Part shown: in pieces, positions 1 to 64,000 of the stretch
Layout of the letters: each line of letters begins with the position of its first letter
Position numbering within the stretch: the first letter of the stretch is position 1
Assembly (NCBI GenBank): GCA_041664925.1
Contig: JBAYJV010000001.1
Span: forward strand, 125,845 to 189,844
Origin: Minisyncoccota bacterium
GTDB lineage: Bacteria > Patescibacteriota > Minisyncoccia > JBAYJV01
DNA length: 64,000 bases
Direction of reading: 5' to 3'
Notes under the pieces: model-generated
Told to the model about the DNA's origin: nothing
Seen by the model: only the letters and a program-made list of their open reading frames with translations
The model's database searches: none
Position numbers and translations under genes: made by a program

Positions 1-653
1 AAAACTACTCCCAACTCTTTTAGGTGACTTAAATTGTGATACTTTTTTTCAATAAATTTGCGCGCCATCTCTAGCCATCTTCTGTCAAGAATCATGAATT
101 TCGGTTCACGCATTTCAAAGTCATCAGGCTTAAGATTTGTATATTCCTTAAGAAAAGCTTCATTCATCCATTTACTATCTTCTAAAAATCTCAAATTAGC
201 ATATATCTCATAAATATTTTCCTTCGAAAGAAGATCGTCAACATTGCGATATTCACCCGTACTTAGCAGGTTTGGTGGAGGACATTTGCGGATCATTTTC
301 TTTGCCGATTCTTCTTTCAAGTAAAATCCCTGTTTTCTACCAGTAAGATCAAGGGCTTTTTCCATCATAGGACGAAAACTTTCCGGCTTGATAAAATTTG
401 GTTTCTTAAAATAATCTGAAAGTGTGCGATCGGCTCTTCTTAGGCGATTGATAAGGGCCCTAAAGATTTCTTCACTGTCTTCCGTTCTGACACCAAGTTT
501 TTTGATTGTAATATCAAGAATTTTTTGATTTGTTTCATGAATTTCTTGAAAAACATGCTTCTGTCCCGTCTTTTTTGCCATATGCTTATCAAGTTTTTCA
601 AGCACTTCTGGCTCAACGCGCAAAATTTTAGCAATATGAGTAATGGCCTCCAT
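1..653 (-). CDS. hypothetical protein, truncated by window start (about 217 N-terminal codons visible)
   Basis: Manual reverse-complement translation from the ATG at 653..651 reads MEAITHIAKILRVEPEVLEKL...RRWLEMARKFIEKKYHNLSHLKELGVV with no stop down to position 1. It is absent from the ORF track because no stop lies in the window. The listed 440..634 ORF is a different frame and probably spurious. Confidence 0.5.
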   Translation of the reverse strand, partial: MEAITHIAKILRVEPEVLEKLDKHMAKKTGQKHVFQEIHETNQKILDITIKKLGVRTEDSEEIFRALINRLRRADRTLSDYFKKPNFIKPESFRPMMEKALDLTGRKQGFYLKEESAKKMIRKCPPPNLLSTGEYRNVDDLLSKENIYEIYANLRFLEDSKWMNEAFLKEYTNLKPDDFEMREPKFMILDRRWLEMARKFIEKKYHNLSHLKELGVV

Positions 654-756
654 ATATTTAATAAAATTAATTGAAAACAAACAACAAGTGATTATTTTAA
701 AAAATAATCATCCCATCTCAAATTATATAATATATTGATTCTTTTTACAGTAATCC

Positions 757-1686
757 TTAGTTTTCTTTAATTATTTTGACGATAGAATCTTTGTCCATTC
801 CATATTTTTTCCAAAGATCTCTGTAATCTCCCGACTCGCCAAATTGATCATTAACCCCAAGACGTTTTAGTGGCACACTGATAGAATTCTCAGCTAAAAT
901 TTCCGCTATAGCTGATCCAAGCCCTCCAATTACCTGGTGATCTTCAAGAGTTAAAACTAATTTCGCCTCCTTGGCAAATCTGATAACAATTTCTTTTTCT
1001 ATTGGTTTGATTGTGTGAACATTCAAGATGGCAATCGATTTTTCTTTTATTTCCTCAGTAGCCATAATTGCCTCGCCAAGAATTGGCCCTGTTCCAAAAA
1101 TAACAATATCTTTCCCTTCTCGTAGAATGTTAATTTTCCCAACCATAAATTGAGAGTCTGAATTTGTCAGAACTAAGGTTTTTGGTCTAGCAATCCTTAT
1201 GTATACCGGTCCAATAATTTTACTCGCTTCAATGGTTGCTTTGTATGCTTCGAAAATATCGCAAGGAGAAATAACGGTCATATTTGGAAGAGTTCTTGTA
1301 AGCGCCAGATCTTCGAGAATTTGATGAGTTGCTCCATCTTCACCCGTAGAAAGCCCACCATGAGAACCAATAAGTTTTACGTTAACATTGTTATAACAAA
1401 CATCAATTCGAATCTGTTCCCACGCCCTTCCGATTAAAAATTCAGAAAAACTTGTCGCAAAAGGGATTTTTCCAGATAAGGCTAATCCGGCAGCAACACC
1501 AACCATGTTTTGTTCCGCAACACCACACTCAATAAATTGACCCGACATCATATTTCTCACGGTATCAACCTTAAGAGATGGCGCCAAATCGGCGCTTAGA
1601 ACAACGATATCCCTATTTGTTCTAGCCAATTCCAAGATAGCCTCCCCAAAGCCATCACGAATAGATTTGAATGATTGTTCTTCCAT
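757..1686 (-). CDS. transketolase, C-terminal (pyrimidine-binding) subunit
   Basis: 309 aa. It has a GEDGATHQ motif (compare the canonical GEDGPTHQ) and transketolase C-terminal-domain architecture. It sits immediately downstream of the N-terminal subunit gene. Confidence 0.85.
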   Translation of the reverse strand: MEEQSFKSIRDGFGEAILELARTNRDIVVLSADLAPSLKVDTVRNMMSGQFIECGVAEQNMVGVAAGLALSGKIPFATSFSEFLIGRAWEQIRIDVCYNNVNVKLIGSHGGLSTGEDGATHQILEDLALTRTLPNMTVISPCDIFEAYKATIEASKIIGPVYIRIARPKTLVLTNSDSQFMVGKINILREGKDIVIFGTGPILGEAIMATEEIKEKSIAILNVHTIKPIEKEIVIRFAKEAKLVLTLEDHQVIGGLGSAIAEILAENSISVPLKRLGVNDQFGESGDYRDLWKKYGMDKDSIVKIIKEN

Positions 1687-1700
1687 AGATATCTGTAATA

Positions 1701-2534
1701 TTATAAATCAACACCTAGTTCTCTGAGGGCTTGCTCAGCTTCCTCTTGATTGGGTGCTTTTCCGTGCCATTCCCATTTATTTTCCATAAAACTTACGCCT
1801 TTACCTGGAATCGTTTTGGCTAAAACCACTTTTGGTCCACTATCAAATTGTCTTGATCGCTCCAGTGCCGACAAAATTTCTTCTGGAACATGACCATCAA
1901 CCTCAATAACATTCCAGCCAAAATTTTGATATTTAGTCTTTAGAGATTCTATTGGCATAATTTGAGAAACATCACCGCTAAGCTGGATAGCATTTCGATC
2001 AACAATAACATTGAGATTTGATAATTTATATTTTGAGGCAAGCATTATCGCTTCCCAAGTTGATCCTTCCTGATGTTCTCCGTCTGAAGTTATACACCAA
2101 ACTTGATAATTTTTATTATTAAATCTTGCCGCCAAACTCATGCCACAAGCAACGGAAAGGCCATGCCCTAACGATCCGCTCGATGCTTCAATAATTGGCA
2201 GATTCTTTTTTGCCGGATGTCCTTGAAGAGGGCTTCCAAATTGCCTTAATTTTGCTAAGTCTTCAATCGGAAAATACCCTGATCGTGCTAATGTTGCATA
2301 AAGAATCGGACAAATATGACCGTTAGATAAAATAACTCGCTCCCGATCTTCCCAATTTGGATCTTTTAGATCATGGGACAAAACTTTAAAATAAAGAACT
2401 GCAAAAATATCAGCCATACCTAAAGAACCAGCCGGATGCCCGGAACCAGCCAAAGAAATCATTTTTATAACATCCTGCCTTAAAAGATTAGCAGTCTCTT
2501 TTATTTGATTGATTGAATAGTCAAATGGATTCAC
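1701..2534 (-). CDS. transketolase, N-terminal (thiamine-diphosphate-binding) subunit
   Basis: 277 aa with GHPAGSLGMADIF and SDGEHQEG (GDG-type TPP motif). The split two-gene transketolase arrangement is known from archaea and several reduced bacterial lineages. Confidence 0.85.
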   Translation of the reverse strand: MNPFDYSINQIKETANLLRQDVIKMISLAGSGHPAGSLGMADIFAVLYFKVLSHDLKDPNWEDRERVILSNGHICPILYATLARSGYFPIEDLAKLRQFGSPLQGHPAKKNLPIIEASSGSLGHGLSVACGMSLAARFNNKNYQVWCITSDGEHQEGSTWEAIMLASKYKLSNLNVIVDRNAIQLSGDVSQIMPIESLKTKYQNFGWNVIEVDGHVPEEILSALERSRQFDSGPKVVLAKTIPGKGVSFMENKWEWHGKAPNQEEAEQALRELGVDL

Positions 2535-2570
2535 TTTTAAATAAGATTAATTTTAAATAAACAATATCTA

Positions 2571-3224
2571 TTATATCATGATTTGTAATTTCTTAATTGC
2601 ATTTTCCAGCGATTTCTCCTTCCACAAAAAACTATTAACATAAACTCGATCAGCTCCAGCATTGGTTATTGCTTTAATGCTTTCGTCATTTACTCCGCCG
2701 TCCACGCTAATAATCAAATCTTTTTTTAAATTTTTAAGAAAATTGATTTTTGTTAAAACATCGGCTTGAAATGCTTGTCCTTTTTTTCCCGGATTAACGG
2801 AAAGCAACAAAACCTCATCAATCCTTGAAAGATAATCAATAATATGACTTGGATCGGTTTCTGGATTAATCGCTATTCCAACACCTATGTCGTGCGCCTT
2901 GATTCTCTTTATTAAATTATTTATAGCAAATCCTCTCGTCTTTTTTTTAATACTCAAGAATGATTCGTAATGAAAGATGATTTTTTTAAATCCCAATTCT
3001 TTTAATTGATCAATAATTGTCCACGGATTTTTCACCATAATGTGTGCCTCTAGATCAGTCTCTGTAGATATTTTCTTAAAACCATCTAAATCTCCTGATT
3101 TTTCTTTAACGAAAAAACCATCGCCAAAATCAATTTGGGCTTTTTTGAAATACGACTCAAGTTTTTTTATTTTCTTTTCAATTTTAGAAAAATTCTTTTC
3201 TAAAACTGCCGGAATAATTTCCAT
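2571..3224 (-). CDS. rpe: ribulose-phosphate 3-epimerase-like
   Basis: 217 aa with SVNPGKKGQ and DGGVN motifs typical of Rpe TIM barrels. It sits in an operon with tkt, rpiB and gap. Confidence 0.65.
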   Translation of the reverse strand: MEIIPAVLEKNFSKIEKKIKKLESYFKKAQIDFGDGFFVKEKSGDLDGFKKISTETDLEAHIMVKNPWTIIDQLKELGFKKIIFHYESFLSIKKKTRGFAINNLIKRIKAHDIGVGIAINPETDPSHIIDYLSRIDEVLLLSVNPGKKGQAFQADVLTKINFLKNLKKDLIISVDGGVNDESIKAITNAGADRVYVNSFLWKEKSLENAIKKLQIMI

Positions 3225-3268
3225 GTTATCTGTGTAAATCTGTTTATAAATCTGCGCAAATCTGTGGT

Positions 3269-4606
3269 TTATCTAATCCCCATTGAAGAAATTCCTGTTC
3301 CAAACAAGGTTGCCAATACTACAACCATTATAATTCCTAAAATCAATAAACTTACAATTGTCACGACAAAAACCCAAACCCCTTTTGCTACGCCATGTTT
3401 AATTCCAAAGTAAATCGAAGGACCGAAAACAAGCGCTAGGATGATAATTCCCTCCAATAGAACAAAGAGAAGAACCACAAGGGTGTTATATTGATAACTA
3501 ATATTGCTCTGAATAACCTGAATTAATAATGATCCTAGTATTCCCACTACAATAGTACTAAGGGCCGCACCAACACCACTCATAATTATTTTTAATGGCA
3601 AAAGATGGTTTTTGTTAGTTTTTGATATTTTCTCTGCTCTTTTTTTGGCTCGCTTGATTAAAAACCACACCAAGAAACTAACACTTGCTAAGAAGATTAA
3701 AATTCCCAAAATCCAACCAATAATTGCCCATTTATGAAGAGCGAAACGGCTCTCTGCGTATTTTCCTTCAACAGTAAAACTTTCCCAAGGATCAAGCCCT
3801 GAAGTTGTTTTTACATAACCTGAAGCATAAGTGATTTGATTAGAGAAAGTAGTTAGCGCTTGATTGGCTACACCTGCCGCTTCTGGAGCCATTGACTTGA
3901 AAGCGGTGTCATAAGTTGAACGATATTGGGTTTGCGCTTGACCGCCGTCTAGATAAAGTCCCTCCTGAACATCAACGGCTACCCGAACTTGATCTATGTC
4001 GTAAGAGGCCTTAATTGTTTCAAATTTAAAATTAAAAACACCAGCCGATTTCTTGGCATAATTGGGTACTTTATAATAGAGCAAAATCCCAGCTTGCCCT
4101 TGTTCATCAATTGGTTTTTTAAGTTCTATCGTGTACTTAACTGAATTTGAAAGTTCTTCTACTTGAGGCTCGAGAGTATAATAGAGCGGATCCCAGGTTT
4201 TTACCTGCCATCGCCAGTCGGAACATTTTTGTTCATATTTGAGACACCCACCGCTACTCATTTCTGTACAAACATTCGGTTCATATTGATAACAATACTG
4301 TTCTTTTTGATAAAACTCTTCTACGATTTTGATTAATCTAATATCAACTCCCGGGACTTCGACAACTGTTGAATTAATTTGATCTTGACCACTATTTTGT
4401 AAAAGAAGTTTTGCTGCCACAGTCGCTTCGCCCTCGCCATCAAAAACAACAGAATAATATTGGTTTTGACCAAAAATTGTACCATCAGTACTGGGCATAA
4501 TGTCTGGTACAGCCACACTATTAGTTACTTGCGCAGCGCCAACACTAGCGCCAAATCCAAAAATCGTAACCAAGCATATTGCCAAGAATAAAAATTTTTT
4601 TCTCAT
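3269..4606 (-). CDS. membrane protein of unknown function (signal peptide, ~300-aa extracytoplasmic domain, multi-pass C-terminal TM region)
   Basis: 445 aa. The N-terminus MRKKFLFLAICLVTIFGFGASVGAA is a signal peptide. The C-terminal 150 aa consists of hydrophobic helices. Confidence 0.5.
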   Translation of the reverse strand: MRKKFLFLAICLVTIFGFGASVGAAQVTNSVAVPDIMPSTDGTIFGQNQYYSVVFDGEGEATVAAKLLLQNSGQDQINSTVVEVPGVDIRLIKIVEEFYQKEQYCYQYEPNVCTEMSSGGCLKYEQKCSDWRWQVKTWDPLYYTLEPQVEELSNSVKYTIELKKPIDEQGQAGILLYYKVPNYAKKSAGVFNFKFETIKASYDIDQVRVAVDVQEGLYLDGGQAQTQYRSTYDTAFKSMAPEAAGVANQALTTFSNQITYASGYVKTTSGLDPWESFTVEGKYAESRFALHKWAIIGWILGILIFLASVSFLVWFLIKRAKKRAEKISKTNKNHLLPLKIIMSGVGAALSTIVVGILGSLLIQVIQSNISYQYNTLVVLLFVLLEGIIILALVFGPSIYFGIKHGVAKGVWVFVVTIVSLLILGIIMVVVLATLFGTGISSMGIR

Positions 4607-4807
4607 ATTTTTACAATTACATATTTTTTTCCCTCTTAATTTAGTACGATTGGTTTCTTAATTTGTAACGAGTCTTAAAGATAGTTAAAAATTTAAAATG
4701 ATGCATTCTTCCAATATTTTACACTTTACACTTTTCACTTTAAACTTTTATAACACTGCTCACAAAATAAGGTTATTCCAATAATTGATGGTCTTCAATT
4801 AATATTC

Positions 4808-5170
4808 TTAACATGTCAGGTGAAATCCTGCCATGATTCTTTTTCCTTTATTTTTTATGATTTCGTTAAAAATTTCTGTTGCTTCTTTTGTTTTTGCTTC
4901 TTGAAGTTCAATCTCATTATCCTCAAAAAACTTTTTAGTTTCTGGTAGAATTTTTAAGATCCCAGAATAGCCTGTGCCCATAATAAAAATATCTGGTTTA
5001 ATAATCGCGATATCAACTAGGTCTTCAGGAACAAGTTCATGGCCTTCAATGCGCCGCCATCCATCTTCTATTTCTCCTTCTGGATAAATTATTAAATCAC
5101 TTGTATATTTCTTGCCATCAATAATCATGTGGCCAAAGTTGTAATCTTCAATGTGCATATTATTGATCAA
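4808..5170 (-). CDS. Mth938-like domain protein (DUF498/AAMDC family)
   Basis: 120 aa ending ...GFHLTC, matching the conserved C-terminal G(V)FH(S)TC of Mth938/AAMDC family proteins. Size and IDGxxY...GTG pattern fit. Confidence 0.6.
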   Translation of the reverse strand: MINNMHIEDYNFGHMIIDGKKYTSDLIIYPEGEIEDGWRRIEGHELVPEDLVDIAIIKPDIFIMGTGYSGILKILPETKKFFEDNEIELQEAKTKEATEIFNEIIKNKGKRIMAGFHLTC

Positions 5171-5594
5171 TTTTATTGATTCTTCTTGTATATTTTTCCT
5201 CTCCAGAAAATTCTGTATGAAGCCAAATATCTATAATTTCTTCTGCTTTTTTATCCGTCACAAAATCTGCCCCCAATGATAAAATATTAGTATTATCATC
5301 TTTGCGTGATAATCTGGCTGCTTCAGGAATTGATACTAGCGCTGACCTAATCCCCTTGATGCGATTAGCTGCAATATCAACGCCAACCCCAGAACCGCAA
5401 ATAAGAATACCCTTGTCAGTTGTCGGATTTTCTGCTACTTTTTCTGCAACCGCTCTTGCAAAATCGGGAAAATCATCAAGCGCGTCATACTTTAAATTTC
5501 CCAGATCCTCATGATCCAAGCCCTGTTCATCAAGATAGTTTTTTATTTTTTCTTTTAGTTCAAATCCCCTGTGGTCAGATCCTAGATATATCAT
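5160..5594 (-). CDS. rpiB: ribose-5-phosphate isomerase B (RpiB/LacAB family)
   Basis: 144 aa with MIYLGSDHRGFELK and ILICGSGVG motifs. Confidence 0.8.
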   Translation of the reverse strand: MIYLGSDHRGFELKEKIKNYLDEQGLDHEDLGNLKYDALDDFPDFARAVAEKVAENPTTDKGILICGSGVGVDIAANRIKGIRSALVSIPEAARLSRKDDNTNILSLGADFVTDKKAEEIIDIWLHTEFSGEEKYTRRINKIDQ

Positions 5595-5679
5595 GCTAAT
5601 AAATACGAATTACGAATTATTATTTTGGAATTATAGAATTTATATTTTTTTGAAAATTAAAAATTGGATTATGCACAAA

Positions 5680-6717
5680 TCATGAATTGATCGTCATAAG
5701 GTGTCCGACGCGAATCACATGTTCAAGTAAGGAGACTGTGTATCCCCATTCATTGTCATACCAAATAAGCACTTTCACTAAGTCACCATCTACTATTTTC
5801 GTTGATTTTAAATCAACGATCGCTGGGTATGGATCTTTTATGATATCGGTTGAAACCAATTCTTCGTCGCTGGTTTTTACAATACCTTTCCAGCGCGGTT
5901 CCTTTTCGGCCTCTTTGAGAATATTATTAATTTCTTCAACACTAGTAATTTTTGACGCGACAAAAGTAACATCAGCGATTGATCCGCAAACCACCGGAAC
6001 CCTGATCGCCAGACCATCAAATTTTCCTTTAAGGGCAGGCAAGGCATCGCCCGTGGCAATTGCAGCGCCAGTAGAAGATGGACCCAAGTTGACTGCCGCC
6101 GCTCGTCCTCGTCTTAAATCTTTAGTATCGGGTCGATCAACAATGCCTTGAGTAGCGGTATAAGCATGGACTGTATTTAAAATTGCTTTCTTTATTCCTA
6201 GTTTTTCAGATAAAATTGCCACTACAGGAGCAATAGCATTGGTTGTGCAAGAAGCATTGGAGGTAATCGCAGATAAACCATCTTTGAAATCTTCGTCATT
6301 GACGCCAATTAAAACTTGCTGACCCCCACTACCCTTTGCTGGAGCAGTAATAATAACTCTTTTGGCGCCAGCTTTTAAATGAGCGCCTGCCTTTTCATAA
6401 TCAGTAAAAACGCCAGTTGATTCGATAACTACGTCTACTCCTAAATCTCCCCATGGTAATTTTTCAATTTCCTTTTCTGTTAAGCTTAATATTTTTTTAC
6501 CATCGACTTCTAAATAGTTCGATTGTCCCTCACTAATTGCCTTCACATTTTTTTCATAACGACCATAAACGCTGTCATATTTTAAAAGATAAGCGAGCGT
6601 TTCATCATCAGTTAAATCATTGATTGCGACAATCTCAATGTCCGGTTTCTCTAAAGCCAACTTAAGAAAACAACGACCGATACGACCAAAACCATTAATA
6701 GCAATTTTTATAGGCAT
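5680..6717 (-). CDS. gap: glyceraldehyde-3-phosphate dehydrogenase, type I
   Basis: INGFGRIGR NAD-binding motif and SNASCTTN active-site motif. The start was moved to the internal Met (MPIKIAINGFGRIGR), codon 9 of the listed ORF. Confidence 0.85.
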   Translation of the reverse strand: MPIKIAINGFGRIGRCFLKLALEKPDIEIVAINDLTDDETLAYLLKYDSVYGRYEKNVKAISEGQSNYLEVDGKKILSLTEKEIEKLPWGDLGVDVVIESTGVFTDYEKAGAHLKAGAKRVIITAPAKGSGGQQVLIGVNDEDFKDGLSAITSNASCTTNAIAPVVAILSEKLGIKKAILNTVHAYTATQGIVDRPDTKDLRRGRAAAVNLGPSSTGAAIATGDALPALKGKFDGLAIRVPVVCGSIADVTFVASKITSVEEINNILKEAEKEPRWKGIVKTSDEELVSTDIIKDPYPAIVDLKSTKIVDGDLVKVLIWYDNEWGYTVSLLEHVIRVGHLMTINS

Positions 6718-6871
6718 AATACTAATAATCACAAATAACAAAAACCATAGCGTTTCCGTCTAAATAGATTATACACTAAAAAATAGATACTTTTAAGTGG
6801 ATAAAAAAACGGCCAAAAAATAAGTTATTTTTAAGCAATATTTTGAATTGAAGCAAAATTTGCTAAAATAC

Positions 6872-6899
6872 TTGACAAACTTTCTGTATCTGCTATAAT
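6872..6899 (+). promoter_or_regulatory. consensus sigma70 promoter (TTGACA, 16-nt spacer, TGcTATAAT) driving small RNA 1
   Basis: Sequence ACTTGACAAACTTTCTGTATCTGCTATAATG. It is near-identical over 31 nt to the promoter at 8890..8917. Confidence 0.7.
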
Positions 6900-6905
6900 G
6901 ATTAT

Positions 6906-7027
6906 GTTGGTGAGATTGCATAAGAAATGTAATGAACAACCAGCCTTGGGTCGAGGTCACCCTTGGAAAAAGGGGATGCGCTCACCAACACCAGAGTCCG
7001 ACTTTTGAAGAAGGACTCTTTTTTTAA
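6906..7027 (+). ncRNA. candidate small structured RNA (~120 nt), family unassigned (a 4.5S/SRP-like hairpin is one possibility)
   Basis: It starts about 7 nt after the -10 box. A 9-bp closing stem (GTTGGTGAG with CTCACCAAC) encloses a GC-rich hairpin with a GGAA-containing apical loop. It ends in an intrinsic terminator (AGAGTCC, 13-nt loop, GGACTCT, T7) at 6993..7026. There is no ORF. Confidence 0.45.
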
Positions 7028-7135
7028 TATTATTATTAAAATATAATAAAAGCCCAAACCCTAGCATATCATCAGATATTCATTGACAAAACATTATAAT
7101 TCGAATAAGATTTGATTAGTTTTCAAGGAGGAACA

Positions 7136-7426
7136 ATGAATCGACTACGCAAGTTCTTTAAGAAATTTTCTCAGCCTGGTAGAAAAATGAGTTTTACGAT
7201 TACTTTTTCAGAAAAAAGTTTTGCCAGACTAAAAGTTCTTTTGAATTTGAGCGAGTTGAAAGATGTATCAGAACTTCTTCTTCGTGCCTTAGGTTGGTAC
7301 GATATGGCCGTTGAATGTCTTTCGAACGGTGGAACGATAACTTTAGAAAATACCGATGGATCCGAAGAAACAATGCGCAATTACCAAGACGTGATTGAGT
7401 GGCTCAATCGCAATGGTATAAAGTAA
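7136..7426 (+). CDS. ribbon-helix-helix (RHH/CopG-Arc-like) small DNA-binding protein, hypothetical
   Basis: 96 aa. AAGGAGG RBS lies 6 nt upstream, so the start was moved from the listed 7112. SFTITFSEKSFARLKVLLNLSELKDVSELLLRAL fits a beta-strand plus two helices, as in an RHH fold. An upstream TTGACA, 17-nt spacer and TAAGAT form a promoter-like site at about 7085..7113. Confidence 0.45.
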   Translation: MNRLRKFFKKFSQPGRKMSFTITFSEKSFARLKVLLNLSELKDVSELLLRALGWYDMAVECLSNGGTITLENTDGSEETMRNYQDVIEWLNRNGIK

Positions 7427-7457
7427 AAAAACGACCCTTAACGGGTCGTCTTTTTTT
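7427..7457. terminator. bidirectional intrinsic terminator
   Basis: AAAAAACGACCC, loop TTAAC, GGGTCGTCTTTTTTT. It lies between convergent genes 7136..7426(+) and 7464..7658(-). Confidence 0.7.
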
Positions 7458-7463
7458 ATATTG

Positions 7464-7658
7464 TTATTTCTTGAAATCGTCTTTGAGTTTTTCTTTGAGA
7501 TAAACGCACAATCCTTCGCAATCAAGAATCTGCGGACAAATACCGCAGCATCTCGGTAAAACGCATTTGCGATGATTTTGCGACCTGTCTTTGCACATCT
7601 TCCATAATTGTTTTTCGCATTTTTCTGATAACGCAAAATAATCTTTTACTTTTGCCAT
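7464..7658 (-). CDS. cysteine-rich small protein (8 Cys, CxxxC...CC.IC....C...C), putative metal-binding
   Basis: 64 aa, MAKVKDYFALSEKCEKQLWKMCKDRSQNHRKCVLPRCCGICPQILDCEGLCVY. It has no recognisable family. Confidence 0.4.
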   Translation of the reverse strand: MAKVKDYFALSEKCEKQLWKMCKDRSQNHRKCVLPRCCGICPQILDCEGLCVYLKEKLKDDFKK

Positions 7659-7993
7659 AGCTTTTTTAACTGAGCCAAATTTTTTACAGAAAAAACCGAC
7701 TTACCATTCTCGTAAAATTTCCATTCTTTGTCTTCTAAAATAAACTTAAAAAAAGATTTGCCATCTTCCCTAAAATTCTGATCCGTTCTTTTGCCTTCAA
7801 AATATTCGATAGAATATTCATCACCGCTGCTTTCATAAGTTTGTTCTCCGTAATTTTTCAGAATTTCAATCGCTTCTTTTTTGAATTCATCAAAATTGAC
7901 TTCTGTACCAACTGGAGAAATCGAATCATATCTTGATAATCCGCAACAGCCAATTCTTAAATTTTTAAACTCAACTCGTCTTAAAATAAACAT
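7646..7993 (-). CDS. hypothetical protein
   Basis: 115 aa. It overlaps the downstream Cys-rich ORF by 13 nt, so they are probably co-transcribed. Confidence 0.4.
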   Translation of the reverse strand: MFILRRVEFKNLRIGCCGLSRYDSISPVGTEVNFDEFKKEAIEILKNYGEQTYESSGDEYSIEYFEGKRTDQNFREDGKSFFKFILEDKEWKFYENGKSVFSVKNLAQLKKLWQK

Positions 7994-8008
7994 GGTTAAT
8001 TAAAATCA

Positions 8009-8380
8009 TTATACTTTTATTCTTTCTACTTCTATTGCTACTACACCGAACTTTTTTTGCTGTTCATCGGTATAGAATTGTTTGTATTTTTCAAGACCCT
8101 GCTCAATTGTTTCAACATCGGGCAATATTTTTTTAATCGGTTCTTTTTCGAGCATTTCTTTTATAGAAATATATGCTTGCACTCTTTTTACGAACACTTC
8201 TACTGATTCTGTTTCTTGATTATTATAAACGATTATACGATCTCCTGGTTTTATAAATTGATATTTTCCTTTCCTAATTCGCCCTTCAATTGTTTTTTGA
8301 CCATTCTTAACAAATGTAAAATATGGTTCAGTTCGATGATTGTGATAGGTGGTAAAATTAGTTTCAGATATCTTTTTCAT
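8009..8380 (-). CDS. ASCH-domain (PUA-like) protein, YqfB-like
   Basis: 123 aa with ...KNGQKTIEGRIRKGKY..KPGDRI... matching the ASCH core (GxKTxExR ... GD). Its size matches E. coli YqfB, an ac4C amidohydrolase. Confidence 0.55.
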   Translation of the reverse strand: MKKISETNFTTYHNHRTEPYFTFVKNGQKTIEGRIRKGKYQFIKPGDRIIVYNNQETESVEVFVKRVQAYISIKEMLEKEPIKKILPDVETIEQGLEKYKQFYTDEQQKKFGVVAIEVERIKV

Positions 8381-8387
8381 ATTACTA

Positions 8388-8819
8388 TTATTTTTTTATT
8401 CTCGAAATATCATCTATTGTAATCCATGCCGACATTGCACCAAGTCCCGTTTTGTCAATTTCGAATGGCTTAATTTCTTGTGAATTCTTTAAGAATATAA
8501 GCATGCAATATTTTTTGTTTTTGAATCTTTCAAAAAATTCGGGAATTTTTTCTTTTTCTATACCATCTTCTTTGCCATATTCGTCTAATATTTCTTTTAC
8601 TTTTTTAGGGGTCAAATCGGAAAATTGAACGACATCGCTAACTTCCGCTTTTATATTTACTGGTTCTCCCGAATCTTTAAAATAAATCGTTTCTCTTTTT
8701 TTGATATTATTCCAAGGTTTATATTTTACCGAATACCAGCGCGATTCAATCTTTTTCTGACCGCTCAGAATTTTATCTGTAAGACCCCAAGATTTTCTCA
8801 TTATTGCTACATGTTCCAT
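8388..8819 (-). CDS. ASCH-domain (PUA-like) protein
   Basis: 143 aa with WGLTDKILSGQKKIESRW matching the ASCH N-terminal beta-hairpin motif. It is in tandem with the previous ASCH gene. Confidence 0.5.
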   Translation of the reverse strand: MEHVAIMRKSWGLTDKILSGQKKIESRWYSVKYKPWNNIKKRETIYFKDSGEPVNIKAEVSDVVQFSDLTPKKVKEILDEYGKEDGIEKEKIPEFFERFKNKKYCMLIFLKNSQEIKPFEIDKTGLGAMSAWITIDDISRIKK

Positions 8820-8889
8820 ATTTCTGACTTTACATAAACTCTTTAACCTTTAATTTTTATCTAAATTTACACATTTTTACCAAAAACAC

Positions 8890-8917
8890 TTGACAAACTT
8901 TATGTATATGCTATAAT
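8890..8917 (+). promoter_or_regulatory. consensus sigma70 promoter (TTGACA, 16-nt spacer, TGcTATAAT) driving small RNA 2
   Basis: Sequence ACTTGACAAACTTTATGTATATGCTATAATG. It differs at 2 of 31 positions from the promoter at 6872..6899. Confidence 0.7.
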
Positions 8918-8923
8918 GGTAGT

Positions 8924-9112
8924 ATTGTCACATAGCTCAAGATATAGCAGAGCGGCGGCCCAAAAACCGTGTCAGACCGATGGGGCATAGGGGCAGTGCT
9001 GGCAAGCACATAGGCCCTCAAAACCTAGGTCGCGAGATAATGCATCTCGTTGTGTGAGTCGAAACTCACTGTGGCAGCACAGCCGTATGGTTCGCCCAGC
9101 GGCTTTTTTTTA
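8924..9112 (+). ncRNA. candidate structured RNA (~190 nt), family unassigned
   Basis: The segment is GC-rich (>50% against a ~33% background) and has no ORF. It has multiple perfect hairpins (GCGAGAT, aatgc, ATCTCGt; GTGAGT, cgaaa, ACTCAC; CTGTG, gcag, CACAG). It is followed by GGC plus T8 at 9101..9112. It contains AUAGGGGCAG, reminiscent of the RNase P P4-P5 junction, but it is far too short for a bacterial RNase P RNA. Confidence 0.45.
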
Positions 9113-9164
9113 TCAATAGTCGCTATATTGTTATTAATATAGATATACAAATTGCCTACAAAGA

Positions 9165-9192
9165 TTGACTTTTTTTATCAATATGCTATAAT
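9165..9192 (+). promoter_or_regulatory. sigma70 promoter (TTGACT, 16-nt spacer, TGcTATAAT) for the small-ORF pair
   Basis: GATTGACTTTTTTTATCAATATGCTATAATATAATC. It shares the extended -10 TGCTATAAT with the two sRNA promoters. Confidence 0.6.
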
Positions 9193-9222
9193 ATAATCAT
9201 ACGGTAAAAGGAGGTAGCGGTC

Positions 9223-9420
9223 ATGTCTCTATTAGATGAGTATCGTAATTGTTCTACCAATCCCCCGACCGATGTTGCGAAAAGGATTTTGTTTGATGTT
9301 ATCGACGATATTACTAGTCGAAGCGGATGGGATTGGGACGACGATCCAGTAGTTGATGACGAAACGAAAGAGGAAATCCTAGAAACAAATCTAGAAAAAA
9401 TCCAACGCCATCTGCAGTAA
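9223..9420 (+). CDS. small highly acidic protein (65 aa), hypothetical
   Basis: Strong RBS AAAGGAGG 7 nt upstream. About 17 D/E against 7 K/R/H, with a DDDPVVDDETKEE stretch. Its GC content is clearly above the local background. Confidence 0.5.
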   Translation: MSLLDEYRNCSTNPPTDVAKRILFDVIDDITSRSGWDWDDDPVVDDETKEEILETNLEKIQRHLQ

Positions 9421-9453
9421 GAATAAATTAGGGTCAATGAAAGGAGGACAGTT

Positions 9454-9663
9454 ATGGATGATACTTGGAGTGTTAAGTGTCAAAGTTGTGGCGTTGAGTA
9501 CAAGGTAGAAGCATCTGGAGAACAAGAAGCTATCAAAGCTGCTAGGAAAGAACACGAACGAGTGAATGCAGAAGCGACGGCTTTTCGGTGCGATCTTGGT
9601 CCCTTCATGACTCACGCGTTCAATCTCACTCACCCTGATCATCCATGCGCTCCGAAAGAATAG
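9454..9663 (+). CDS. small Cys-containing (zinc-ribbon-like CxxC) protein, hypothetical
   Basis: 69 aa. RBS AAAGGAGG upstream. CQSC...C...HPDHPC. It is GC-rich like its neighbour. Confidence 0.5.
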   Translation: MDDTWSVKCQSCGVEYKVEASGEQEAIKAARKEHERVNAEATAFRCDLGPFMTHAFNLTHPDHPCAPKE

Positions 9664-9698
9664 TGAACCAATATCGCTACTCATCAAGTTCGCCTCGA

Positions 9699-9732
9699 GT
9701 CCCATTCAGCGTGTCTGTTTGGGACTTTTTTT
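9699..9732. terminator. bidirectional intrinsic terminator
   Basis: GTCCCA, loop TTCAGCGTGTCTGTT, TGGGAC then T7. It lies between 9454..9663(+) and 9731..10180(-). Confidence 0.65.
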
Positions 9733-10180
9733 ATTTATTATGAAATTTTTTATCCTTAGGAATGTCGTAATAAGTTATTCCTTTCTCATGGCTTTCAATG
9801 GATATTCTGCAAATATCAAATAACGGCTGAGGAAGGTTATTTAAATCATACCAATCCCACGACTCGCATTTTTCAGGCTCTAAAACTTTCGGCTCGCCGC
9901 TTTTGAAGTCCGCCAATAATCCGATATGAACATAATGTTTTGGCGCATAAGCGATAACATTGGCTAAAAATTGGAAACGGATATTTTTAATTTCAATGCC
10001 GCATTCTTCGCGAACTTCTCTTCTCGCACAATCTTCAAAAGATTCCATATATTCAAGATGTCCTCCGGGAAAGGCATATTCTCCTTCGCCATGCGACCCT
10101 TTTCTTTTTCCAAGTAAAAATTTCCCATCCTTAAAAATCATCACGCCAACTCCAACTTTTGGTTTATCGTTTTGATCCAT
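9731..10180 (-). CDS. NUDIX hydrolase
   Basis: Nudix box GGHLEYMESFEDCARREVREECG (Gx5Ex7REuxEExG). Confidence 0.8.
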   Translation of the reverse strand: MDQNDKPKVGVGVMIFKDGKFLLGKRKGSHGEGEYAFPGGHLEYMESFEDCARREVREECGIEIKNIRFQFLANVIAYAPKHYVHIGLLADFKSGEPKVLEPEKCESWDWYDLNNLPQPLFDICRISIESHEKGITYYDIPKDKKFHNK

Positions 10181-10195
10181 AAATTTAGGTTATAA

Positions 10196-10225
10196 AAATT
10201 TACGAAGTCCGACTTCGTAAAAATT
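10196..10225 (-). terminator. intrinsic terminator (perfect 10-bp stem)
   Basis: TTACGAAGTC, loop CG, GACTTCGTAA flanked by A/T runs. It lies downstream of 10224..10865(-). Confidence 0.6.
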
Positions 10226-10865
10226 ATAGTTTAATTTCTTTTCCATTTCCAACTAATTTTACTTCCTCATCTTGAACTAATATTGCCTGTTCGTCGGTAA
10301 GTATTCTAACTGGATATTTTGATGTCTTGATTTTTTCTTTTAATAATTCTTGATATTCAGGTTTGTAGTGCGCTGTGACCAAAAAAGGCACTAAATTAAG
10401 AGCTGTGAAATCAGTAATTCCATAATGATTATATTTGTCCTGATGCTTCCAAGTAGCCATCTCTATCGTCGGACAAGCAATGTATGAACCAGCGCTCGAT
10501 CCAATATATATAATTCCATTTCTTACTAATTCTTTTATCACTTTATCAAAGCCACTCTCAAGAACAACTTTTAATAAATAGAAGGTATTGCCTCCTTCAA
10601 CATGAATAATTTCTTTATTTTTTAGTATGTCTTCTAATTCTTGTTCATTTTTGCCCTCTATATCTATCTCTTTAAAATTATAATTGAGTTCTTTCATTCG
10701 TTTCCTGTGTCGCTCTAGATAAGAAATATCAGAAACGCCTTTTGAGGCAGTTGTAATATAAGCTATCTTCATTTGAGTGATCGGTTTTGGCAAAAAAGAC
10801 AAATCCCCATCAGTCAAAAATTTTCCGCTTGATGTTAATAATATAGTTTGCATATTTTGTACCAC
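10224..10865 (-). CDS. peptidase S51 (dipeptidase E / PepE-like)
   Basis: 213 aa with a GGNTFYLL motif and IGSSAG nucleophile-elbow region typical of the S51 family. Confidence 0.6.
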   Translation of the reverse strand: MVQNMQTILLTSSGKFLTDGDLSFLPKPITQMKIAYITTASKGVSDISYLERHRKRMKELNYNFKEIDIEGKNEQELEDILKNKEIIHVEGGNTFYLLKVVLESGFDKVIKELVRNGIIYIGSSAGSYIACPTIEMATWKHQDKYNHYGITDFTALNLVPFLVTAHYKPEYQELLKEKIKTSKYPVRILTDEQAILVQDEEVKLVGNGKEIKL

Positions 10866-10875
10866 CTAGTCAGAA

Positions 10876-13647
10876 TTAAGAATATTTTTCTAAACAACAT
10901 TTTTTAAACTTCTTGCCCGAGCCGCATGGACAGGGATCATTTCTGCCAACATGCTTAAATTCTGGCGGGGTGTTGTCGTTGCTTGACTGCTTTTGTTCTT
11001 GCTCTTTGGAAAATCTTTCAATCGCATTTTCTGGCGCATCTTTTTTCACCTGCGATAAAAGCGGTTTATTTTGATCTTGAGTTTTAGCTGCTCCTTGTAA
11101 AATTATCGGTGTTTCACGGCGAATAAAACGAGCATTCGGTTGTTCTTGAATTTCTATTCTGAAAAATCTTTTGAGCGTTTCTCTTCTTATATCAAACAAT
11201 AACTCCTTAAATCTCTGGTAGCCATCATTTTTATATTCTACAAGCGGATCTCTTTGTCCATAAGCTCGCAATCTCACGCTGTCGCGCAAATATTCCATAC
11301 CATCTAAATGTTCCATCCAAAAAAGATCAATTGTTGATAGAAGTAGTCCTCTAGAAACTTGAATAAAAACTTCTTTATCAGCCACTTCTCTGATTTTTGA
11401 AATTCTTTCAAGAGCAGAATTGATGATTATATTTTTAATTTTTTCTCTTTTTTCTGAAGGCGTAATGTTTTCATCCTTAATTCCAAGAAGTGTTTTGTGA
11501 AGATCTTGATTTAAATGAAAAGCGGCAACACCCTCTTCGGCTAATTCCTCAAGATTCCACATTCTTTCTTCTCGTTCGGGAAGAAGAGCATTGGTCATTT
11601 CCTCGGCTTCTTTTCCAATATATTCCTTGAATGTTTCCTCTGGCTTATCGCTTTCCAAAATTTCGTTGCGCTTACGATAAATAGTTTCTCGGTGAACATT
11701 CATAACATCATCGTATTCCAAAACATGTTTTCTGGCATCAAAATGAAATCCTTCTATTTTGCCTTGAGCAGATTCAAGCGCGCGAGAAACCATTGCATTT
11801 TCAATCGGCTGATCTTCGGGTATGCCAAATTTTCCCATTAAATTCTTGATGCGATCGGAACCAAAAACCCTCATTAAATCGTCTTCAAGTGAAACGAAGA
11901 ATTGAGATTCTCCCGGATCACCCTGACGACCAGCGCGACCTCTTAACTGATTGTCGATTCTGCGAGCTTCATGGCGTTCCGTACCAATGACGCAAAGTCC
12001 GCCAGCTTCTTTAACTTTCTTTGCCTCTTCTTCATTAAAAGGATTACCTCCTAAGACAATATCAACACCACGGCCAGCCATATTAGTTGCAATTGTTACC
12101 GCCCCAAATCTGCCTGCTTGAGCAATAATTTCTCCTTCTCTCTCATGGTTTTTTGCATTCAAAAGATTGTGTTCTATGCCTTCGACTTTAAGAAGCGCCC
12201 CTAAGCGTTCATTTTTTTCAATAGAAATTGTGCCAACCAAAACGGGTTGGCCTTTTTTATTGCATTCTTTTATTTTTCTAATGATTGCTTCGTATTTTCC
12301 TTTTTCGGTTTGGTAAATACTATCCGGCCTGTCTTTACGAATTAATGGTCTGTGAGTGGGAATTGACGTGACATCAAGTTTATAAACTTTGTGAAATTCT
12401 TCCGCACTCGTCAAAGCGGTTCCGGTCATACCGGCTAATTTTTTATAAAGTCTGAAATAGTTTTGAAAAGTAATCGTTGCTAGGGTTCGTGATTCCTTAT
12501 TGACTTCAACTCCTTCCTTGGCTTCGATTGCCTGATGAAGACCTTCTGAATAGCGTCTTCCCGGCATAAGGCGACCCGTAAAGTCATCAACAATAATAAC
12601 TTCGCCATCCTTGACGACATAATTTTTATCACGCTTGAAAAGAATCTCCGCTTGAAGCGCTTGTTCTAAATGATGAAGAATGTCTATATTTGATCCTGAA
12701 TAAATATCGGCCATCCCCAAAAGTTTTTCGACATGATTAATGCCTTCTTCCGTCAGTGTTACCGCCCTCATTTTCTCATCTAAGTTGTAATCAGTATTTT
12801 CTTTTAATTTGGGAACAACTTGAGACAACGTTTTATAAAGTTCGCTTGAATTTGTGTCCGGCTGGGAAATAATCAGAGGCGTTCTGGCTTCATCAATTAA
12901 TATGGAATCTACTTCGTCGACAATGCCATAGCTATGACCTCTTTGCGATTTTTGGGATAGATCATAAACCATATTGTCTCTCAAATAATCAAAACCGTAT
13001 TCATTGTTTGTTCCATAAGTAATATCCATCGCATATGCTTGTCTTCTTTCGCAAGGTCTTAAAAATTCTTGAACAACATGAAAAGATCCAAGCTCATCGC
13101 GTTTTTCATCGAGAATTTCTTCTTCTTTGTCTGTTTTTTTCCAAGTCGAATCATAAAGAAATGATTGATTTTGTTGTTGAATGCAACCGATTGTTAATCC
13201 CAAAAAATCGTAAATCTGACCCATCCAAACAGCATCTCTTCGAGCCAAATAATCATTGACCGTAACCACATGGGCGCCTTTTCCCGTCAAAGCATTTAAA
13301 TAAACCGCCAATGTTGCTGCCAAGGTTTTCCCTTCTCCAGTTTTCATTTCAACAACATGACCACGATGGAGAGCAATACCACACATAAGCTGTTCATCAA
13401 AATGACGCTGTTTTAATGTGCGTTTTGACGCTTCTCTGACCAATGCAAAAGCAAGTGCTAACGCACCATCAACTGTCAATTCTCCATTTTCAACGCTATG
13501 TTTTAGCTTTATGCTTTTTTCTTTAATTTGGACATCAGAAAGCTTTTCGAGTTCCGGCTCGAAATTATTAACTTGATCAATAATCGGTCTTAAACCATCT
13601 GTGTACTTTTTATTGGCATCGCCAAAAATTTTAGATAGAATCCCCAT
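10876..13647 (-). CDS. secA: preprotein translocase ATPase SecA
   Basis: 923 aa with a Walker A MKTGEGKTL and a C-terminal zinc finger CPCGSGKKFKKCC. Confidence 0.95.
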   Translation of the reverse strand: MGILSKIFGDANKKYTDGLRPIIDQVNNFEPELEKLSDVQIKEKSIKLKHSVENGELTVDGALALAFALVREASKRTLKQRHFDEQLMCGIALHRGHVVEMKTGEGKTLAATLAVYLNALTGKGAHVVTVNDYLARRDAVWMGQIYDFLGLTIGCIQQQNQSFLYDSTWKKTDKEEEILDEKRDELGSFHVVQEFLRPCERRQAYAMDITYGTNNEYGFDYLRDNMVYDLSQKSQRGHSYGIVDEVDSILIDEARTPLIISQPDTNSSELYKTLSQVVPKLKENTDYNLDEKMRAVTLTEEGINHVEKLLGMADIYSGSNIDILHHLEQALQAEILFKRDKNYVVKDGEVIIVDDFTGRLMPGRRYSEGLHQAIEAKEGVEVNKESRTLATITFQNYFRLYKKLAGMTGTALTSAEEFHKVYKLDVTSIPTHRPLIRKDRPDSIYQTEKGKYEAIIRKIKECNKKGQPVLVGTISIEKNERLGALLKVEGIEHNLLNAKNHEREGEIIAQAGRFGAVTIATNMAGRGVDIVLGGNPFNEEEAKKVKEAGGLCVIGTERHEARRIDNQLRGRAGRQGDPGESQFFVSLEDDLMRVFGSDRIKNLMGKFGIPEDQPIENAMVSRALESAQGKIEGFHFDARKHVLEYDDVMNVHRETIYRKRNEILESDKPEETFKEYIGKEAEEMTNALLPEREERMWNLEELAEEGVAAFHLNQDLHKTLLGIKDENITPSEKREKIKNIIINSALERISKIREVADKEVFIQVSRGLLLSTIDLFWMEHLDGMEYLRDSVRLRAYGQRDPLVEYKNDGYQRFKELLFDIRRETLKRFFRIEIQEQPNARFIRRETPIILQGAAKTQDQNKPLLSQVKKDAPENAIERFSKEQEQKQSSNDNTPPEFKHVGRNDPCPCGSGKKFKKCCLEKYS

Positions 13648-13709
13648 AAAATATAAGTGAAAAAAATAAAAATGCGCACTTATATCATTGTACTCCTAAA
13701 AACGTAAAA

Positions 13710-13745
13710 TTCAAAGAAAAAACCCCGCTACTCTGCGTAGCGGGG
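13710..13745 (-). terminator. intrinsic terminator downstream of 13752..14972
   Basis: On the minus strand, CCCCGCTAC, loop GCAGA, GTAGCGGGG followed by TTTTTTCTTT. Confidence 0.7.
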
Positions 13746-13751
13746 ATGATC

Positions 13752-14972
13752 TCAAGAAACTATTTCTTTGGTCCTGAGATGCGCTTCTTGGACGATTTCG
13801 GAATGCCATCTAGTGTGGTCATCTCCAACCGTTCCAAGTTTTCCAGCCTTCGCCATCTCTAGAAGATTGTGGAATTCATCCATTCTCCTTTTAGTATCTG
13901 GCTGAATCACGATATGATTGGTGACTTGATTGCTCCCGGGCGATTCAAGGACGCTAAAGTCCATTCTTTGAACCGTCTGGGCAGAGAATGTGTCAGAAAC
14001 AACGAAAGGCAAAGCGTCTACTGGATCAGAGCAATATCCCAGTGCTTCTGCAATTTCTTTGTAGATAGTATCGATAATTCTTGTCTGCTCAGGATCTCTC
14101 CCATGCCATTTCAAACTATCACGCTCATCAATTGTTGCAACTGGAGCATCCATTGCCATCAGGTGTAATCCCTCTTTGATATCATTAAAATGAGCAAATC
14201 GAATTCCAGACTTCTCGGCCAACCTGAGGATCTTTTGGAATTCAACCCACTTATCTAGTTGAGGAACACCATTAACGTGATTGATTAGTGGCACTTCAAG
14301 ATCTGTGAAGAATATCACGAGATTGTGCTTACTTGCAGCCAAACACCTTCTCATTTCATAGACAAAGTCTTGAGGCGTGGTTTCGTTCCGGTGCATTCTA
14401 AGATAAACAGATCTCATCTCAGAGGCCTCAGCGACAAAAACCGGAACGCCATTACATAAAATGATTTCGTCTTTGAGTGGTTTTCTCGTGTCTTGATCTT
14501 CTGGCCAATATTCATAGCTGCAGTTGAGGTCTTTGAGACTTAGAATTCCTCCCTCAGAGCCAACTGTAGCCAAGAAATCGGTAATTCCAAGAGAACTTAC
14601 ATCCATCTCCGGCCAGCAGTGAACCCAGCTTAACTTCTTTCGTGGAATGTATTTTGCTAAAACCTTAAGAGTGATTTCGATTTGAGCTCTTCTTAGTTGC
14701 GGAAAAGAACTTGCCAGCATATGAGTTTGAAAACCCGGCGTTACGCTAATCAAAGGATTTCTGTCAATCTCAGTTAGTGATTTTCTGTCAGCAATATCCA
14801 AGAACAGAACATCTTCGCCCTGATAAGAGAGTTCTGTTGGAACCTGAATGCTGGATAGAAGTTGTCTATACCAACCCTGAGATAATGCTTGACGCATAGA
14901 GCCGAAAGGCCACTCAGAATGACGGAAATTTCCATGAAGAACCATTACTACGGTCGGCTGTACAAACCTCAT
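13752..14972 (-). CDS. hypothetical (beta/alpha)7-barrel carbohydrate-active enzyme, tentatively GH57-like / polysaccharide-deacetylase-like
   Basis: 406 aa. N-terminal VVMVLHGNFRHSEW loosely resembles the GH57 LHxHxPyvRH start. It is markedly GC-richer (~45%) than its neighbours. The assignment is weak. Confidence 0.3.
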   Translation of the reverse strand: MRFVQPTVVMVLHGNFRHSEWPFGSMRQALSQGWYRQLLSSIQVPTELSYQGEDVLFLDIADRKSLTEIDRNPLISVTPGFQTHMLASSFPQLRRAQIEITLKVLAKYIPRKKLSWVHCWPEMDVSSLGITDFLATVGSEGGILSLKDLNCSYEYWPEDQDTRKPLKDEIILCNGVPVFVAEASEMRSVYLRMHRNETTPQDFVYEMRRCLAASKHNLVIFFTDLEVPLINHVNGVPQLDKWVEFQKILRLAEKSGIRFAHFNDIKEGLHLMAMDAPVATIDERDSLKWHGRDPEQTRIIDTIYKEIAEALGYCSDPVDALPFVVSDTFSAQTVQRMDFSVLESPGSNQVTNHIVIQPDTKRRMDEFHNLLEMAKAGKLGTVGDDHTRWHSEIVQEAHLRTKEIVS

Positions 14973-15075
14973 GTATCCTCCTTATTTTTTGTTAAAGTAC
15001 GATTTCATTGCTCATTATAATACTTATTTATCAAATTGTCAATAGTTTTAATTGAAAAGGACCTTTTTTAATCTT

Positions 15076-15107
15076 ATATAAAAAAAGCCTGCTATTGCTA
15101 ACAGGCT
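15076..15107 (-). terminator. intrinsic terminator overlapping the 3' end of 15098..15658
   Basis: AGCCTG, loop CTATTGCTAA, CAGGCT with a T-run on the minus strand. The stop codon lies in the loop. Confidence 0.5.
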
Positions 15108-15658
15108 TTTAGGTGTCTGTATTCAGAAAAAATTCTCGTATAAATGAATTTTTTAACTGGCGGGAAAAGACCAAGAAAGAACAAAAGCCAAGATATGGTC
15201 TCGTGCACAACATCTTGTTTATCCAGATAAGCAGAAGTTTTCTCTACAAAATCAATATCTCTCATCCAATAATTAAACAATTTTAGTATCTTTACGACTA
15301 AACAAATTCGCTTTATGTGCCCAAGATTGCTTACAAGAAAAATCCTTTTCCATTTTCTTTTTTGAATAATATCAGCGGCATCAGTGAAATTTGTCCATGT
15401 ATCATAAGATCCATCGGCTACATAGATGAGTTTCTCAGGAACACCATGTTCCGCTAACCAATCTTTCATATCGTGAGCAATAACTCTGTCCTTAGACGGA
15501 TGGTGAACTCCTCCAGTTACAAGAATAGATCTGCTCTTGTCTTCTTGCCAAACTTCAAGTCCTCTCTCAAGCCTAGAAACTAGATCTTGAGAAAGTTCTC
15601 CTATCCTTTTGTCATACGCTTCAGCAAAAATCATTACAGCTTCATCAACGAGACTCAT
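15098..15658 (-). CDS. DUF218 (YdcF/SanA/ElyC-like) domain protein
   Basis: 186 aa with ILVTGG, GVP and DT motifs characteristic of DUF218. Confidence 0.55.
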   Translation of the reverse strand: MSLVDEAVMIFAEAYDKRIGELSQDLVSRLERGLEVWQEDKSRSILVTGGVHHPSKDRVIAHDMKDWLAEHGVPEKLIYVADGSYDTWTNFTDAADIIQKRKWKRIFLVSNLGHIKRICLVVKILKLFNYWMRDIDFVEKTSAYLDKQDVVHETISWLLFFLGLFPPVKKFIYTRIFSEYRHLKAC

Positions 15659-15663
15659 TCCCC

Positions 15664-15723
15664 TCCTTTTTTTCTTTTTAAAGAACCGCCGTTATCCTAT
15701 CAAAATTACTAATAAAAGTCAAT
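15664..15723 (-). promoter_or_regulatory. duplicated promoter/5'UTR module, copy 1 (upstream of the DUF218 gene)
   Basis: As read on the plus strand, a ~48-nt near-identical block (TCCTTTTTTTCTTTTTAAAGAACCGCCGTTATCCTATCAAAATTA) is shared with 19047..19107. On the minus strand it contains TTGACT, a 17-nt spacer, TAGGAT, the sequence AACGGCGGTTCTTTAAAAAG, an AAGGAGG RBS, then ATG. Confidence 0.6.
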
Positions 15724-15835
15724 ACATTCTACTTAAAAATAACTAGAAAATTTGACTTTTTTAAAATATTGTATTAGGATGATTTTTGGCAAATGGATTG
15801 CCAAAAGTACCTTAAAAAATCAGCTAGGAGGAGAA

Positions 15836-16564
15836 ATGGAAAAGGGTAAGTTTATTAGAGGAGTCGCATTTGATCTTGAAGGAACAGTTGTCAACTTAGA
15901 GCCAATTCATCATCAATCCCACATTCTTTCAGCTCAAGATGTTGGATTGCGTCTAACGCTAGATGACTGTTTTGAAAGGCTTCCTCACTTTATTGGCGGG
16001 CCAGATGAAAAGGTCGCAGAAGAAATTGCTCACGAAGTTGGCGCCACCAATCCTGATGTTGCATCTCGAATTCTTGAAAGCAAAAGAGCCCATTATGAAA
16101 GACTATTTAGAGATTTTTCTTTTACTACTCGACCAGGATTCTTTGAAATTTTTGGATGGTTAAGAGCGCATAATCTTGGAGTTGCAATCGGCACGGCTAC
16201 GCCTTTTTCAAGGATTCGACCCATTCTTGATCGATCAGGATTATCCATGTTATTTACAAAAAAAGAAATTATCACAGAGATTGATGTTAAGCATAATAAA
16301 CCTGCTCCAGATATTTTTCTTGAAACAGCGAAAAGAATGGGGGTAAATCCAGATCAACAACTGGTTTTTGAGGATTCCCCGCGCGGAGTTATGGCAGGCA
16401 TAGCGGCTGGATCTCTTGTTGTTGGAATGCCTATTTATAAGAAAGCTTCGGTGCTTCAGGCGTTGCTAGAAGCAGGAGTATCAAGAATCTTTATGGAATG
16501 GAACGAAATAGAAATCGCCGCCCTGATAATCAATTTAAGCTCTGAGCCTCAAAGAACACAATGA
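15836..16564 (+). CDS. HAD-superfamily hydrolase (HAD-IA, beta-phosphoglucomutase/phosphatase-like)
   Basis: Motif I FDLEGT, motif III KPAPDIF and motif IV FEDSPRGVMAG are present. The start was moved to the ATG with the AGGAGG RBS, which is codon 29 of the listed ORF. Confidence 0.65.
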   Translation: MEKGKFIRGVAFDLEGTVVNLEPIHHQSHILSAQDVGLRLTLDDCFERLPHFIGGPDEKVAEEIAHEVGATNPDVASRILESKRAHYERLFRDFSFTTRPGFFEIFGWLRAHNLGVAIGTATPFSRIRPILDRSGLSMLFTKKEIITEIDVKHNKPAPDIFLETAKRMGVNPDQQLVFEDSPRGVMAGIAAGSLVVGMPIYKKASVLQALLEAGVSRIFMEWNEIEIAALIINLSSEPQRTQ

Positions 16565-17433
16565 TGATGCTAGGACAGAAGCGAATACTAAGTGAAAATT
16601 CCAAAGGATCGTTGCTGATTATTGCAGCAATGGCAATCTTCAGTCTCTATGGTGTTTTTGTAAGATCGATAAAAGCGTCACCAGAAATCATTCTTTTCTT
16701 TAACGCTCTGATAGTCGCTCTTATTTTCCGCTTCATTTTCTTTAAAAATAGAGAGAACTTCAACATCAAAAAACACTGGTTAATGATTCTTGCCCTAGGA
16801 GCGGTTTTTGTGGGCAATAACTTTTTCTTCTTTACCGCCTTCAAATTTACCACGATGTCTAATGCTATTCTAGCGCATTATACTGCTCCGATTTTTGTTG
16901 CAGTCTTAGCTCCTTTCTTACTCAAAGAAAGAATGGAAAAAAATAGCTGGATAGCGCTATTTCTCTCCTTTATTGGCCTTATTATTCTTGGCATTAAAGG
17001 ATTAGCACTAAGCCATAATGATCTTCTGGGCATTCTTTTCGGAACTGGTTCCGGATTGATGTATGGATTATCAATCATTGTCTATAAATATCTGCTTAGA
17101 GATCTGTCTGTGTTGACGCTCATTTTCTATCAATCATTGTTGGGTTCTTTAATTCTAGCGCCATTCATTGCGCCGCAAATCACGCTATCCCTTCCTTTTC
17201 TTTGGTTCGTTGCCTTTGCTCTGCTTTTCGGAATCATAGCAACTTTCCTTCACTTCCAAGGCATGAAAAGAGTCAAGGCACAACATGCAGGTATAATTGG
17301 TTATTCAGAACCCTTGTTCGGGACAATCTATGGTTTCTTGTTTTTTGCTGAAAAACCAACTATCGCAACTGCAATTGGCGGAGGGTTAATTGTTCTTGGG
17401 GGATTCATAATCCTCAGAAATCAAAATCATTAA
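16561..17433 (+). CDS. EamA/DMT-family transporter (10 TM)
   Basis: 290 aa, duplicated 5-TM EamA-like hydrophobic pattern. ATGA overlap with the HAD gene. Confidence 0.65.
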   Translation: MMMLGQKRILSENSKGSLLIIAAMAIFSLYGVFVRSIKASPEIILFFNALIVALIFRFIFFKNRENFNIKKHWLMILALGAVFVGNNFFFFTAFKFTTMSNAILAHYTAPIFVAVLAPFLLKERMEKNSWIALFLSFIGLIILGIKGLALSHNDLLGILFGTGSGLMYGLSIIVYKYLLRDLSVLTLIFYQSLLGSLILAPFIAPQITLSLPFLWFVAFALLFGIIATFLHFQGMKRVKAQHAGIIGYSEPLFGTIYGFLFFAEKPTIATAIGGGLIVLGGFIILRNQNH

Positions 17434-17451
17434 AGAATATTTACAAAAGAA

Positions 17452-17490
17452 AAAGGCCTGTCGTATGAAACGATAGGCCTGTTTTTTTAT
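17452..17490. terminator. bidirectional intrinsic terminator
   Basis: GGCCTGTCG, loop TATGAAA, CGATAGGCC then TGTTTTTTT. It lies between convergent genes. Confidence 0.55.
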
Positions 17491-18086
17491 ATCTCTCCGA
17501 GAATTTTATTAATATCAAGCGAAGGAAATCGCCTGACAAGATGAGGCAGAGCAAGAAAAGTCGCTTCTCTTGACGGTCCTTCTTTGATTGTATTAAACAC
17601 CCTTCGAATCCATTCCTCCAATGGCACCAATTCAACTCGAATTACTTCATTCTTGTCGAAAGAGCCATCTTGCCACTGCTTACACCCAAGGGCTAGAAAA
17701 AGACTGCAACGAGTTTGAGAATTGCGGACTGAGAGAGGTAAGATGCCAAGAGCAATAACTTCTTGTGCATCATATCCGCCCTCTTCTCGAAGTTCTCTTC
17801 TGGCAACCTCTTCAGGAGATTCTCCTCCATCTACATCGTCATTCCCCCCTGTCAATACTTGTAAGGTTTCGTCTACTCCCTGGTAATACTGCCAGGTAGT
17901 CACTACCATACCGTCCTCTGTGACAGCCATGGTTACTGACCAGTTCTGTTGGTCATAAAAAATCCAAGTTTCGACCTTTTCGGTAATCGGATGTATTAAT
18001 ACAACCCTAGACAACCTCTTGCCACGAGAAATCGCTAGTATGGTTTCGCTCGATACTGAATCTCTCACGTAAAGTTTTCCTGACAT
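17487..18086 (-). CDS. NUDIX hydrolase
   Basis: Nudix box GGESPEEVARRELREEGG. The start was placed at an internal Met (MSGKLYV), so it abuts the upstream IMPase gene end. Confidence 0.7.
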   Translation of the reverse strand: MSGKLYVRDSVSSETILAISRGKRLSRVVLIHPITEKVETWIFYDQQNWSVTMAVTEDGMVVTTWQYYQGVDETLQVLTGGNDDVDGGESPEEVARRELREEGGYDAQEVIALGILPLSVRNSQTRCSLFLALGCKQWQDGSFDKNEVIRVELVPLEEWIRRVFNTIKEGPSREATFLALPHLVRRFPSLDINKILGEI

Positions 18087-19039
18087 TATTCCACGCTCCT
18101 TCCGTAGTCTTCCACCAACCACTTAGTTAGTTCTTCAACTAATCTTGGATTTCCGGCGATAAAACCAGTTGTTTTGTGTCCGGGATTATAATGCCTAACT
18201 TCTGGCTTATCGAGCAAATTGATTTTCCCACCAACAATTTCATAGAGCTGGACTTTACCACCAGCTTCCTCAACCAGAGGATAGCCAGCAGCCCAATCCC
18301 ATGGCATCTGCGGTGCTTGAACAAAAGCGTCAACTCTTCCGCTAGCAACAAGCGCCAAGCCAAGAGCACAAGATCCCATACTATTAGCCGTCCGCGATTT
18401 GCTAGCTGCTTTGTTTAATAACCTACTAAAAACAGCGATCCTTGGAATGTCAATGCCGTAAGCAATTACACTTTCTTCGATTGCTTTGTCGGAAGCCACA
18501 CAAGCCCTTCTAGTTTCTCTAGGATTTCCTAGAGCTACATAAACACCTTTGCCGCGCCTGCCAAAAACAAGTAATCCGCCTTTTATTTCAGGAGCATAAA
18601 TCACGCCTAACTGATGAACGCCATGCTCCATGGTGCCGATTGAAACCGAATATTCGTAGAGATCTCTGGCATATTGGGCAGTTCCATCGAGAGGATCAAC
18701 ACAAAAAACCAGTTCAATATCTAAGATGCTTGCATAGTTCTCAGGCGTTAAAACTTGTTTATCGGCATCACTCTCTTCTGTTTTTTCTTCGACTAAGAAA
18801 AATGCTTGAGGAAAACTCAATCTTTCCAAAATTAAATCCTGAGATCTAAGATCGGCATTTGTAACCAGATTATGAATCGAACCGCCTGCCTTACGCTGAC
18901 TTTCTCTGACAAAATTCGGATCAATAATTGCGTGAGCAGCGTCTAGCCCAGCTTTCACCATGTGATAGAGAAACCCATCTTCAATCTGAACAAGTTGCAG
19001 ACTCAAATCTTCAGTCCTTAATTGATTTCTTTCTGCCAT
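18086..19039 (-). CDS. inositol monophosphatase family protein (IMPase/CysQ/SuhB-like)
   Basis: 317 aa with VDPLDGT and WDWAAG motifs. Confidence 0.75.
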   Translation of the reverse strand: MAERNQLRTEDLSLQLVQIEDGFLYHMVKAGLDAAHAIIDPNFVRESQRKAGGSIHNLVTNADLRSQDLILERLSFPQAFFLVEEKTEESDADKQVLTPENYASILDIELVFCVDPLDGTAQYARDLYEYSVSIGTMEHGVHQLGVIYAPEIKGGLLVFGRRGKGVYVALGNPRETRRACVASDKAIEESVIAYGIDIPRIAVFSRLLNKAASKSRTANSMGSCALGLALVASGRVDAFVQAPQMPWDWAAGYPLVEEAGGKVQLYEIVGGKINLLDKPEVRHYNPGHKTTGFIAGNPRLVEELTKWLVEDYGRSVE

Positions 19040-19046
19040 TTTTTCT

Positions 19047-19107
19047 CTCCTTTTTTCTTTTTAAAGAACCGCCGTTATCCTATCAAAATTATTTACAAAA
19101 GTCAATG
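19047..19107 (-). promoter_or_regulatory. duplicated promoter/5'UTR module, copy 2 (upstream of the IMPase gene)
   Basis: Near-identical to 15664..15723. It is followed by an RBS and the ATG at 19039. Confidence 0.6.
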
Positions 19108-19159
19108 ATTGGAATAAAAAAATGACTGGCATGAGTCAATCATTTTTTGTTATTTTTCC

Positions 19160-19206
19160 TCGAGATTCTTCCCCTGTACCATACGGCACAGGATCAGAAT
19201 GACATG
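19160..19206 (-). other. conserved stem-loop element, copy Y (in the 3'UTR of hpf)
   Basis: The minus-strand reading is UGUCAUUCUGAUCCUGUGCC, loop GUAU, GGUACAGGGGAAGAAUCUCGAGG. Flanks are identical to element X at 57516..57560. The stem differs but pairing is preserved (8 bp with one G.U). Confidence 0.5.
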
Positions 19207-19265
19207 CTGCAGAGCCGAATAATCCTGCAACTTTTCACTTTAAACTTTAAATTTTTAATTTACTC

Positions 19266-19676
19266 TTACATCCCTTCTTCTCTGTCTCTTTTTCTTAAAT
19301 TTCTCATAAAAGATAAGGGCGAAAGATGGGTTAAGAGTTTCCATTTTCTCGCTTGTCTCAGTTCTTTCGAAGAAAACTTATCTTTATAATGTTTTAATTC
19401 TCTAGTAATTCTTGATTCCATTTTATCAATCGCTTCGTAGAGATTTTCCGCTCTTTCTTCTTCGTGAATTGTTCTGTTCTTAAGAACAATATCAATTTTT
19501 GATTCAAAATAGTTCCCCTTATTGTGGTGTTGGCTTGTTTTTTCAAGCTCAATCCAAACTTCCTGTTTTCCCGGAGCATAACTGACAAGTTTTTTTACAT
19601 TTTTAAGTCTCTTGTCTAGATAATTTTGGATAGCAGGAGTCATTTCAAAGCCAGTAGTGTTAACATGGATGTTCAT
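19266..19676 (-). CDS. hpf: ribosome hibernation-promoting factor (RaiA/HPF family)
   Basis: MNIHVNTTGFEMTPAIQNYLDKRLKNVKKL matches the HPF N-terminus (MNIxITGhnvEiTpAlrdYvekKl). The start was set at Met codon 8 of the listed ORF. Confidence 0.75.
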   Translation of the reverse strand: MNIHVNTTGFEMTPAIQNYLDKRLKNVKKLVSYAPGKQEVWIELEKTSQHHNKGNYFESKIDIVLKNRTIHEEERAENLYEAIDKMESRITRELKHYKDKFSSKELRQARKWKLLTHLSPLSFMRNLRKRDREEGM

Positions 19677-19841
19677 AAATTTAAAAACAAAATACAAATA
19701 CTTATTTTTAAATAAATTCGAAACACGAAACTCGAAATCCTAAACAATGCCTAAATTCAAACATTTTAAATTCAAAACGGTTTAATATTTTGGATTTAGA
19801 TATTTAAATTTGTTTCGAATTTCGAAATTCAATATTCGGAT

Positions 19842-21596
19842 TTACGACTTAATGTCAGTACTTATTTTATAAAAGTCTCTTTCCCGATTATTGATAACAT
19901 AGACGCTTTTCCAATCTCTTCCTGAAGAAACAAATTCTTCCCCGGTTATATTAAGCCAGTGTTTTTGTCCTGACCCATCAATTTCGTAAACTCTTTTATC
20001 TCCATCAGCTCTTACAAAATTACTTTCCTGATAGCGATTTAATTCTGACAAAGAAATTTCTTTAACTAAAGCCCAGTTTAAGTGTCCATAAAAACTAAAG
20101 ATTTTGTCAGATAAAATATGGCGCCTGTAATTACCATTAATTATATAAACTTTATAATCATCTTTTGCCCTGACAAGGTCACCATCTTGAATGAAAGATG
20201 ATTGAGCTTGGTTGGACGAATTAATAACAGATAGCGTTGAAGTTGGAACCGATTCTGTTTCCTGATTGCTCGTAACCGAAAGACTGAAATTATTATAATC
20301 TAAAGTTTCGTCTTGATAGTGACTATTATAAATTAAATAAGGCATGATAACAATTTTTTTAAGATCACCGCCTAGGCGATGCATTGTAATTTCTCCGGTT
20401 TTGCCGTCAGAAAAATTCCAATCGGATACGAAGTAATTTCCCGCCGAATCCATTTTTAAAATTTTCGCTCTGAACTCTCCTCTGGCAGCACTGCCATTAA
20501 AACTAATAACGACTTCGTTGTTGGTATCTTTTTTGGCAGCAATTTCATACCACAAAGGCATCCATTCTTTTATGAGACCAGATCTTAAAATAGCAAGACC
20601 AGGAAAAACTTCGTATTGTGCAGTTGGAGAAACATGGAGATTGCGAAGAAAATAATTTAGAAAACCATACTCAACCTCTTGGCGAGCATCGTTTAAATAA
20701 AGACTAATCATCCAATCGCCAAAGATTTTCGTGAAATCATTGCTTCCCCCAGCGGTACGGAGAGCATTGTTTATACTATCAATACCGACATCGCTATTTC
20801 TTGTCAATTGACTGAAAAAACCATTACCATAGTGATCCGCGAAATATTGTGCAAGCAGATTTATCGGAAGATAATCATAAAGTCTTCCACGCCATTCAGT
20901 TAATGGATCTGAGGGATATTGAAGAAACTTTTCAATCCTTGCTTTTAGATTTGAATTATTATAATCCTCAGTATCATATCCTAAAAATGTTGAAACATAT
21001 TCGCCCCTAAGTTCATTAAGCCAAATGTCTTCAGTTTTAGTTTGAATTCTTTCTTTTTGATTATAGGTAATTAAGTGTTGGAATTCGTGAGCAACATAAC
21101 TTTTGAGTTCCTGATCAAATAAAAAGTCAGCGCTTAAATATATCATTTCTCTTACATTTGAAGCGCTATTTTGCGAAAGAGTCATTTCGTCGGCAGCATT
21201 AAAATATCCTCCCACGCCATCAGTTAGCTTGGTAAAGAAAATGGTAATTCTAGGATCATTGTCAATTCCAGGGTTCCAAATATCCCCAAGAAGCTGTGTT
21301 AATTTTGGATAAATTTCTTGATCAAAGCTTTTTCCCAATTTTTTTATTATTTCTTTAAGTTGATTTTTTTGCTCGAGAGAAAGTGTGTCTAAATAATCAT
21401 CCTCTATGTAATAGTAAGCTCTGTCAGATTCATAATATGATTGCGCTGTTATTTCTTCGCGATTCGTAAAATCATAATAGCTATCAACAAAAAATTTAGT
21501 ACTAGCTGCGCTTACAGAAACTGGAAGAAAATTAAAAGCCAAGCCCAGAAAAAGGGCTATTAATAAAATCTTAAGTTTTGAAAATATTCTTTTCAT
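19842..21596 (-). CDS. secreted zinc metallopeptidase-like protein (HExxH, downstream E) with C-terminal surface-anchor-like module
   Basis: 584 aa with a signal peptide. AHEFQHL...E is a gluzincin-like motif. The C-terminal ~120 aa (DGDLVRAKDDYKVYIING...RADGDKRVYEID...KHWL) is shared with two other secreted proteins in the window. Confidence 0.5.
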   Translation of the reverse strand: MKRIFSKLKILLIALFLGLAFNFLPVSVSAASTKFFVDSYYDFTNREEITAQSYYESDRAYYYIEDDYLDTLSLEQKNQLKEIIKKLGKSFDQEIYPKLTQLLGDIWNPGIDNDPRITIFFTKLTDGVGGYFNAADEMTLSQNSASNVREMIYLSADFLFDQELKSYVAHEFQHLITYNQKERIQTKTEDIWLNELRGEYVSTFLGYDTEDYNNSNLKARIEKFLQYPSDPLTEWRGRLYDYLPINLLAQYFADHYGNGFFSQLTRNSDVGIDSINNALRTAGGSNDFTKIFGDWMISLYLNDARQEVEYGFLNYFLRNLHVSPTAQYEVFPGLAILRSGLIKEWMPLWYEIAAKKDTNNEVVISFNGSAARGEFRAKILKMDSAGNYFVSDWNFSDGKTGEITMHRLGGDLKKIVIMPYLIYNSHYQDETLDYNNFSLSVTSNQETESVPTSTLSVINSSNQAQSSFIQDGDLVRAKDDYKVYIINGNYRRHILSDKIFSFYGHLNWALVKEISLSELNRYQESNFVRADGDKRVYEIDGSGQKHWLNITGEEFVSSGRDWKSVYVINNRERDFYKISTDIKS

Positions 21597-23083
21597 TTGA
21601 AGAATCGTCTCTTTATTTCAATACCCCAAAAAGCAAAAAGAATAGAAGAAATAATCGTGCTTACAAAAAGTATAATTTGAGGTTTTTGGAAAATGGTTTT
21701 TTTAAAGACTCCTGAATTGCTTGTTAATTTTATATCTCTTTGACTGTTTTTCTCTAATTTATTGCTAATTGATTTTGGAAGAATAATTCCCTCATCTGCT
21801 AGAACTTTTTTAATTTCAAAAATATTATCAATGTCGGCTGTAGTTGGAATATTGACCTGTTTTTTAAAATCTGCGCCCAAAACAACTTTAGATGAAACTT
21901 TTTTTGAGGCAACAGTACTGGCAAAAATAATTACCTGGTTTTTTGAATTAGATAGTACGCTATCCTCAACTTTTTTATCGAGAATACTTGTTTTATTGGT
22001 ATTCTTCTCGTCTAGGTAAATAATATTGCTAAATCCTGGGGTTGGGACAAGTGTCCAAAAAAACTTTTCATCTTTTCTAGCCGCAGACATTCCTAGTTTT
22101 GGCTTTTCGTAACTTACCTCATCCGCTAATTCTCCAGAGGGATATGAAAGACGGATTTTGTCTTTATCATTGTTTAAGGTGATTTTTGTAAGCGGTCTTG
22201 GCAATACCAAAAAAGTATTTGGCAAAACAAGGGTATTTTTGGGAAAAATAAAACGATGGCTACTTGTTCCTTCGTCGGCAATTTCCCATCCCGAAATATC
22301 AGCCAAATAACTGGAAAAATTACCAATTTCAATCCATTCATTTTTTTCTTCTTCCGTCAAAGGATCAGGTAAAAATTCGGATATAAAAATCGCCTGCGGA
22401 TAGACATTGACAATTAATGTATCAATGCTAGTAGATTTCCCGTCACCAACCTCAAGACTTACCACATATTTTCCAGATAATTCGTAAAAATGATCAATGC
22501 TCGTTCCTTCTTTAGAATTTCCATCTCCAAAATTCCAAAAATAAACCAGTTCGTCGTGGTCAGGATCAAAAGATTGAGAGCCATCAAAATGGACTGTTGT
22601 TGCAACATTCGTAACAATATCTTGACCCGCTTCTGCTATTGGTCGCTGATTAGCAGAACCACCACTCGTTTGAGAAGTAGAAGTCGCTGTTGAAATTGAC
22701 CCTGTTTCGGAAGTCGTAGTGGCGGTTGATGAGTCAGTAGAGGTACTCGTTGAAGGAACTTGTGGTGAGCTTGTTGAACTAACACACGCTAATCCTTCCT
22801 GTTTTATCTTAGTAAGCGTTGTTTCACCAATACCACTGACTCTTAATAAATCGTCTAATGAAGTAAAAAGCGATATATTTCTTTCCGCAATAATCTTTTC
22901 CACTGTTACGGGACCTATCTGTGTGATTTTATCTAAATTATCTGCTGGCGCCTGATTAATATTGATTTGACCCTGAAGGCATTCAGCAAAAACTTTATTA
23001 AATAAAACAAGACTGCTCACGAAAACCGCCAAAATGAGCAGAAGTTTGCAGGTTTTAACTTTAAACATTGAAACTCTTGGCAA
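21593..23083 (-). CDS. ComEA-like helix-hairpin-helix DNA-binding domain fused to a PKD domain and a lamin-tail domain (LTD), surface protein
   Basis: 496 aa. N-terminal signal/anchor, then ININQAPADNLDKITQIGPVTVEKII...VSGIGETTLTKIK (ComEA HhH pair). A Ser/Thr-rich linker follows, then a PKD-like FDGSQSFDPDHDELVYFWNFGDG, then an LTD (ISEFLPDP...EWIEIGNFS...ISGWEI). Confidence 0.65.
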   Translation of the reverse strand: MPRVSMFKVKTCKLLLILAVFVSSLVLFNKVFAECLQGQININQAPADNLDKITQIGPVTVEKIIAERNISLFTSLDDLLRVSGIGETTLTKIKQEGLACVSSTSSPQVPSTSTSTDSSTATTTSETGSISTATSTSQTSGGSANQRPIAEAGQDIVTNVATTVHFDGSQSFDPDHDELVYFWNFGDGNSKEGTSIDHFYELSGKYVVSLEVGDGKSTSIDTLIVNVYPQAIFISEFLPDPLTEEEKNEWIEIGNFSSYLADISGWEIADEGTSSHRFIFPKNTLVLPNTFLVLPRPLTKITLNNDKDKIRLSYPSGELADEVSYEKPKLGMSAARKDEKFFWTLVPTPGFSNIIYLDEKNTNKTSILDKKVEDSVLSNSKNQVIIFASTVASKKVSSKVVLGADFKKQVNIPTTADIDNIFEIKKVLADEGIILPKSISNKLEKNSQRDIKLTSNSGVFKKTIFQKPQIILFVSTIISSILFAFWGIEIKRRFFK

Positions 23084-23105
23084 TTTTAATTATGGAAACC
23101 TAAAA

Positions 23106-23137
23106 CAGAAAATACCTGCCTGCCGGTAGGCAGGTAA
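23106..23137 (-). terminator. intrinsic terminator downstream of 23139..23444
   Basis: ACCTGCCTG, CCGG, TAGGCAGGT hairpin with a U-run on the minus strand. The hairpin sequence recurs at 59137..59155. Confidence 0.6.
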
Positions 23138-23138
23138 A

Positions 23139-23444
23139 TTATTTTTTATCCTTCTGAATTTCACTTAAGAGTCCCTGGATCTCTTCTTTATTTTCTTCAA
23201 ATAATTGTTTGAGTTCGTCTTTGTGTTTTAATAGCGCAGGCAAACTATCAAGTTGAAGTTTTTGAAGGGTTGGGTGTTTGGCAATAAATTCTTTAAATTT
23301 CTTTTCCATTTTAATCATATCAGCCGCAGTGATTCCTGAAATATCAACATTGAGCTGGGCGTGATCTAGTCCCATATTTTTCATTTGTTTTTGAATTCTT
23401 TTTTGAAGAATTTTATCTAGAAGACTCATGATATTAAATTTCAT
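23139..23444 (-). CDS. hypothetical small helical protein
   Basis: 101 aa, Lys/Glu-rich. It starts 1 nt inside the stop of the upstream gene. Confidence 0.4.
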   Translation of the reverse strand: MKFNIMSLLDKILQKRIQKQMKNMGLDHAQLNVDISGITAADMIKMEKKFKEFIAKHPTLQKLQLDSLPALLKHKDELKQLFEENKEEIQGLLSEIQKDKK

Positions 23445-25657
23445 TACATATTATCAAGTTTAATGTTAAACATAGTTTCCATATCTTTTTTTATATCGGG
23501 ACTAACTTTAACCGCCTCTTTAAGATAATATACGAATTTATCATTGTTTTTGAGATTGCCGTAAAGGCCAGCTAAAATTAATCGTGGATAACTCCAATTG
23601 GTTTCAACTTTTTCTAGTCTTTCAAAAATACCAACGAACCACTGAGTATCTCCTTGGGTCAAAAAATCAGCTCTAATAAGATTTGTCCAAGGAAATCTAT
23701 CAAAAATACTTAACGCTCTCGACAATAACAAACGGCCATTAATAGAGTCTTTTACTATAAAATGAATTCTTGCTGCCTCCCAGAAGGAACGATAATAATG
23801 AAGATTAAGCATCATTGCTTTGTCTAAGTAATTGCCAACATCTTCAAATTTCTGTTTCTGTAAAGATATCAGCGCTAAGCTGTAATAACTATCAAACTTG
23901 TTTGGCGCTTTTTTTAAATAATCTAGATAAATATTTTCGGCTCGATTGAGATTATTGCTATCGAATTCGTAACCGGTTAAGTAAAGCTGCGCTAAAATCA
24001 GGCTATTTTTTAGATCGTGAGGATTCTCTCTATAAATTTTTTCCTCTTCTTTTATTACAAAATCGAGATATGGTTTTAATTTTTCCTTACCTGAATTTGA
24101 ACGAATTGTGCCAAGCGGCTTATACATTTCAGACAAGATTTCTCGGTTGCCAAATGTATTTAAGCCAAGAGCTAAGCGATAAACTGGTAAAACTTTTTCA
24201 GCACTTTGTCCTGTATATTCCATTTTTAGTGCAACCAATCCTTGTTTTGCCGCCATTAAGGGACGAACATTGCCCTTAATAAAACAAAATCCCAGAATCA
24301 AGCTACCTACTATAAATACCACCAAACATAAAGATTCTTGAGAATCCTTCTCTTTTTTTTCTGGCTTTTCAGTCATTAAAATAAAACCGGTAAAACCCAA
24401 AATCGTGTACCACCATAAATAAGATGCTTGAAAATCAAACAAAAACAAAAGCCCAACGATGTAAGCAAAAACTAGAGCTATTAGAGCAAAAGCGCTTTCT
24501 CCCAATACATTGCGCCTTTTCCAAAAAGCATATATAACTACCCCAAAAATTGATAGGTAACCACACAATCCAACCAACCCTGAATCAACCATAACTTCGA
24601 TAATTTTGTTATGCGGTTTATCAAACCAAACGTCTTCAAAAGAAGCTGTTTGAGGTTTATAGTACGGCGCAAATAAAAATCCCTGAGAACCAATTCCCCA
24701 GCCCATAATCGGTCGATCTTTCCATTCACTAAGCGCAATGTTCCAGACTACTCCGCGAGTTTCAAGAGAAAGGCTACTAGAAAAAACATTAAGCCTTTGC
24801 GGTAAAATTTTTGTAATTTTCCAATCCGGATGAGAAAAGATAAATGCAAGAAGTCCAATAGAAATTACGATTCCTCCAAAAATACTAATATAAATTCTTC
24901 TTTTTTTTGAAAATAAACTTGAAAGGATTAAGAAAATAATTACTCCGACAAAAACAGATAAAATCGCTCCCCTGGTCCCGCTAATAAAAATTGCAAAAAC
25001 TCCAAAAAACCCATTGAGTATATAAAAAATGCGCCACCAAAAATTCTTATCAGAGAAAAACAAAAAAGCTGCCAAAAAGAATTGAAAGACTGCTTGAACA
25101 CCCATATATGTAGCATTACCAAGCGTTGAAAAAGCCCTGTCTCCGCCAAATTGAGCCAAATAGGATAAACCCATTTTCTGAAGCAGTCCCAGAAAGTCTA
25201 TTAATAGAAATGATCCTAATAAAAATCTAAGAAAATTGAGCCAATCTTTCTTTTTTCTCAACACATTAATGAGTAAAAAAGCATACGCCCCAAAATGATA
25301 AAGATTGAAGAGTCCGTCCATTCTCTCATAGTTTGTCCAGAGGCTGAATATTTTATCAATTCCAAAAATACTTGATATCGTAACAATGCCAAAATAAACA
25401 AGAATCGTCCAATTTAAAACGCTAAACCTAGGACGATAATCTTTACTAAACAGATTTAAAAGTAAGTAAAGAAAAAATACTATTTCAACTAATATTTGAA
25501 AAGCGAGCGCCTTTCCTACTACAAAAGGGAAATAAGTTGAAGCACTTATAATGAGGGGTGTTAAAAGACAAAGACTTAGTCCGCCCAAGATAAGATAATA
25601 TAATTTCCTTGCAATTCCTTGGTTTCCTAGTTGATTTTTCTGATCAGGTGAAGACAT
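23444..25657 (-). CDS. O-antigen ligase (Wzy_C/WaaL-like) family membrane protein with C-terminal TPR repeats
   Basis: 737 aa with about 12 TM helices and an ISGTRGAILS motif typical of the Wzy_C domain. The C-terminal ~280 aa are TPR-like. Confidence 0.6.
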   Translation of the reverse strand: MSSPDQKNQLGNQGIARKLYYLILGGLSLCLLTPLIISASTYFPFVVGKALAFQILVEIVFFLYLLLNLFSKDYRPRFSVLNWTILVYFGIVTISSIFGIDKIFSLWTNYERMDGLFNLYHFGAYAFLLINVLRKKKDWLNFLRFLLGSFLLIDFLGLLQKMGLSYLAQFGGDRAFSTLGNATYMGVQAVFQFFLAAFLFFSDKNFWWRIFYILNGFFGVFAIFISGTRGAILSVFVGVIIFLILSSLFSKKRRIYISIFGGIVISIGLLAFIFSHPDWKITKILPQRLNVFSSSLSLETRGVVWNIALSEWKDRPIMGWGIGSQGFLFAPYYKPQTASFEDVWFDKPHNKIIEVMVDSGLVGLCGYLSIFGVVIYAFWKRRNVLGESAFALIALVFAYIVGLLFLFDFQASYLWWYTILGFTGFILMTEKPEKKEKDSQESLCLVVFIVGSLILGFCFIKGNVRPLMAAKQGLVALKMEYTGQSAEKVLPVYRLALGLNTFGNREILSEMYKPLGTIRSNSGKEKLKPYLDFVIKEEEKIYRENPHDLKNSLILAQLYLTGYEFDSNNLNRAENIYLDYLKKAPNKFDSYYSLALISLQKQKFEDVGNYLDKAMMLNLHYYRSFWEAARIHFIVKDSINGRLLLSRALSIFDRFPWTNLIRADFLTQGDTQWFVGIFERLEKVETNWSYPRLILAGLYGNLKNNDKFVYYLKEAVKVSPDIKKDMETMFNIKLDNM

Positions 25658-25793
25658 ATTTTGTTTTTAAATAGAAACTCAATATTTACTGCAGAATCAT
25701 TTTACCAAAAAAAATTCATCAAAACAATATGGTTCTTTAGAAAAAACTAGATCAAATATTGAATTTTTGGTAAAAATCGTTAGAATTAGAGCA

Positions 25794-27167
25794 ATGGCAA
25801 AATTAATTAAACAACATAGAACTTTGTTCTTGGTTATTGGAGATTTGGCAATGCTTTATTGCGCTTTATTTTTAACTCTTCTGGTTCGTGGACCTTCAGA
25901 TATCGGATCTATATTGCCAATTCATCTAAGATATTTTAGCATTATTTTTTTGCCTTGGCTTTTGGTTTTGTACATAACAGGACTTGATGATAAAAAATTA
26001 ATCAATAATAAATCTGTCTTTTTCAAAAAACTTGTTCAAGCTACTTTAATAAATGGCGCTATTGCAGTGGCATTTTTTTATCTTTTGCAATCACCCATCA
26101 GTCCGAAGCGAAATCTCTTTTTTGTAATGGTTTTCTTTTGGATACTTTTTTATTTATGGCGCCAGATTTTTTACCTAGCAATCAAGTCAAATTTCCTCAT
26201 GACCAAAGTTGCCTTTGTGGGAATAAATAAAGAAGTGCTTGAAATTATTGATCTTTTGGAAAAAAATCCTCAGTTCGGATATCGAATTGATTTTGTACTG
26301 ACTTCTAAAGAAAATCCGACTATTTCCCTTGTTCCAAAACACATAAATCTTCGCCAAGGACTCTCAAGTTTAAATAATTTACTTGAAACATCTTCTGTTA
26401 ACAAGATCATTGTCGCCATGAATCCTGAAACTAACCCAGTACTTGCAAAAGAACTTTATCATTCGTCCTCCAATATTGAATTCATTTATTTTCCTGATTT
26501 TTATGAACAGATTACTCAAAAAATTCCCATAGAGATGATTAATCGTTTTTGGCTCCAATCAAAAACTACAGAAAAAAGTTATGAATTCTTTAAGAGAATT
26601 TTTGATATAACATTGGCTGCACTTGGAGGTTTAATTTTGGCTGTTTTATTTCCTTTTATTTCTTTGGCTTATATTTTCTCAGATGGTTTTCCTATTACTT
26701 TTACTCAGTCAAGGGTTGGTAGGCACGGAAAAAAATTTAGAATTTATAAACTCAGGACAATGATTAAAGACGCAGAAAGAGAAAGACCTCTTTGGGCTGA
26801 AGAAAACGATGTGAGGGTCACTCGTCTGGGTAGATTTTTGAGAAAATATTATATAGATGAATTTCCTCAGTTTTTGAATATTCTTAAAGGAGAAATGTCT
26901 GTTGTCGGACCTAGGCCTGAACGACCAGAATTTGTTAAGACCCTGGAAAAAGAAATTACTTTTTATCCCCTGAGAAATATGGCCCGACCCGGAGTTACTG
27001 GCTGGGCTCAGGTTAATTCCTTTTACGCAAGATCGGTAGATGATAGCGTAGAAAAAACCCGATATGATCTTTATTATATAAAGAATCATTCTCTGATTTT
27101 TGATATTGAGATAATTTTGCGAACAGTAAAAATGATTTTTTCAAAAAGAGAAAAACAGAATTACTAA
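25794..27167 (+). CDS. undecaprenyl-phosphate sugar phosphotransferase (WbaP/bacterial sugar transferase family), initiating enzyme
   Basis: N-terminal TM segments. The C-terminal domain carries KRIFDI, FRIYKLRTM and VGPRPE motifs. The start was set to the first ATG. Confidence 0.8.
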   Translation: MAKLIKQHRTLFLVIGDLAMLYCALFLTLLVRGPSDIGSILPIHLRYFSIIFLPWLLVLYITGLDDKKLINNKSVFFKKLVQATLINGAIAVAFFYLLQSPISPKRNLFFVMVFFWILFYLWRQIFYLAIKSNFLMTKVAFVGINKEVLEIIDLLEKNPQFGYRIDFVLTSKENPTISLVPKHINLRQGLSSLNNLLETSSVNKIIVAMNPETNPVLAKELYHSSSNIEFIYFPDFYEQITQKIPIEMINRFWLQSKTTEKSYEFFKRIFDITLAALGGLILAVLFPFISLAYIFSDGFPITFTQSRVGRHGKKFRIYKLRTMIKDAERERPLWAEENDVRVTRLGRFLRKYYIDEFPQFLNILKGEMSVVGPRPERPEFVKTLEKEITFYPLRNMARPGVTGWAQVNSFYARSVDDSVEKTRYDLYYIKNHSLIFDIEIILRTVKMIFSKREKQNY

Positions 27168-27330
27168 ATAATCCACAGTTCCAAATGTGGATAAGCTCAC
27201 GTTTCTGGTAGTAAAATTAATCCATAAGTATTCACTAGCTAAGCCTTTAAGAGGTGTTTGTTTGTAAAATTTTATATAATTTGTTAACCGCGTTAAAATT
27301 ACTTTAGATGACAATGCGTTTTTTATTAAT

Positions 27331-28017
27331 ATGAAGGTCATTATTCTAGCAGGAGGAAAAGGTACTCGCCTTCCCTTGTCTGCCAAGAACATTCCAAAGC
27401 CATTGGTAACCGTTCACGAAAAAACGATTTTAGATTATCATATTGATATTCTTAAGGGTTTCGGATTTTCGGACATACGGCTCAGTCTTGGTCATATGGC
27501 TGATAAAATCATAGATCATGTAAAAAAGCGTTATGGTAATTTTTGCGAATGGATTGTTGAGCCTGAAAAACTTGGAACGGGAGGAGCATTAAAATACGCT
27601 TCATCTGACTTAAAAAAAGATTTTTTGGCTTTTAATGTTGATGATTTTCCAGAAATGGATATGCTTGACTTTGTCGAAAGCCATATTAACCGCAACATTG
27701 AAAATACGATTGCCATTTATAAAGTTGAAAATGCACAGGATTTCGGACTGATCAAACATAGCTGTGGTTATATTGAAGAATTCTCGGAAAAACCAGAAAC
27801 TCCTGTGTCTGGGTATATTAATACTGGTTTTTACATTTTGAATCCATCAATTTTTAAAGAAATCAGCGAGTCCTCTTTCTCTATAGAAAAAGATGTTTTT
27901 CCTGTCTTAGCAAAGACCCGACGCCTCGCCTGCTACTCCAATGTTCATCACTGGTTTACCACTGGCACAGAAGAACGTCTCCTTGAAGCTCATGAATATT
28001 TAAAAAAATATTTATAA
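27331..28017 (+). CDS. sugar-phosphate nucleotidyltransferase
   Basis: MKVIILAGGKGTRL signature, 228 aa. Confidence 0.7.
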   Translation: MKVIILAGGKGTRLPLSAKNIPKPLVTVHEKTILDYHIDILKGFGFSDIRLSLGHMADKIIDHVKKRYGNFCEWIVEPEKLGTGGALKYASSDLKKDFLAFNVDDFPEMDMLDFVESHINRNIENTIAIYKVENAQDFGLIKHSCGYIEEFSEKPETPVSGYINTGFYILNPSIFKEISESSFSIEKDVFPVLAKTRRLACYSNVHHWFTTGTEERLLEAHEYLKKYL

Positions 28018-28814
28018 TGAATTATTCTCTTCAAATTGATCCGCAAAAAGTTTCAAAAGAGATTGTTTTATTTTTAAAAAGAGAGTTTTCTGGTAGAAAA
28101 AAGAAGATAGCTATCCTCGGTGTTTCTGGTGGAATTGATTCTGCTGTCACTGCTTTTTTGTGTCATAAGGCTGGGTTAAAATTATATGCCATTAACCTCC
28201 CCTATAACACACAAAGCATTGCTGATGGAAATTTGATTGCCAGTTCAATTAAGCTTCCTAAGGAACAAATCTTAACCGTTAATATAGGTAGCTCAGTTGA
28301 TAGTCAATTTGAAGAAATAGAAAAAAATACAAAACTAGATGTTATCGATAAAGGAAATATGATGGCCCGCCAAAGAATGATTGTCCAATACGCCCTTGCA
28401 AGAAAATTGGGCGGACTGGTTATTGGTACAGAAAATTTGAGCGAATACTATTTAGCATATTTTACCCTGTTTGGTGATCAAGCCTATGATATTGCTCCCA
28501 TTGCCGGTCTTTTAAAGGCTCAGGTTTATCAATTAGCTCAATATTTAAAAGTACCGGAAAAAATTATTAGCAAAGCGCCTTCAGCCGATTTATGGGAAAA
28601 TCAAACCGATGAGAAAGAGTTGGGGTTTTCTTACGTCGAAGCTGATCCTATTATTTATTTAAATAAAATAAAACTTGTCAGTCCACCTAAAATTATTACT
28701 CAATATGGATTGAAAAAATCTTTAGTTAATAAAGTTATCAAAAGAATTCACGACACTGAATTTAAAAGAGAAGACGTGCCAAAATACCATATAAAAATTA
28801 AAAGTGAAAAGTGA
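28017..28814 (+). CDS. nadE: NH3-dependent NAD+ synthetase
   Basis: PP-loop GVSGGIDSAV, ~265 aa. Confidence 0.7.
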   Translation: MNYSLQIDPQKVSKEIVLFLKREFSGRKKKIAILGVSGGIDSAVTAFLCHKAGLKLYAINLPYNTQSIADGNLIASSIKLPKEQILTVNIGSSVDSQFEEIEKNTKLDVIDKGNMMARQRMIVQYALARKLGGLVIGTENLSEYYLAYFTLFGDQAYDIAPIAGLLKAQVYQLAQYLKVPEKIISKAPSADLWENQTDEKELGFSYVEADPIIYLNKIKLVSPPKIITQYGLKKSLVNKVIKRIHDTEFKREDVPKYHIKIKSEK

Positions 28815-28821
28815 AAAATTA
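28793..28821 (+). repeat. 29-nt direct repeat, copy A (AAAAATTAAAAGTGAAAAGTGAAAAATTA), overlapping the nadE stop
   Basis: 27 of 29 nt are identical to 63969..63997. The two copies bracket about 35 kb. Confidence 0.6.
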
Positions 28822-28945
28822 CAATGCAAAATTAAAAATTTTAGATTTTAGACTGTAGTTTTGTGTTTTTCATTTCTAGTTTTTCATTCGCCGCTAAATA
28901 GGATCATTAAGTAAACATATTCTTTTTTTAGTTAAAATAATTTTC

Positions 28946-30283
28946 ATGTCAAAACAAATTTGTCTGTCTGTTATTGGATTAGGAAAGTTAGGAATTTGTG
29001 CCGCTGTCTGCCCTGCCTACAAAGGATATAAAGTTCTCGGTCTTGATATAAATAAAAGAACCGTAGATTTAGTCAATAAAGGAAAGGCTCCTGTAATCGA
29101 ACCACAGCTTCAGACGTTAATAGATAAATCTAGAAATAATTTACGCGCTACTCAAGATTTTGAAAAAATTATTAAAGAGTCTGATGTTACTTTCTTAATT
29201 GTTCCGACTCCATCAAAACCAGATGGACATTTTTCTGACAAATTTCTCAAAGATGCTTTTGTGCCTCTTGCTAAACATCTCAAAGACAAAAAAAATTATC
29301 ATCTTTTCGTAATCACATCTACCGTTTCTCCAGGCACAACCGAATCAAATCTTATCCCTTTAATAGAAAAGTATTCAGGTAAAAAACTTAATAAAGATTT
29401 TGGCATTTGCTACAACCCTGAATTTATTGCTTTGGGAAGTATAATAAAAAATAGCCTTAATCCTGATATGGTTTTGATTGGAGAATCAGATAAAAAAGCT
29501 GGAAACATTTTAGAAAAAATATATAAGACTGTTTGCGATAACAATCCATACATCGCCAGAATGTCTATTGTCTCTGCCGAAATAACAAAGATTAGTTTAA
29601 ATGCTTATGTCACAATGAAAATTAGTTTTGCCAATACGCTTGGCAATCTTTGCGACAGAATTCCCGGATCAGAAGTAGATAAAATCAGCCGAGCCCTGGG
29701 AGCCGACAAAAGAGTTTCGCCCTATTATTTAAAAGCTGGTCTTGCTTTTGGCGGACCATGTTTTCCTCGTGACGGCCGAGCTTTTGTGGCTTTTGCAAAA
29801 AAATATGCTTACGATGCAAAATTAGTTAAGGCGACTGACGCAGTCAATCGCCTTCAGATAGAATTAACTATTAAGAAAATTCAAGAAGTTTTTAAAAATT
29901 CTAAAAATAATACTGTTTCGATTTTGGGGCTTGCTTATAAGACAGATACTCCTGTTATAGAAGAATCTGCCGCAATATTTCTTATAAAAGAATTACTTAA
30001 AAAGAAGGCGAAAATTTCCGTTTACGATCCTTTGGCCATAGAAAGTACAAGAAAGGTTTTTGGAAAAAAGATTGATTACGCAAAATCAGTAAAAAGTTGT
30101 ATAAATTCTTCCTCGGTCATAATCATAACTACCCCAGAAAAAGAATTTCTTAAAATAAATAAAAATTACTTTACGAAATTAACTACTGTCATTGATTGTT
30201 GGAGAATTTTACAATATAAGCCACTCGGAAAAAATGTGATTTATGATGCCTTGGGAAAATATGAAAAAAATAGAAGAAGTTAA
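28946..30283 (+). CDS. nucleotide-sugar dehydrogenase (UDP-glucose/GDP-mannose dehydrogenase family)
   Basis: N-terminal GLGKLG Rossmann motif and catalytic GGPCFPRD motif. Confidence 0.75.
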   Translation: MSKQICLSVIGLGKLGICAAVCPAYKGYKVLGLDINKRTVDLVNKGKAPVIEPQLQTLIDKSRNNLRATQDFEKIIKESDVTFLIVPTPSKPDGHFSDKFLKDAFVPLAKHLKDKKNYHLFVITSTVSPGTTESNLIPLIEKYSGKKLNKDFGICYNPEFIALGSIIKNSLNPDMVLIGESDKKAGNILEKIYKTVCDNNPYIARMSIVSAEITKISLNAYVTMKISFANTLGNLCDRIPGSEVDKISRALGADKRVSPYYLKAGLAFGGPCFPRDGRAFVAFAKKYAYDAKLVKATDAVNRLQIELTIKKIQEVFKNSKNNTVSILGLAYKTDTPVIEESAAIFLIKELLKKKAKISVYDPLAIESTRKVFGKKIDYAKSVKSCINSSSVIIITTPEKEFLKINKNYFTKLTTVIDCWRILQYKPLGKNVIYDALGKYEKNRRS

Positions 30284-31070
30284 AAATTATTGGGATGCCA
30301 GGCCTTGCAACATTCGTCATTCTCAAAAATCAATTGGGTCAAGAGAATATTTCGATGAAGTTGAAAAAAGGAAATATTTTGTTGAACCGCACATTCCCAA
30401 ATTCGCCCAATTCAATAAATGGAAAGATAAAGAAGTGCTCGAGCTGGGTTGTGGCATTGGCACCGACTCAATTAATTTTGCTAGGTTAGGGGCCAGACTG
30501 ACTGTTGTTGAATTATCAAAAGAAAGTCTTGATCTCGCCAAGAAAAGATTCAAAGTTTTTGGCCTTGAAGTTAAATTTTACGAAGGAAATATTGAAAACT
30601 TGAGCAGTTTTTTGCCTCAAAAAAAATACGATCTAATTTATTCTTTTGGTGTCATCCACCACACGCCAAGTCCCGAGAAAGTTTTTAAAGAAATTAAAAA
30701 ATACTGCAAACCCGAAACTGAAATTAAAATCATGCTTTATTCGAAATGGTGTTGGAAGGTTTTTTGGATTATCATGGGTTATGGCAAAGGGCAATTTTGG
30801 AAAACAAAAACTTTGGTTCCCAAATATTCAGAAGCTCAGACAGGTTCGCCCGTAACTTATATTTACTCTTTTAATGAAATCCGCCACTTAATGAAAGATT
30901 TTAAAGTCGTTAAAATATCGAAAGACCACATTTTCCCATACATAATTAAAAATTATAAAAAATACCAATACAAAAAAGTTTGGTATTTTCGTTATCTCCC
31001 GCATTCTATTTTTCACTGGCTTGAAAAAAGATTAGGCTGGCACACACTGATTATCGCAAAATTAAAATGA
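30261..31070 (+). CDS. class I SAM-dependent methyltransferase
   Basis: VLELGCGIGTDS motif I. The start could also be the upstream ATG at 30243. Confidence 0.65.
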   Translation: MKKIEEVKNYWDARPCNIRHSQKSIGSREYFDEVEKRKYFVEPHIPKFAQFNKWKDKEVLELGCGIGTDSINFARLGARLTVVELSKESLDLAKKRFKVFGLEVKFYEGNIENLSSFLPQKKYDLIYSFGVIHHTPSPEKVFKEIKKYCKPETEIKIMLYSKWCWKVFWIIMGYGKGQFWKTKTLVPKYSEAQTGSPVTYIYSFNEIRHLMKDFKVVKISKDHIFPYIIKNYKKYQYKKVWYFRYLPHSIFHWLEKRLGWHTLIIAKLK

Positions 31071-32293
31071 AAATTCTCTTTATTCAACCAACTGGAGACA
31101 AAAGAGGCCACTACGGCATTTACACTAGCCATGTCTGCCAAGAATTGGCAAAGACTGGAGCTGATGTGACTCTTTTTACGAATAAGATTTATCTCGAAAA
31201 ATATTTAGATCAAAAACCATTATTTAAAATCTTTGAATACAAAAAAGGACGCTATGGCTTTGAAAAATTTGATAGAATCAAGAAGAAAATTCCGCTCTTA
31301 TATATTTACGGATATTTAAGAAATTCGTTTGTAGCTATTACGCAAGCGCTTAAATACATAAAAAGAAATGACTTTGATGTCGTTTTTGTAATGGACACCG
31401 AGTACGGCATTTTATCTTCCTTGCTTAAATTCTATTCAAAGAAAATTCCACCACTAGTATTAATGGTTCAAGCCGCCAATTTTTCTTTTTCTAAATTTGC
31501 CGGCAATCCCATTATTAAAATTTATAAAACAATTCAAAAAAGAATTTTGCAAAGTGTTATCCCAAAAAAAATTAAAGCATTTACAGTATTAGGAGAATTT
31601 CATAAAGAAAAACTTCAAAAACAGCTTGGTCTCAAAAAAGATTTTCCCATAAAAGTCATTTACGATGGCGCCGATCAGCCCAAAGAATTTCTTGGTCAAA
31701 AAGAGGCTCGCAAAAAAATAAACATAGAATATGAAAAAGATGTTTTGCTTTTCTTTGGGATGCTGCGAAAAGATAAGGGCATTGAATATCTTTTAGAAGC
31801 AATTTCTTTGTTGAAAAAAGAAGAATTTAAGCTGGTAATCGCTGGGTCATTGTTTGATTATAACGAGAACGACATTAAATCATTGGTTAAGAAATTCGGA
31901 ATAGAAGATAGGGTTATTTTAAGACTTGGATATGTTGATGACAAAGATGTGCCTCTCTATTTTTTCTCAAGCGATGTTGTTGTTTTTCCTTATCGAAAAA
32001 TCTATACAGGCGGGAGCGGTCCTCTCTTGAAAGAAGCAGCAATTTATAAAAAACCTGTCATCTCCAGCAATGTTTCTGAAATGGGTCGTCTCGTTAAAAA
32101 TTATAAAATGGGCATAATTGTTGAGCCAGAAAATGTCCACGACTTGGCAGAAAAAATAAAAGAGTTTCTAGCGCTATCAGAAAAAGAAAGAGAAGTCTTT
32201 GCAAACAATGCTGCTAAAGCAGCCAATACTTGGCAAAAAATGGGCAAAGAATATTTGGAATTTTTTGAAGAAATAATCAATGCAAAGAATTAA
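31067..32293 (+). CDS. glycosyltransferase family 4 (GT-B)
   Basis: 408 aa with a C-terminal EX7E-like region and GT1/GT4 architecture. Confidence 0.65.
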   Translation: MKILFIQPTGDKRGHYGIYTSHVCQELAKTGADVTLFTNKIYLEKYLDQKPLFKIFEYKKGRYGFEKFDRIKKKIPLLYIYGYLRNSFVAITQALKYIKRNDFDVVFVMDTEYGILSSLLKFYSKKIPPLVLMVQAANFSFSKFAGNPIIKIYKTIQKRILQSVIPKKIKAFTVLGEFHKEKLQKQLGLKKDFPIKVIYDGADQPKEFLGQKEARKKINIEYEKDVLLFFGMLRKDKGIEYLLEAISLLKKEEFKLVIAGSLFDYNENDIKSLVKKFGIEDRVILRLGYVDDKDVPLYFFSSDVVVFPYRKIYTGGSGPLLKEAAIYKKPVISSNVSEMGRLVKNYKMGIIVEPENVHDLAEKIKEFLALSEKEREVFANNAAKAANTWQKMGKEYLEFFEEIINAKN

Positions 32294-33728
32294 AAAATTT
32301 TTATTCAGCAATATTCATTTAAAACAGGTCATCTTTAAAAATACTTTTTGGATGGGCTTATCAGAAGTCATAACAAGACTTTCAAAATTCTTTTTGGTAA
32401 TTTTTATTATCAGATCTTTGGGCGCAACCGAATACGGTAAATTTTCTTTTGCAATGTCCTTCGTCTCTATCTTTGTTATATTTATTGATTTTGGGATTTC
32501 TTCAATTTTAACTAGGGAATTCGCCAAGGATCAAAAACAGGAAGAAAAATTCTCTGCTCTGCTTTCATTAAGATTGATTTTAGGCACCATAACTATTTTT
32601 TTGGTTAATGCGGGATCTCTTTTAATTACTCACGATCCGGCCATAAGAAGAGTGATTTTGGTTTTATCCTTTTATGTTTTCTTGGCAGAATTTAGTGGAA
32701 TATTCTTCTGTTTCTTCAAGGCTCGACAGAAAATGGAATATGAGGCATGGATAAAAATTATCCAGGCGTTTGTTTTGACAGGAATAGGTTTTGGAATTCT
32801 TGCCATCTTTCCATCAGTAATCGCCCTAAGTTACGCCTATGCTTTAGCAGCCCTTTTCACTTTTGTTATTACATTGATTTTCTTTTATACGAAAATTGCT
32901 CGCCTAACATTATCATATAACAAAGTCATTTGGAAAGAATTTTTATCAAGCTCTTGGCCCATTGCGCTTATTGGCGGCATTTCAACTCTTTACAACTCAA
33001 CTGATTCAGTAATGATGGGTTATTTTGGACAAATCACTCAGACTGGCTATTACAATGCAATTTTTAAAATTATTGGTATTGTTATTCTGCCAATGAATTT
33101 AATTATTCAAAGCTTTTACCCTGCTTTAAGTTCTAAAATAAAAGAGAAAGAAAAATTTCAGAATATTTGGAATACGCAGTTTCAAATCATGCTTTTTTTG
33201 GCAACTCCCTTATTGGTAGCAGGCATGGTTCTTGCGCCAAAAATTATTCTGTTTCTATATGGTAGCGAATTCCTTGCCGCAACTCTCACTTTCAGAATTC
33301 TTATTGTGGGCGCATTCCTTCTTTATCTTTATATTCCTTATCGAGAAGCATTGGTAATTTTTGATTTACAAAAAAAATTATTCAAAATCGTCTTTGCGGG
33401 AGCAATCATTGATATAATTTTGAATTATCTTTTAATCCCAAGGTACAGTCTTGACGGCGCTTCTTCTACAACTACCATTACTCATCTTTTTGTTTTTGTG
33501 AGTTTACTCGTTTTAGTGAAAAAGCATACTTACATATCATTTGACGGACGCACTAACTTAAAATTCGCAGCAACGTCATTGGCGGCAAGTTTAGTAATGG
33601 GGTGTTCCTTTGTTTATTTAAAACTTCCCATTATTCCACTGATTATCATTGGATCAATAATTTATCTCGTAATTTTTGCTGCGTTTAATGTAAAACAAAT
33701 TATTCAAAAATATGCAATTAAAAGGTAA
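32280..33728 (+). CDS. Wzx-type oligosaccharide flippase (MOP superfamily polysaccharide biosynthesis protein)
   Basis: 482 aa with about 12-14 TM helices. The N-terminal region is typical of PST-family flippases. Confidence 0.65.
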   Translation: MQRIKKFLFSNIHLKQVIFKNTFWMGLSEVITRLSKFFLVIFIIRSLGATEYGKFSFAMSFVSIFVIFIDFGISSILTREFAKDQKQEEKFSALLSLRLILGTITIFLVNAGSLLITHDPAIRRVILVLSFYVFLAEFSGIFFCFFKARQKMEYEAWIKIIQAFVLTGIGFGILAIFPSVIALSYAYALAALFTFVITLIFFYTKIARLTLSYNKVIWKEFLSSSWPIALIGGISTLYNSTDSVMMGYFGQITQTGYYNAIFKIIGIVILPMNLIIQSFYPALSSKIKEKEKFQNIWNTQFQIMLFLATPLLVAGMVLAPKIILFLYGSEFLAATLTFRILIVGAFLLYLYIPYREALVIFDLQKKLFKIVFAGAIIDIILNYLLIPRYSLDGASSTTTITHLFVFVSLLVLVKKHTYISFDGRTNLKFAATSLAASLVMGCSFVYLKLPIIPLIIIGSIIYLVIFAAFNVKQIIQKYAIKR

Positions 33729-34638
33729 AAAAGTATTGGTTACTGGCGGGGCTGGTTTTATTGGCAGCCATACTGTTGACGCACTCATAAAAGAAGGAGC
33801 GAAAGTTATGGTGGTTGACAATCTCTCTACGGGACGAAAAGAAAATTTAAACCCCAAGGCGAAGTTCTATAAACTTAATATAAAAAGTCCTAAGATAGAA
33901 GAAATCATAAAAAAAGAAAAACCAGAAATCGTTTATCACTTTGCACATTTCGTATTGGTGCCAAAATCAGTTAAAAACCCGCTTCTTGATATGGATTGTT
34001 TAATCGGCACAATTAGAATTTTAAAATCACTAACAGAGATCAAGAACTTTAAAAAATTTGTTATGGCTTCTTCTGGTTTTTTATACGGCAACACAAAACA
34101 TCGCCCAACGAAAGAAACAGAACCAATTAGCCCAATTTCTCCATATGTGGTTACCAAAAAAGCGATTGAAAATTATTTAGAATTTTATAAACAAACCTAT
34201 GGCATCCCTCGTGTAATTTTGCGTTACCCAGGTGTTTATGGACCAAGGCAAATAACTGGAGCGATGGCCGATTATATTAGAAAACTCTCAACCAATAAAC
34301 AAGCAGAAATTTGGGGAGATGGTAAAAAAACTAGAGATTATATTTTTATTGAAGATGTGGTTAGGGCAAACATTGTGGCACTTGATTTAAAAGATAATTA
34401 TTCGAACCCAGTTTTTAATGTAGGTACCGGGATAGAAACAACGCTAAACGAATTATATTTTAAGATAGCAAAAAAATTAAACAAGAAAGCCAGTCCAATT
34501 TATTATCCTGATAGAAAAGGCGAACAAGTTAGGTATAGCCTAGATGCATCAAAAATAAAGAAAGAGCTTGGTTGGAGTTATAAAATATCTCTCGAAGAAG
34601 GTCTCGAAAAAACACTAAAATATTGGAAATTAATATGA
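33712..34638 (+). CDS. NAD-dependent epimerase/dehydratase (extended SDR)
   Basis: VLVTGGAGFIGSH motif and a YxxxK-type extended SDR. Confidence 0.7.
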   Translation: MQLKGKKVLVTGGAGFIGSHTVDALIKEGAKVMVVDNLSTGRKENLNPKAKFYKLNIKSPKIEEIIKKEKPEIVYHFAHFVLVPKSVKNPLLDMDCLIGTIRILKSLTEIKNFKKFVMASSGFLYGNTKHRPTKETEPISPISPYVVTKKAIENYLEFYKQTYGIPRVILRYPGVYGPRQITGAMADYIRKLSTNKQAEIWGDGKKTRDYIFIEDVVRANIVALDLKDNYSNPVFNVGTGIETTLNELYFKIAKKLNKKASPIYYPDRKGEQVRYSLDASKIKKELGWSYKISLEEGLEKTLKYWKLI

Positions 34639-35528
34639 AAAACTCAAAGAACATCAACGAGAAAGAATGTTTTGTGTGTAGCTCTTCCAGTATTCCAAAA
34701 ATAATCGGGCAGTACAAACATTGGAAATTATATGAATGCCCCAACTGTTTTTTTCAATATTGGTGGCCCATCGAACAAGCTCTCGACCAATATTTTGAAG
34801 AAAAATACAAATCATTCGCAGATACAAAAACTAAGCCCGATTTTGGAATGAATCAAAAATTGGCTTTAAAATTTGTAAAATCAGAAGTAAAAAAACAAAT
34901 TAATCTTAATAACTTATTGGATGTTGGCTGTGGAGAAGGAGCGTTTCTCAATGGAATACGCGACTCAGGAATTTCTTCTTGGGGAGTTGACTTTAATAGT
35001 AGAGCAATTAAAAAAGCTAAAAAAATATTTGGTCTAAAAAATTTATATCCTCTTTCAATATATGATTTTGCCAAAACATCAAAGTTGCCGAAATTCGACA
35101 TTATCACTTTTTTTGAAGTACTTGAGCATATAGGAGATCCATTAAAATTTATTCGAACGATTAAAAAACTTTTAATAAATAGTGGAATAATAATTTTTAG
35201 TGTTCCAGATGCAAAAACCTACGGCTATTGGGAGAAAATAATTAATGTCCCCCCTCACCATCTTACGAGATGGACAAAAGATATTATTAGGCAGCTTCTA
35301 AATCAATATGGATTTGAGGTATTAAAGATTAAAAGCATTAACAGACCCGATTCAGAATGTTCATTTATGAATCTTTCTTTGAAAATGGGTGCAAAAAAAA
35401 ATCATTACGCATCGTTTTCTACAAAAACAAAAATGATTTGGAAATACCTTTCTTTGCCATATCGTCAAATTATTTATTTATTGAAATTAAAAAGACCGAC
35501 AATATTCGTAATCGCTCAACTAAAATAA
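34635..35528 (+). CDS. class I SAM-dependent methyltransferase with N-terminal Cys4 zinc ribbon
   Basis: CFVCSSS...CPNCFF, then LLDVGCGEGAF motif I. The ATGA overlap with the upstream gene fixes the start at 34635. Confidence 0.65.
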   Translation: MKNSKNINEKECFVCSSSSIPKIIGQYKHWKLYECPNCFFQYWWPIEQALDQYFEEKYKSFADTKTKPDFGMNQKLALKFVKSEVKKQINLNNLLDVGCGEGAFLNGIRDSGISSWGVDFNSRAIKKAKKIFGLKNLYPLSIYDFAKTSKLPKFDIITFFEVLEHIGDPLKFIRTIKKLLINSGIIIFSVPDAKTYGYWEKIINVPPHHLTRWTKDIIRQLLNQYGFEVLKIKSINRPDSECSFMNLSLKMGAKKNHYASFSTKTKMIWKYLSLPYRQIIYLLKLKRPTIFVIAQLK

Positions 35529-35530
35529 GT

Positions 35531-36439
35531 ATGCCATTGATAACCGCTATAATAACAACATTTAACAGAGCGTTGTTTTTGAAAAAAGCAGTTGAAAGTG
35601 TTCTTGCTCAAACTTTTGAAAATTTTGAGCTTTTGGTGTTAGATAACTCATCTACCGACAACACCGAAAAAATCGTCAATGGTTTTAATGATAAACGAAT
35701 CAGATACATCAGACACGAGCCGATTGGCATATCTGCTGCAAGAAATCTTGGCGTAAAAGAAGCTAAGGGAGAATTTGTTGCTTTTTTGGATGATGACGAT
35801 GAATGGCTTCCGAATAAGCTTCAAGACCAAATAAATATTTTTAATAAAGACGGTTTAGATACCGCGTTAGTTTATGGAGGCTTTGTATGGATAGGTGAAA
35901 AAAATAAAGTTATTGGAAAACATTTGCCGGCCATAAAAGGGTACATCCTAAAAGAACTTTTATCTCAGAAAGATTATTTTACCGGTTCTGCCTCCAACCC
36001 AATGATAAGAAAAAGCGTGTTTGAGGATATTGGTTATTACGATGAAAAAGTTTTAACAGGAGAAGATTGGGAACTTTATTTAAGACTAGCTCAAAAATTC
36101 AAGATTGATTTTATAAATAAATTTGTTGTTAAAATTAGCCAGCATTCAGGGTCGCGCTTGGGGGGGAAATTATTAGAAGCAGCTGAGTTAGAATTATTAG
36201 TGCTTAAAAAATATAGCGATATTTTTGAAAATGACAAAAAATTAAAAAGCCTCTATTTGCAAAAAATTGGCGGGAAATTCTGCCGTATCGATCAACCCAA
36301 AAAAGGCAGAGCCTATTTCAAAAAAGCTATTAAAACATATTCGCTAAATCTTTTGGCCTATAGCCAGTTCTTTCTGAGTTTTTTTAGTGATTCATTCTAT
36401 AGAACAATCCATAAATTTTATAAAACTATTACACACTAA
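35531..36439 (+). CDS. glycosyltransferase family 2
   Basis: ITAIITTFNRA...LVLDNSSTDNT...FLDDDD (DXD). The start was moved to the ATG following the upstream stop. Confidence 0.75.
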   Translation: MPLITAIITTFNRALFLKKAVESVLAQTFENFELLVLDNSSTDNTEKIVNGFNDKRIRYIRHEPIGISAARNLGVKEAKGEFVAFLDDDDEWLPNKLQDQINIFNKDGLDTALVYGGFVWIGEKNKVIGKHLPAIKGYILKELLSQKDYFTGSASNPMIRKSVFEDIGYYDEKVLTGEDWELYLRLAQKFKIDFINKFVVKISQHSGSRLGGKLLEAAELELLVLKKYSDIFENDKKLKSLYLQKIGGKFCRIDQPKKGRAYFKKAIKTYSLNLLAYSQFFLSFFSDSFYRTIHKFYKTITH

Positions 36440-36456
36440 TATTATTTAGATTAAAT

Positions 36457-37473
36457 ATGAAAATTCTTTATCACATACCATATACTGAAACAACTGGAGC
36501 CGAAAGATGGATTTATGAAGGATGGAAAGATGCTTGGCAAGAATTAAATCATCAGTTTTATGAATTTAAAGACGTTGATAATTTGGCAAAAAAAGTAGAC
36601 AAAATCAAGCCAGATATTTTTTGGACAGCACACAATTTAATAAATATATTAAACGAAAACCAAAAAAATCTTTTAAAAAAAATTCGTCAAGAAGGAGTTG
36701 CGGTTTTCTTTTTCGTAGATGGATCACTTAATGAAAGAGAGCTTGAAATTATAAAAAATGAAGAAATTGCTGACATTTATATCGGAGAAAGAGAGCTTGA
36801 TTCAATGGAAAAATTTATAAAATTAACTGACAGAAAATATTATCTAATCCCCAATGCCGCAGATAAAAAATATCATTTTCCTGTATCTTCGGTAAAAAAA
36901 TACGAATACGACATTGTGTACCTTGGAGCGAAACTTCCCAAGAAAAAATGGTTTTTTGATAATGTTCTCATTCCCCTAACAAAAAAGTATAAAGTGGGAA
37001 TTTTTGGTCCGTATTGGACAACGAAAGACAATTTATTGCGTGCAACTCAAAAGATATGTAAAAAAATTAAATTTAGTGCAGGGGTAAGTTTTTTGAATAG
37101 TTTTAGAATTGTTATTCCACCAGAAGAAGAAAATTTACTTTATTCATCAGCAAAAATTTCTTTGAACTTTCACGAAAGAGAACCAGACGGCAGTCAGCCA
37201 CATCACATACTAAACCAACGCACTTTCAAGATCCCTGCCTGCGGAGGGTTTCAAATTTGCGATTATGTTCCAGCGCTTCAAAAATATTTTACTGAAAATG
37301 AAATAATCACGGCCCGTTTAGATGATGCTGATTGGTTTAAAAAGATTGATTATTATCTAAATCATGAGGAAGAAAGACTAAGAATAAAGAAGGCTGGAAC
37401 AAAAAAGGCCCTCGAAGAGCACACCTATCACAATCGCGTAAAACAAGTTATTGATCTATATGAGAATATTTAA
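36457..37473 (+). CDS. glycosyltransferase, CgeB-like / GT1-type C-terminal domain
   Basis: 338 aa with a C-terminal Glyco_trans_1_2-like region. The assignment is tentative. Confidence 0.4.
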   Translation: MKILYHIPYTETTGAERWIYEGWKDAWQELNHQFYEFKDVDNLAKKVDKIKPDIFWTAHNLINILNENQKNLLKKIRQEGVAVFFFVDGSLNERELEIIKNEEIADIYIGERELDSMEKFIKLTDRKYYLIPNAADKKYHFPVSSVKKYEYDIVYLGAKLPKKKWFFDNVLIPLTKKYKVGIFGPYWTTKDNLLRATQKICKKIKFSAGVSFLNSFRIVIPPEEENLLYSSAKISLNFHEREPDGSQPHHILNQRTFKIPACGGFQICDYVPALQKYFTENEIITARLDDADWFKKIDYYLNHEEERLRIKKAGTKKALEEHTYHNRVKQVIDLYENI

Positions 37474-38335
37474 ATTCATCACCAAGGCCACGATCATTCT
37501 CAAGGCAAATCCTTTTTTAGGATATCGACATATAGTATGTAAGTGTCGAATTAAGATACCCTCGAAAAAACAATTTAGTGTAATAAAAAAAATAGGAAAG
37601 ATAAGATTTGATCTTCGATCAAGAATTTTGGATACTAGCGTTGAATATCGGAAAGAATTGTTTTTTGGTTGTTATGAATTGCCCGTAGTAAGAATACTAA
37701 TGACTGTTCTAAAAAAAGGAGATACTTTTATAGATGTTGGCGCAAATATTGGATATATAAGCGCTATAGCCATGGACCTGGTCGGTCCACAAGGACAAGT
37801 TCACGCTTTTGAGCCAGTTAAGCAATATTTTAGAGAACTTAAAAAACTAAAAATATTGAATAAGAATTATCAATTATATTTAAACAATGTTGCTGTTGGG
37901 AAAAGCGATGGTCAGCATAAAATGCATTGTACAAAACCACCGTTTCTTGGGGGAAGTACAATAGTTAATGGTTTTTTACCAAAAGAAACTCCACAAGAGA
38001 CTCAAGTTGTAAAAATAATGAGACTGGATACATATATACGAAAAAACAACATAAAAAAAATTAAGCTTATAAAAATAGATGTTGAGGGATACGAATATTC
38101 TGTTCTACAAGGTTTTGTTGATCAATTGTTTCTCCTAAAGAAAAAGCCCATAATTATTTGTGAAATATCGCCATCGGCTTATGTAAAAATTGACTACAGC
38201 TTAAAACAACTAAAAAAATATATGTCCGATCACGGTTATGTTGCTAAATCTATCTTAAATCCAAAAGTAATAATTGACATAGAAAATCTTAAAGACACCC
38301 AAGATGTCTTGTTTATGAGCAATAGTCATAATTAG
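37451..38335 (+). CDS. FkbM-family methyltransferase
   Basis: FIDVGANIGYIS motif, ~290 aa. Confidence 0.65.
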   Translation: MIYMRIFKFITKATIILKANPFLGYRHIVCKCRIKIPSKKQFSVIKKIGKIRFDLRSRILDTSVEYRKELFFGCYELPVVRILMTVLKKGDTFIDVGANIGYISAIAMDLVGPQGQVHAFEPVKQYFRELKKLKILNKNYQLYLNNVAVGKSDGQHKMHCTKPPFLGGSTIVNGFLPKETPQETQVVKIMRLDTYIRKNNIKKIKLIKIDVEGYEYSVLQGFVDQLFLLKKKPIIICEISPSAYVKIDYSLKQLKKYMSDHGYVAKSILNPKVIIDIENLKDTQDVLFMSNSHN

Positions 38336-38351
38336 ACATAGACTAATTATC

Positions 38352-39317
38352 ATGCCGAAAAACCTTTTAGTCTCTATTATTATCCCCGCTCACAATGCAG
38401 AGAATTATATTCGAAGAGCGATAGAAAGCGCCCTTAATCAGACATATAAAAATATAGAAATTTTTGTTATTGATGATGGATCAACCGATAACACAGCTAA
38501 AATAATTAAATCCTATAAAGATCCGCGGATAATTTATCTCTATCAAGAAAATGGCGGCCAAGGAAAAGCAAGAAATTATGCTATTAGTAAAAGTACGGGA
38601 AAATATATTACTTTTTTAGATGCCGATGATATTTATCTGCCCGAAAAAGTAGAGCAAGAGGCTAAGTTTTTGATTGCTAATCCGAAATACAAAATTGCTT
38701 ATTGTGATATGTTGCATTTTTATGCTGATAAGCCTGATAAGTTTTTTAGAAAAAAATATCAATACTATTCGGGAGATATTTTGGAAAATTTATTGGATTC
38801 CGTTTTTCTAAATTTGAGTACTGTAATGATTTCTCGAGAACTCTGGAATAATGTAATCAAATCATTAAGCGAAAGGCGATATTATTCAGAAGACTGGGAA
38901 ATGTTTTTAAAAATAGCTGTTAGCGGTTTTTTGTTTGGATATGTCAATAAGGATTTAGTCAAAGTTGAAGTTAGAAGAGATAGTATTACTAGATTAGAAA
39001 ATCAATGGATAGTGAAAGAAAACGCAATAGAAATTTTTAAAAAAATCCTTCCGCAAATTCCTAAAGGAAAATTTGACAGTAAACAAATAAAAAAAATAAT
39101 TAAAAAAATGGAATTCAAACTTGCTATTGCTTATTTGGTGGTCGGAAAGAAAAAAGAATTCTATAAGATTTTTATTTATTTATTAAATCAGCCATTTAGA
39201 ATCTTTCTACAAATTCCAGCAATTGCATTGATTGCAACTCCATCTTTTATTTTAGAACCGCTTCTTAAAAAGGTGTGGTTACTAAATCAAATAAGGAATT
39301 CCCAAAATGAAGAATAA
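38352..39317 (+). CDS. glycosyltransferase family 2
   Basis: VSIIIPAHNAENYI...IDDGSTDNT...FLDADD. Confidence 0.8.
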   Translation: MPKNLLVSIIIPAHNAENYIRRAIESALNQTYKNIEIFVIDDGSTDNTAKIIKSYKDPRIIYLYQENGGQGKARNYAISKSTGKYITFLDADDIYLPEKVEQEAKFLIANPKYKIAYCDMLHFYADKPDKFFRKKYQYYSGDILENLLDSVFLNLSTVMISRELWNNVIKSLSERRYYSEDWEMFLKIAVSGFLFGYVNKDLVKVEVRRDSITRLENQWIVKENAIEIFKKILPQIPKGKFDSKQIKKIIKKMEFKLAIAYLVVGKKKEFYKIFIYLLNQPFRIFLQIPAIALIATPSFILEPLLKKVWLLNQIRNSQNEE

Positions 39318-40347
39318 TAAAAAGCAAAATTCATTGCCCTTAGTCTCGGTTATAATGCCAATTAGAAACGAAGAGAAATATATTAAAGAATGCCTTGAAC
39401 AAATCATTTGCCAGAAATATCCAAAGAATAAAATGGAAATTTTAGTTATTGACGGAATGAGCGAGGATAAAACCAGGGAAATCGTTAATCGTGAATCGAC
39501 AATCGCAAATCGAAAATTCAATATTCATATTCGACTGATTGATAATCCGAAAAAAAATCGATTCCCTGCCCTCAATATCGGAGTTAAAAATGCCAAAGGC
39601 GATTTTATCTTCAGGGTTGACGCAAGAACAATTATTCCTAAAGATTATATTCTCAAATGCGTAACAACTTTACTTGAAACCGGAGCTGATAATGTTGGGG
39701 GTATTCAGAAACCATTGGCAGTAAAGGGGACACAACAAGCCATAGGATTAGCTATGTCACATCCTTTTGGCGTAGGTAACGCTCAGTTTCGCATAGGAAA
39801 AAAAAGTGGCTTCGTGGATAGTGTTTACCTTGGCTGTTTTAGAAAAAGCATTTTCAAAAAAATAGGACTTTTTGATGAAAAATCAGGAATAATCAGTGAG
39901 GATTCAGACATAAACCATCGCATAAGAGTAGCGGGCGGTAGGGTATATTTAAATAAAGATATCATTGCCTATTACTATCCTAGAGATAATTTTAAGGATT
40001 TATGGAAACTTTATTTTAGATATGGTGGTTCTAGGGCAGGAAATTTTTACAAACATGGAACGCTGCGCTTAAGACAGCTTGTTCCTCCAGGATTTCTTGC
40101 AACCATTGTCCTACTTATGTTTTTGTCATTAATAACATTGCTTTTTCTTAAAATTTTATGTACAATCTTGGTAGGATATGCATTGATAGATATTGTTTTC
40201 TCGTTTTGGTTAGCAATAAAAAATAACCGCGCTCCCCTTTTTCTTAAATTACTTATTATTTTTCCCTGTATGCATTTTGCGTGGGCCTTAGGATTTTTTA
40301 AACGCTTATTTCAGGGTCGTAATTATAAAAAAGATTGGCAATACTAA
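39307..40347 (+). CDS. glycosyltransferase family 2 with C-terminal TM helices
   Basis: VSVIMPIRNEEKYI...VIDGMSEDKT, with C-terminal hydrophobic helices. Confidence 0.75.
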   Translation: MKNNKKQNSLPLVSVIMPIRNEEKYIKECLEQIICQKYPKNKMEILVIDGMSEDKTREIVNRESTIANRKFNIHIRLIDNPKKNRFPALNIGVKNAKGDFIFRVDARTIIPKDYILKCVTTLLETGADNVGGIQKPLAVKGTQQAIGLAMSHPFGVGNAQFRIGKKSGFVDSVYLGCFRKSIFKKIGLFDEKSGIISEDSDINHRIRVAGGRVYLNKDIIAYYYPRDNFKDLWKLYFRYGGSRAGNFYKHGTLRLRQLVPPGFLATIVLLMFLSLITLLFLKILCTILVGYALIDIVFSFWLAIKNNRAPLFLKLLIIFPCMHFAWALGFFKRLFQGRNYKKDWQY

Positions 40348-40348
40348 T

Positions 40349-41281
40349 ATGAAAATATTAATTACCGGCGTTGCTGGATTTATTGGCAGCAATCTCAGCA
40401 GTCGCTTAATTAAAGAGAATTTTCAAGTTGTTGGCATTGATAATTTAAGTTATGGCGTTAAGGAACAAATTCCCAAGGGCGTTGATTTTTATAAATTAGA
40501 TATCCGATCAAAAAAAATCTATCCCCTATTTAAAAATGTTGATTTTGTTTTTCACTTAGCGGCAAAAAATTGCATTGCAGATTGCCAAAACGACCCCGTT
40601 GAAACTTCAGATATTAACGTTGCAGGAACTGTTAATGTTTTTGAAGCAGCAAAGAAAGCAAAAGTAAAAAAAGTTATTTATGCTGAATCTTCTGCAATTT
40701 ATGAAGGGAGCAGAATTTATCCCACCCCAGAAACAGAAGAAAAACCAGAAAGTTTTTATGCTATTAGCAAGCTATCGTCAATGCTCTTCGCTAAAGCCTA
40801 TCAAAGATATTTTGGTCTTTCTTCAACCGCTTTGCGCTATTTCTGTGTCTATGGCCCAAGACAGGATTATCGCAGAACCATTCCTCCTATAATGAGTGCC
40901 TTTATCATCAGATTATTAAAAGGGAAAGCACCAGTCATTTATGGCGATGGTACAAAAAAAAGAGATTTTGTTTATGTTGATGATGTGAACGATTTTCATC
41001 TTTTATGCCTTAAGGATAAGCGAACCGATAATAAGGTTTTTAATATAGGCAGTGGAGAAAATTATTCAGTTTTAGAAATTTATCACCTGATTAGTAAGCT
41101 TTTAGATATTAAGATAAAACCGAATTTCAAACCGAACCTTCCCGGTGAGGCCCAAAAAACATTAGCAGACATCTCGTTGGCAGAAAAAATTGGTTGGAAA
41201 CCAAAAACCAGTATCGAAACAGGTCTTTGGGAGATGATTAAATATATTAAAGAAGAAATTAAGAATGGTAATATTAAATAA
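40349..41281 (+). CDS. NAD-dependent epimerase/dehydratase (GalE-like)
   Basis: MKILITGVAGFIGSNL with YAISK as the catalytic YxxxK. Confidence 0.7.
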   Translation: MKILITGVAGFIGSNLSSRLIKENFQVVGIDNLSYGVKEQIPKGVDFYKLDIRSKKIYPLFKNVDFVFHLAAKNCIADCQNDPVETSDINVAGTVNVFEAAKKAKVKKVIYAESSAIYEGSRIYPTPETEEKPESFYAISKLSSMLFAKAYQRYFGLSSTALRYFCVYGPRQDYRRTIPPIMSAFIIRLLKGKAPVIYGDGTKKRDFVYVDDVNDFHLLCLKDKRTDNKVFNIGSGENYSVLEIYHLISKLLDIKIKPNFKPNLPGEAQKTLADISLAEKIGWKPKTSIETGLWEMIKYIKEEIKNGNIK

Positions 41282-41995
41282 ATGAAAGTAATTCTCCTTG
41301 CTGCCGGTAAAAGCACTAGATTAAAAAAAATTACCGAAAATATTCCCAAGCCAATGTTAAGGGTTGGAAATGAAATTGTTCTTGAACATAATATTTTCTG
41401 GCTTAAAAAATACGGCATTTACGATATTTATATTAACCTTCATTATCTTCCCAAAGTTATTAAAGACTACTTCGGCAATGGTAAGAAATTGGGTATTAAA
41501 ATAAAGTATTCATACGAGAAAGAAATTTTAGGAACCGCCGGAGGAATAAAAAAAATAATTGATAGATATAAAAAAGATAATTGGAAAAGTGATTTCTTGG
41601 TAGTCTACGGTGATAGTTTCTATCCCATTGATTATGATTTAAAAAAAATCATTGCCTTTCATAAAAAGAAAAAGGGTATTGCCACAATTGGTTTTTATCA
41701 CAAAAAAAGTGAAATTTGGAAAAGTGGTATTGCGGTTTTGGATGAGAATAAGCGCATTAATAATTTTATTGAAAAACCAAATCCAAAAGAAATAAAAAGC
41801 GATTTAGTCAACACAGGAATTTATATATTTAGTTCAGGAATCATAAATTATTTACCTAAGAGTTTTTCTGATTTTGGGAAAGATATTTTTCCAACGCTGC
41901 TCAAAAAAAATATCCCCATTTATGGATATGTTTTTAGGCAAGATTTAATACCTATTGATACGCCTGAACTTTACCTTAGAGCACAAAAACTATGA
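41282..41995 (+). CDS. hddC: sugar-1-phosphate nucleotidyltransferase, probable D-glycero-alpha-D-manno-heptose 1-phosphate guanylyltransferase
   Basis: MKVILLAAGKSTRL. It lies immediately upstream of and overlaps the heptose 7-phosphate kinase gene. Confidence 0.55.
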   Translation: MKVILLAAGKSTRLKKITENIPKPMLRVGNEIVLEHNIFWLKKYGIYDIYINLHYLPKVIKDYFGNGKKLGIKIKYSYEKEILGTAGGIKKIIDRYKKDNWKSDFLVVYGDSFYPIDYDLKKIIAFHKKKKGIATIGFYHKKSEIWKSGIAVLDENKRINNFIEKPNPKEIKSDLVNTGIYIFSSGIINYLPKSFSDFGKDIFPTLLKKNIPIYGYVFRQDLIPIDTPELYLRAQKL

Positions 41996-42993
41996 TTATT
42001 ACTCGTACGCCATTTAGGTTTACATTAGGAGGAGGAGGCACTGATTTGCCAGCATATTATTCAAAGTATGGTGGTTTTATTTTTTCTGCTGGCATAAACA
42101 AGTATATGTTTATCAACATTAATCAGCCGGTAGCCGACGATCTAATTAGAATTAAATATGATGATTCAGAGACAGTCAAAAGCCTTGATTTGGTTAGGCA
42201 CGATATCGCTAGAGAGGCACTTCGCATGATGCATATCAAAAATAATATAGATATCGCTTCTATGGCTGATATTCCTGGAGGTACCGGACTAGGCTCTTCA
42301 AGTTGTTACGCTGTCGGATTATTAAATGGACTTCACGCCATAAAAAAACAAAAAATCTCGCGCAGACAATTAGCTGAAAAAGCCTGTAAGCTAGAAATCG
42401 ACATTCTTAAAAAACCCATTGGGAAACAAGATCAATATATAGCTACCTTTGGAGGATTGACCGTTTTAGACATTGATAAAAAGGGTAAGGTAAAAGTTAG
42501 GTCAGCAAAACTTTCTGATGAAACTATTGAAAATTTGAATCGCAATCTTTTAATGTTTTATACTAATACTTCAAGGGACGCTAATGTAATTCTTGCTGAA
42601 CAAAGCCATGGAGCTAAGCAAGAACAAAAAAATGTTATAGAAAGTATGCACTATATAAAAGAAATCGGTTATAAGATCCTTAAAGCGGCTGAAAGTGGTA
42701 ATATCACTGACATCGGTGTTTTATTTGATAAGCACTGGCAGCACAAAAAGAAAATATCTTCAAAAATGTCTAATCCTAGATTTGATAAGATATATAATAT
42801 TGCTAAAGAAAACGGTGCGCTGGGTGGAAAAATTTTGGGAGCTGGGGGTGGTGGATTTTTTATCTTTTATATCGAAAAGAAACAATCAGAATTCCGTAAA
42901 GTTATAAAAGAATTGGGACTTCGGGAAATGGAATATGCTTTTGATTTTGAGGGCACAAAAGTATTGGCAAATTTTGAGAATATTAAAAAGTAG
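41992..42993 (+). CDS. hddA: GHMP kinase, probable D-glycero-alpha-D-manno-heptose 7-phosphate kinase
   Basis: IITRTPFRFTLGGGGTDLP and PGGTGLGSSS GHMP motifs. Size and N-terminus match HddA. Confidence 0.6.
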   Translation: MIITRTPFRFTLGGGGTDLPAYYSKYGGFIFSAGINKYMFININQPVADDLIRIKYDDSETVKSLDLVRHDIAREALRMMHIKNNIDIASMADIPGGTGLGSSSCYAVGLLNGLHAIKKQKISRRQLAEKACKLEIDILKKPIGKQDQYIATFGGLTVLDIDKKGKVKVRSAKLSDETIENLNRNLLMFYTNTSRDANVILAEQSHGAKQEQKNVIESMHYIKEIGYKILKAAESGNITDIGVLFDKHWQHKKKISSKMSNPRFDKIYNIAKENGALGGKILGAGGGGFFIFYIEKKQSEFRKVIKELGLREMEYAFDFEGTKVLANFENIKK

Positions 42994-42997
42994 ATAT

Positions 42998-44311
42998 ATG
43001 ACAATTCGAAAAAAGAAAATTGGAATAATTGGCCTTTGGCATCTCGGTTGCGTAGTTGCCTCTTCTCTTGCCGATGCCGAACACAACGTTATCGGCACTG
43101 ATTTTGATCAAAAAATATTAGAAGACTTAAAAAACAAAAAATCGCCAATTCAGGAACCTGGATTAGAAGAGTTACTTAATAAAAATATTAAAAAAGGCAC
43201 CCTTGTTTTAACAAATTCTTTTCAACAAGCAATAACTGATGTTGATTTTATATTAATAGCTTTTGATACTCCAGTAGACAGCAACGATAGACTGGATTTA
43301 TCGCCTATTTATAAAGCATGCAATTTGATTGCTAAATATGCTCCTAAAAAATTTACATTGGTGATTATGAGTCAAATACCAGTTGGCACTTCGAGAGAAC
43401 TTAAAAAAATAATTTTAAACAAAAACAAAAAGTTATCTTTCGATATCATTTATAGTCCTGAAAATCTTAGATTGGGCGAGGCACTAAAAGGGTTTGCTAA
43501 TCCAGAAAGAATTATTATCGGACTTGAGAAACACAGCATAAAGCAGAAAGCAGAAGAATTGTTTTCTTTTATAAAAGCGCCGAAAATTTATATGGACATA
43601 GAAAGCGCTGAAATGACAAAACATGCTATTAATACATATTTGGCAACTTCTATCAGCTTCATTAATGAATTAGCAAATTTGTCTGAGGTTCTGGGCGTTG
43701 ACATTAAAAAAGTAATAGAGGGAATGAAAAGCGATAGTCGGATCGGAAAACGTGCATTTTTGAATCCAGGATTAGGTTTTTCTGGAGGAACGCTCGGTCG
43801 AGATATTCAAGTCTTGAGAAATTTTGGGAAAAAACTTGAAATTAAGACCGGCCTTATGGATGCTGTGCTAAAAATTAATAAAAGTAGACAAGAAATGCTA
43901 TTTAAAAAAATTAATAACATTTTCTCTTCCCTTTCTGGGCTAAATATTGGATTACTTGGGCTCACTTATAAGGCGGGAACTAATACTTTGCGACGATCGG
44001 TCGCCATAGAAGTAGCTCGAAAATTAATCAGTAGAGGCGTCAATGTTAGCGCTTTTGATCCAATGATTAGTGAAAAAGTTAATACTATTAAAAAATTAAA
44101 AATTTCAAAAAGTCCATACGAAATTGCCAATGACGCAGATGCATTGATATTAATGACAGATTGGCCAGAATTTAGAAAACTAGATTTTGTTAAGATAAGA
44201 AAAATCATGAAAAAAGTAATTATTATCGATATGAAAAATTTTCTAGATACTGACATGCTTAAAAAATTATCTTTTGACTATTACGGTGTGGGCATAAAAA
44301 ACATTTCATAA
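42998..44311 (+). CDS. nucleotide-sugar dehydrogenase (UDP-glucose/GDP-mannose dehydrogenase family)
   Basis: IGIIGLWHLGCVVA Rossmann fold. The start was set at the internal ATG (MTIRKKKIGIIG). Confidence 0.7.
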   Translation: MTIRKKKIGIIGLWHLGCVVASSLADAEHNVIGTDFDQKILEDLKNKKSPIQEPGLEELLNKNIKKGTLVLTNSFQQAITDVDFILIAFDTPVDSNDRLDLSPIYKACNLIAKYAPKKFTLVIMSQIPVGTSRELKKIILNKNKKLSFDIIYSPENLRLGEALKGFANPERIIIGLEKHSIKQKAEELFSFIKAPKIYMDIESAEMTKHAINTYLATSISFINELANLSEVLGVDIKKVIEGMKSDSRIGKRAFLNPGLGFSGGTLGRDIQVLRNFGKKLEIKTGLMDAVLKINKSRQEMLFKKINNIFSSLSGLNIGLLGLTYKAGTNTLRRSVAIEVARKLISRGVNVSAFDPMISEKVNTIKKLKISKSPYEIANDADALILMTDWPEFRKLDFVKIRKIMKKVIIIDMKNFLDTDMLKKLSFDYYGVGIKNIS

Positions 44312-44321
44312 AAATAAACTC

Positions 44322-45191
44322 ATGATTTTACTTAAAAATAATTCTACGAATTTAAAGAATAAAGTAGCTGTGATTACGGGAGGCACAGGTGGCATAGGAA
44401 GTGTTATTGCATTACTCTTTGTCAAAGAAGGTGCAAAAGTAATTATTATTGATGTTGATAAAAAAAGAATTGATGCTTTAGTTAAAAAAATAGGAAACGA
44501 ATCTATCGGTATAAAAATAGATGTTCGTAATCCTTCCCAAATAAAAAAGGCTGTGAGCGAAATCGTAAGAAAGTTCAAAAAAATTGATATTCTGATAAAT
44601 GCCGCAGGAGTACAAGGACCAATCGGTCTTCTCGTTGATGCCGATTTAGATAATTGGACTAATAACATTAAAATTAATTTATTTGGAACTGTTAATTTTT
44701 GTAAAGCAGTCTTACCCTTGATGATAAAAAAGAAGGGCGGTAGGATTATTAATTTTTCAGGAGGCGGTGCAACATTTTCCAGGCCACATTTTTCTGCTTA
44801 TGCTGTTTCAAAAATTGCTGTAGTAAAATTTTCAGAAATTTTAGCTGATGAGGTAAAAAAGTATAATATCTATGTCAATGCTATTGCTCCAGGAGGAATA
44901 AATACAAATATGCTAAAAGAGGTTTTGCAGCAAAGAAAATCTGCAGGCGAAGAAGAATTTAAAAAAGCTCAAGAAAGAAAGAAAGATGGCGGTACTCCTC
45001 CGGAATTAGTTGCCGAATTGGTATTATTCTTGGCTTCTGAAAAATCACACAATCTTACAGGAAAACTCATAAGCGCCCCTTGGGATAATTGGAAAAAGTG
45101 GAGTAAAAATGATATAATCCAAATTAATAAAACTACAAAATACACTTTGAAAAGAATAGATAATAAAAATTTTAAAGAAATTAAAATATGA
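44322..45191 (+). CDS. SDR-family oxidoreductase
   Basis: VAVITGGTGGIGS and YAVSK catalytic motif. Confidence 0.7.
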   Translation: MILLKNNSTNLKNKVAVITGGTGGIGSVIALLFVKEGAKVIIIDVDKKRIDALVKKIGNESIGIKIDVRNPSQIKKAVSEIVRKFKKIDILINAAGVQGPIGLLVDADLDNWTNNIKINLFGTVNFCKAVLPLMIKKKGGRIINFSGGGATFSRPHFSAYAVSKIAVVKFSEILADEVKKYNIYVNAIAPGGINTNMLKEVLQQRKSAGEEEFKKAQERKKDGGTPPELVAELVLFLASEKSHNLTGKLISAPWDNWKKWSKNDIIQINKTTKYTLKRIDNKNFKEIKI

Positions 45192-46183
45192 ATATAGGAA
45201 TCATTGGCGCTGGACTCATTGGCAATAAACGCGCACAAACTATAGAAGAAATTGGAAAAGATGTGATCGTTGCCATTGCTGATATTGAAAAAAATAAAGC
45301 GATAGAATTTTCAAGAAAATACCAGTGTCGAGCGCTAGACAAATGGCAAAAAATGGTTAAGATGGACGGTATTGATGCTATTATTATTGCTGTTCCCAAT
45401 AAATGGGTTGCGCCAATAGCAATTGAAGCTTTAAAACAAAAAAAGCATATTCTCTGCGAAAAACCATTTGGAAGAAACGCCAGTGAGTCGAAGCAAATTT
45501 TAGAAACAGCTAAACGAAATAAATGTTTAGTTAAGGTTGGTTTTAATCATCGTTTCCATCCAGCAATTTGGAAAGCAAAAGAAATCATTAATAAAAATAA
45601 AATTGGAAAGGTAATTTTTATTAGAGCTCGTTATGGACATGGTGGAAGATTGGGAATGGAAAAAGAATGGAGAGCGAACAAAAATATTTCCGGTGGCGGA
45701 GAACTTTTAGATCAAGGCGTTCATTTAATTGATCTTGCAAGATGGTTTGCTGGAGAAATTAGAGAGGTTTTTGGTGTCGTAGAAACTAAATTCTGGGACA
45801 TGAAAGTTGAAGACAATGCCTTTGTGATTATGAAAAATGATGATGTAACTGTGGAGTTTCATGTTAGCTGGACTAATTGGAAAAATATTTTTTCTTTTGA
45901 AATTTTTGGAGAAAAAGGTTTTTTACAAATTGAAGGATTGGGTGGAAGTTATGGAAAAGAAAAACTAATCTTTGGGGAACGAAATCTAGGCTTTGGCATT
46001 CCAAAGATTCAAGAATTTGAATTTGAAAAAGACCTAAGCTGGCAAGAAGAATGGAAAAACTTTCGATCAGCGGTTTTAAAAAAAGAAAAAATGATTGGTG
46101 ATGGCAATGACGGACTCAAGGCAAATCAAATTGTTGAAGCAATTTATCAATCAAGTAAGATTAAAAAAATCGTCAGTCCATGA
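45188..46183 (+). CDS. Gfo/Idh/MocA-family oxidoreductase
   Basis: MNIGIIGAGLIGNKRA with an EKP motif. Confidence 0.7.
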   Translation: MNIGIIGAGLIGNKRAQTIEEIGKDVIVAIADIEKNKAIEFSRKYQCRALDKWQKMVKMDGIDAIIIAVPNKWVAPIAIEALKQKKHILCEKPFGRNASESKQILETAKRNKCLVKVGFNHRFHPAIWKAKEIINKNKIGKVIFIRARYGHGGRLGMEKEWRANKNISGGGELLDQGVHLIDLARWFAGEIREVFGVVETKFWDMKVEDNAFVIMKNDDVTVEFHVSWTNWKNIFSFEIFGEKGFLQIEGLGGSYGKEKLIFGERNLGFGIPKIQEFEFEKDLSWQEEWKNFRSAVLKKEKMIGDGNDGLKANQIVEAIYQSSKIKKIVSP

Positions 46184-46704
46184 AAAGCACCAGAGCAATT
46201 TTTTTAGACAGAGACGGGATCATTAATGATTTAGTTTTCAGGGATAACGGGTTTTTTTCTCCTAGAGTTTTCAGTGATTTTAAGCTTAAAAGAGGCATAA
46301 AAAAATTCTCACAAAAAACTAAGAGCCTTGGTTTTTTAACAATCGTTGTGACCAATCAACCGGACATAGAAAGAAAATTAATGAAAGTAAGTGAACTTGA
46401 AAAAATGCACAGTGTAATTATGGAAAATCTATCAGTTGACGAAATCGTGACTTGTCCGCATGATGATAAAAATAATTGTTTGTGCAGAAAACCAAAACCC
46501 GGAATGATAAAAGATATGTCAAAAAAATGGCATATAGATTTAAAAAAATCTTTTATCATCGGAGACAGCTGGAAAGATGTTGAAGCTGGTAAGCAGGCTG
46601 GTTGCAAAACTATTTTTTTGAAAACTGATTATAATAAAAAAGAAGAGATTTTCCCCGACTTTAAGGTCTCCTCTTTTAGAGAAATTATTGATATCATTAA
46701 ATAA
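46180..46704 (+). CDS. gmhB: D,D-heptose 1,7-bisphosphate phosphatase (HAD-IIIA)
   Basis: FLDRDGIIN motif I and a CPHDDKNNCLCRKPKPGM Zn-binding insertion typical of GmhB. Confidence 0.65.
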   Translation: MKSTRAIFLDRDGIINDLVFRDNGFFSPRVFSDFKLKRGIKKFSQKTKSLGFLTIVVTNQPDIERKLMKVSELEKMHSVIMENLSVDEIVTCPHDDKNNCLCRKPKPGMIKDMSKKWHIDLKKSFIIGDSWKDVEAGKQAGCKTIFLKTDYNKKEEIFPDFKVSSFREIIDIIK

Positions 46705-46727
46705 AGTTTTATTTATTTATAATTTAC

Positions 46728-47447
46728 ATGAAACAAAAGTTAAAACTTCCTAAAATTAAAATTTTTTCTGATGGTGCTTGTAGGGCAGACATTCTGAAAC
46801 AAGCAAAAATTCCTCTAGTAAAAGGGTTCACAACTAATCCGTCATTAATGAGAAAATCTGGTATTACAGATTATGAAAAATTCGCTAAAGACATTCTAAG
46901 GTTTGTTAAAACCAAGCCGATCTCCTTTGAGGTATTCTCTGATGACTTCAGCGAGATGGAACGACAAGCCAGAGAGATTGCTTCATGGGGAAAAAACGTT
47001 TATATAAAAATTCCAATAACCAACACTAAGGGAAAATCATCATTTAACCTAGTTAAAAAACTTTCTTACGACAATATTAAGATCAATGTAACCGCCGTAA
47101 TGACATTGGGACAAGTTAAAAATATTGTTAAGGCATTGAACCCCAAAACACCAAGCATTGTCTCGGTGTTTGCCGGCAGGATCGCTGATACTGGAGTAAA
47201 TCCAATTCCAACAATGAGAGCGGCTGCAAAGCTTCTATCAAAACTTCCCAAAGCCGAGCTTCTCTGGGCCAGCCCCAGACAACCACTTGATGTGTTTTTA
47301 GCAGCACAGGCTAAATGTGACATCATCACAGTTTTTCCAGAAATAATAGGAAGATTTGATAGAATTGGCAAAGACTTAAAGGAATATTCTCTTGAAACTG
47401 TTAAAATGTTTTATGAAGACGCAAGGACAGCCGGATACAAGTTGTGA
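46728..47447 (+). CDS. tal: transaldolase / fructose-6-phosphate aldolase family (short TalC/FSA type)
   Basis: IFSDGA...GFTTNPSLM matches the TAL/FSA signature (GVTTNPS). About 239 aa. Confidence 0.65.
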   Translation: MKQKLKLPKIKIFSDGACRADILKQAKIPLVKGFTTNPSLMRKSGITDYEKFAKDILRFVKTKPISFEVFSDDFSEMERQAREIASWGKNVYIKIPITNTKGKSSFNLVKKLSYDNIKINVTAVMTLGQVKNIVKALNPKTPSIVSVFAGRIADTGVNPIPTMRAAAKLLSKLPKAELLWASPRQPLDVFLAAQAKCDIITVFPEIIGRFDRIGKDLKEYSLETVKMFYEDARTAGYKL

Positions 47448-48031
47448 TACCAAAGTCTATGATAAGCAAACAAAAAAAATACATTGATAGATATCTAAAG
47501 GAGGTAAGGGTAATTATAGAACTTATTGATAGAGAAAAAATTATTGAGATAATTGATGTCTTGGAAAAAATCAGAGAAAAAAAAGGTAGAATTTTTGTTT
47601 TGGGAATTGGTGGTTCTTCAGCTAATGCTTCTCATGCCGTAAATGATTTCAGAAAGATTTGTGGTATCGAAAGTTACACTCCAACCGATAATGTTGCAGA
47701 ACTGACTGCTTGGACAAATGATAATGGTTTTGAATATATATTTATAAAATGGCTTCAGTGTTCTCATTTCAATAAAAATGATGCATTAGTTATTTTATCT
47801 GTCGGAGGTGGCAGTCAAACAACTTCTCAAAACTTAGTTTTGGCAATGCGTTATGCTAAAAAACTTGGAGCTAAAATTGTCGGCATAGTTAGTCGTGATG
47901 GTGGAGAGACAAGGAAACTTGCTGATGCCTGCGTTATCATTCCCCCACTTGTTCATGAGCGCATCACTCCCCACGCAGAAGAGTGGCAAGGTATAATTCT
48001 TCACTTAATCGCAAATGCACTTGTTTCTTAG
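47444..48031 (+). CDS. gmhA: SIS-domain sedoheptulose-7-phosphate isomerase
   Basis: IFVLGIGGSSANASHAVNDF and SVGGGS motifs. Confidence 0.65.
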   Translation: MIPKSMISKQKKYIDRYLKEVRVIIELIDREKIIEIIDVLEKIREKKGRIFVLGIGGSSANASHAVNDFRKICGIESYTPTDNVAELTAWTNDNGFEYIFIKWLQCSHFNKNDALVILSVGGGSQTTSQNLVLAMRYAKKLGAKIVGIVSRDGGETRKLADACVIIPPLVHERITPHAEEWQGIILHLIANALVS

Positions 48032-48057
48032 TTATATTATATTTGTGTTTTGATTTT

Positions 48058-49017
48058 ATGGCAACAAAGAAAAAAATCTTAGTAACAGGCGCTGGTGGTT
48101 TTATCGGCCATCACTTGGTCCGTTTTCTCAAGAAAAAAGGTTATTGGGTAAGAGGCGCTGATATAAAATACCCTGAATATTCTCCCAAAAATGAAGCGGA
48201 TGAATTTTTAAAAATTGACCTGCGAGATACCAAAAACTGTCTCAAGGCAACTCAAGGAATGGACGAAGTCTATAATTTAGCAGCCAATATGGGCGGCATT
48301 GGCTTTATTACTTTTCACACTTCTGATGTTTTATATGACAATGTGATGATTAACGCCAATATGGCGGAAGCTTGCAAGCAGAACAAAGTCAAAAGGATTT
48401 TCTATTCTTCCTCTGCTTGTGTTTATCCTATTGGGAAACAGAAGAATCCTAAAGTTATTGCTTTAAAAGAAAAAGATGCTTATCCGGGAGATCCTGACAA
48501 TGAATATGGCTGGGAAAAATTATTCTCCGAGCGCCTTTATGCTTCTTATAAAGAATTTTACAAAGTAAGAATTGCCAGATTTCACAATATTTTTGGCGAA
48601 GAAGGAACTTACGATGGCGGAAGAGAAAAGGCGCCGGCCGCTCTTTGTCGAAAAATTGCTTTGGCAAAAACCAAAGACACAATTGAGATTTGGGGAGATG
48701 GAAAACAGACAAGATCGTTTTGCTATATAAGCGATTGCGTTCAAGCTATATACGGTTTGATGAAATCTGATTTTGATCAGCCATTAAATATAGGGTCAAG
48801 CAGATTGGTGTCTATGGATGAACTTGCTGATATTATCGCCAAGATTGCCAAAAAAACAATCACTAAAAAACATCTTCTTAATAAACCGCAAGGCGTTAGA
48901 GGAAGAAATTCTGACAATACTCTTTTTAAAAAACTTTTTGGTTGGGCGCCACCAAAGATTAGTTTAGAAGAAGGGCTTAGAAGAAATTACGAATGGATTG
49001 AAAAACAAGTAAAATAA
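48058..49017 (+). CDS. NAD-dependent epimerase/dehydratase, nucleotide-sugar modifying
   Basis: ILVTGAGGFIGHHLV motif. The start was moved to the ATG after the gmhA stop. Confidence 0.7.
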   Translation: MATKKKILVTGAGGFIGHHLVRFLKKKGYWVRGADIKYPEYSPKNEADEFLKIDLRDTKNCLKATQGMDEVYNLAANMGGIGFITFHTSDVLYDNVMINANMAEACKQNKVKRIFYSSSACVYPIGKQKNPKVIALKEKDAYPGDPDNEYGWEKLFSERLYASYKEFYKVRIARFHNIFGEEGTYDGGREKAPAALCRKIALAKTKDTIEIWGDGKQTRSFCYISDCVQAIYGLMKSDFDQPLNIGSSRLVSMDELADIIAKIAKKTITKKHLLNKPQGVRGRNSDNTLFKKLFGWAPPKISLEEGLRRNYEWIEKQVK

Positions 49018-49029
49018 TAAATACACACA

Positions 49030-49057
49030 AAAGACCCCGCCTTGAGCGGGGTCTTTT
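49030..49057. terminator. bidirectional intrinsic terminator
   Basis: AAAGACCCCGC, loop CTTGA, GCGGGGTCTTTT. It lies between convergent genes. Confidence 0.75.
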
Positions 49058-49076
49058 ATTTTACTTGATTTGTTGT

Positions 49077-50420
49077 TTATGAAGTCAGGTCTGTTCCGGT
49101 AGTATAGGCATCTCTATCAACTTGATTAATGATATAAATTGCATCCCAGTCATACTTTGAAGAGAAAACGCTTGCTGACATATTCATCCAGCGCTTAGCG
49201 CCGGTATCGCCATCCGGATAAAGCCTATAAACCTTAGGATCGTTAACTTTTTTGGCAACATCATTGCATCTTACCAAATCAGAAATGGTATAAGTGAGCA
49301 TTTCTGCATTGGTAATAATTTTTAAATTACTCCATTTGAGATGCTGATAGCTATCAAAGACATGAGGACTCAAAACCAACCTTCGATATTTCTTACTATT
49401 GATTAATTTCACAATATAAACATCGAATTTTTCCATACCGGGAGCATTCGATGCTCTGACAATATCGCCGTCAACAAGATGACTGTCAGGTGTGGTAGTG
49501 TCGGGAGTACTCGATCCGGTAGCACCACCAATGATTGAGAAATATGTGAAGTGAGTCGTTGTTGCAGTAATGGTATTGGTAACCTTATCAATCGTACATG
49601 AAAGTGCTATCCATTTTGAAGTAGCTGTGTCCCAGTAATATATTTTTAAGCTATTTTCATCAAGCCCTTGAATTTGGGCATCTGTATAGGTCATCGTGAT
49701 TGTTACTGCCTTGGTAAATGTCGTTAAGTTTGTTGAGCCAACTGTTGCAGTGTAATTATATAAATTACCAACAATTGTTTGTCCCGTGCCTATGCCAGCA
49801 ACCATACCTGACACAGCGCTTGATGTTTGAGCAACGGATTCAATGGCAACGGCCGTAGATGCCGTGAGAGTGTCTTTTTCTATCTTTACAGTCGCTTTAG
49901 TGCCATTGCTACCAGTCAAAGAAGTCTCTCCGCCTAATGAAGCTGTGGCAATCACCGAACCATTGGTCGTTGAAGGCATCGCTTGGGCAGGAACTCCGCC
50001 ACCACCACCACCGCTACTACTGCTAGTGCTAATTGTGTAAGCAGCAGAAGCAGTTGAAGATTGTCTATTATTAGAGTAACAAGATATCGCTGTAATTGTT
50101 TGACTAGAAGAAACTGAAATAGCTGAAGCGTAAAGAGTACCTGTGGTACAGGTAGTCCCCAAGGCGCTACAGACTGGTGTAGTGCCGTTAGCAGTATAGC
50201 AAATACCTGTTGTTCCTGCTGCAGTTAGAGTAACGCTTTGAGTTGATGTATAAGTACCAGCTGCAGGAGAAATCGTAGGAGCTGCTATTAATGTTCCGCT
50301 TATACCAGTTTCAAGTGTAGGTGATAAAGTACCTGATGCTTCAGACGCACTAACAACATCAATAACCAAAAAAGACGTCAAAAGCATCAAGCCAAAAACA
50401 TATAAAACTTTTTTTACCAT
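49077..50420 (-). CDS. secreted Thr/Ser-rich surface protein with C-terminal anchor-like module
   Basis: 447 aa with a signal peptide and poly-Gly/Ser/Thr low-complexity stretches. The C-terminal ~125 aa (HLVDGDIVRASN...VYIVKL...RCNDVAKKVNDPKVYRLY...KRWM) are homologous to the modules in 19842..21596 and 59256..62507. Confidence 0.55.
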   Translation of the reverse strand: MVKKVLYVFGLMLLTSFLVIDVVSASEASGTLSPTLETGISGTLIAAPTISPAAGTYTSTQSVTLTAAGTTGICYTANGTTPVCSALGTTCTTGTLYASAISVSSSQTITAISCYSNNRQSSTASAAYTISTSSSSGGGGGGVPAQAMPSTTNGSVIATASLGGETSLTGSNGTKATVKIEKDTLTASTAVAIESVAQTSSAVSGMVAGIGTGQTIVGNLYNYTATVGSTNLTTFTKAVTITMTYTDAQIQGLDENSLKIYYWDTATSKWIALSCTIDKVTNTITATTTHFTYFSIIGGATGSSTPDTTTPDSHLVDGDIVRASNAPGMEKFDVYIVKLINSKKYRRLVLSPHVFDSYQHLKWSNLKIITNAEMLTYTISDLVRCNDVAKKVNDPKVYRLYPDGDTGAKRWMNMSASVFSSKYDWDAIYIINQVDRDAYTTGTDLTS

Positions 50421-50496
50421 AATATTTATTTAAGCAAATTGATTATTTTGAGTGAGAGAGGGTAGGAAACCTACCCCCTCCCTGAAATCTTTTTGA

Positions 50497-53400
50497 TTAT
50501 GATGATTGAATGCCGTAACTGGTAGAATAAGATCCACTCGATGAACCCGTCGGCACTTTCGCTTCAACCGTCACCTGAATTTGTCTACCAATTGTTGAGG
50601 CATCGGTGTCGCCAGTTAATGTCATGCCACTACTAAGAGTGCTAGCTGCTGTAATACCAATCGCACTGCCAGTTGTGCTTGCATTTGATGATTGAGCCGA
50701 ATAGAAACGCATATTATCAGTCACGGCAATCGTATTGCTTCCGCTCGTCCAATTATCAAACTTCATTTTGAAGGTCGTTTCTGAGGTCGGTACCGTGATA
50801 TTGAATGTCCATGACCAACCATCGGTTGTTGAAGCAACGCCATCTGGCCATCCACCAGCAACAGCGGCATAAGATTCCTTAGTGGTAATACTCGTTACAG
50901 CTAACGATCCATCGCCTTGAGCGACTGTCGTAAATTCTTGATCTGCCTTTGTTGTGTAGGCTGTCATAGCGTTTCCTGCGGCATCTTTGGCGCCGGAAAC
51001 CCAGATATAATACTGCGTGCTGTTATCCAAGCTCGCAACAGGATCAATCGTAGCAATATAAGTACCGGAGACATAAGTGACTACTGAATTAACTACTGCA
51101 TCCGTAGATGAGGCTCTCAATTGAACCGTGTTTGTATTGATGGTATCGGAATCCATTGCTTCAGAGAAGGTAACGGTTGGTGAAACTGTAATAGCAGTAC
51201 CTGTTGCATTATCTAACGGTGTTTGTGATAACACGCTTGGAGCGCTATCTGCTATGGTCGTAAATTCTTGATCTGCCTTTGTTGTGTAGGCTGTCATAGC
51301 GTTTCCTGCAGCATCTTTAGCGCCTGAAACCCAGATATAATACTGAGTACTATTGCTCAAGCTAGCAACTGGATCAATGGTAGCAACATAAGTACTGACA
51401 TTGTAAGTAACCACTGAATTAATTATCGCATCCGTAGATGAGGCTCTTAATTGAACAGTGTTTGTATTTACGGTTGACGAATCCATCGCTTCAGAGAAGG
51501 TAACGGTCGGAGAGACTGTAATGGCGGTACCTGTTGCATTATCTAGCGGTGTTTGTGATGATACACTTGGAGCGCTAGATGAAACCGTAATGCCTGTCTG
51601 AGACCCTGTAATGGTCGGACTGGCATTATCTGTTCCCGTTACGCTGACTCCTCCTTCAGCAGTTGTGAATTTAATCATGTCGTTAAAGAGATAGCTTCCA
51701 TTGTCACCTGCTATGAAGGTGTGTCTGCCATTACTTTGCCAGATCGGTCCAGTTGATGACGCGTCCATCCAGACAGAACCAGTATAAGCAGTATCAATAT
51801 TACTGTTAGCATCAACAGAAGCTACTGTTACATCAACAGGAGTATTGGCTGCTGGAGTGGTTGTGCAACTAACCGACAATACAGAAACTATAAAGTTTAT
51901 AGCAAGAGTCGTATCGGCCGTTGAAGTTGTTAAGGTTGAACCAACACCTGTATCAGAAGCGGTTAAGCTTAATGTGTCTTCATCGGGAGTAGTTGCCGTC
52001 AAGTTGGCTGCTGGAATTTGGACTGTCGTTAATGCCTTAGTTCCAGCCACTAAAGTACTGGTACTAGAAGTAAGAGTTAGTGAATCGCCTGTTGAGTCAG
52101 CAATAGCGATAGAGATAGTACTGACATCATCAGGATCGGTGTTGCTGTGAACATCTTTTGCTGTGACTGTTACTGAGATATTATCAGCAAATCTGACATT
52201 TGGGGAAGCTGCCGCCGAAGAAACATCAGACACCACTAATTTTGTCGCAACCACATCCAATGGGGTTGTTGTTGTGACGGCTGACATGTTACCGGCAGTA
52301 CCTAAAGCCCCATCGTCGTCGAAAGACAGGGTGATTGATGCGTCGTCAGTAAAGGTGCCATCAACGCTCGCTTTAAGCCCTGAGAAAGTGGCAATACCCA
52401 AAGTCATCGTGCTAGTTGTATTACCAACTAATGAAGTATTAGCAGTTGTTGAGGTAGCGGTAATTGTTTCTGAGCTGATACCAGTATCGGTGTTGCTGTG
52501 AGCATCGTAGGCTTTAATGACTGGCTGAGTAGTCAAGTTAACCAAGTCAACTGCGCCGCTTGGACTAGTAGTGATTGCTAGTTGAGTAGCAACTACATCC
52601 AAGGAGGTAGTTGAAGTAACAGCTGCCATATTAACGCCACCAATATCTCCGTCATCATTGAAGGATAAATTCATCGAAGCGCCATCAGTAAATGTCCCAT
52701 CAACATTAGCTTTGAGTCCTGAGAAGGTAGCAATACCTGAAGCCATGACCGCTGTCGTTGTGCCCGATACTGAAACGTTTGACGTGTCTGTAGTAGCGGT
52801 AATTGTTTCTGTGCTAACACCAGTATCGGTATTATTGTGAGCATCGTAGGCCTTAATGACTGGCTGAGTAGTTAATGCTACGGTATCAACCGCTCCACTT
52901 GGAGCAGTAGTTATTGCTAATTTTGTTGCAACTACCCCCAAAGAGGTGGTCGCGGTAACAGGTGTCATATCAACACCGCCAATACCTCCGTCATCATTGA
53001 AGGAGAAAGTGATGGTAGAACCATCAGTAAATGTTCCATCCACACTCGCTTGAAGTCCAGAGAAAGTGGCAATACCTGAAGCCATAGTGCTAGTCGTATT
53101 GCCAACGGCTGAAATATCTGTAGTTGTAATTGAGGCTGTAATGACTTCTCCCGTAACACCGGCATCGGTGTTGTCGTGAGCATCGTAGGCCTTAATGACT
53201 GGTTGACCTGTTAAGTTTACTAAATCTTCCGCACCACTTGGAGCAGTAGTTATTGATAATTTTGTCGCAACTACACCCAAGGAGGTGGTCGCGGTAACAG
53301 GTGTCATATCAACACCGCCAATGCCTCCGTCATCATTGAAGGATAAAGTAATTTCAGATCCGTCGGTAAAAGTACCATCTATACTTGCTTGGAGTCCTTC

Positions 53401-56193
53401 AAAGGTAGCAATACCTGAAGCCATAGTACCAGTCGTATTACCGACTAATGAAACATTAGAAGTTGTTGAAGTAGCTGTAATGACTTCTCCGTTAACGCCG
53501 GCATCGGTATTATTGTGGGCATCATAGGCTTTAACAACTGGTTGAGTTGTCAAGTTGACCAAATCAACGGCACCACTCGGACTGGTAGTTAAAACTAATT
53601 GAGTCGCAACTACGCCCAGTGAAGTTGTTGCGGTTGTTGTTGCCATATCAACGCCACCAATAGCTCCGTCATCGTTAAAGGAGAGTGTAATCGTAGCGCC
53701 ATCAGTAAAGGTGCCATCAACATTAGCTATAAGTCCTGAAAAAGTGGCAATACCTGAAGTCATGGTTGCTGTTGTTGTGCCCGAGACTGAAACGTTAGAT
53801 GTATCCGTGGTGGCCGTAATAACTTCCGCAGTAGCACCTGTATCAAGTGTACCATTAGCATCTTGAGCTTGAATGGCTGGTTGGGTTGTCAAGGCTACCG
53901 CATCAACTGCACCAGCTGGCGGAGTAGTGACAACTAATTGAGTTGCCTTAACGTCTGCAGTCGTAGTAGCACTTACCGCTGGAGTAGCGCTAAGATTTAC
54001 TAATCCTGAGCCTGCCACATCATCAGTAAAGATAAGTTGAACATCTTCAGCATCAGCAAAAGCCGTATAGATCATACTAGTAAAGGTAGCAATACCGTTT
54101 GAGGCCGTAGTCGTTGAACCAGCGGTAATACTACCAGCAGCATTGTCTGTCGCTGTTAAAACATCAGAATCAATATGGGTATCAATTTTTCCCTGAGCAT
54201 TAGTATAGTGAACCACCGGTACAGTCATTGATACGCCACTAATAATATTTGAAGGTTCGGTATTGACCGTAAGACCGGTCGCCAGAACATCGGCGGTTGT
54301 AGTCGCAGCATTAACTGGGGAGCCACTAAAGTCCACAGCACCACCACCCGCTGCATTGTCGGTAAAGACGAAAGTGACATTTTCCTCATCAGCAGCTGCG
54401 AAATACAGCAATCCAGCAAAATCAACTTCACCAGCTGCAGCAGAAACAGTTGTTGTGCCTGTTAAACTACCAGCTGATCCCTCTGTAATTGCAACCGTGT
54501 CAGAAGTTGTAATTGCAGTATCCACTTTATTGTCCGCATCTACATATTTAATAACCGGTTGAACCATGGAAACACCGCTAATGATACTTGCCGGTTGAGT
54601 AGTAACAAGAAGTTTGGTGGCGACCACATCAGCAGTTGTAGAGGCAGAAGTTACGGGAGTGCTTATATTAACACCACCGATTGAATCATCGGTAAAGGTG
54701 AATTGAACTGCTTCTTGATCGGCATTAACCGTATATTTCATGCCCGTGAATGTGGCAACACCGCTTGAAACAGTAGTTGTTGAGACAGCAGTAATGCTGC
54801 CAGCGGCATTATCAGTCGCCGTTAGAATGTCAGCGGTAATATCAGTATCAGTTGCATTATTAAGGTCAACATAGCGGACTATGGGTACCGTCATTGAGAC
54901 ACCGCTAATAATAGTTGAAGGCTGAGTATTAATCGCAAGAGCGGTTGCCACGACATTAGCTGTTGTGGTGGCCGCATTGACTGGAGAACCATCGAAAGCT
55001 TTAGCACCACCAGCATTATCGGTAAAGGTAAAGGTTACACTCTCCTGATCAAGAGCCGCCGTATAAATCAATCCCGAGAAGGTAGCGACACCAGATGTAG
55101 CAGAAGTTGTTGTAGCGCCCGCCGTTAATGATCCTGCTGATCCTTCTGTAATAGTAACTGTATCGCCAGTTGTAATGGCAGTATCTACTGTACCGATAGC
55201 ATCTACATATTTAACAACCGGTTGAACCATGGAGACGCCACTAACAATAGTTGCTGGTTGAGTAGTGACAAGAATCCTGGTTGCTACAACATCTGAGGTT
55301 ACGCTATTTGAATGGACATGTAAGGTGTCGCCGGTAGCAGTGGTTATGAAAGATTCTCCGTCGACAACAGCCGTATATTTAATACCAGAAAAAGTAGCCA
55401 CACCACTAACTGAAGTGGTTGCCAGAGTTCCACTAAGATCACCTGCGCCATCTTCTGTTAGAGTAATTGTCTCTGCAAAATTAGTATCGGTATTACCATA
55501 AGTATCTCTCGCAGTAACTTCTGGTTGTGTCAAAGAAACGCCACTGACAGAGCTAGCCGGCTGAGTTGTAAAAACAAGTTGCGTAGCTGTGCCAGGGGTA
55601 AGAGTAACTGCCGCAACATTGGTTTGAGCTGTTTCATCGGTTGCATTTGTGTCAATCGTAAGAGTTCCTGTGGCTCCAGAGGTAGTTGCATTTTGAATAC
55701 CTACTAAAAATCTAAAAGTTGTCGTGCCCGCGCTTAAATCATAAGCATTTAACAGTGTCACGGTAACCGTTCTAGCTGAAGCACTACCGACAACATTATC
55801 AACCGCCCGGTTTACGCCATTAACACTGACCATACCAGTAACAACACTACCGCTTCCATTGTTATTATTAATAGCAGAGCCAACGCTTCCTAAGTCGCCA
55901 TCAGTAATAACATAACCAGTCGGAAAAGTGACTGTAATGGTATTAGCAGTATTAGTCGTATTGGTAAGAAAAGTTGTGTTGTAATCAGCGCCAGTAGCGC
56001 CAACTACTAAGTCAGCTGCTGCGTTTCCCGCAACAACTCCAGAAGAAACTGTTGCCCCGACTGGTAACGGATTTGCCAATAAAAAAATCCCCCCTACAAG
56101 GAGAAACATTATGGTAAATAGCGCCGAGGTCTTTCTTGTATTTTGAGTTCGCATAATTGTTTTTGATAGAAAATTAATTATTTTAGTAAACAT
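50497..56193 (-). CDS. giant surface protein (1898 aa) with N-terminal signal/anchor, more than 10 tandem Ig-like (~105-113 aa) repeats and two C-terminal Big_5/SbsA-type Ig domains
   Basis: Thr/Ser/Ala/Val-rich. Repeats include VVATKLVVTTQPASIISGVSMVQPVIKYVDA.... The two C-terminal copies PSVSSQTPLDNATGTAITVSPTVTFSEAMDS...YYIWVSGAKDAAGNAM have the Big_5 pattern. DNA-level tandem repeats are evident. Confidence 0.7.
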   Translation of the reverse strand: MFTKIINFLSKTIMRTQNTRKTSALFTIMFLLVGGIFLLANPLPVGATVSSGVVAGNAAADLVVGATGADYNTTFLTNTTNTANTITVTFPTGYVITDGDLGSVGSAINNNNGSGSVVTGMVSVNGVNRAVDNVVGSASARTVTVTLLNAYDLSAGTTTFRFLVGIQNATTSGATGTLTIDTNATDETAQTNVAAVTLTPGTATQLVFTTQPASSVSGVSLTQPEVTARDTYGNTDTNFAETITLTEDGAGDLSGTLATTSVSGVATFSGIKYTAVVDGESFITTATGDTLHVHSNSVTSDVVATRILVTTQPATIVSGVSMVQPVVKYVDAIGTVDTAITTGDTVTITEGSAGSLTAGATTTSATSGVATFSGLIYTAALDQESVTFTFTDNAGGAKAFDGSPVNAATTTANVVATALAINTQPSTIISGVSMTVPIVRYVDLNNATDTDITADILTATDNAAGSITAVSTTTVSSGVATFTGMKYTVNADQEAVQFTFTDDSIGGVNISTPVTSASTTADVVATKLLVTTQPASIISGVSMVQPVIKYVDADNKVDTAITTSDTVAITEGSAGSLTGTTTVSAAAGEVDFAGLLYFAAADEENVTFVFTDNAAGGGAVDFSGSPVNAATTTADVLATGLTVNTEPSNIISGVSMTVPVVHYTNAQGKIDTHIDSDVLTATDNAAGSITAGSTTTASNGIATFTSMIYTAFADAEDVQLIFTDDVAGSGLVNLSATPAVSATTTADVKATQLVVTTPPAGAVDAVALTTQPAIQAQDANGTLDTGATAEVITATTDTSNVSVSGTTTATMTSGIATFSGLIANVDGTFTDGATITLSFNDDGAIGGVDMATTTATTSLGVVATQLVLTTSPSGAVDLVNLTTQPVVKAYDAHNNTDAGVNGEVITATSTTSNVSLVGNTTGTMASGIATFEGLQASIDGTFTDGSEITLSFNDDGGIGGVDMTPVTATTSLGVVATKLSITTAPSGAEDLVNLTGQPVIKAYDAHDNTDAGVTGEVITASITTTDISAVGNTTSTMASGIATFSGLQASVDGTFTDGSTITFSFNDDGGIGGVDMTPVTATTSLGVVATKLAITTAPSGAVDTVALTTQPVIKAYDAHNNTDTGVSTETITATTDTSNVSVSGTTTAVMASGIATFSGLKANVDGTFTDGASMNLSFNDDGDIGGVNMAAVTSTTSLDVVATQLAITTSPSGAVDLVNLTTQPVIKAYDAHSNTDTGISSETITATSTTANTSLVGNTTSTMTLGIATFSGLKASVDGTFTDDASITLSFDDDGALGTAGNMSAVTTTTPLDVVATKLVVSDVSSAAASPNVRFADNISVTVTAKDVHSNTDPDDVSTISIAIADSTGDSLTLTSSTSTLVAGTKALTTVQIPAANLTATTPDEDTLSLTASDTGVGSTLTTSTADTTLAINFIVSVLSVSCTTTPAANTPVDVTVASVDANSNIDTAYTGSVWMDASSTGPIWQSNGRHTFIAGDNGSYLFNDMIKFTTAEGGVSVTGTDNASPTITGSQTGITVSSSAPSVSSQTPLDNATGTAITVSPTVTFSEAMDSSTVNTNTVQLRASSTDAIINSVVTYNVSTYVATIDPVASLSNSTQYYIWVSGAKDAAGNAMTAYTTKADQEFTTIADSAPSVLSQTPLDNATGTAITVSPTVTFSEAMDSDTINTNTVQLRASSTDAVVNSVVTYVSGTYIATIDPVASLDNSTQYYIWVSGAKDAAGNAMTAYTTKADQEFTTVAQGDGSLAVTSITTKESYAAVAGGWPDGVASTTDGWSWTFNITVPTSETTFKMKFDNWTSGSNTIAVTDNMRFYSAQSSNASTTGSAIGITAASTLSSGMTLTGDTDASTIGRQIQVTVEAKVPTGSSSGSYSTSYGIQSS
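50927..51590 (-). repeat. two ~330-bp near-identical tandem DNA repeats (Big_5 domain units) inside the giant gene
   Basis: GTCGTAAATTCTTGATCTGCCTTTGTTGTGTAGGCTGTCATAGCGTTTCCTGC recurs with a 330-bp period at about 90% identity. Confidence 0.7.
52300..53900 (-). repeat. array of ~340-bp tandem DNA repeats (Ig-like units) inside the giant gene
   Basis: GCATCGTAGGC(T/C)TTAATGACTGG recurs at about 52503, 52841, 53183 and 53521. Confidence 0.65.
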
Positions 56194-56446
56194 GATTTTA
56201 TTTTTTGCTGCTGGTCTTGTTTTCTGTTATTTTTTTAGGTCGACCCCAAAACAATAAAACAAGACTTATCGCAGACTTAAAAAGGATATTAACGTTTAAA
56301 TTAAAGTTAAACAAACCAAATGGAAATAGATTTCCATCGGGGAAAGCAGAGTCTATAAGCGTTAGCGAATATCTCTTCTTTTACCTCCATTATACCACAA
56401 AAGAAAATAGAGGGTTGTGGATAACTTTAAACAAAAAATCCCGTCT

Positions 56447-56482
56447 TTTAGACGAGATTTCTTGTTCTGTTTATTTATTATT
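56447..56482 (-). terminator. intrinsic terminator downstream of 56483..57433
   Basis: On the minus strand, ATCTCGTCT, loop AAA, AGACGGGAT then TTTTTTGTTT. Confidence 0.55.
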
Positions 56483-57433
56483 TTAATTATCCATAAACCA
56501 TTTGACTGTCTTTCTTATACCTTTTTTTAAGTCATGCTCTGGCTTCCATCCCAAAAGCTTCCCAGCTTTGCTCGCATCAAGAGCGCTACGATTAATGTCA
56601 CCTTGCTTTTTGGGACCATAGATTACTTCTGTTTTTTTTCCGGTCACATTAAAAATCGTTTTGTAAAGATTGTTTATGTCTACCTCGCTGCCCGTACCAA
56701 TATTTATAAGTCTTTGGTCAAGTTTCCATGAAGAAGTATTGTTTTTTAATGCCAAAAGGTTCGCCCTAACAACATCTTCTACATATATATAGTCTCTGGT
56801 AATTTTTCCTGAACCATTAATTGTAATTGGCTTCCCTTTCAATAATTTATCTATAAAAATTGCAATTACACCAGCTTCACCAGAACTATTTTGTCTTGGA
56901 CCATAAACATTCGCATATCTTAAGGAAATAAAATCAAGGCCGAAAAGCCGATGATAAAGAGAAAAATATTCTTCAGTAGTCTTTTTTGTAAGACCATAAG
57001 CGCTTTCAGAAATAATCGGATGATTCTCTGGAGTAGGAATATTTTTAGTTTCTCCATATAAAGCTCCGCCAGTTGAAGAAAAAATAATCTTCGGCGACTT
57101 ACCCCAAACTTTTCCGAAATAAAGAGAGTTCTGTAAGACATTTAAAAATCCCAAAATATTTGTTTTAGCATCAAAAAACGGATTTTTTACTGATCCCCTA
57201 GCGTCGATTTGGGCAGCTAAGTGAAAAATCACTTCTGGTTTTTCTTTTATGAAAACTTTACTCAGCTTCTTATCTATAATATCCATTTTATAGAATTTCG
57301 CTTTGGGACTAAGGTTCTTTTTTGTGCCAGAAGATAGATTGTCTATCACAACAACCTTGTGGCCTTTTTTTATTAAATTGTCAACGATGTGGCTGCCAAT
57401 GAAGCCAGCTCCACCGGTAACAAGAATTTTCAT
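56483..57433 (-). CDS. NAD-dependent epimerase/dehydratase (UDP-glucose 4-epimerase-like)
   Basis: MKILVTGGAGFIGSHIV with YGLTK as YxxxK. Confidence 0.75.
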   Translation of the reverse strand: MKILVTGGAGFIGSHIVDNLIKKGHKVVVIDNLSSGTKKNLSPKAKFYKMDIIDKKLSKVFIKEKPEVIFHLAAQIDARGSVKNPFFDAKTNILGFLNVLQNSLYFGKVWGKSPKIIFSSTGGALYGETKNIPTPENHPIISESAYGLTKKTTEEYFSLYHRLFGLDFISLRYANVYGPRQNSSGEAGVIAIFIDKLLKGKPITINGSGKITRDYIYVEDVVRANLLALKNNTSSWKLDQRLINIGTGSEVDINNLYKTIFNVTGKKTEVIYGPKKQGDINRSALDASKAGKLLGWKPEHDLKKGIRKTVKWFMDN

Positions 57434-57515
57434 AGAAATTCAGTGAAAAATCACTAACCTTAACATCCTATCACAAATATTCAAATTGTCAAGCAAAAAT
57501 GGGTAATATGTGCTT

Positions 57516-64000: not shown

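Follow-up and report, generated by a model that had tools for sequence, protein, structure and literature searches.

The genes at 40349..49017 on the plus strand constitute one copy of a widespread, conserved and uncharacterised nine-gene module with a transaldolase at its centre. The module is marked by its gene families, its operon-like packing, its conservation, the coupling of the transaldolase to a SIS-domain isomerase, and the loss of the catalytic cysteine from a UDP-glucose-dehydrogenase-like (UGDH-like) protein. At the family level, these genes appear to fit the pathway to the eight-carbon sugar of lincomycin better than any heptose pathway studied so far, and we see roughly an even chance that they make an NDP-octose destined for a Wzx/Wzy glycan.

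Organization of the cassette and its surroundings

The cassette opens with a gene of the extended-SDR epimerase/dehydratase family (40349..41281), directly upstream of the genes for a predicted sugar-1-phosphate nucleotidyltransferase (41282..41995) and a GHMP anomeric sugar kinase resembling HddA and LmbP (41992..42993). Three oxidoreductase genes follow (42998..46183), encoding a Cys-less UDP-glucose/GDP-mannose-dehydrogenase-family protein with the motif GGTLGRD, which resembles LmbL and CcbL (42998..44311), a classical, FabG-like SDR (44322..45191), and a Gfo/Idh/MocA NAD(P) oxidoreductase resembling LmbZ and CcbZ (45188..46183). Downstream lie the genes for a HAD-IIIA phosphatase resembling GmhB and LmbK (46180..46704), a transaldolase of the TIGR02134 type (46728..47447), a SIS-domain ketose-phosphate/aldose-phosphate isomerase with a candidate LmbN-like role (47459..48031, in a reading frame open from 47444), and an extended-SDR epimerase/reductase as the last gene (48058..49017).

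A preliminary description of this DNA had built a heptose pathway on the nucleotidyltransferase, kinase, phosphatase, transaldolase and isomerase reading frames, all five of which are present with the coordinates and strand it gave. It called the four pathway genes contiguous, which they are not, because the oxidoreductase trio parts the nucleotidyltransferase and kinase from the phosphatase, transaldolase and isomerase. The transaldolase gene does lie between the phosphatase and isomerase genes, but its supposed ATGA overlap into the latter reads GTGA, and on identical contigs gene callers start the isomerase at the ATG at 47459, 11 nt past the transaldolase stop. True ATGA overlaps are found at the nucleotidyltransferase/kinase, SDR/Gfo and Gfo/phosphatase junctions. 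The trio and both flanking epimerases had been left out of the pathway, and comparative data place them inside.

As had been reported, the cassette shares one co-directional block with glycosyltransferases, methyltransferases and Wzx, to which a polyprenyl glycosylphosphotransferase can be added; the placing of the pathway in a surface-glycan cluster is upheld. By Pfam and NCBIfam assignments, the rest of this Wzx/Wzy-type cluster (25767..40347, plus strand) holds the initiating polyprenyl glycosylphosphotransferase (25767..27167; 342 bits on TIGR03025, whose cut-off is 296), a nucleotidyltransferase, an NAD synthase, a canonical UGDH, methyltransferases, GT1/GT2 glycosyltransferases, Wzx (32280..33728) and an epimerase. 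Divergently from the cluster, the minus strand at 23444..25657 encodes a membrane protein of 737 aa in which Pfam recognises a Wzy_C domain (O-antigen ligase/polymerase; 73.6 bits). The host, earlier called CPR-like, is a CPR bacterium, since its SecA and that of a Candidatus Paceibacterota MAG are 100% identical. No tal is present in the pentose-phosphate pathway (PPP) operon at 0.7-6.7 kb, which comprises split tkt, rpe, rpiB and gap; the sole tal of the window (the whole stretch of 64,000 nucleotides analysed) is the one at 46728..47447, also as described.

Family relationships of the encoded enzymes

The four activating enzymes share superfamilies and chemical logic with the GmhA/HddA/GmhB/HddC heptose pathway, which also provides the nearest solved structures, but none of them reaches the NCBIfam equivalog cut-off of the enzyme with which it had been identified. 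The nucleotidyltransferase (Pfam NTP_transferase) scores highest on the mannose-1-phosphate guanylyltransferase model (126 bits) and only 92 bits on HddC, for which the cut-off is 300; its best PDB match is 8x7s, whereas the HddC structure 5xhw gives merely 62 bits. It is no nearer to HddC than is the second, unrelated nucleotidyltransferase of the glycan cluster, to which that model gives 83 bits. The kinase has GHMP_kinases_N and GHMP_kinases_C domains, HddA as its best NCBIfam model (163 bits against a cut-off of 600), and PDB matches to 3k85, 4n3o and 4usk (E 1e-36 to 1e-39), the best being HddA/WcbL. The phosphatase exceeds the cut-offs of TIGR01656 and TIGR01662 and stays below those of the GmhB equivalog models (118 against 178 bits; alpha type, 95 against 250 bits). 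Its matches include 3l8h, 4pnh and 2gmw, and its sequence contains the DRDG, TNQ, RKPxPG and GDS motifs together with the CPH...CxC zinc loop that had been recognised before. Since the equivalog cut-offs are missed, HddC is not the best model for the nucleotidyltransferase, and an unrelated nucleotidyltransferase scores nearly as well on it, the labels GDP and alpha-D-manno-heptose were derived from context alone. The enzyme logic of the preliminary description survives, with a ketose-phosphate isomerase, an anomeric GHMP kinase, a GmhB-like phosphatase, a nucleotidyltransferase and no HldE-type enzyme in the cassette; the heptose label, with scores this low, is a weak one.

The isomerase reaches 54 bits on TIGR00441 (GmhA; cut-off 209) and E 1e-12 at best against GmhA structures in the PDB, so that it is only distantly GmhA-like. 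It belongs to an SIS clade of its own, distinct from GmhA and strongly conserved. The clade alignment (A1) has a mean column identity of 70%, and H59, D63, E174 and H182 are invariant where GmhA has H, E, Q and H, a change at two of four catalytic or metal-binding positions. At E<=1e-30, 213 clusters (50% identity) match, and clade members are labelled sedoheptulose-7-phosphate isomerase by JGI annotation. In the transaldolase (303.7 bits on TIGR02134, above its cut-off of 281.95), alignment with 1vpx shows the Schiff-base Lys, the Glu, Asp and Thr, and the TAL-type Phe all to be present.

The UGDH-like protein has the complete three-domain architecture of UDP-glucose/GDP-mannose 6-dehydrogenases (three UDPG_MGDP_dh domains) and matches solved UGDH structures down to E 1e-71 (4a7p, E 6e-71). 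Those enzymes use a catalytic Cys for the second oxidation, whereas Thr replaces it here and in nearly all module-linked homologues examined, two having other Cys-less variants; canonical neighbours and the window's other UGDH copy (28946..30283) keep GGxC. Because the Cys is missing, four-electron oxidation to a uronic acid is not expected, and the protein would suit a two-electron step within a series of dehydration or epimerisation reactions. The classical SDR (adh_short, 186 bits) carries TGxxxGxG and YxxxK motifs and is probably a ketoreductase acting on a sugar nucleotide, while the Gfo/Idh/MocA protein has both the N- and C-terminal GFO_IDH_MocA domains. The upstream epimerase (Pfam Epimerase, 190 bits) resembles GalE and 4,6-dehydratases but falls below their cut-offs; it is a candidate LmbM-like tailoring enzyme and has orthologues with 51-67% identity in four other module loci (L031, L038, L048 and L082). 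Among NCBIfam models, the last gene product (Pfam Epimerase, 154 bits) comes closest to GDP-L-fucose synthase (123 against 500), and its orthologues occur at 84% identity in L001 and at 50-53% in L037, L040 and L065.

Conservation of the module around the transaldolase

The module or its SIS clade was found in more than 600 species representatives of many phyla, including LPS-bearing ones; the cassette is no peculiarity of CPR bacteria. Carriers include Legionella, Coxiellaceae, Rhizobium, Lawsonia, Acidobacteriota and Lachnospiraceae, the last of which account for many; among the named ones are Lawsonia intracellularis, Rhizobium jaguaris CCGE525 and Lachnospiraceae bacterium AC3007. Unbiased clustering of all reading frames from 84 loci yielded the nine module families alone as recurrent neighbours. 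The usual extras are an extended-SDR epimerase, a Gfo/Idh/MocA protein, a classical SDR and the Cys-less UGDH-like protein, and the three oxidoreductases again accompany the module in Legionella, Rhizobium, Lawsonia, Geobacteraceae and Patescibacteria.

Constancy was counted at 49 well-flanked species-representative loci (at least 5 kb on each side) from more than 15 phyla. A transaldolase gene lies near the isomerase gene in 48 of them, within 1.5 kb in 46, and by a rough estimate tal would occur in such a 20-kb stretch by chance in about 1% of cases. The transaldolase is thus the most constant partner of the SIS clade, steadier than kinase (41 loci), phosphatase or nucleotidyltransferase, which bears out the earlier view of it as a dedicated pathway enzyme. 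Members of the extended-SDR family occur in 43 of these loci, Gfo in 27 (typically followed by kinase and then nucleotidyltransferase), and the classical SDR in 26, mostly between the UGDH-like and Gfo genes. Most module transaldolases, like that of the window, pass the TIGR02134 cut-off, and the slot is filled by at least three lineages: this type, one that resembles fsa/talC, and a Ryanbacteria type of 252 aa. One protein (P0361) fuses transaldolase and isomerase. Nucleotidyltransferase-SIS, SIS-HAD, HAD-SIS and nucleotidyltransferase-HAD fusions in other lineages tie those steps into one pathway, and the loci show at least three gene orders. At two Polyangiaceae SIS loci (L058 and L091), no local transaldolase or HAD gene was found; L091 has nucleotidyltransferase and kinase genes nearby. 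A complete PPP and LPS are normal for the carriers Legionella, Rhizobium, Lawsonia and Acidobacteriota, so the transaldolase is not standing in for a missing housekeeping gene.

Which sugar the module may make

The transaldolase could conceivably be a housekeeping enzyme lying by chance in a glycan operon, with the trio serving other glycan sugars and a plain four-enzyme GDP-heptose route alongside. It is the single tal of the window, the PPP operon has none, TIGR02134 is named as a general transaldolase, and this family is regarded in its NCBIfam/TIGRFAM description as the housekeeping PPP enzyme of Staphylococcus and Coxiella. Here, however, the Staphylococcus-type enzyme sits inside a sugar-nucleotide module and is replaceable by other transaldolase lineages, and the linkage at 48 of 49 loci, which span more than 15 phyla, differ in gene order and include fusions, together with the recurrence of the trio, contradicts this reading, which we consider extremely improbable.

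A heptose route deserves more weight and is a real possibility, though short of an even chance. The transaldolase would make dedicated sedoheptulose-7-phosphate from fructose-6-phosphate and erythrose-4-phosphate, the isomerase would be a GmhA of divergent sequence, and NDP-D-glycero-D-heptose would result from the kinase, phosphatase and nucleotidyltransferase steps. With its changes, the isomerase may produce the gluco instead of the manno configuration at C2, and the epimerase and oxidoreductases would go on to another heptose, such as D-glycero-D-galacto-heptose or one in deoxy or keto form. Among characterised proteins, GmhA, HddA/WcbL and GmhB are the nearest relatives, with HddA the top model for the kinase, and the JGI label points the same way. 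Heptose is a well-known glycan component, D-glycero-D-galacto-heptose polymers being known from Eubacterium saburreum, a member of the Lachnospiraceae that supply many module carriers. To our knowledge, aldo-octoses are unreported in bacterial polysaccharides, whereas heptoses are common, which gives a strong prior for seven carbons. In cells with only the non-oxidative PPP, sedoheptulose-7-phosphate can be made from hexoses only with a transaldolase, so that a supply role beside the tal-less operon of the window is chemically reasonable. This role, as proposed in the preliminary description, nevertheless leaves the transaldolase-isomerase constancy unexplained, also in taxa normally having a full PPP, where transketolase makes sedoheptulose-7-phosphate anyway. 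A mere supplier would hardly be steadier than kinase, phosphatase and nucleotidyltransferase, be exchanged for non-orthologous transaldolases and be fused to the isomerase; we know of no characterised ADP- or GDP-heptose system that encodes a transaldolase. Wide margins below the equivalog cut-offs for all four enzymes also count against heptose, as do the trio and the conserved epimerase, unmatched in known heptose pathways but in line with LmbL, LmbZ and LmbM; the trio is absent from the GmhA/HddA/GmhB/HddC pathway. Heptose tailoring in Campylobacter, Yersinia and Burkholderia relies on extended SDRs and cupin epimerases, with no known counterpart of the Cys-less UGDH-like and Gfo pair. Another higher sugar, either a nonose from a hexose-6-phosphate acceptor or an octose stereoisomer from arabinose-5-phosphate or xylose-5-phosphate, would follow the same downstream logic. 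The comparative evidence has the transaldolase creating the pathway's ketose phosphate, and transaldolases accept several aldose phosphates, but such products have no known precedent in GmhA/HddA/GmhB-type activation and the sole characterised transaldolase-started sugar-nucleotide route uses ribose-5-phosphate; we regard this option as unlikely.

That route is the lincosamide GDP-octose pathway of Streptomyces lincolnensis and S. caelestis, in which LmbR, N, P, K and O are followed by LmbM, L, Z and S, with Ccb equivalents. LmbR makes octulose-8-phosphate from ribose-5-phosphate together with fructose-6-phosphate or sedoheptulose-7-phosphate. At family level only, the module matches its transaldolase (R), isomerase (N), kinase (P), phosphatase (K), nucleotidyltransferase (O), epimerase (M), nucleotide-sugar-dehydrogenase-family protein (L; CcbL 436 aa, 437 aa here) and NAD(P) oxidoreductase (Z). 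In both, a transaldolase that makes the ketose phosphate is encoded beside the sugar genes, packing is tight with 4-nt overlaps, and the Z-P-O order recurs. PMC4351081 reports Solibacter, Sorangium, Acidobacterium and an uncultured acidobacterium as sources of the nearest non-lincosamide homologues of CcbK, N, P, O and Z, and the module occurs in the related Bryobacterales, Acidobacteriaceae and Kofleriaceae (L047, L061, L064, L085 and L088). The two differ in setting, an antibiotic cluster as opposed to a Wzx/Wzy cell-surface glycan cluster in CPR and hundreds of species, and in the transaldolase, of 239 aa and TIGR02134 type here, whereas CcbR has 222 aa and its nearest relative in Cellulomonas. 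The aminotransferase LmbS has no equivalent in the cassette, which adds the classical SDR, and DegT aminotransferase genes occur in just 9 of the 84 loci, 2-8 kb off. The lack of an aminotransferase and the Polyangiaceae loci lacking a local transaldolase weigh against an octose, as do a count of adjacencies common to lmb and the module (L/M, Z-P and P-O) of only three in eight, where chance would give about 1.8, the promiscuity of transaldolases and the best scores of isomerase, kinase and phosphatase on heptose enzymes, in model libraries that hold no Lmb models.

For the octose pathway, we infer ribose-5-phosphate as the acceptor (hence eight carbons), as well as the nucleotide, how the sugar is tailored and the glycan's final acceptor. 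The transaldolase, as the first committed enzyme, would transfer a C3 dihydroxyacetone unit from fructose-6-phosphate or sedoheptulose-7-phosphate to ribose-5-phosphate, giving D-glycero-D-altro-octulose-8-phosphate as LmbR does, and the divergent isomerase would convert this to octose-8-phosphate. Phosphorylation at C1 by the GHMP kinase and removal of the terminal phosphate by the GmhB-like phosphatase would allow the nucleotidyltransferase to form an NDP-octose, possibly with GDP. Its side chain or ring may then be oxidised, dehydrated, reduced or epimerised, with no transamination by this cassette, through the extended-SDR epimerase(s), the Cys-less UGDH-like protein, the Gfo/Idh/MocA protein and the classical SDR. 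The glycosyltransferases of the cluster would finally build the sugar into a glycan that the Paceibacteria (CPR) cell exports by the Wzx/Wzy route.

The cassette and its surroundings

The five ORFs assigned to a GDP-heptose pathway and its transaldolase in the preliminary description were confirmed on the plus strand, within a cassette spanning 40349..49017 (+), and the superfamilies proposed for them hold in every case. They encode a nucleotidyltransferase of the NTP_transferase family (NTase, 41282..41995), a GHMP kinase (41992..42993), a HAD-IIIA phosphatase (46180..46704) with the motifs DRDG, TNQ, RKPxPG, and GDS and the zinc loop CPH...CxC, a transaldolase (TAL, 46728..47447), and an isomerase-type SIS protein (47444/47459..48031). 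Two details of the arrangement required correction. The four putative pathway genes, taken to be contiguous, are split by three oxidoreductase genes, which encode a protein of the UDP-glucose/GDP-mannose dehydrogenase family (UGDH-like, 42998..44311), a classical SDR (44322..45191), and a Gfo/Idh/MocA oxidoreductase (Gfo). The TAL/SIS junction, taken to be an ATGA overlap, is actually GTGA, or else SIS starts at an ATG 11 nt past TAL, which is the choice of gene callers on identical contigs. True ATGA overlaps are found at the NTase/kinase, SDR/Gfo, and Gfo/HAD junctions.

The proposed co-directional block with glycosyltransferases, methyltransferases, and a Wzx flippase is borne out as a 23-kb glycan cluster. 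Besides three methyltransferases, glycosyltransferases of the GT1 and GT2 types, and the Wzx flippase, it encodes an EPS-type polyprenyl glycosylphosphotransferase scoring above the TIGR03025 cut-off, a canonical UDP-glucose dehydrogenase, and epimerases, and the gene of a Wzy_C-domain protein diverges from it. Within the cluster, a NadE-family NAD synthase (28017..28814, +; Pfam NAD_synthase, 212 bits) is flanked by the genes for a sugar nucleotidyltransferase and the canonical UDP-glucose dehydrogenase, and may either be a housekeeping enzyme or amidate a uronic acid at the expense of ATP. The G+C content is 31-35% in the glycan cluster (26001..48000) versus 43-47% over the giant surface-protein genes (50001..62000), which is strong compositional heterogeneity inside a single CPR contig. 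The high-G+C stretch holds a giant 1898-aa surface protein with Big_5 domains (50497..56193), an FG-GAP surface protein (57747..58970), and a giant 1083-aa surface protein without a Pfam match (59256..62507). The interval between the cassette and the Big_5 gene encodes a protein of 447 aa (49077..50420, -) that carries chitobiase/hexosaminidase C-terminal and Fn3-associated domains.

The CPR affiliation guessed for the host proved right, because the SecA protein of the window is 100% identical to that of a MAG named "Candidatus Paceibacterota bacterium" at NCBI, and its next relatives are from Parcubacteria and Ryanbacteria. The pentose-phosphate pathway (PPP) operon at 0.7-6.7 kb indeed carries split tkt, rpe, rpiB, and gap without tal. 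Its transketolase is encoded by two ORFs (757..2534, -), a 277-aa N-terminal and a 309-aa C-terminal half, and a 445-aa ORF without a Pfam or NCBIfam match occupies the rpe-rpiB interval (3269..4606, -).

The isomerase clade and its conserved partners

Homologues of the SIS protein number in the thousands at 55-79% identity, and 213 clusters (50% identity) among 1.84 billion representatives match it at E<=1e-30. An alignment of 24 diverse members shows a mean column identity of 70%. The catalytic and metal-binding tetrad of GmhA, His-Glu-Gln-His, is substituted at two of four positions in the clade (H59, D63, E174, and H182), this His-Asp-Glu-His set being invariant in all 24 members, and the phosphate-binding loop is longer than that of GmhA. 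As judged from sequence, the isomerase is a separate, widespread clade apart from GmhA.

When two motifs of the clade were used to scan species-representative genomes, one for each species, at least 600 matches resulted, of which the best 80 loci were analysed. These best 80 include Bacillota (many Lachnospiraceae, including cultured strain AC3007), Legionella, Coxiellaceae and other Gammaproteobacteria, Nitrospina, Nitrospira, Acidobacteriota, Verrucomicrobiota, Omnitrophota, Chloroflexota, Myxococcota, Patescibacteria, Margulisbacteria, Pelagibacteraceae, and the archaeon Methanospirillum. Complete copies of the module reside on plasmid 3 of Lawsonia intracellularis and on a chromid of Rhizobium jaguaris, and cultured carriers include L. 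intracellularis, R. jaguaris CCGE525, Rhizobium sp. CB3060, Lachnospiraceae bacterium AC3007, and Clostridiaceae 1XD21-72. The cassette is thus no CPR speciality, since the same module is spread over many taxa; the CPR setting stressed in the preliminary description is its least unusual part, and the interest lies in the module itself, in its breadth, and in the possibility that octoses are common envelope sugars. An uncultured Coxiellaceae genome (locus L044) also carries the module. In Coxiella burnetii, genes of the O-antigen region specify CBU0674, a "phosphoheptose isomerase", and CBU0678, an HldE-like protein with reversed domains that is required for phase I LPS and virenose (PMC5843353); the Coxiella LPS papers mention no transaldolase linked to CBU0674.

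The transaldolase of the cassette scores 303.7 bits on TIGR02134, above the curated cut-off of 281.95, and its catalytic Lys, Glu, and Asp and the TAL-type Phe are visible in an alignment to 1vpx. Nine window proteins were searched against all fetched loci, and partners were counted in the 49 of the 80 SIS-chosen species loci having at least 5 kb on each side. Transaldolase is found near SIS in 48 of the 49 (within 1.5 kb in 46), followed by an extended-SDR epimerase (43), GHMP kinase (41), HAD phosphatase (40), NTase (32), Gfo/Idh/MocA (27), classical SDR (26), and the UGDH-like protein (11-18). Unbiased clustering of 1,389 ORFs from 84 distinct loci returned the same nine families as the sole widely recurring neighbours; it also gave an NTase-HAD fusion (16 loci) and a PgfS/ArnC-like polyprenyl-phosphate GT2 (11 loci).

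Three or more TAL lineages occupy this position in the module, namely the TIGR02134 type in most loci, one closer to fsa/talC, and a 252-aa type in Ryanbacteria. A 449-aa protein (P0361) fuses TAL to SIS, a 391-aa protein of locus L088 fuses SIS to HAD, the NTase-HAD fusion of about 448 aa is found at 8592..9911 of locus L019 and in 15 more Lachnospiraceae loci, and NTase-SIS and HAD-SIS fusions also occur. The conserved linkage and the fusions rule out a chance neighbour or a housekeeping tal, and the earlier suggestion that TAL is dedicated to the pathway is strengthened by the 48/49 linkage, the fusions, and the replacement by several TAL lineages.

The module occurs in several gene orders, the commonest being [GT2]-epimerase-UGDH-like-SDR-Gfo-kinase-NTase-SIS-HAD-TAL (Legionella, Rhizobium, Geobacteraceae, and others). 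An exception to the TAL linkage is the Polyangiaceae lineage (loci L091 and L058), where SIS adjoins an epimerase, NTase and kinase lie 4 kb off, and no TAL or HAD phosphatase is present within 10 kb of SIS. Three tandem PMT_2 (GT-C glycosyltransferase) proteins of about 950 aa with PA14 domains directly follow the module in locus L004 (13067..20579), and PMT_2 proteins also flank it in L005/L006 and L091. In the Ryanbacteria loci L005/L006, the core module is separated from its SDR and Gfo genes by two genes for B12-binding radical SAM proteins (15850..19090). The PgfS/ArnC-like GT2 precedes the module in Legionella, Rhizobium, and other Gram-negative loci (L033, 1684..2661; L042, 4098..5500; L090, 4216..5956; L012, 3633..4625) and is often followed by an ORF of 133-155 aa, the size of a small membrane protein. 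Their position beside the module suggests that in these loci the sugar goes onto a lipid carrier for periplasmic glycosylation (Gtr/Arn/Pgf-style), as opposed to the Wzx/Wzy route of the window.

Relation to heptose enzymes and to the lincosamide route

The heptose assignment (GmhA, HddA, GmhB, and HddC) was measured against NCBIfam curated equivalog models and their bit-score cut-offs. The isomerase reaches 54.3 bits on the GmhA model TIGR00441 (cut-off 209) and matches GmhA structures in the PDB only at E 1e-12. The kinase obtains 163 bits on the HddA model NF049969 (cut-off 600), which is still its top-matching model, and its best PDB hits are HddA/WcbL (E 1e-39). The phosphatase has the HAD-IIIA motifs and the CxH...CxC loop and matches GmhB structures at E 1e-16 to 1e-19, with scores below the cut-offs of the GmhB equivalogs (118 vs 178 bits for the beta type and 95 vs 250 for the alpha type). 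For the NTase, the HddC model NF049965 ranks fourth at 92 bits (cut-off 300), and the cluster's unrelated second NTase (27331..28017) obtains 83 bits on it; in the PDB, other nucleotidyltransferases outrank the HddC structure 5xhw, to which the cassette NTase matches with only 62 bits. The module copy of a cultured organism is named in RefSeq as "SIS domain-containing protein", "HAD-IIIA family hydrolase", "transaldolase", "galactokinase", and "nucleotidyltransferase family protein", and that pipeline gives it no heptose-enzyme names. From the sub-cut-off scores, the structure matches, and these generic names, the proteins are relatives of heptose enzymes, though not demonstrable members of those families.

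A closer parallel in gene content is offered by the lincomycin and celesticetin octose route. In this route, the transaldolase LmbR transfers a C3 unit from F6P or S7P to ribose-5-P to form D-glycero-D-altro-octulose-8-P, which is isomerised by LmbN, an SIS protein, and converted to GDP-octose by LmbP (kinase), LmbK (phosphatase), and LmbO (guanylyltransferase); LmbM (epimerase), LmbL (dehydrogenase), LmbZ (NAD(P) oxidoreductase), and LmbS (aminotransferase) then yield GDP-lincosamide. When compared by family only, the cassette matches the Lmb sugar genes in eight of their nine families. In both, TAL is encoded with and tied to the isomerase, TAL of the window lying 11 nt upstream of SIS, and at the family level the cassette has the N, P, K, and O families (SIS, GHMP kinase, HAD, and NTase) and the tailoring M, L, and Z families (Pfam Epimerase, UDPG_MGDP_dh, and GFO_IDH_MocA). 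CcbL, a 436-aa "nucleotide sugar dehydrogenase" family protein listed beside the dehydrogenase CcbZ (PMC4351081, supplementary table), compares with 437 aa for the UGDH-like protein. The cassette differs in lacking the C6 aminotransferase LmbS/CcbS and in having one extra classical SDR, and no DegT-type protein was detected among the cluster ORFs scanned in the window. Adding DegT to the module as a tenth family would make the Lmb set complete, but this was rejected because DegT is rare and not adjacent, occurring in 9 of the 84 loci at a distance of 2-8 kb, surrounded by other glycan genes.

The closest non-lincosamide homologues of CcbK/N/P/O/Z are from Solibacter usitatus, Sorangium cellulosum, Acidobacterium capsulatum, and an uncultured acidobacterium (PMC4351081). 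Lineages related to these hosts carry the module (Bryobacterales, Acidobacteriaceae, and Kofleriaceae; loci L047, L061, L064, L085, and L088), and the SIS clade is present in Polyangiaceae L058 and L091, with NTase and kinase nearby in L091. A homology search seeded with a Polyangiaceae SIS returned MAG proteins only and did not reach Sorangium CAN93908, the closest CcbN homologue, and the PDB match lists of the cassette proteins contain no Lmb or Ccb structures. Synteny with lmb is a weak hint rather than proof of common descent, because three of eight adjacencies are shared versus about 1.8 expected by chance.

The UGDH-like protein lacks the catalytic Cys of the GGxCxxKD motif found in the UDP-glucose and GDP-mannose 6-dehydrogenases that form uronic acids, reading GGTLGRD as against GGPCFPRD in the canonical copy of the window. 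In a 28-sequence alignment, this position is Thr in nearly all module-linked homologues and another Cys-less variant in two, whereas unrelated canonical dehydrogenases of the same neighbourhoods retain Cys. With this residue absent, a hepturonic or octuronic acid is not an expected product, and a two-electron oxidation is more likely, to go by the motif. The protein represents a branch of the UDP-glucose dehydrogenases that lacks the catalytic Cys, a result that holds for a heptose product as well.

Octose or heptose as the product

The description that suits the module best is that of a sugar-nucleotide route which starts with TAL, resembles the lincosamide one, and serves surface glycans, and we consider the chance that the cassette is an NDP-octose pathway to be about even. 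By analogy with the lincosamide route, TAL would convert R5P to octulose-8-P, which SIS would isomerise to an octose-8-P. The kinase, phosphatase, and NTase would activate this sugar, the epimerase(s), Cys-less dehydrogenase, Gfo, and SDR would remodel it without amination, and the cluster glycosyltransferases would put it into a Wzx/Wzy-exported glycan. Gene content, packing, and conservation are observed, whereas we infer which acceptor and nucleotide are used, how the sugar is tailored, and where the glycan ends up.

The main alternative, somewhat less likely, is a heptose pathway to which TAL feeds S7P. In its favour, the characterised enzymes nearest to the cassette proteins belong to heptose pathways, glycans commonly contain heptoses whereas we know of no report of aldo-octoses in polysaccharides, and a cell with the non-oxidative PPP alone makes S7P through TAL. 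The altered isomerase could also yield the gluco rather than the manno configuration, and a 4-epimerase could then give D-glycero-D-galacto-heptose, a sugar known from a Lachnospiraceae member. However, transketolase produces S7P anyway, and a heptose product does not account for the greater constancy of TAL compared with the activating enzymes, for its non-orthologous replacement and fusion to the isomerase, or for its retention by the module in bacteria that normally have a complete PPP. We know of no studied heptose pathway that encodes a TAL. A third possibility, that the product is some other higher sugar (a nonose, for instance, or an octose of another stereochemistry), is unlikely.

The searchable literature yielded no description of this module and nothing relevant on a TAL-linked heptose or octose glycan cluster. 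Should the sugar prove to be a heptose, the module still defines a large isomerase/kinase/phosphatase/NTase family that is now annotated generically or mislabelled, with an obligatory TAL coupling unprecedented in heptose biosynthesis. Since cultured carriers exist, the choice between octose and heptose is directly testable. We propose tentatively, at slightly less than even confidence, that straight-chain aldo-octose-type sugars (NDP-octose derivatives akin to the lincosamine precursor) are widespread and overlooked in bacterial and CPR surface glycans, made by a TAL-started module in hundreds of species, of which the lincosamide sugar genes are a specialised offshoot. An octose product would turn a sugar class that at present is restricted to a few antibiotics into a common envelope building block across many phyla, in carriers including CPR, gut Lachnospiraceae, Legionella relatives, rhizobia, and the pig pathogen Lawsonia, and would also indicate the evolutionary source of the lincomycin sugar pathway.

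Follow-up and report, generated by a model that had tools for sequence, protein, structure and literature searches.

The proteins closest in plan to the one analyzed here are the Periscope Proteins, among them SasG, Aap, Rib, Sgo_0707/SHIRT and CdrA (Whelan et al. 2021, PMC8201768), and the fibrillar adhesins (Monzon & Bateman 2021/2022; PMC8286594, PMC9210967). [quoted passage not shown] Fibrillar adhesins are long, fast-evolving and hard-to-annotate multidomain proteins in which repeated Ig-like domains form a stalk and the ends are distinct domains, among them a recognized adhesive domain and a surface anchor. Two further groups bear comparison, namely the Geobacillus S-layer proteins SbsA and SbsC and the Big_1/BIg extenders of invasin/intimin and of the Lap/RTX adhesins.

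The gene described here lies in a window of 64 kb (the whole stretch of DNA analyzed, 64,000 nucleotides) from an uncultured ultra-small Candidatus Paceibacterota (CPR/Patescibacteria) bacterium with a monoderm-like envelope, and encodes a protein of 1898 residues. Like the Periscope Proteins, it is secreted and has an array of β-sandwich repeats between two terminal domains, and its relatives differ by whole repeat units, with inter-repeat recombination as the evident mechanism. It departs from them in that only two pairs of units, Big_5 1/2 and B2/B3, pass the 80% screen; one pair reaches 85% nucleotide identity, whereas most units stand at 63–75%, their synonymous sites saturated and their positional orthology stable. 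It also lacks an LPXTG motif or other known anchor, and its stalk is built of four module subfamilies rather than one. The stalk of 14 tandem β-sandwich modules is that of a fibrillar adhesin, and the C-terminal domain family elsewhere accompanies catalogued stalk domains (HYR, MBG, YDG, Flg_new, cadherin-like and Ig-like/Big), but both terminal domains lack a match among known adhesive or anchor families, and the host is an uncultured CPR bacterium. In contrast to SbsA and SbsC, there is no SLH, CWB2 or SCWP-binding N-terminal region (Pfam, E up to 10) and the number of modules is highly variable. The invasin/intimin and Lap/RTX extenders differ in having a β-barrel or T1SS anchor and a C-type-lectin or RTX tip, whereas the A and B units here fall below all Pfam thresholds and the envelope is of the monoderm-like CPR kind. 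We place the protein in the fibrillar-adhesin/Periscope-like kind, with a presumed adhesive role.

Domain architecture of the 1898-residue protein

The gene occupies positions 50497..56193 on the minus strand, as confirmed by the open reading frame list and the translation; all features below lie on the same strand. Its product is rich in Thr, Ala and Ser (T 19%, A 12%, S 11%), very acidic (K+R 2.4%) and has one Cys, and under the best explanation it is probably a Sec-secreted, fibrillar surface protein. The description of a secreted, Ig-repeat-rich surface protein in the earlier note is supported, with composition, signal peptide, fold and synteny pointing to the surface localization and function. 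An exact-protein look-up with this protein and with P0001, which is 100% identical to it and lies on a 433-kb contig, found no record. The product of the SecA gene in the window is 100% identical to a Candidatus Paceibacterota MAG protein from that contig. The GC content of the gene is 45% versus about 34%. Horizontal acquisition was rejected as the cause of this excess, which sits in the first two codon positions and reflects the Thr/Ala/Gly/Ser/Val content; since GC3 is genome-like (0.32, matching the neighboring genes), the gene is considered native.

For comparison we used three short-read metagenome contigs carrying related genes (L001, L002 and L003), of which L002 and L003 both end inside the gene. 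From N to C terminus the protein comprises a signal peptide, an N-terminal domain, five Ig-like A units, five Ig-like B units, two diverged β-rich modules (X1 and X2), a pair of Big_5 units and a C-terminal domain. The predicted Sec-type signal peptide (residues 1–47, 56053..56193) was read from the sequence and has the n-region RTQNTRK, an 18-residue hydrophobic core and a c-region in which PVGA is followed by TVSS across the putative cleavage site. Homologues carry the same junction, AxA followed by TVSGG, in the forms ASA, AHA and VGA, and the dS of the signal peptide relative to L002 is just 0.06. In the N-terminal domain (residues 48–203, 55585..56052) a hypervariable core follows a conserved stretch of the first ~25 mature residues. 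Its amino acid identity to L002 is 65% (dN 0.28, ω 0.36), with nucleotide identity of 61–66% between flanks of 94–98%, and L001 (73%), although the more distant lineage, resembles it more closely than L002 does; there is no Pfam match at E up to 10.

The A units, located with unit HMMs, start at residues 204, 302, 414, 523 and 636 (53953..55584), and A2A3 and A4A5 form a 663-bp two-unit super-repeat (direct-repeat families D4, D6 and D7). The B units are 113–114 residues (339 bp) long and span 52255..53952. X1 (residues 1314–1423) and X2 (residues 1424–1536) together span 51586..52254; HMMs made from these segments recognize both in L001, L002 and L003, and an Ig-like fold is assumed for them. 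The five A units (53953-55584), X1 and X2 had been overlooked in the earlier note. Two Big_5 units of 110 residues (330 bp) each follow at 50926..51585, parsed at residues 1537–1646 and 1647–1756 with their boundary at 51255/51256; the assignment to Big_5, already proposed for this pair, is borne out by Pfam PF13205 (E=1.3e-26; 93.8 bits, with a gathering cut-off of 23.6; two stretches, residues 1649–1756 scoring best). The hallmark of the family is the conserved C-terminal β-sandwich (residues 1757–1898, 50500..50925).

Pfam thus covers 2 of the 14 modules. For the other 12, and for the domains at either end, sequence searches of Pfam, NCBIfam and the PDB gave no match, with Pfam run on each non-Big_5 segment at E up to 10, and neither the whole protein nor an A/B-unit profile gave a meaningful match in the PDB. 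Single stalk units are modeled as Ig-like β-sandwiches. No recognized anchor (LPXTG, SLH, TM or LysM) and, in Pfam, no recognized adhesive domain is present in the protein. The C-terminal domain family comprises 771 clusters at 50% identity and is without a Pfam model. In other proteins this domain also sits directly after the signal peptide, and its fold matches are weak (Z <=8), some of them to CBM-like modules, as would suit a tip that binds glycans; it could equally be a distal functional tip and not an anchor.

Upstream of the gene, a putative extended -10-like promoter element (TGgTATAAT, 56389..56397) was read from the sequence ~190 nt before the ATG, just past the terminator hairpin of an epimerase gene; a consensus promoter scan missed it because there is no -35. 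The region 56006-56401 is 94–98% identical to L002. As no Rfam family was found anywhere in the 64-kb window, the conserved 5' leader of ~190 nt belongs to no known riboswitch or leader class.

Divergence, copy number and mosaic structure of the repeats

The earlier note had described near-identical DNA repeats, namely at least four ~340-bp units and a 330-bp pair of about 90% identity, and had taken this identity as a sign of recent duplication or gene conversion. Both tandem arrangements are real, with TRF scores of 1006 and 1301, far above chance. In the longer array TRF reports a period of 339 bp (52447-53793, 4.0 copies, 75% matches), and direct-repeat finding with domain parsing gives five in-register units. 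The B units are 63–80% identical pairwise in nucleotide sequence with dS of 0.62–2.01; B2 and B3 are the closest (80% nucleotide and 82% amino acid identity, longest shared exact run 41 nt), and in every other B pair the longest exact run is at most 27 nt. The tandem pair with a 330-bp period was found where it had been reported (50926-51585, 86% matches by TRF), but its identity is 85% in nucleotides and 88% in amino acids, with pS 0.38, dS 0.53 and dN 0.077. A2 and A4 are 74% identical in nucleotide sequence (dS 0.89) and A3 and A5 68% (dS 1.20), and all pairs besides Big_5 1/2 and B2/B3 have amino acid identities of at most 75%. The DNA repeats are therefore old and diverged (63–85% identical) and not near-identical, and the argument for recent origin fails, since the dS of 0.5–2.0 between repeats equals or exceeds that relative to L002 (0.34–0.58).

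The lineages of the window and L002 are 86% identical, and the same complement of five A, five B and two Big_5 units was assembled independently in both. Compared domain by domain, they show 86–98% amino acid identity and dS of 0.34–0.92; the exceptions are the N-terminal domain, A3 (70% amino acid identity) and the Big_5 units (dS 0.9–1.0). Stalk modules besides A3 have ω of 0.02–0.18, and X1 and X2 are 95–98% identical in amino acid sequence. The B units of the two genomes are 1:1 positional orthologues (92–98% amino acid identity) and do not cluster by genome, so that most duplications predate the split between the window and L002, and there is no array-wide concerted evolution. Synonymous divergence without concerted evolution was what the earlier note had named as evidence against its proposal, and because of this positional orthology the B array shows just that; the Big_5 pair partly escapes, because it has a 53-nt identical derived tract and a within-genome dS below that of the orthologues.

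Relatives with other repeat numbers, for which a search had been suggested, were found, and they differ by exact whole in-register units. L002 has five A, five B and two Big_5 units, L003 has five B units and one Big_5 unit, and L001 has five A units, two B units and no Big_5 unit. Among 15 family members of 1043–2308 residues there are 2–9 A, 0–5 B and 0–3 Big_5 units, and the copy-number variation is seen between lineages that are 79–88% identical in nucleotide sequence. L002 and L003 share 3020 identical nucleotides bounded exactly by domain borders (residues 524–1530); outside this core they are 77–79% identical and have two Big_5 units versus one. Their Big_5 units are only 76–81% identical, and the Big_5 regions as such 77–81%, which makes this a difference between old alleles and not a fresh deletion.

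Several units are mosaic. The 5' part of unit b1 of P0002 is B1-like (36/40 versus 25/40) and the 3' part B4-like (33/41 versus 25/41; breakpoint p=2e-4), the L002 unit at the A3 position is largely A5-like, and the A5 unit of L002 and L003 begins A3-like. Some mosaic junctions fall where the inter-unit sequence is best conserved, a place at which an assembler can pass from one strain to another. Within the window, 53 nt at the 3' end of Big_5 unit 1 (51257..51309) are identical to the matching tract of unit 2 (50927..50979); no exact run between the two units is longer (P=0.004 with 49 mismatches over 330 nt), and the tract shows derived states that none of the three L002/L003 Big_5 units has. 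It is probably a gene-conversion tract. Recombination between internal repeats has shaped the gene. Recombinational length variation, as proposed in the earlier note, thus stands as far as whole-unit differences and mosaic units are concerned, but not as a consequence of recent near-identical repeats. Derivation of the two B units of L001 as a B1/B4 hybrid plus B5 by a single crossover was rejected: b1 fits, but b2 does not, being 78% and 76% identical in nucleotide sequence to B2 and B3 versus 71% to B5. Silent cassettes or a DGR-like template were likewise rejected: with the gene as query, neither blastn nor tblastn found a match in the remainder of the 64-kb window, so the silent donors of antigenic-variation systems of the pilE/pilS or vlsE type are absent from the window.

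The downstream gene and the proposed arrangement at the cell surface

The next gene downstream (49077..50420, minus strand) encodes 447 residues with a signal peptide, a CHB_HEX_C_1/Fn3_assoc domain identified by Pfam and a C-terminal domain of ~125 residues. At the orthologous position, L007, L008, L009 and L012 encode CHB_HEX_C_1, Fn3_assoc and PG_binding_1, and L010 the same domains plus SH3_3. As these orthologues end in wall-binding modules, the 447-residue product is a probable wall-binding anchor; the conserved adjacency of the two genes suggests its link to the giant protein. The ~125-residue domain is common to three secreted proteins in this genome, and a homology search with it gave 6 short matches only. 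A second large secreted open reading frame, as reported earlier, is present at 59256..62507 (1083 residues). A 25-kb surface-glycan cluster with Wzy_C/O-antigen-ligase-like, Wzx and initiating transferase genes adjoins the gene and may serve to glycosylate the giant protein.

The explanation that we favor, and consider probable, is a modular fibrillar surface protein whose stalk evolves slowly by repeat recombination and is not an active high-frequency length switch. The stalk would hold one terminal domain tens of nanometers off the cell. The fast-evolving N-terminal domain is the favored candidate for the exposed ligand- or antigen-facing tip, and the conserved C-terminal domain for the cell-proximal end, which would dock non-covalently to the 447-residue protein, whose orthologues end in interchangeable peptidoglycan- or cell-wall-binding modules. 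Stalk length evolves through in-register gain and loss of whole units, and units swap segments with non-adjacent paralogues; both point to homologous (unequal or ectopic) recombination between internal repeats, in events that the 63–85% identity, diverged synonymous sites and positional orthology suggest are rare and on an evolutionary timescale.

In E. coli the minimal processing segment for RecA recombination is roughly 25–30 nt, and the exact runs of 53 and 41 nt exceed it. Together with the two pairs that pass the Periscope screen (PMC8201768), this would suit an active Periscope-type switch, in which RecA-dependent unequal recombination now yields frequent length variants in the population. 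The sister-sample contigs L002 and L003 also differ in Big_5 number despite 3 kb of identical sequence, and the ends of both lie within the gene, which is what strain heterogeneity at this site would produce. We nevertheless regard such a switch as quite unlikely: 12 of the 14 modules are less than 80% identical to any other module, the synonymous divergence between repeats is high, the strict positional orthology of the five B units implies no turnover since the window/L002 split, and the differing Big_5 units are old alleles. The same broken contigs, and identical-core breakpoints that lie at conserved inter-unit junctions with shared k-mers, could instead reflect short-read repeat collapse or strain switching, the copy-number differences and mosaics then being assembly artefacts. 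This is very unlikely, as the units differ by at least 15% in nucleotide sequence, which makes collapse improbable, and the full complement was recovered independently in the window and L002; the L001 gene is complete, its flanks intact and its reading frame unbroken, the variation recurs across the family in no fewer than 15 independent assemblies, some of them 120-kb MAG contigs from NCBI, and the 53-nt tract lies in the window itself.

A further rival is an S-layer (glyco)protein, forming a two-dimensional lattice over the cell and glycosylated through the adjacent cluster. Big_5 is the SbsA-type Ig-like domain, and the earlier note had linked it with S-layer proteins. The acidic, Thr/Ser-rich and almost Cys-free composition and the glycan cluster directly alongside are consistent with it, and S-layer proteins have been predicted in Patescibacteria (bioRxiv 10.1101/2024.05.28.596244). 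The suggestion is not upheld and seems unlikely, in that Pfam at E up to 10 finds no SLH, CWB2 or other anchoring module in any segment, and the fold search points to Ig-like domains of a generic kind, SbsC matching no better than GH2 Ig domains, invasin or adhesin extenders. A string of 14 Ig-like beads whose number varies such that length changes more than two-fold (1043–2308 residues) suits a stalk over a fixed-geometry lattice, and the C-terminal domain is found alongside stalk domains typical of adhesins.

Members of the CPR/Patescibacteria are believed to spend their lives attached to other cells, and to our knowledge almost none of their candidate attachment proteins has been characterized. 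Diverse candidates of this kind are carried by Parcubacteria genomes (PMC4508563). With rapid recombinational length switching failing, the general importance of the locus is modest; it is a well-resolved example with conserved ends, a variable-length stalk, a hypervariable putative tip, in-register module exchange and a syntenic, probably wall-binding partner, and it defines two widespread domains without a family model, the C-terminal β-sandwich and the ~125-residue putative wall-binding domain. A wider proposal, which we put forward as rather doubtful, is that, in Paceibacterota, the genes for the giant protein and its downstream neighbor make up a conserved surface module of two genes, in which a variable-length Ig stalk with an allele-like, hypervariable tip would be docked through its hitherto undescribed C-terminal β-sandwich to a partner with an interchangeable wall-binding end, namely PG_binding_1, SH3_3 or the novel ~125-residue domain. 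If true, the host-attachment fibrils of CPR episymbionts would have a new system of non-covalent anchoring, with tip alleles and stalk modules shuffled at domain borders between co-existing strains.

Architecture of the giant surface protein

The minus-strand ORF 50497..56193 was confirmed from the ORF list and its translation as a real gene with a product of 1898 residues. Module borders were set by a recurring V-[VLK]-A-T motif together with HMMs made from the units themselves. So delimited, a signal peptide read from the sequence itself (residues 1–47) and an N-domain (48–203) are followed by five A units starting at residues 204, 302, 414, 523 and 636, five B units of 113–114 residues each starting at 748, 861, 974, 1087 and 1200, modules X1 (1314–1423) and X2 (1424–1536), two Big_5 units (1537–1646 and 1647–1756) and a C-domain (1757–1898; 50500–50925), all on the minus strand. 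A two-unit super-repeat of 663 bp corresponds to A2A3 and A4A5. The N, A, B, X1, X2 and C segments gave no match in Pfam, NCBIfam or PDB sequences, and the sole part recognised by Pfam is the pair of Big_5 domains (E=1.3e-26).

At the N-terminus, a charged n-region precedes an 18-residue hydrophobic core, which is followed by a PVGA/TVSS junction (ASA/TVSGG and AHA/TVSGG at this position in homologues); together they would constitute a cleavable Sec signal. The start codon is ambiguous between ATG 56193, ATG 56154 (as chosen in P0002, the protein of related locus L001) and the start of a shorter 1870-residue model, P0001, a database copy 100% identical to the giant protein. The window SecA is likewise 100% identical to a protein from a Candidatus Paceibacterota bacterium MAG, and the host is therefore a CPR/Patescibacteria (Parcubacteria) bacterium. 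The protein is rich in Thr (19%), Ala (12%) and Ser (11%), with only 2.4% Lys+Arg. The gene's elevated GC is a matter of composition, since its GC3 of 0.32 is neighbour-like, and a foreign origin was ruled out on the same ground.

Divergence, copy number and recombination of the stalk units

Tandem Repeats Finder located two arrays, one with a period of 330 bp and 2.0 copies (50927–51577, 86% matches) and the other with a period of 339 bp and 4.0 copies (52447–53793, 75% matches). A gap-free repeat finder returned five in-register 339-bp copies 66–74% identical to the reference copy, and the 330-bp Big_5 pair at 87% identity. The ORF, the arrays, their coordinates and unit sizes and the Big_5 assignment proposed in the earlier note all stand, but the units are not near-identical as it had claimed. 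Codon-aligned Nei-Gojobori estimates for all pairs of B units give 63–80% nucleotide and 60–82% amino acid identity with dS of 0.62–2.01 and ω of 0.11–0.34, the closest pair being B2/B3 (80% and 82%, dS 0.67). Corresponding values are 74% and 75% (dS 0.89) for A2/A4, and 68% and 65% (dS 1.20) for A3/A5. The Big_5 pair, put earlier at about 90% nucleotide identity, is 85% identical (88% in amino acids), with dS 0.53, pS 0.38 and dN 0.077. Uninterrupted identity extends over at most 53 nt in the Big_5 pair, 41 nt in B2/B3 and 27 nt in any other pair. With dS between repeats of 0.53–2.01 and exact runs this short, the similarity is no sign of the recent duplication or conversion that had been read from it; nucleotide similarity among the repeats is for the most part a residue of purifying selection on the protein.

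A search for the same gene with other copy numbers, as the note had suggested, was successful. The L001 gene is complete (1322 residues, about 79% nucleotide identity to the window) and contains five A and two B units, X1, X2 and no Big_5 unit. The gene in L002, which breaks off 14 codons short of the stop, is about 86% identical (about 92% in the flanks) and carries five A and five B units, X1, X2 and two Big_5 units, whereas that in L003, cut in A3 and about 88% identical, retains five B units, X1, X2 and a single Big_5 unit. All length differences among these relatives are exact whole in-frame units. In the wider family of proteins that share the conserved C-domain, the best 120 homologues include 15 that span 1043–2308 residues with 2–9 A, 0–5 B and 0–3 Big_5 units. 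The compared lineages are separated by dS of about 0.4–0.5, so this stalk-length variation is not within one population. Except for A3 and both Big_5 units, stalk units at the same position in the window and L002 are 86–98% identical in amino acids, versus 35–82% for the same units against any paralogue. The stalk array has therefore been stable since the window and L002 split, with no array-wide concerted evolution. For the 339-bp units, this positional orthology and the synonymous divergence together speak against the earlier proposal.

Exchange between units does have positive evidence. The two window Big_5 units differ less from each other at synonymous sites (dS 0.53) than from their positional counterparts in L002 (dS 1.02 and 0.89). 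When the four sequences are compared, 14 sites, mostly in mid-unit, back positional orthology and 12, mostly at the unit ends, group by genome. The final 53 nt of both window units are identical, with states that no L002 or L003 unit shows; so long an identical run has a chance probability of P=0.004, and the tract is probably a short gene-conversion tract or, equivalently, a partial homogenisation. In P0002, the first part of unit b1 resembles B1 (36/40 residues, versus 25/40 for B4) and its last part B4 (33/41, versus 25/41 for B1), with a best-breakpoint Fisher p of 2e-4 before correction for the roughly 25 possible breakpoints. The L002 unit in the A3 position is mostly A5-like (88–90% nucleotide identity to A5 versus 58–65% to A3) with an A3-like patch in its centre, and the first 20 or so residues of A5 in both L002 and L003 are A3-like.

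L002 and L003, which derive from sister metagenomes and whose contigs both stop inside the giant gene, share 3020 identical nucleotides in the comparison of L002 9370–12955 with L003 6–3588. This block coincides exactly with domain borders, opening at the first codon of A4 and closing with X2 (residues 524–1530; window-equivalent 54624–51605). Outside both borders identity drops to 77–79%, and the Big_5 count is two versus one. The pattern would reflect either module exchange at domain borders between co-existing strains or a strain switch by the assembler, and either reading implies several alleles in that community. Stalk-length variation and inter-repeat recombination, as the earlier note had proposed, are thus real, but they are ancient and slow rather than recent and rapid.

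Terminal domains, downstream partner and neighbourhood

Compared with L002, the hypervariable N-domain, the presumed tip, is only 65% identical in amino acids (61–66% in nucleotides, dN 0.28, ω 0.36), and it is nearer to that of the more distant L001 (73%); this pattern of identities is allele-like. Immediately upstream, the 5' leader of about 190 nt and the signal-peptide coding region (56006–56401, minus strand) are 94–98% identical to L002 with dS 0.06, so that the border is very sharp. The leader matched no Rfam family.

The conserved C-domain, the presumed base, is 95% identical to L002 and models as a complete β-sandwich (pLDDT 93) with only generic fold matches (Z at most 8.0) to the GH123 N-domain, CBM-like modules and chaperone-usher pilins. 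A profile search retrieved 771 representatives of clusters at 50% identity; for 481 the E-value was 1e-30 or lower. The domain lies at the C-terminus of proteins mostly of 1000–2500 residues or directly after the signal peptide, in the latter case with catalogued adhesin stalk domains of the Bact_surface_Ig-like, HYR, MBG, YDG, Flg_new, cadherin-like and Big_2/3/4/13 types. It defines a large uncharacterised family without a Pfam model (members P0241–P0381). The second large surface protein reported earlier (59256–62507, minus strand) is indeed secreted and 1083 residues long. Its tail, …SDSSASSHDTTTADWSGDYLVKSLPVQNSLNW, closely resembles that of P0356, which carries the giant-type C-domain at its own N-terminus; CPR surface proteins apparently exchange a shared stock of terminal modules.

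Five independent loci have, within about 10–120 nt behind the giant gene, a gene for a protein of 357–543 residues in which CHB_HEX_C_1/Fn3_assoc domains are combined with a wall-binding module at the C-terminus (PG_binding_1 in L007, L008, L009 and L012; SH3_3 in L010). The 447-residue window partner (49077..50420, minus strand) has the same N-terminal domains by Pfam and ends in a domain of about 125 residues (49080–49472) with no match in Pfam or NCBIfam. This domain is common to three secreted proteins at 33–42% mutual identity, recurring at the N-terminus of the 1083-residue protein (62028–62420) and the C-terminus of a 584-residue protein (19869–20192 in ORF 19842..21596), all on the minus strand; a word-indexed search found only six homologues. 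Because it occupies the slot of PG_binding_1 or SH3_3 in the orthologues, it is a candidate new cell-wall-binding module. On the strength of synteny, the partner may anchor the giant protein.

The giant gene sits between other secreted-protein genes and a surface-glycan biosynthesis cluster of about 25 kb (23444–49017), convergent with the surface-protein genes, that could glycosylate their products. The cluster encodes a 737-residue Wzy_C/O-antigen-ligase-like protein, a Bac_transf initiating sugar transferase, a Wzx-type flippase, GT1/GT2/GT4 transferases, four methyltransferases, two UDP-sugar dehydrogenases, several epimerases/dehydratases and many nucleotide-sugar enzymes. In a 496-residue protein adjoining the surface-protein region (21593–23083, minus strand), a ComEA-like HHH_3 DNA-binding motif occurs together with PKD and Lamin-tail domains, an unusual architecture for extracellular DNA binding. 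An FG-GAP-repeat protein of 407 residues (57747–58970, minus strand) has GC3 of 0.49 versus 0.26–0.34 in all neighbours. The whole surrounding segment of about 1.7 kb (57492–59174) is missing from the otherwise collinear L002 and appears to be foreign DNA that was inserted recently between an epimerase gene and that of the 1083-residue protein.

Relation to known repeat proteins

The proposal of recombinational length variation is essentially the concept of Periscope Proteins, in which the number of long, highly similar DNA repeats is altered by intragenic recombination; that screen required repeats of >50 aa at ≥80% identity and variation among proteins ≥90% identical (PMC8201768). The giant protein resembles these in outline, with a variable-length stalk between functional ends, but 12 of its 14 modules fall short of the high identity that defines the class, and it shows no turnover between lineages. 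It fits the broader, looser architecture of fibrillar adhesins (PMC8286594, PMC9210967), although no adhesive or anchor domain was recognised in it. For an S-layer role, conceivable as it is, specific support is lacking, since an SLH-type module is absent and the matches of the Ig domains are of a generic kind. Diverse putative attachment proteins were already known from Parcubacteria (PMC4508563). The more interesting by-products are an undescribed conserved terminal domain and a partner with swappable wall-binding ends, as well as the allele-like N-domain and the apparent mosaicism at module borders between co-existing strains.
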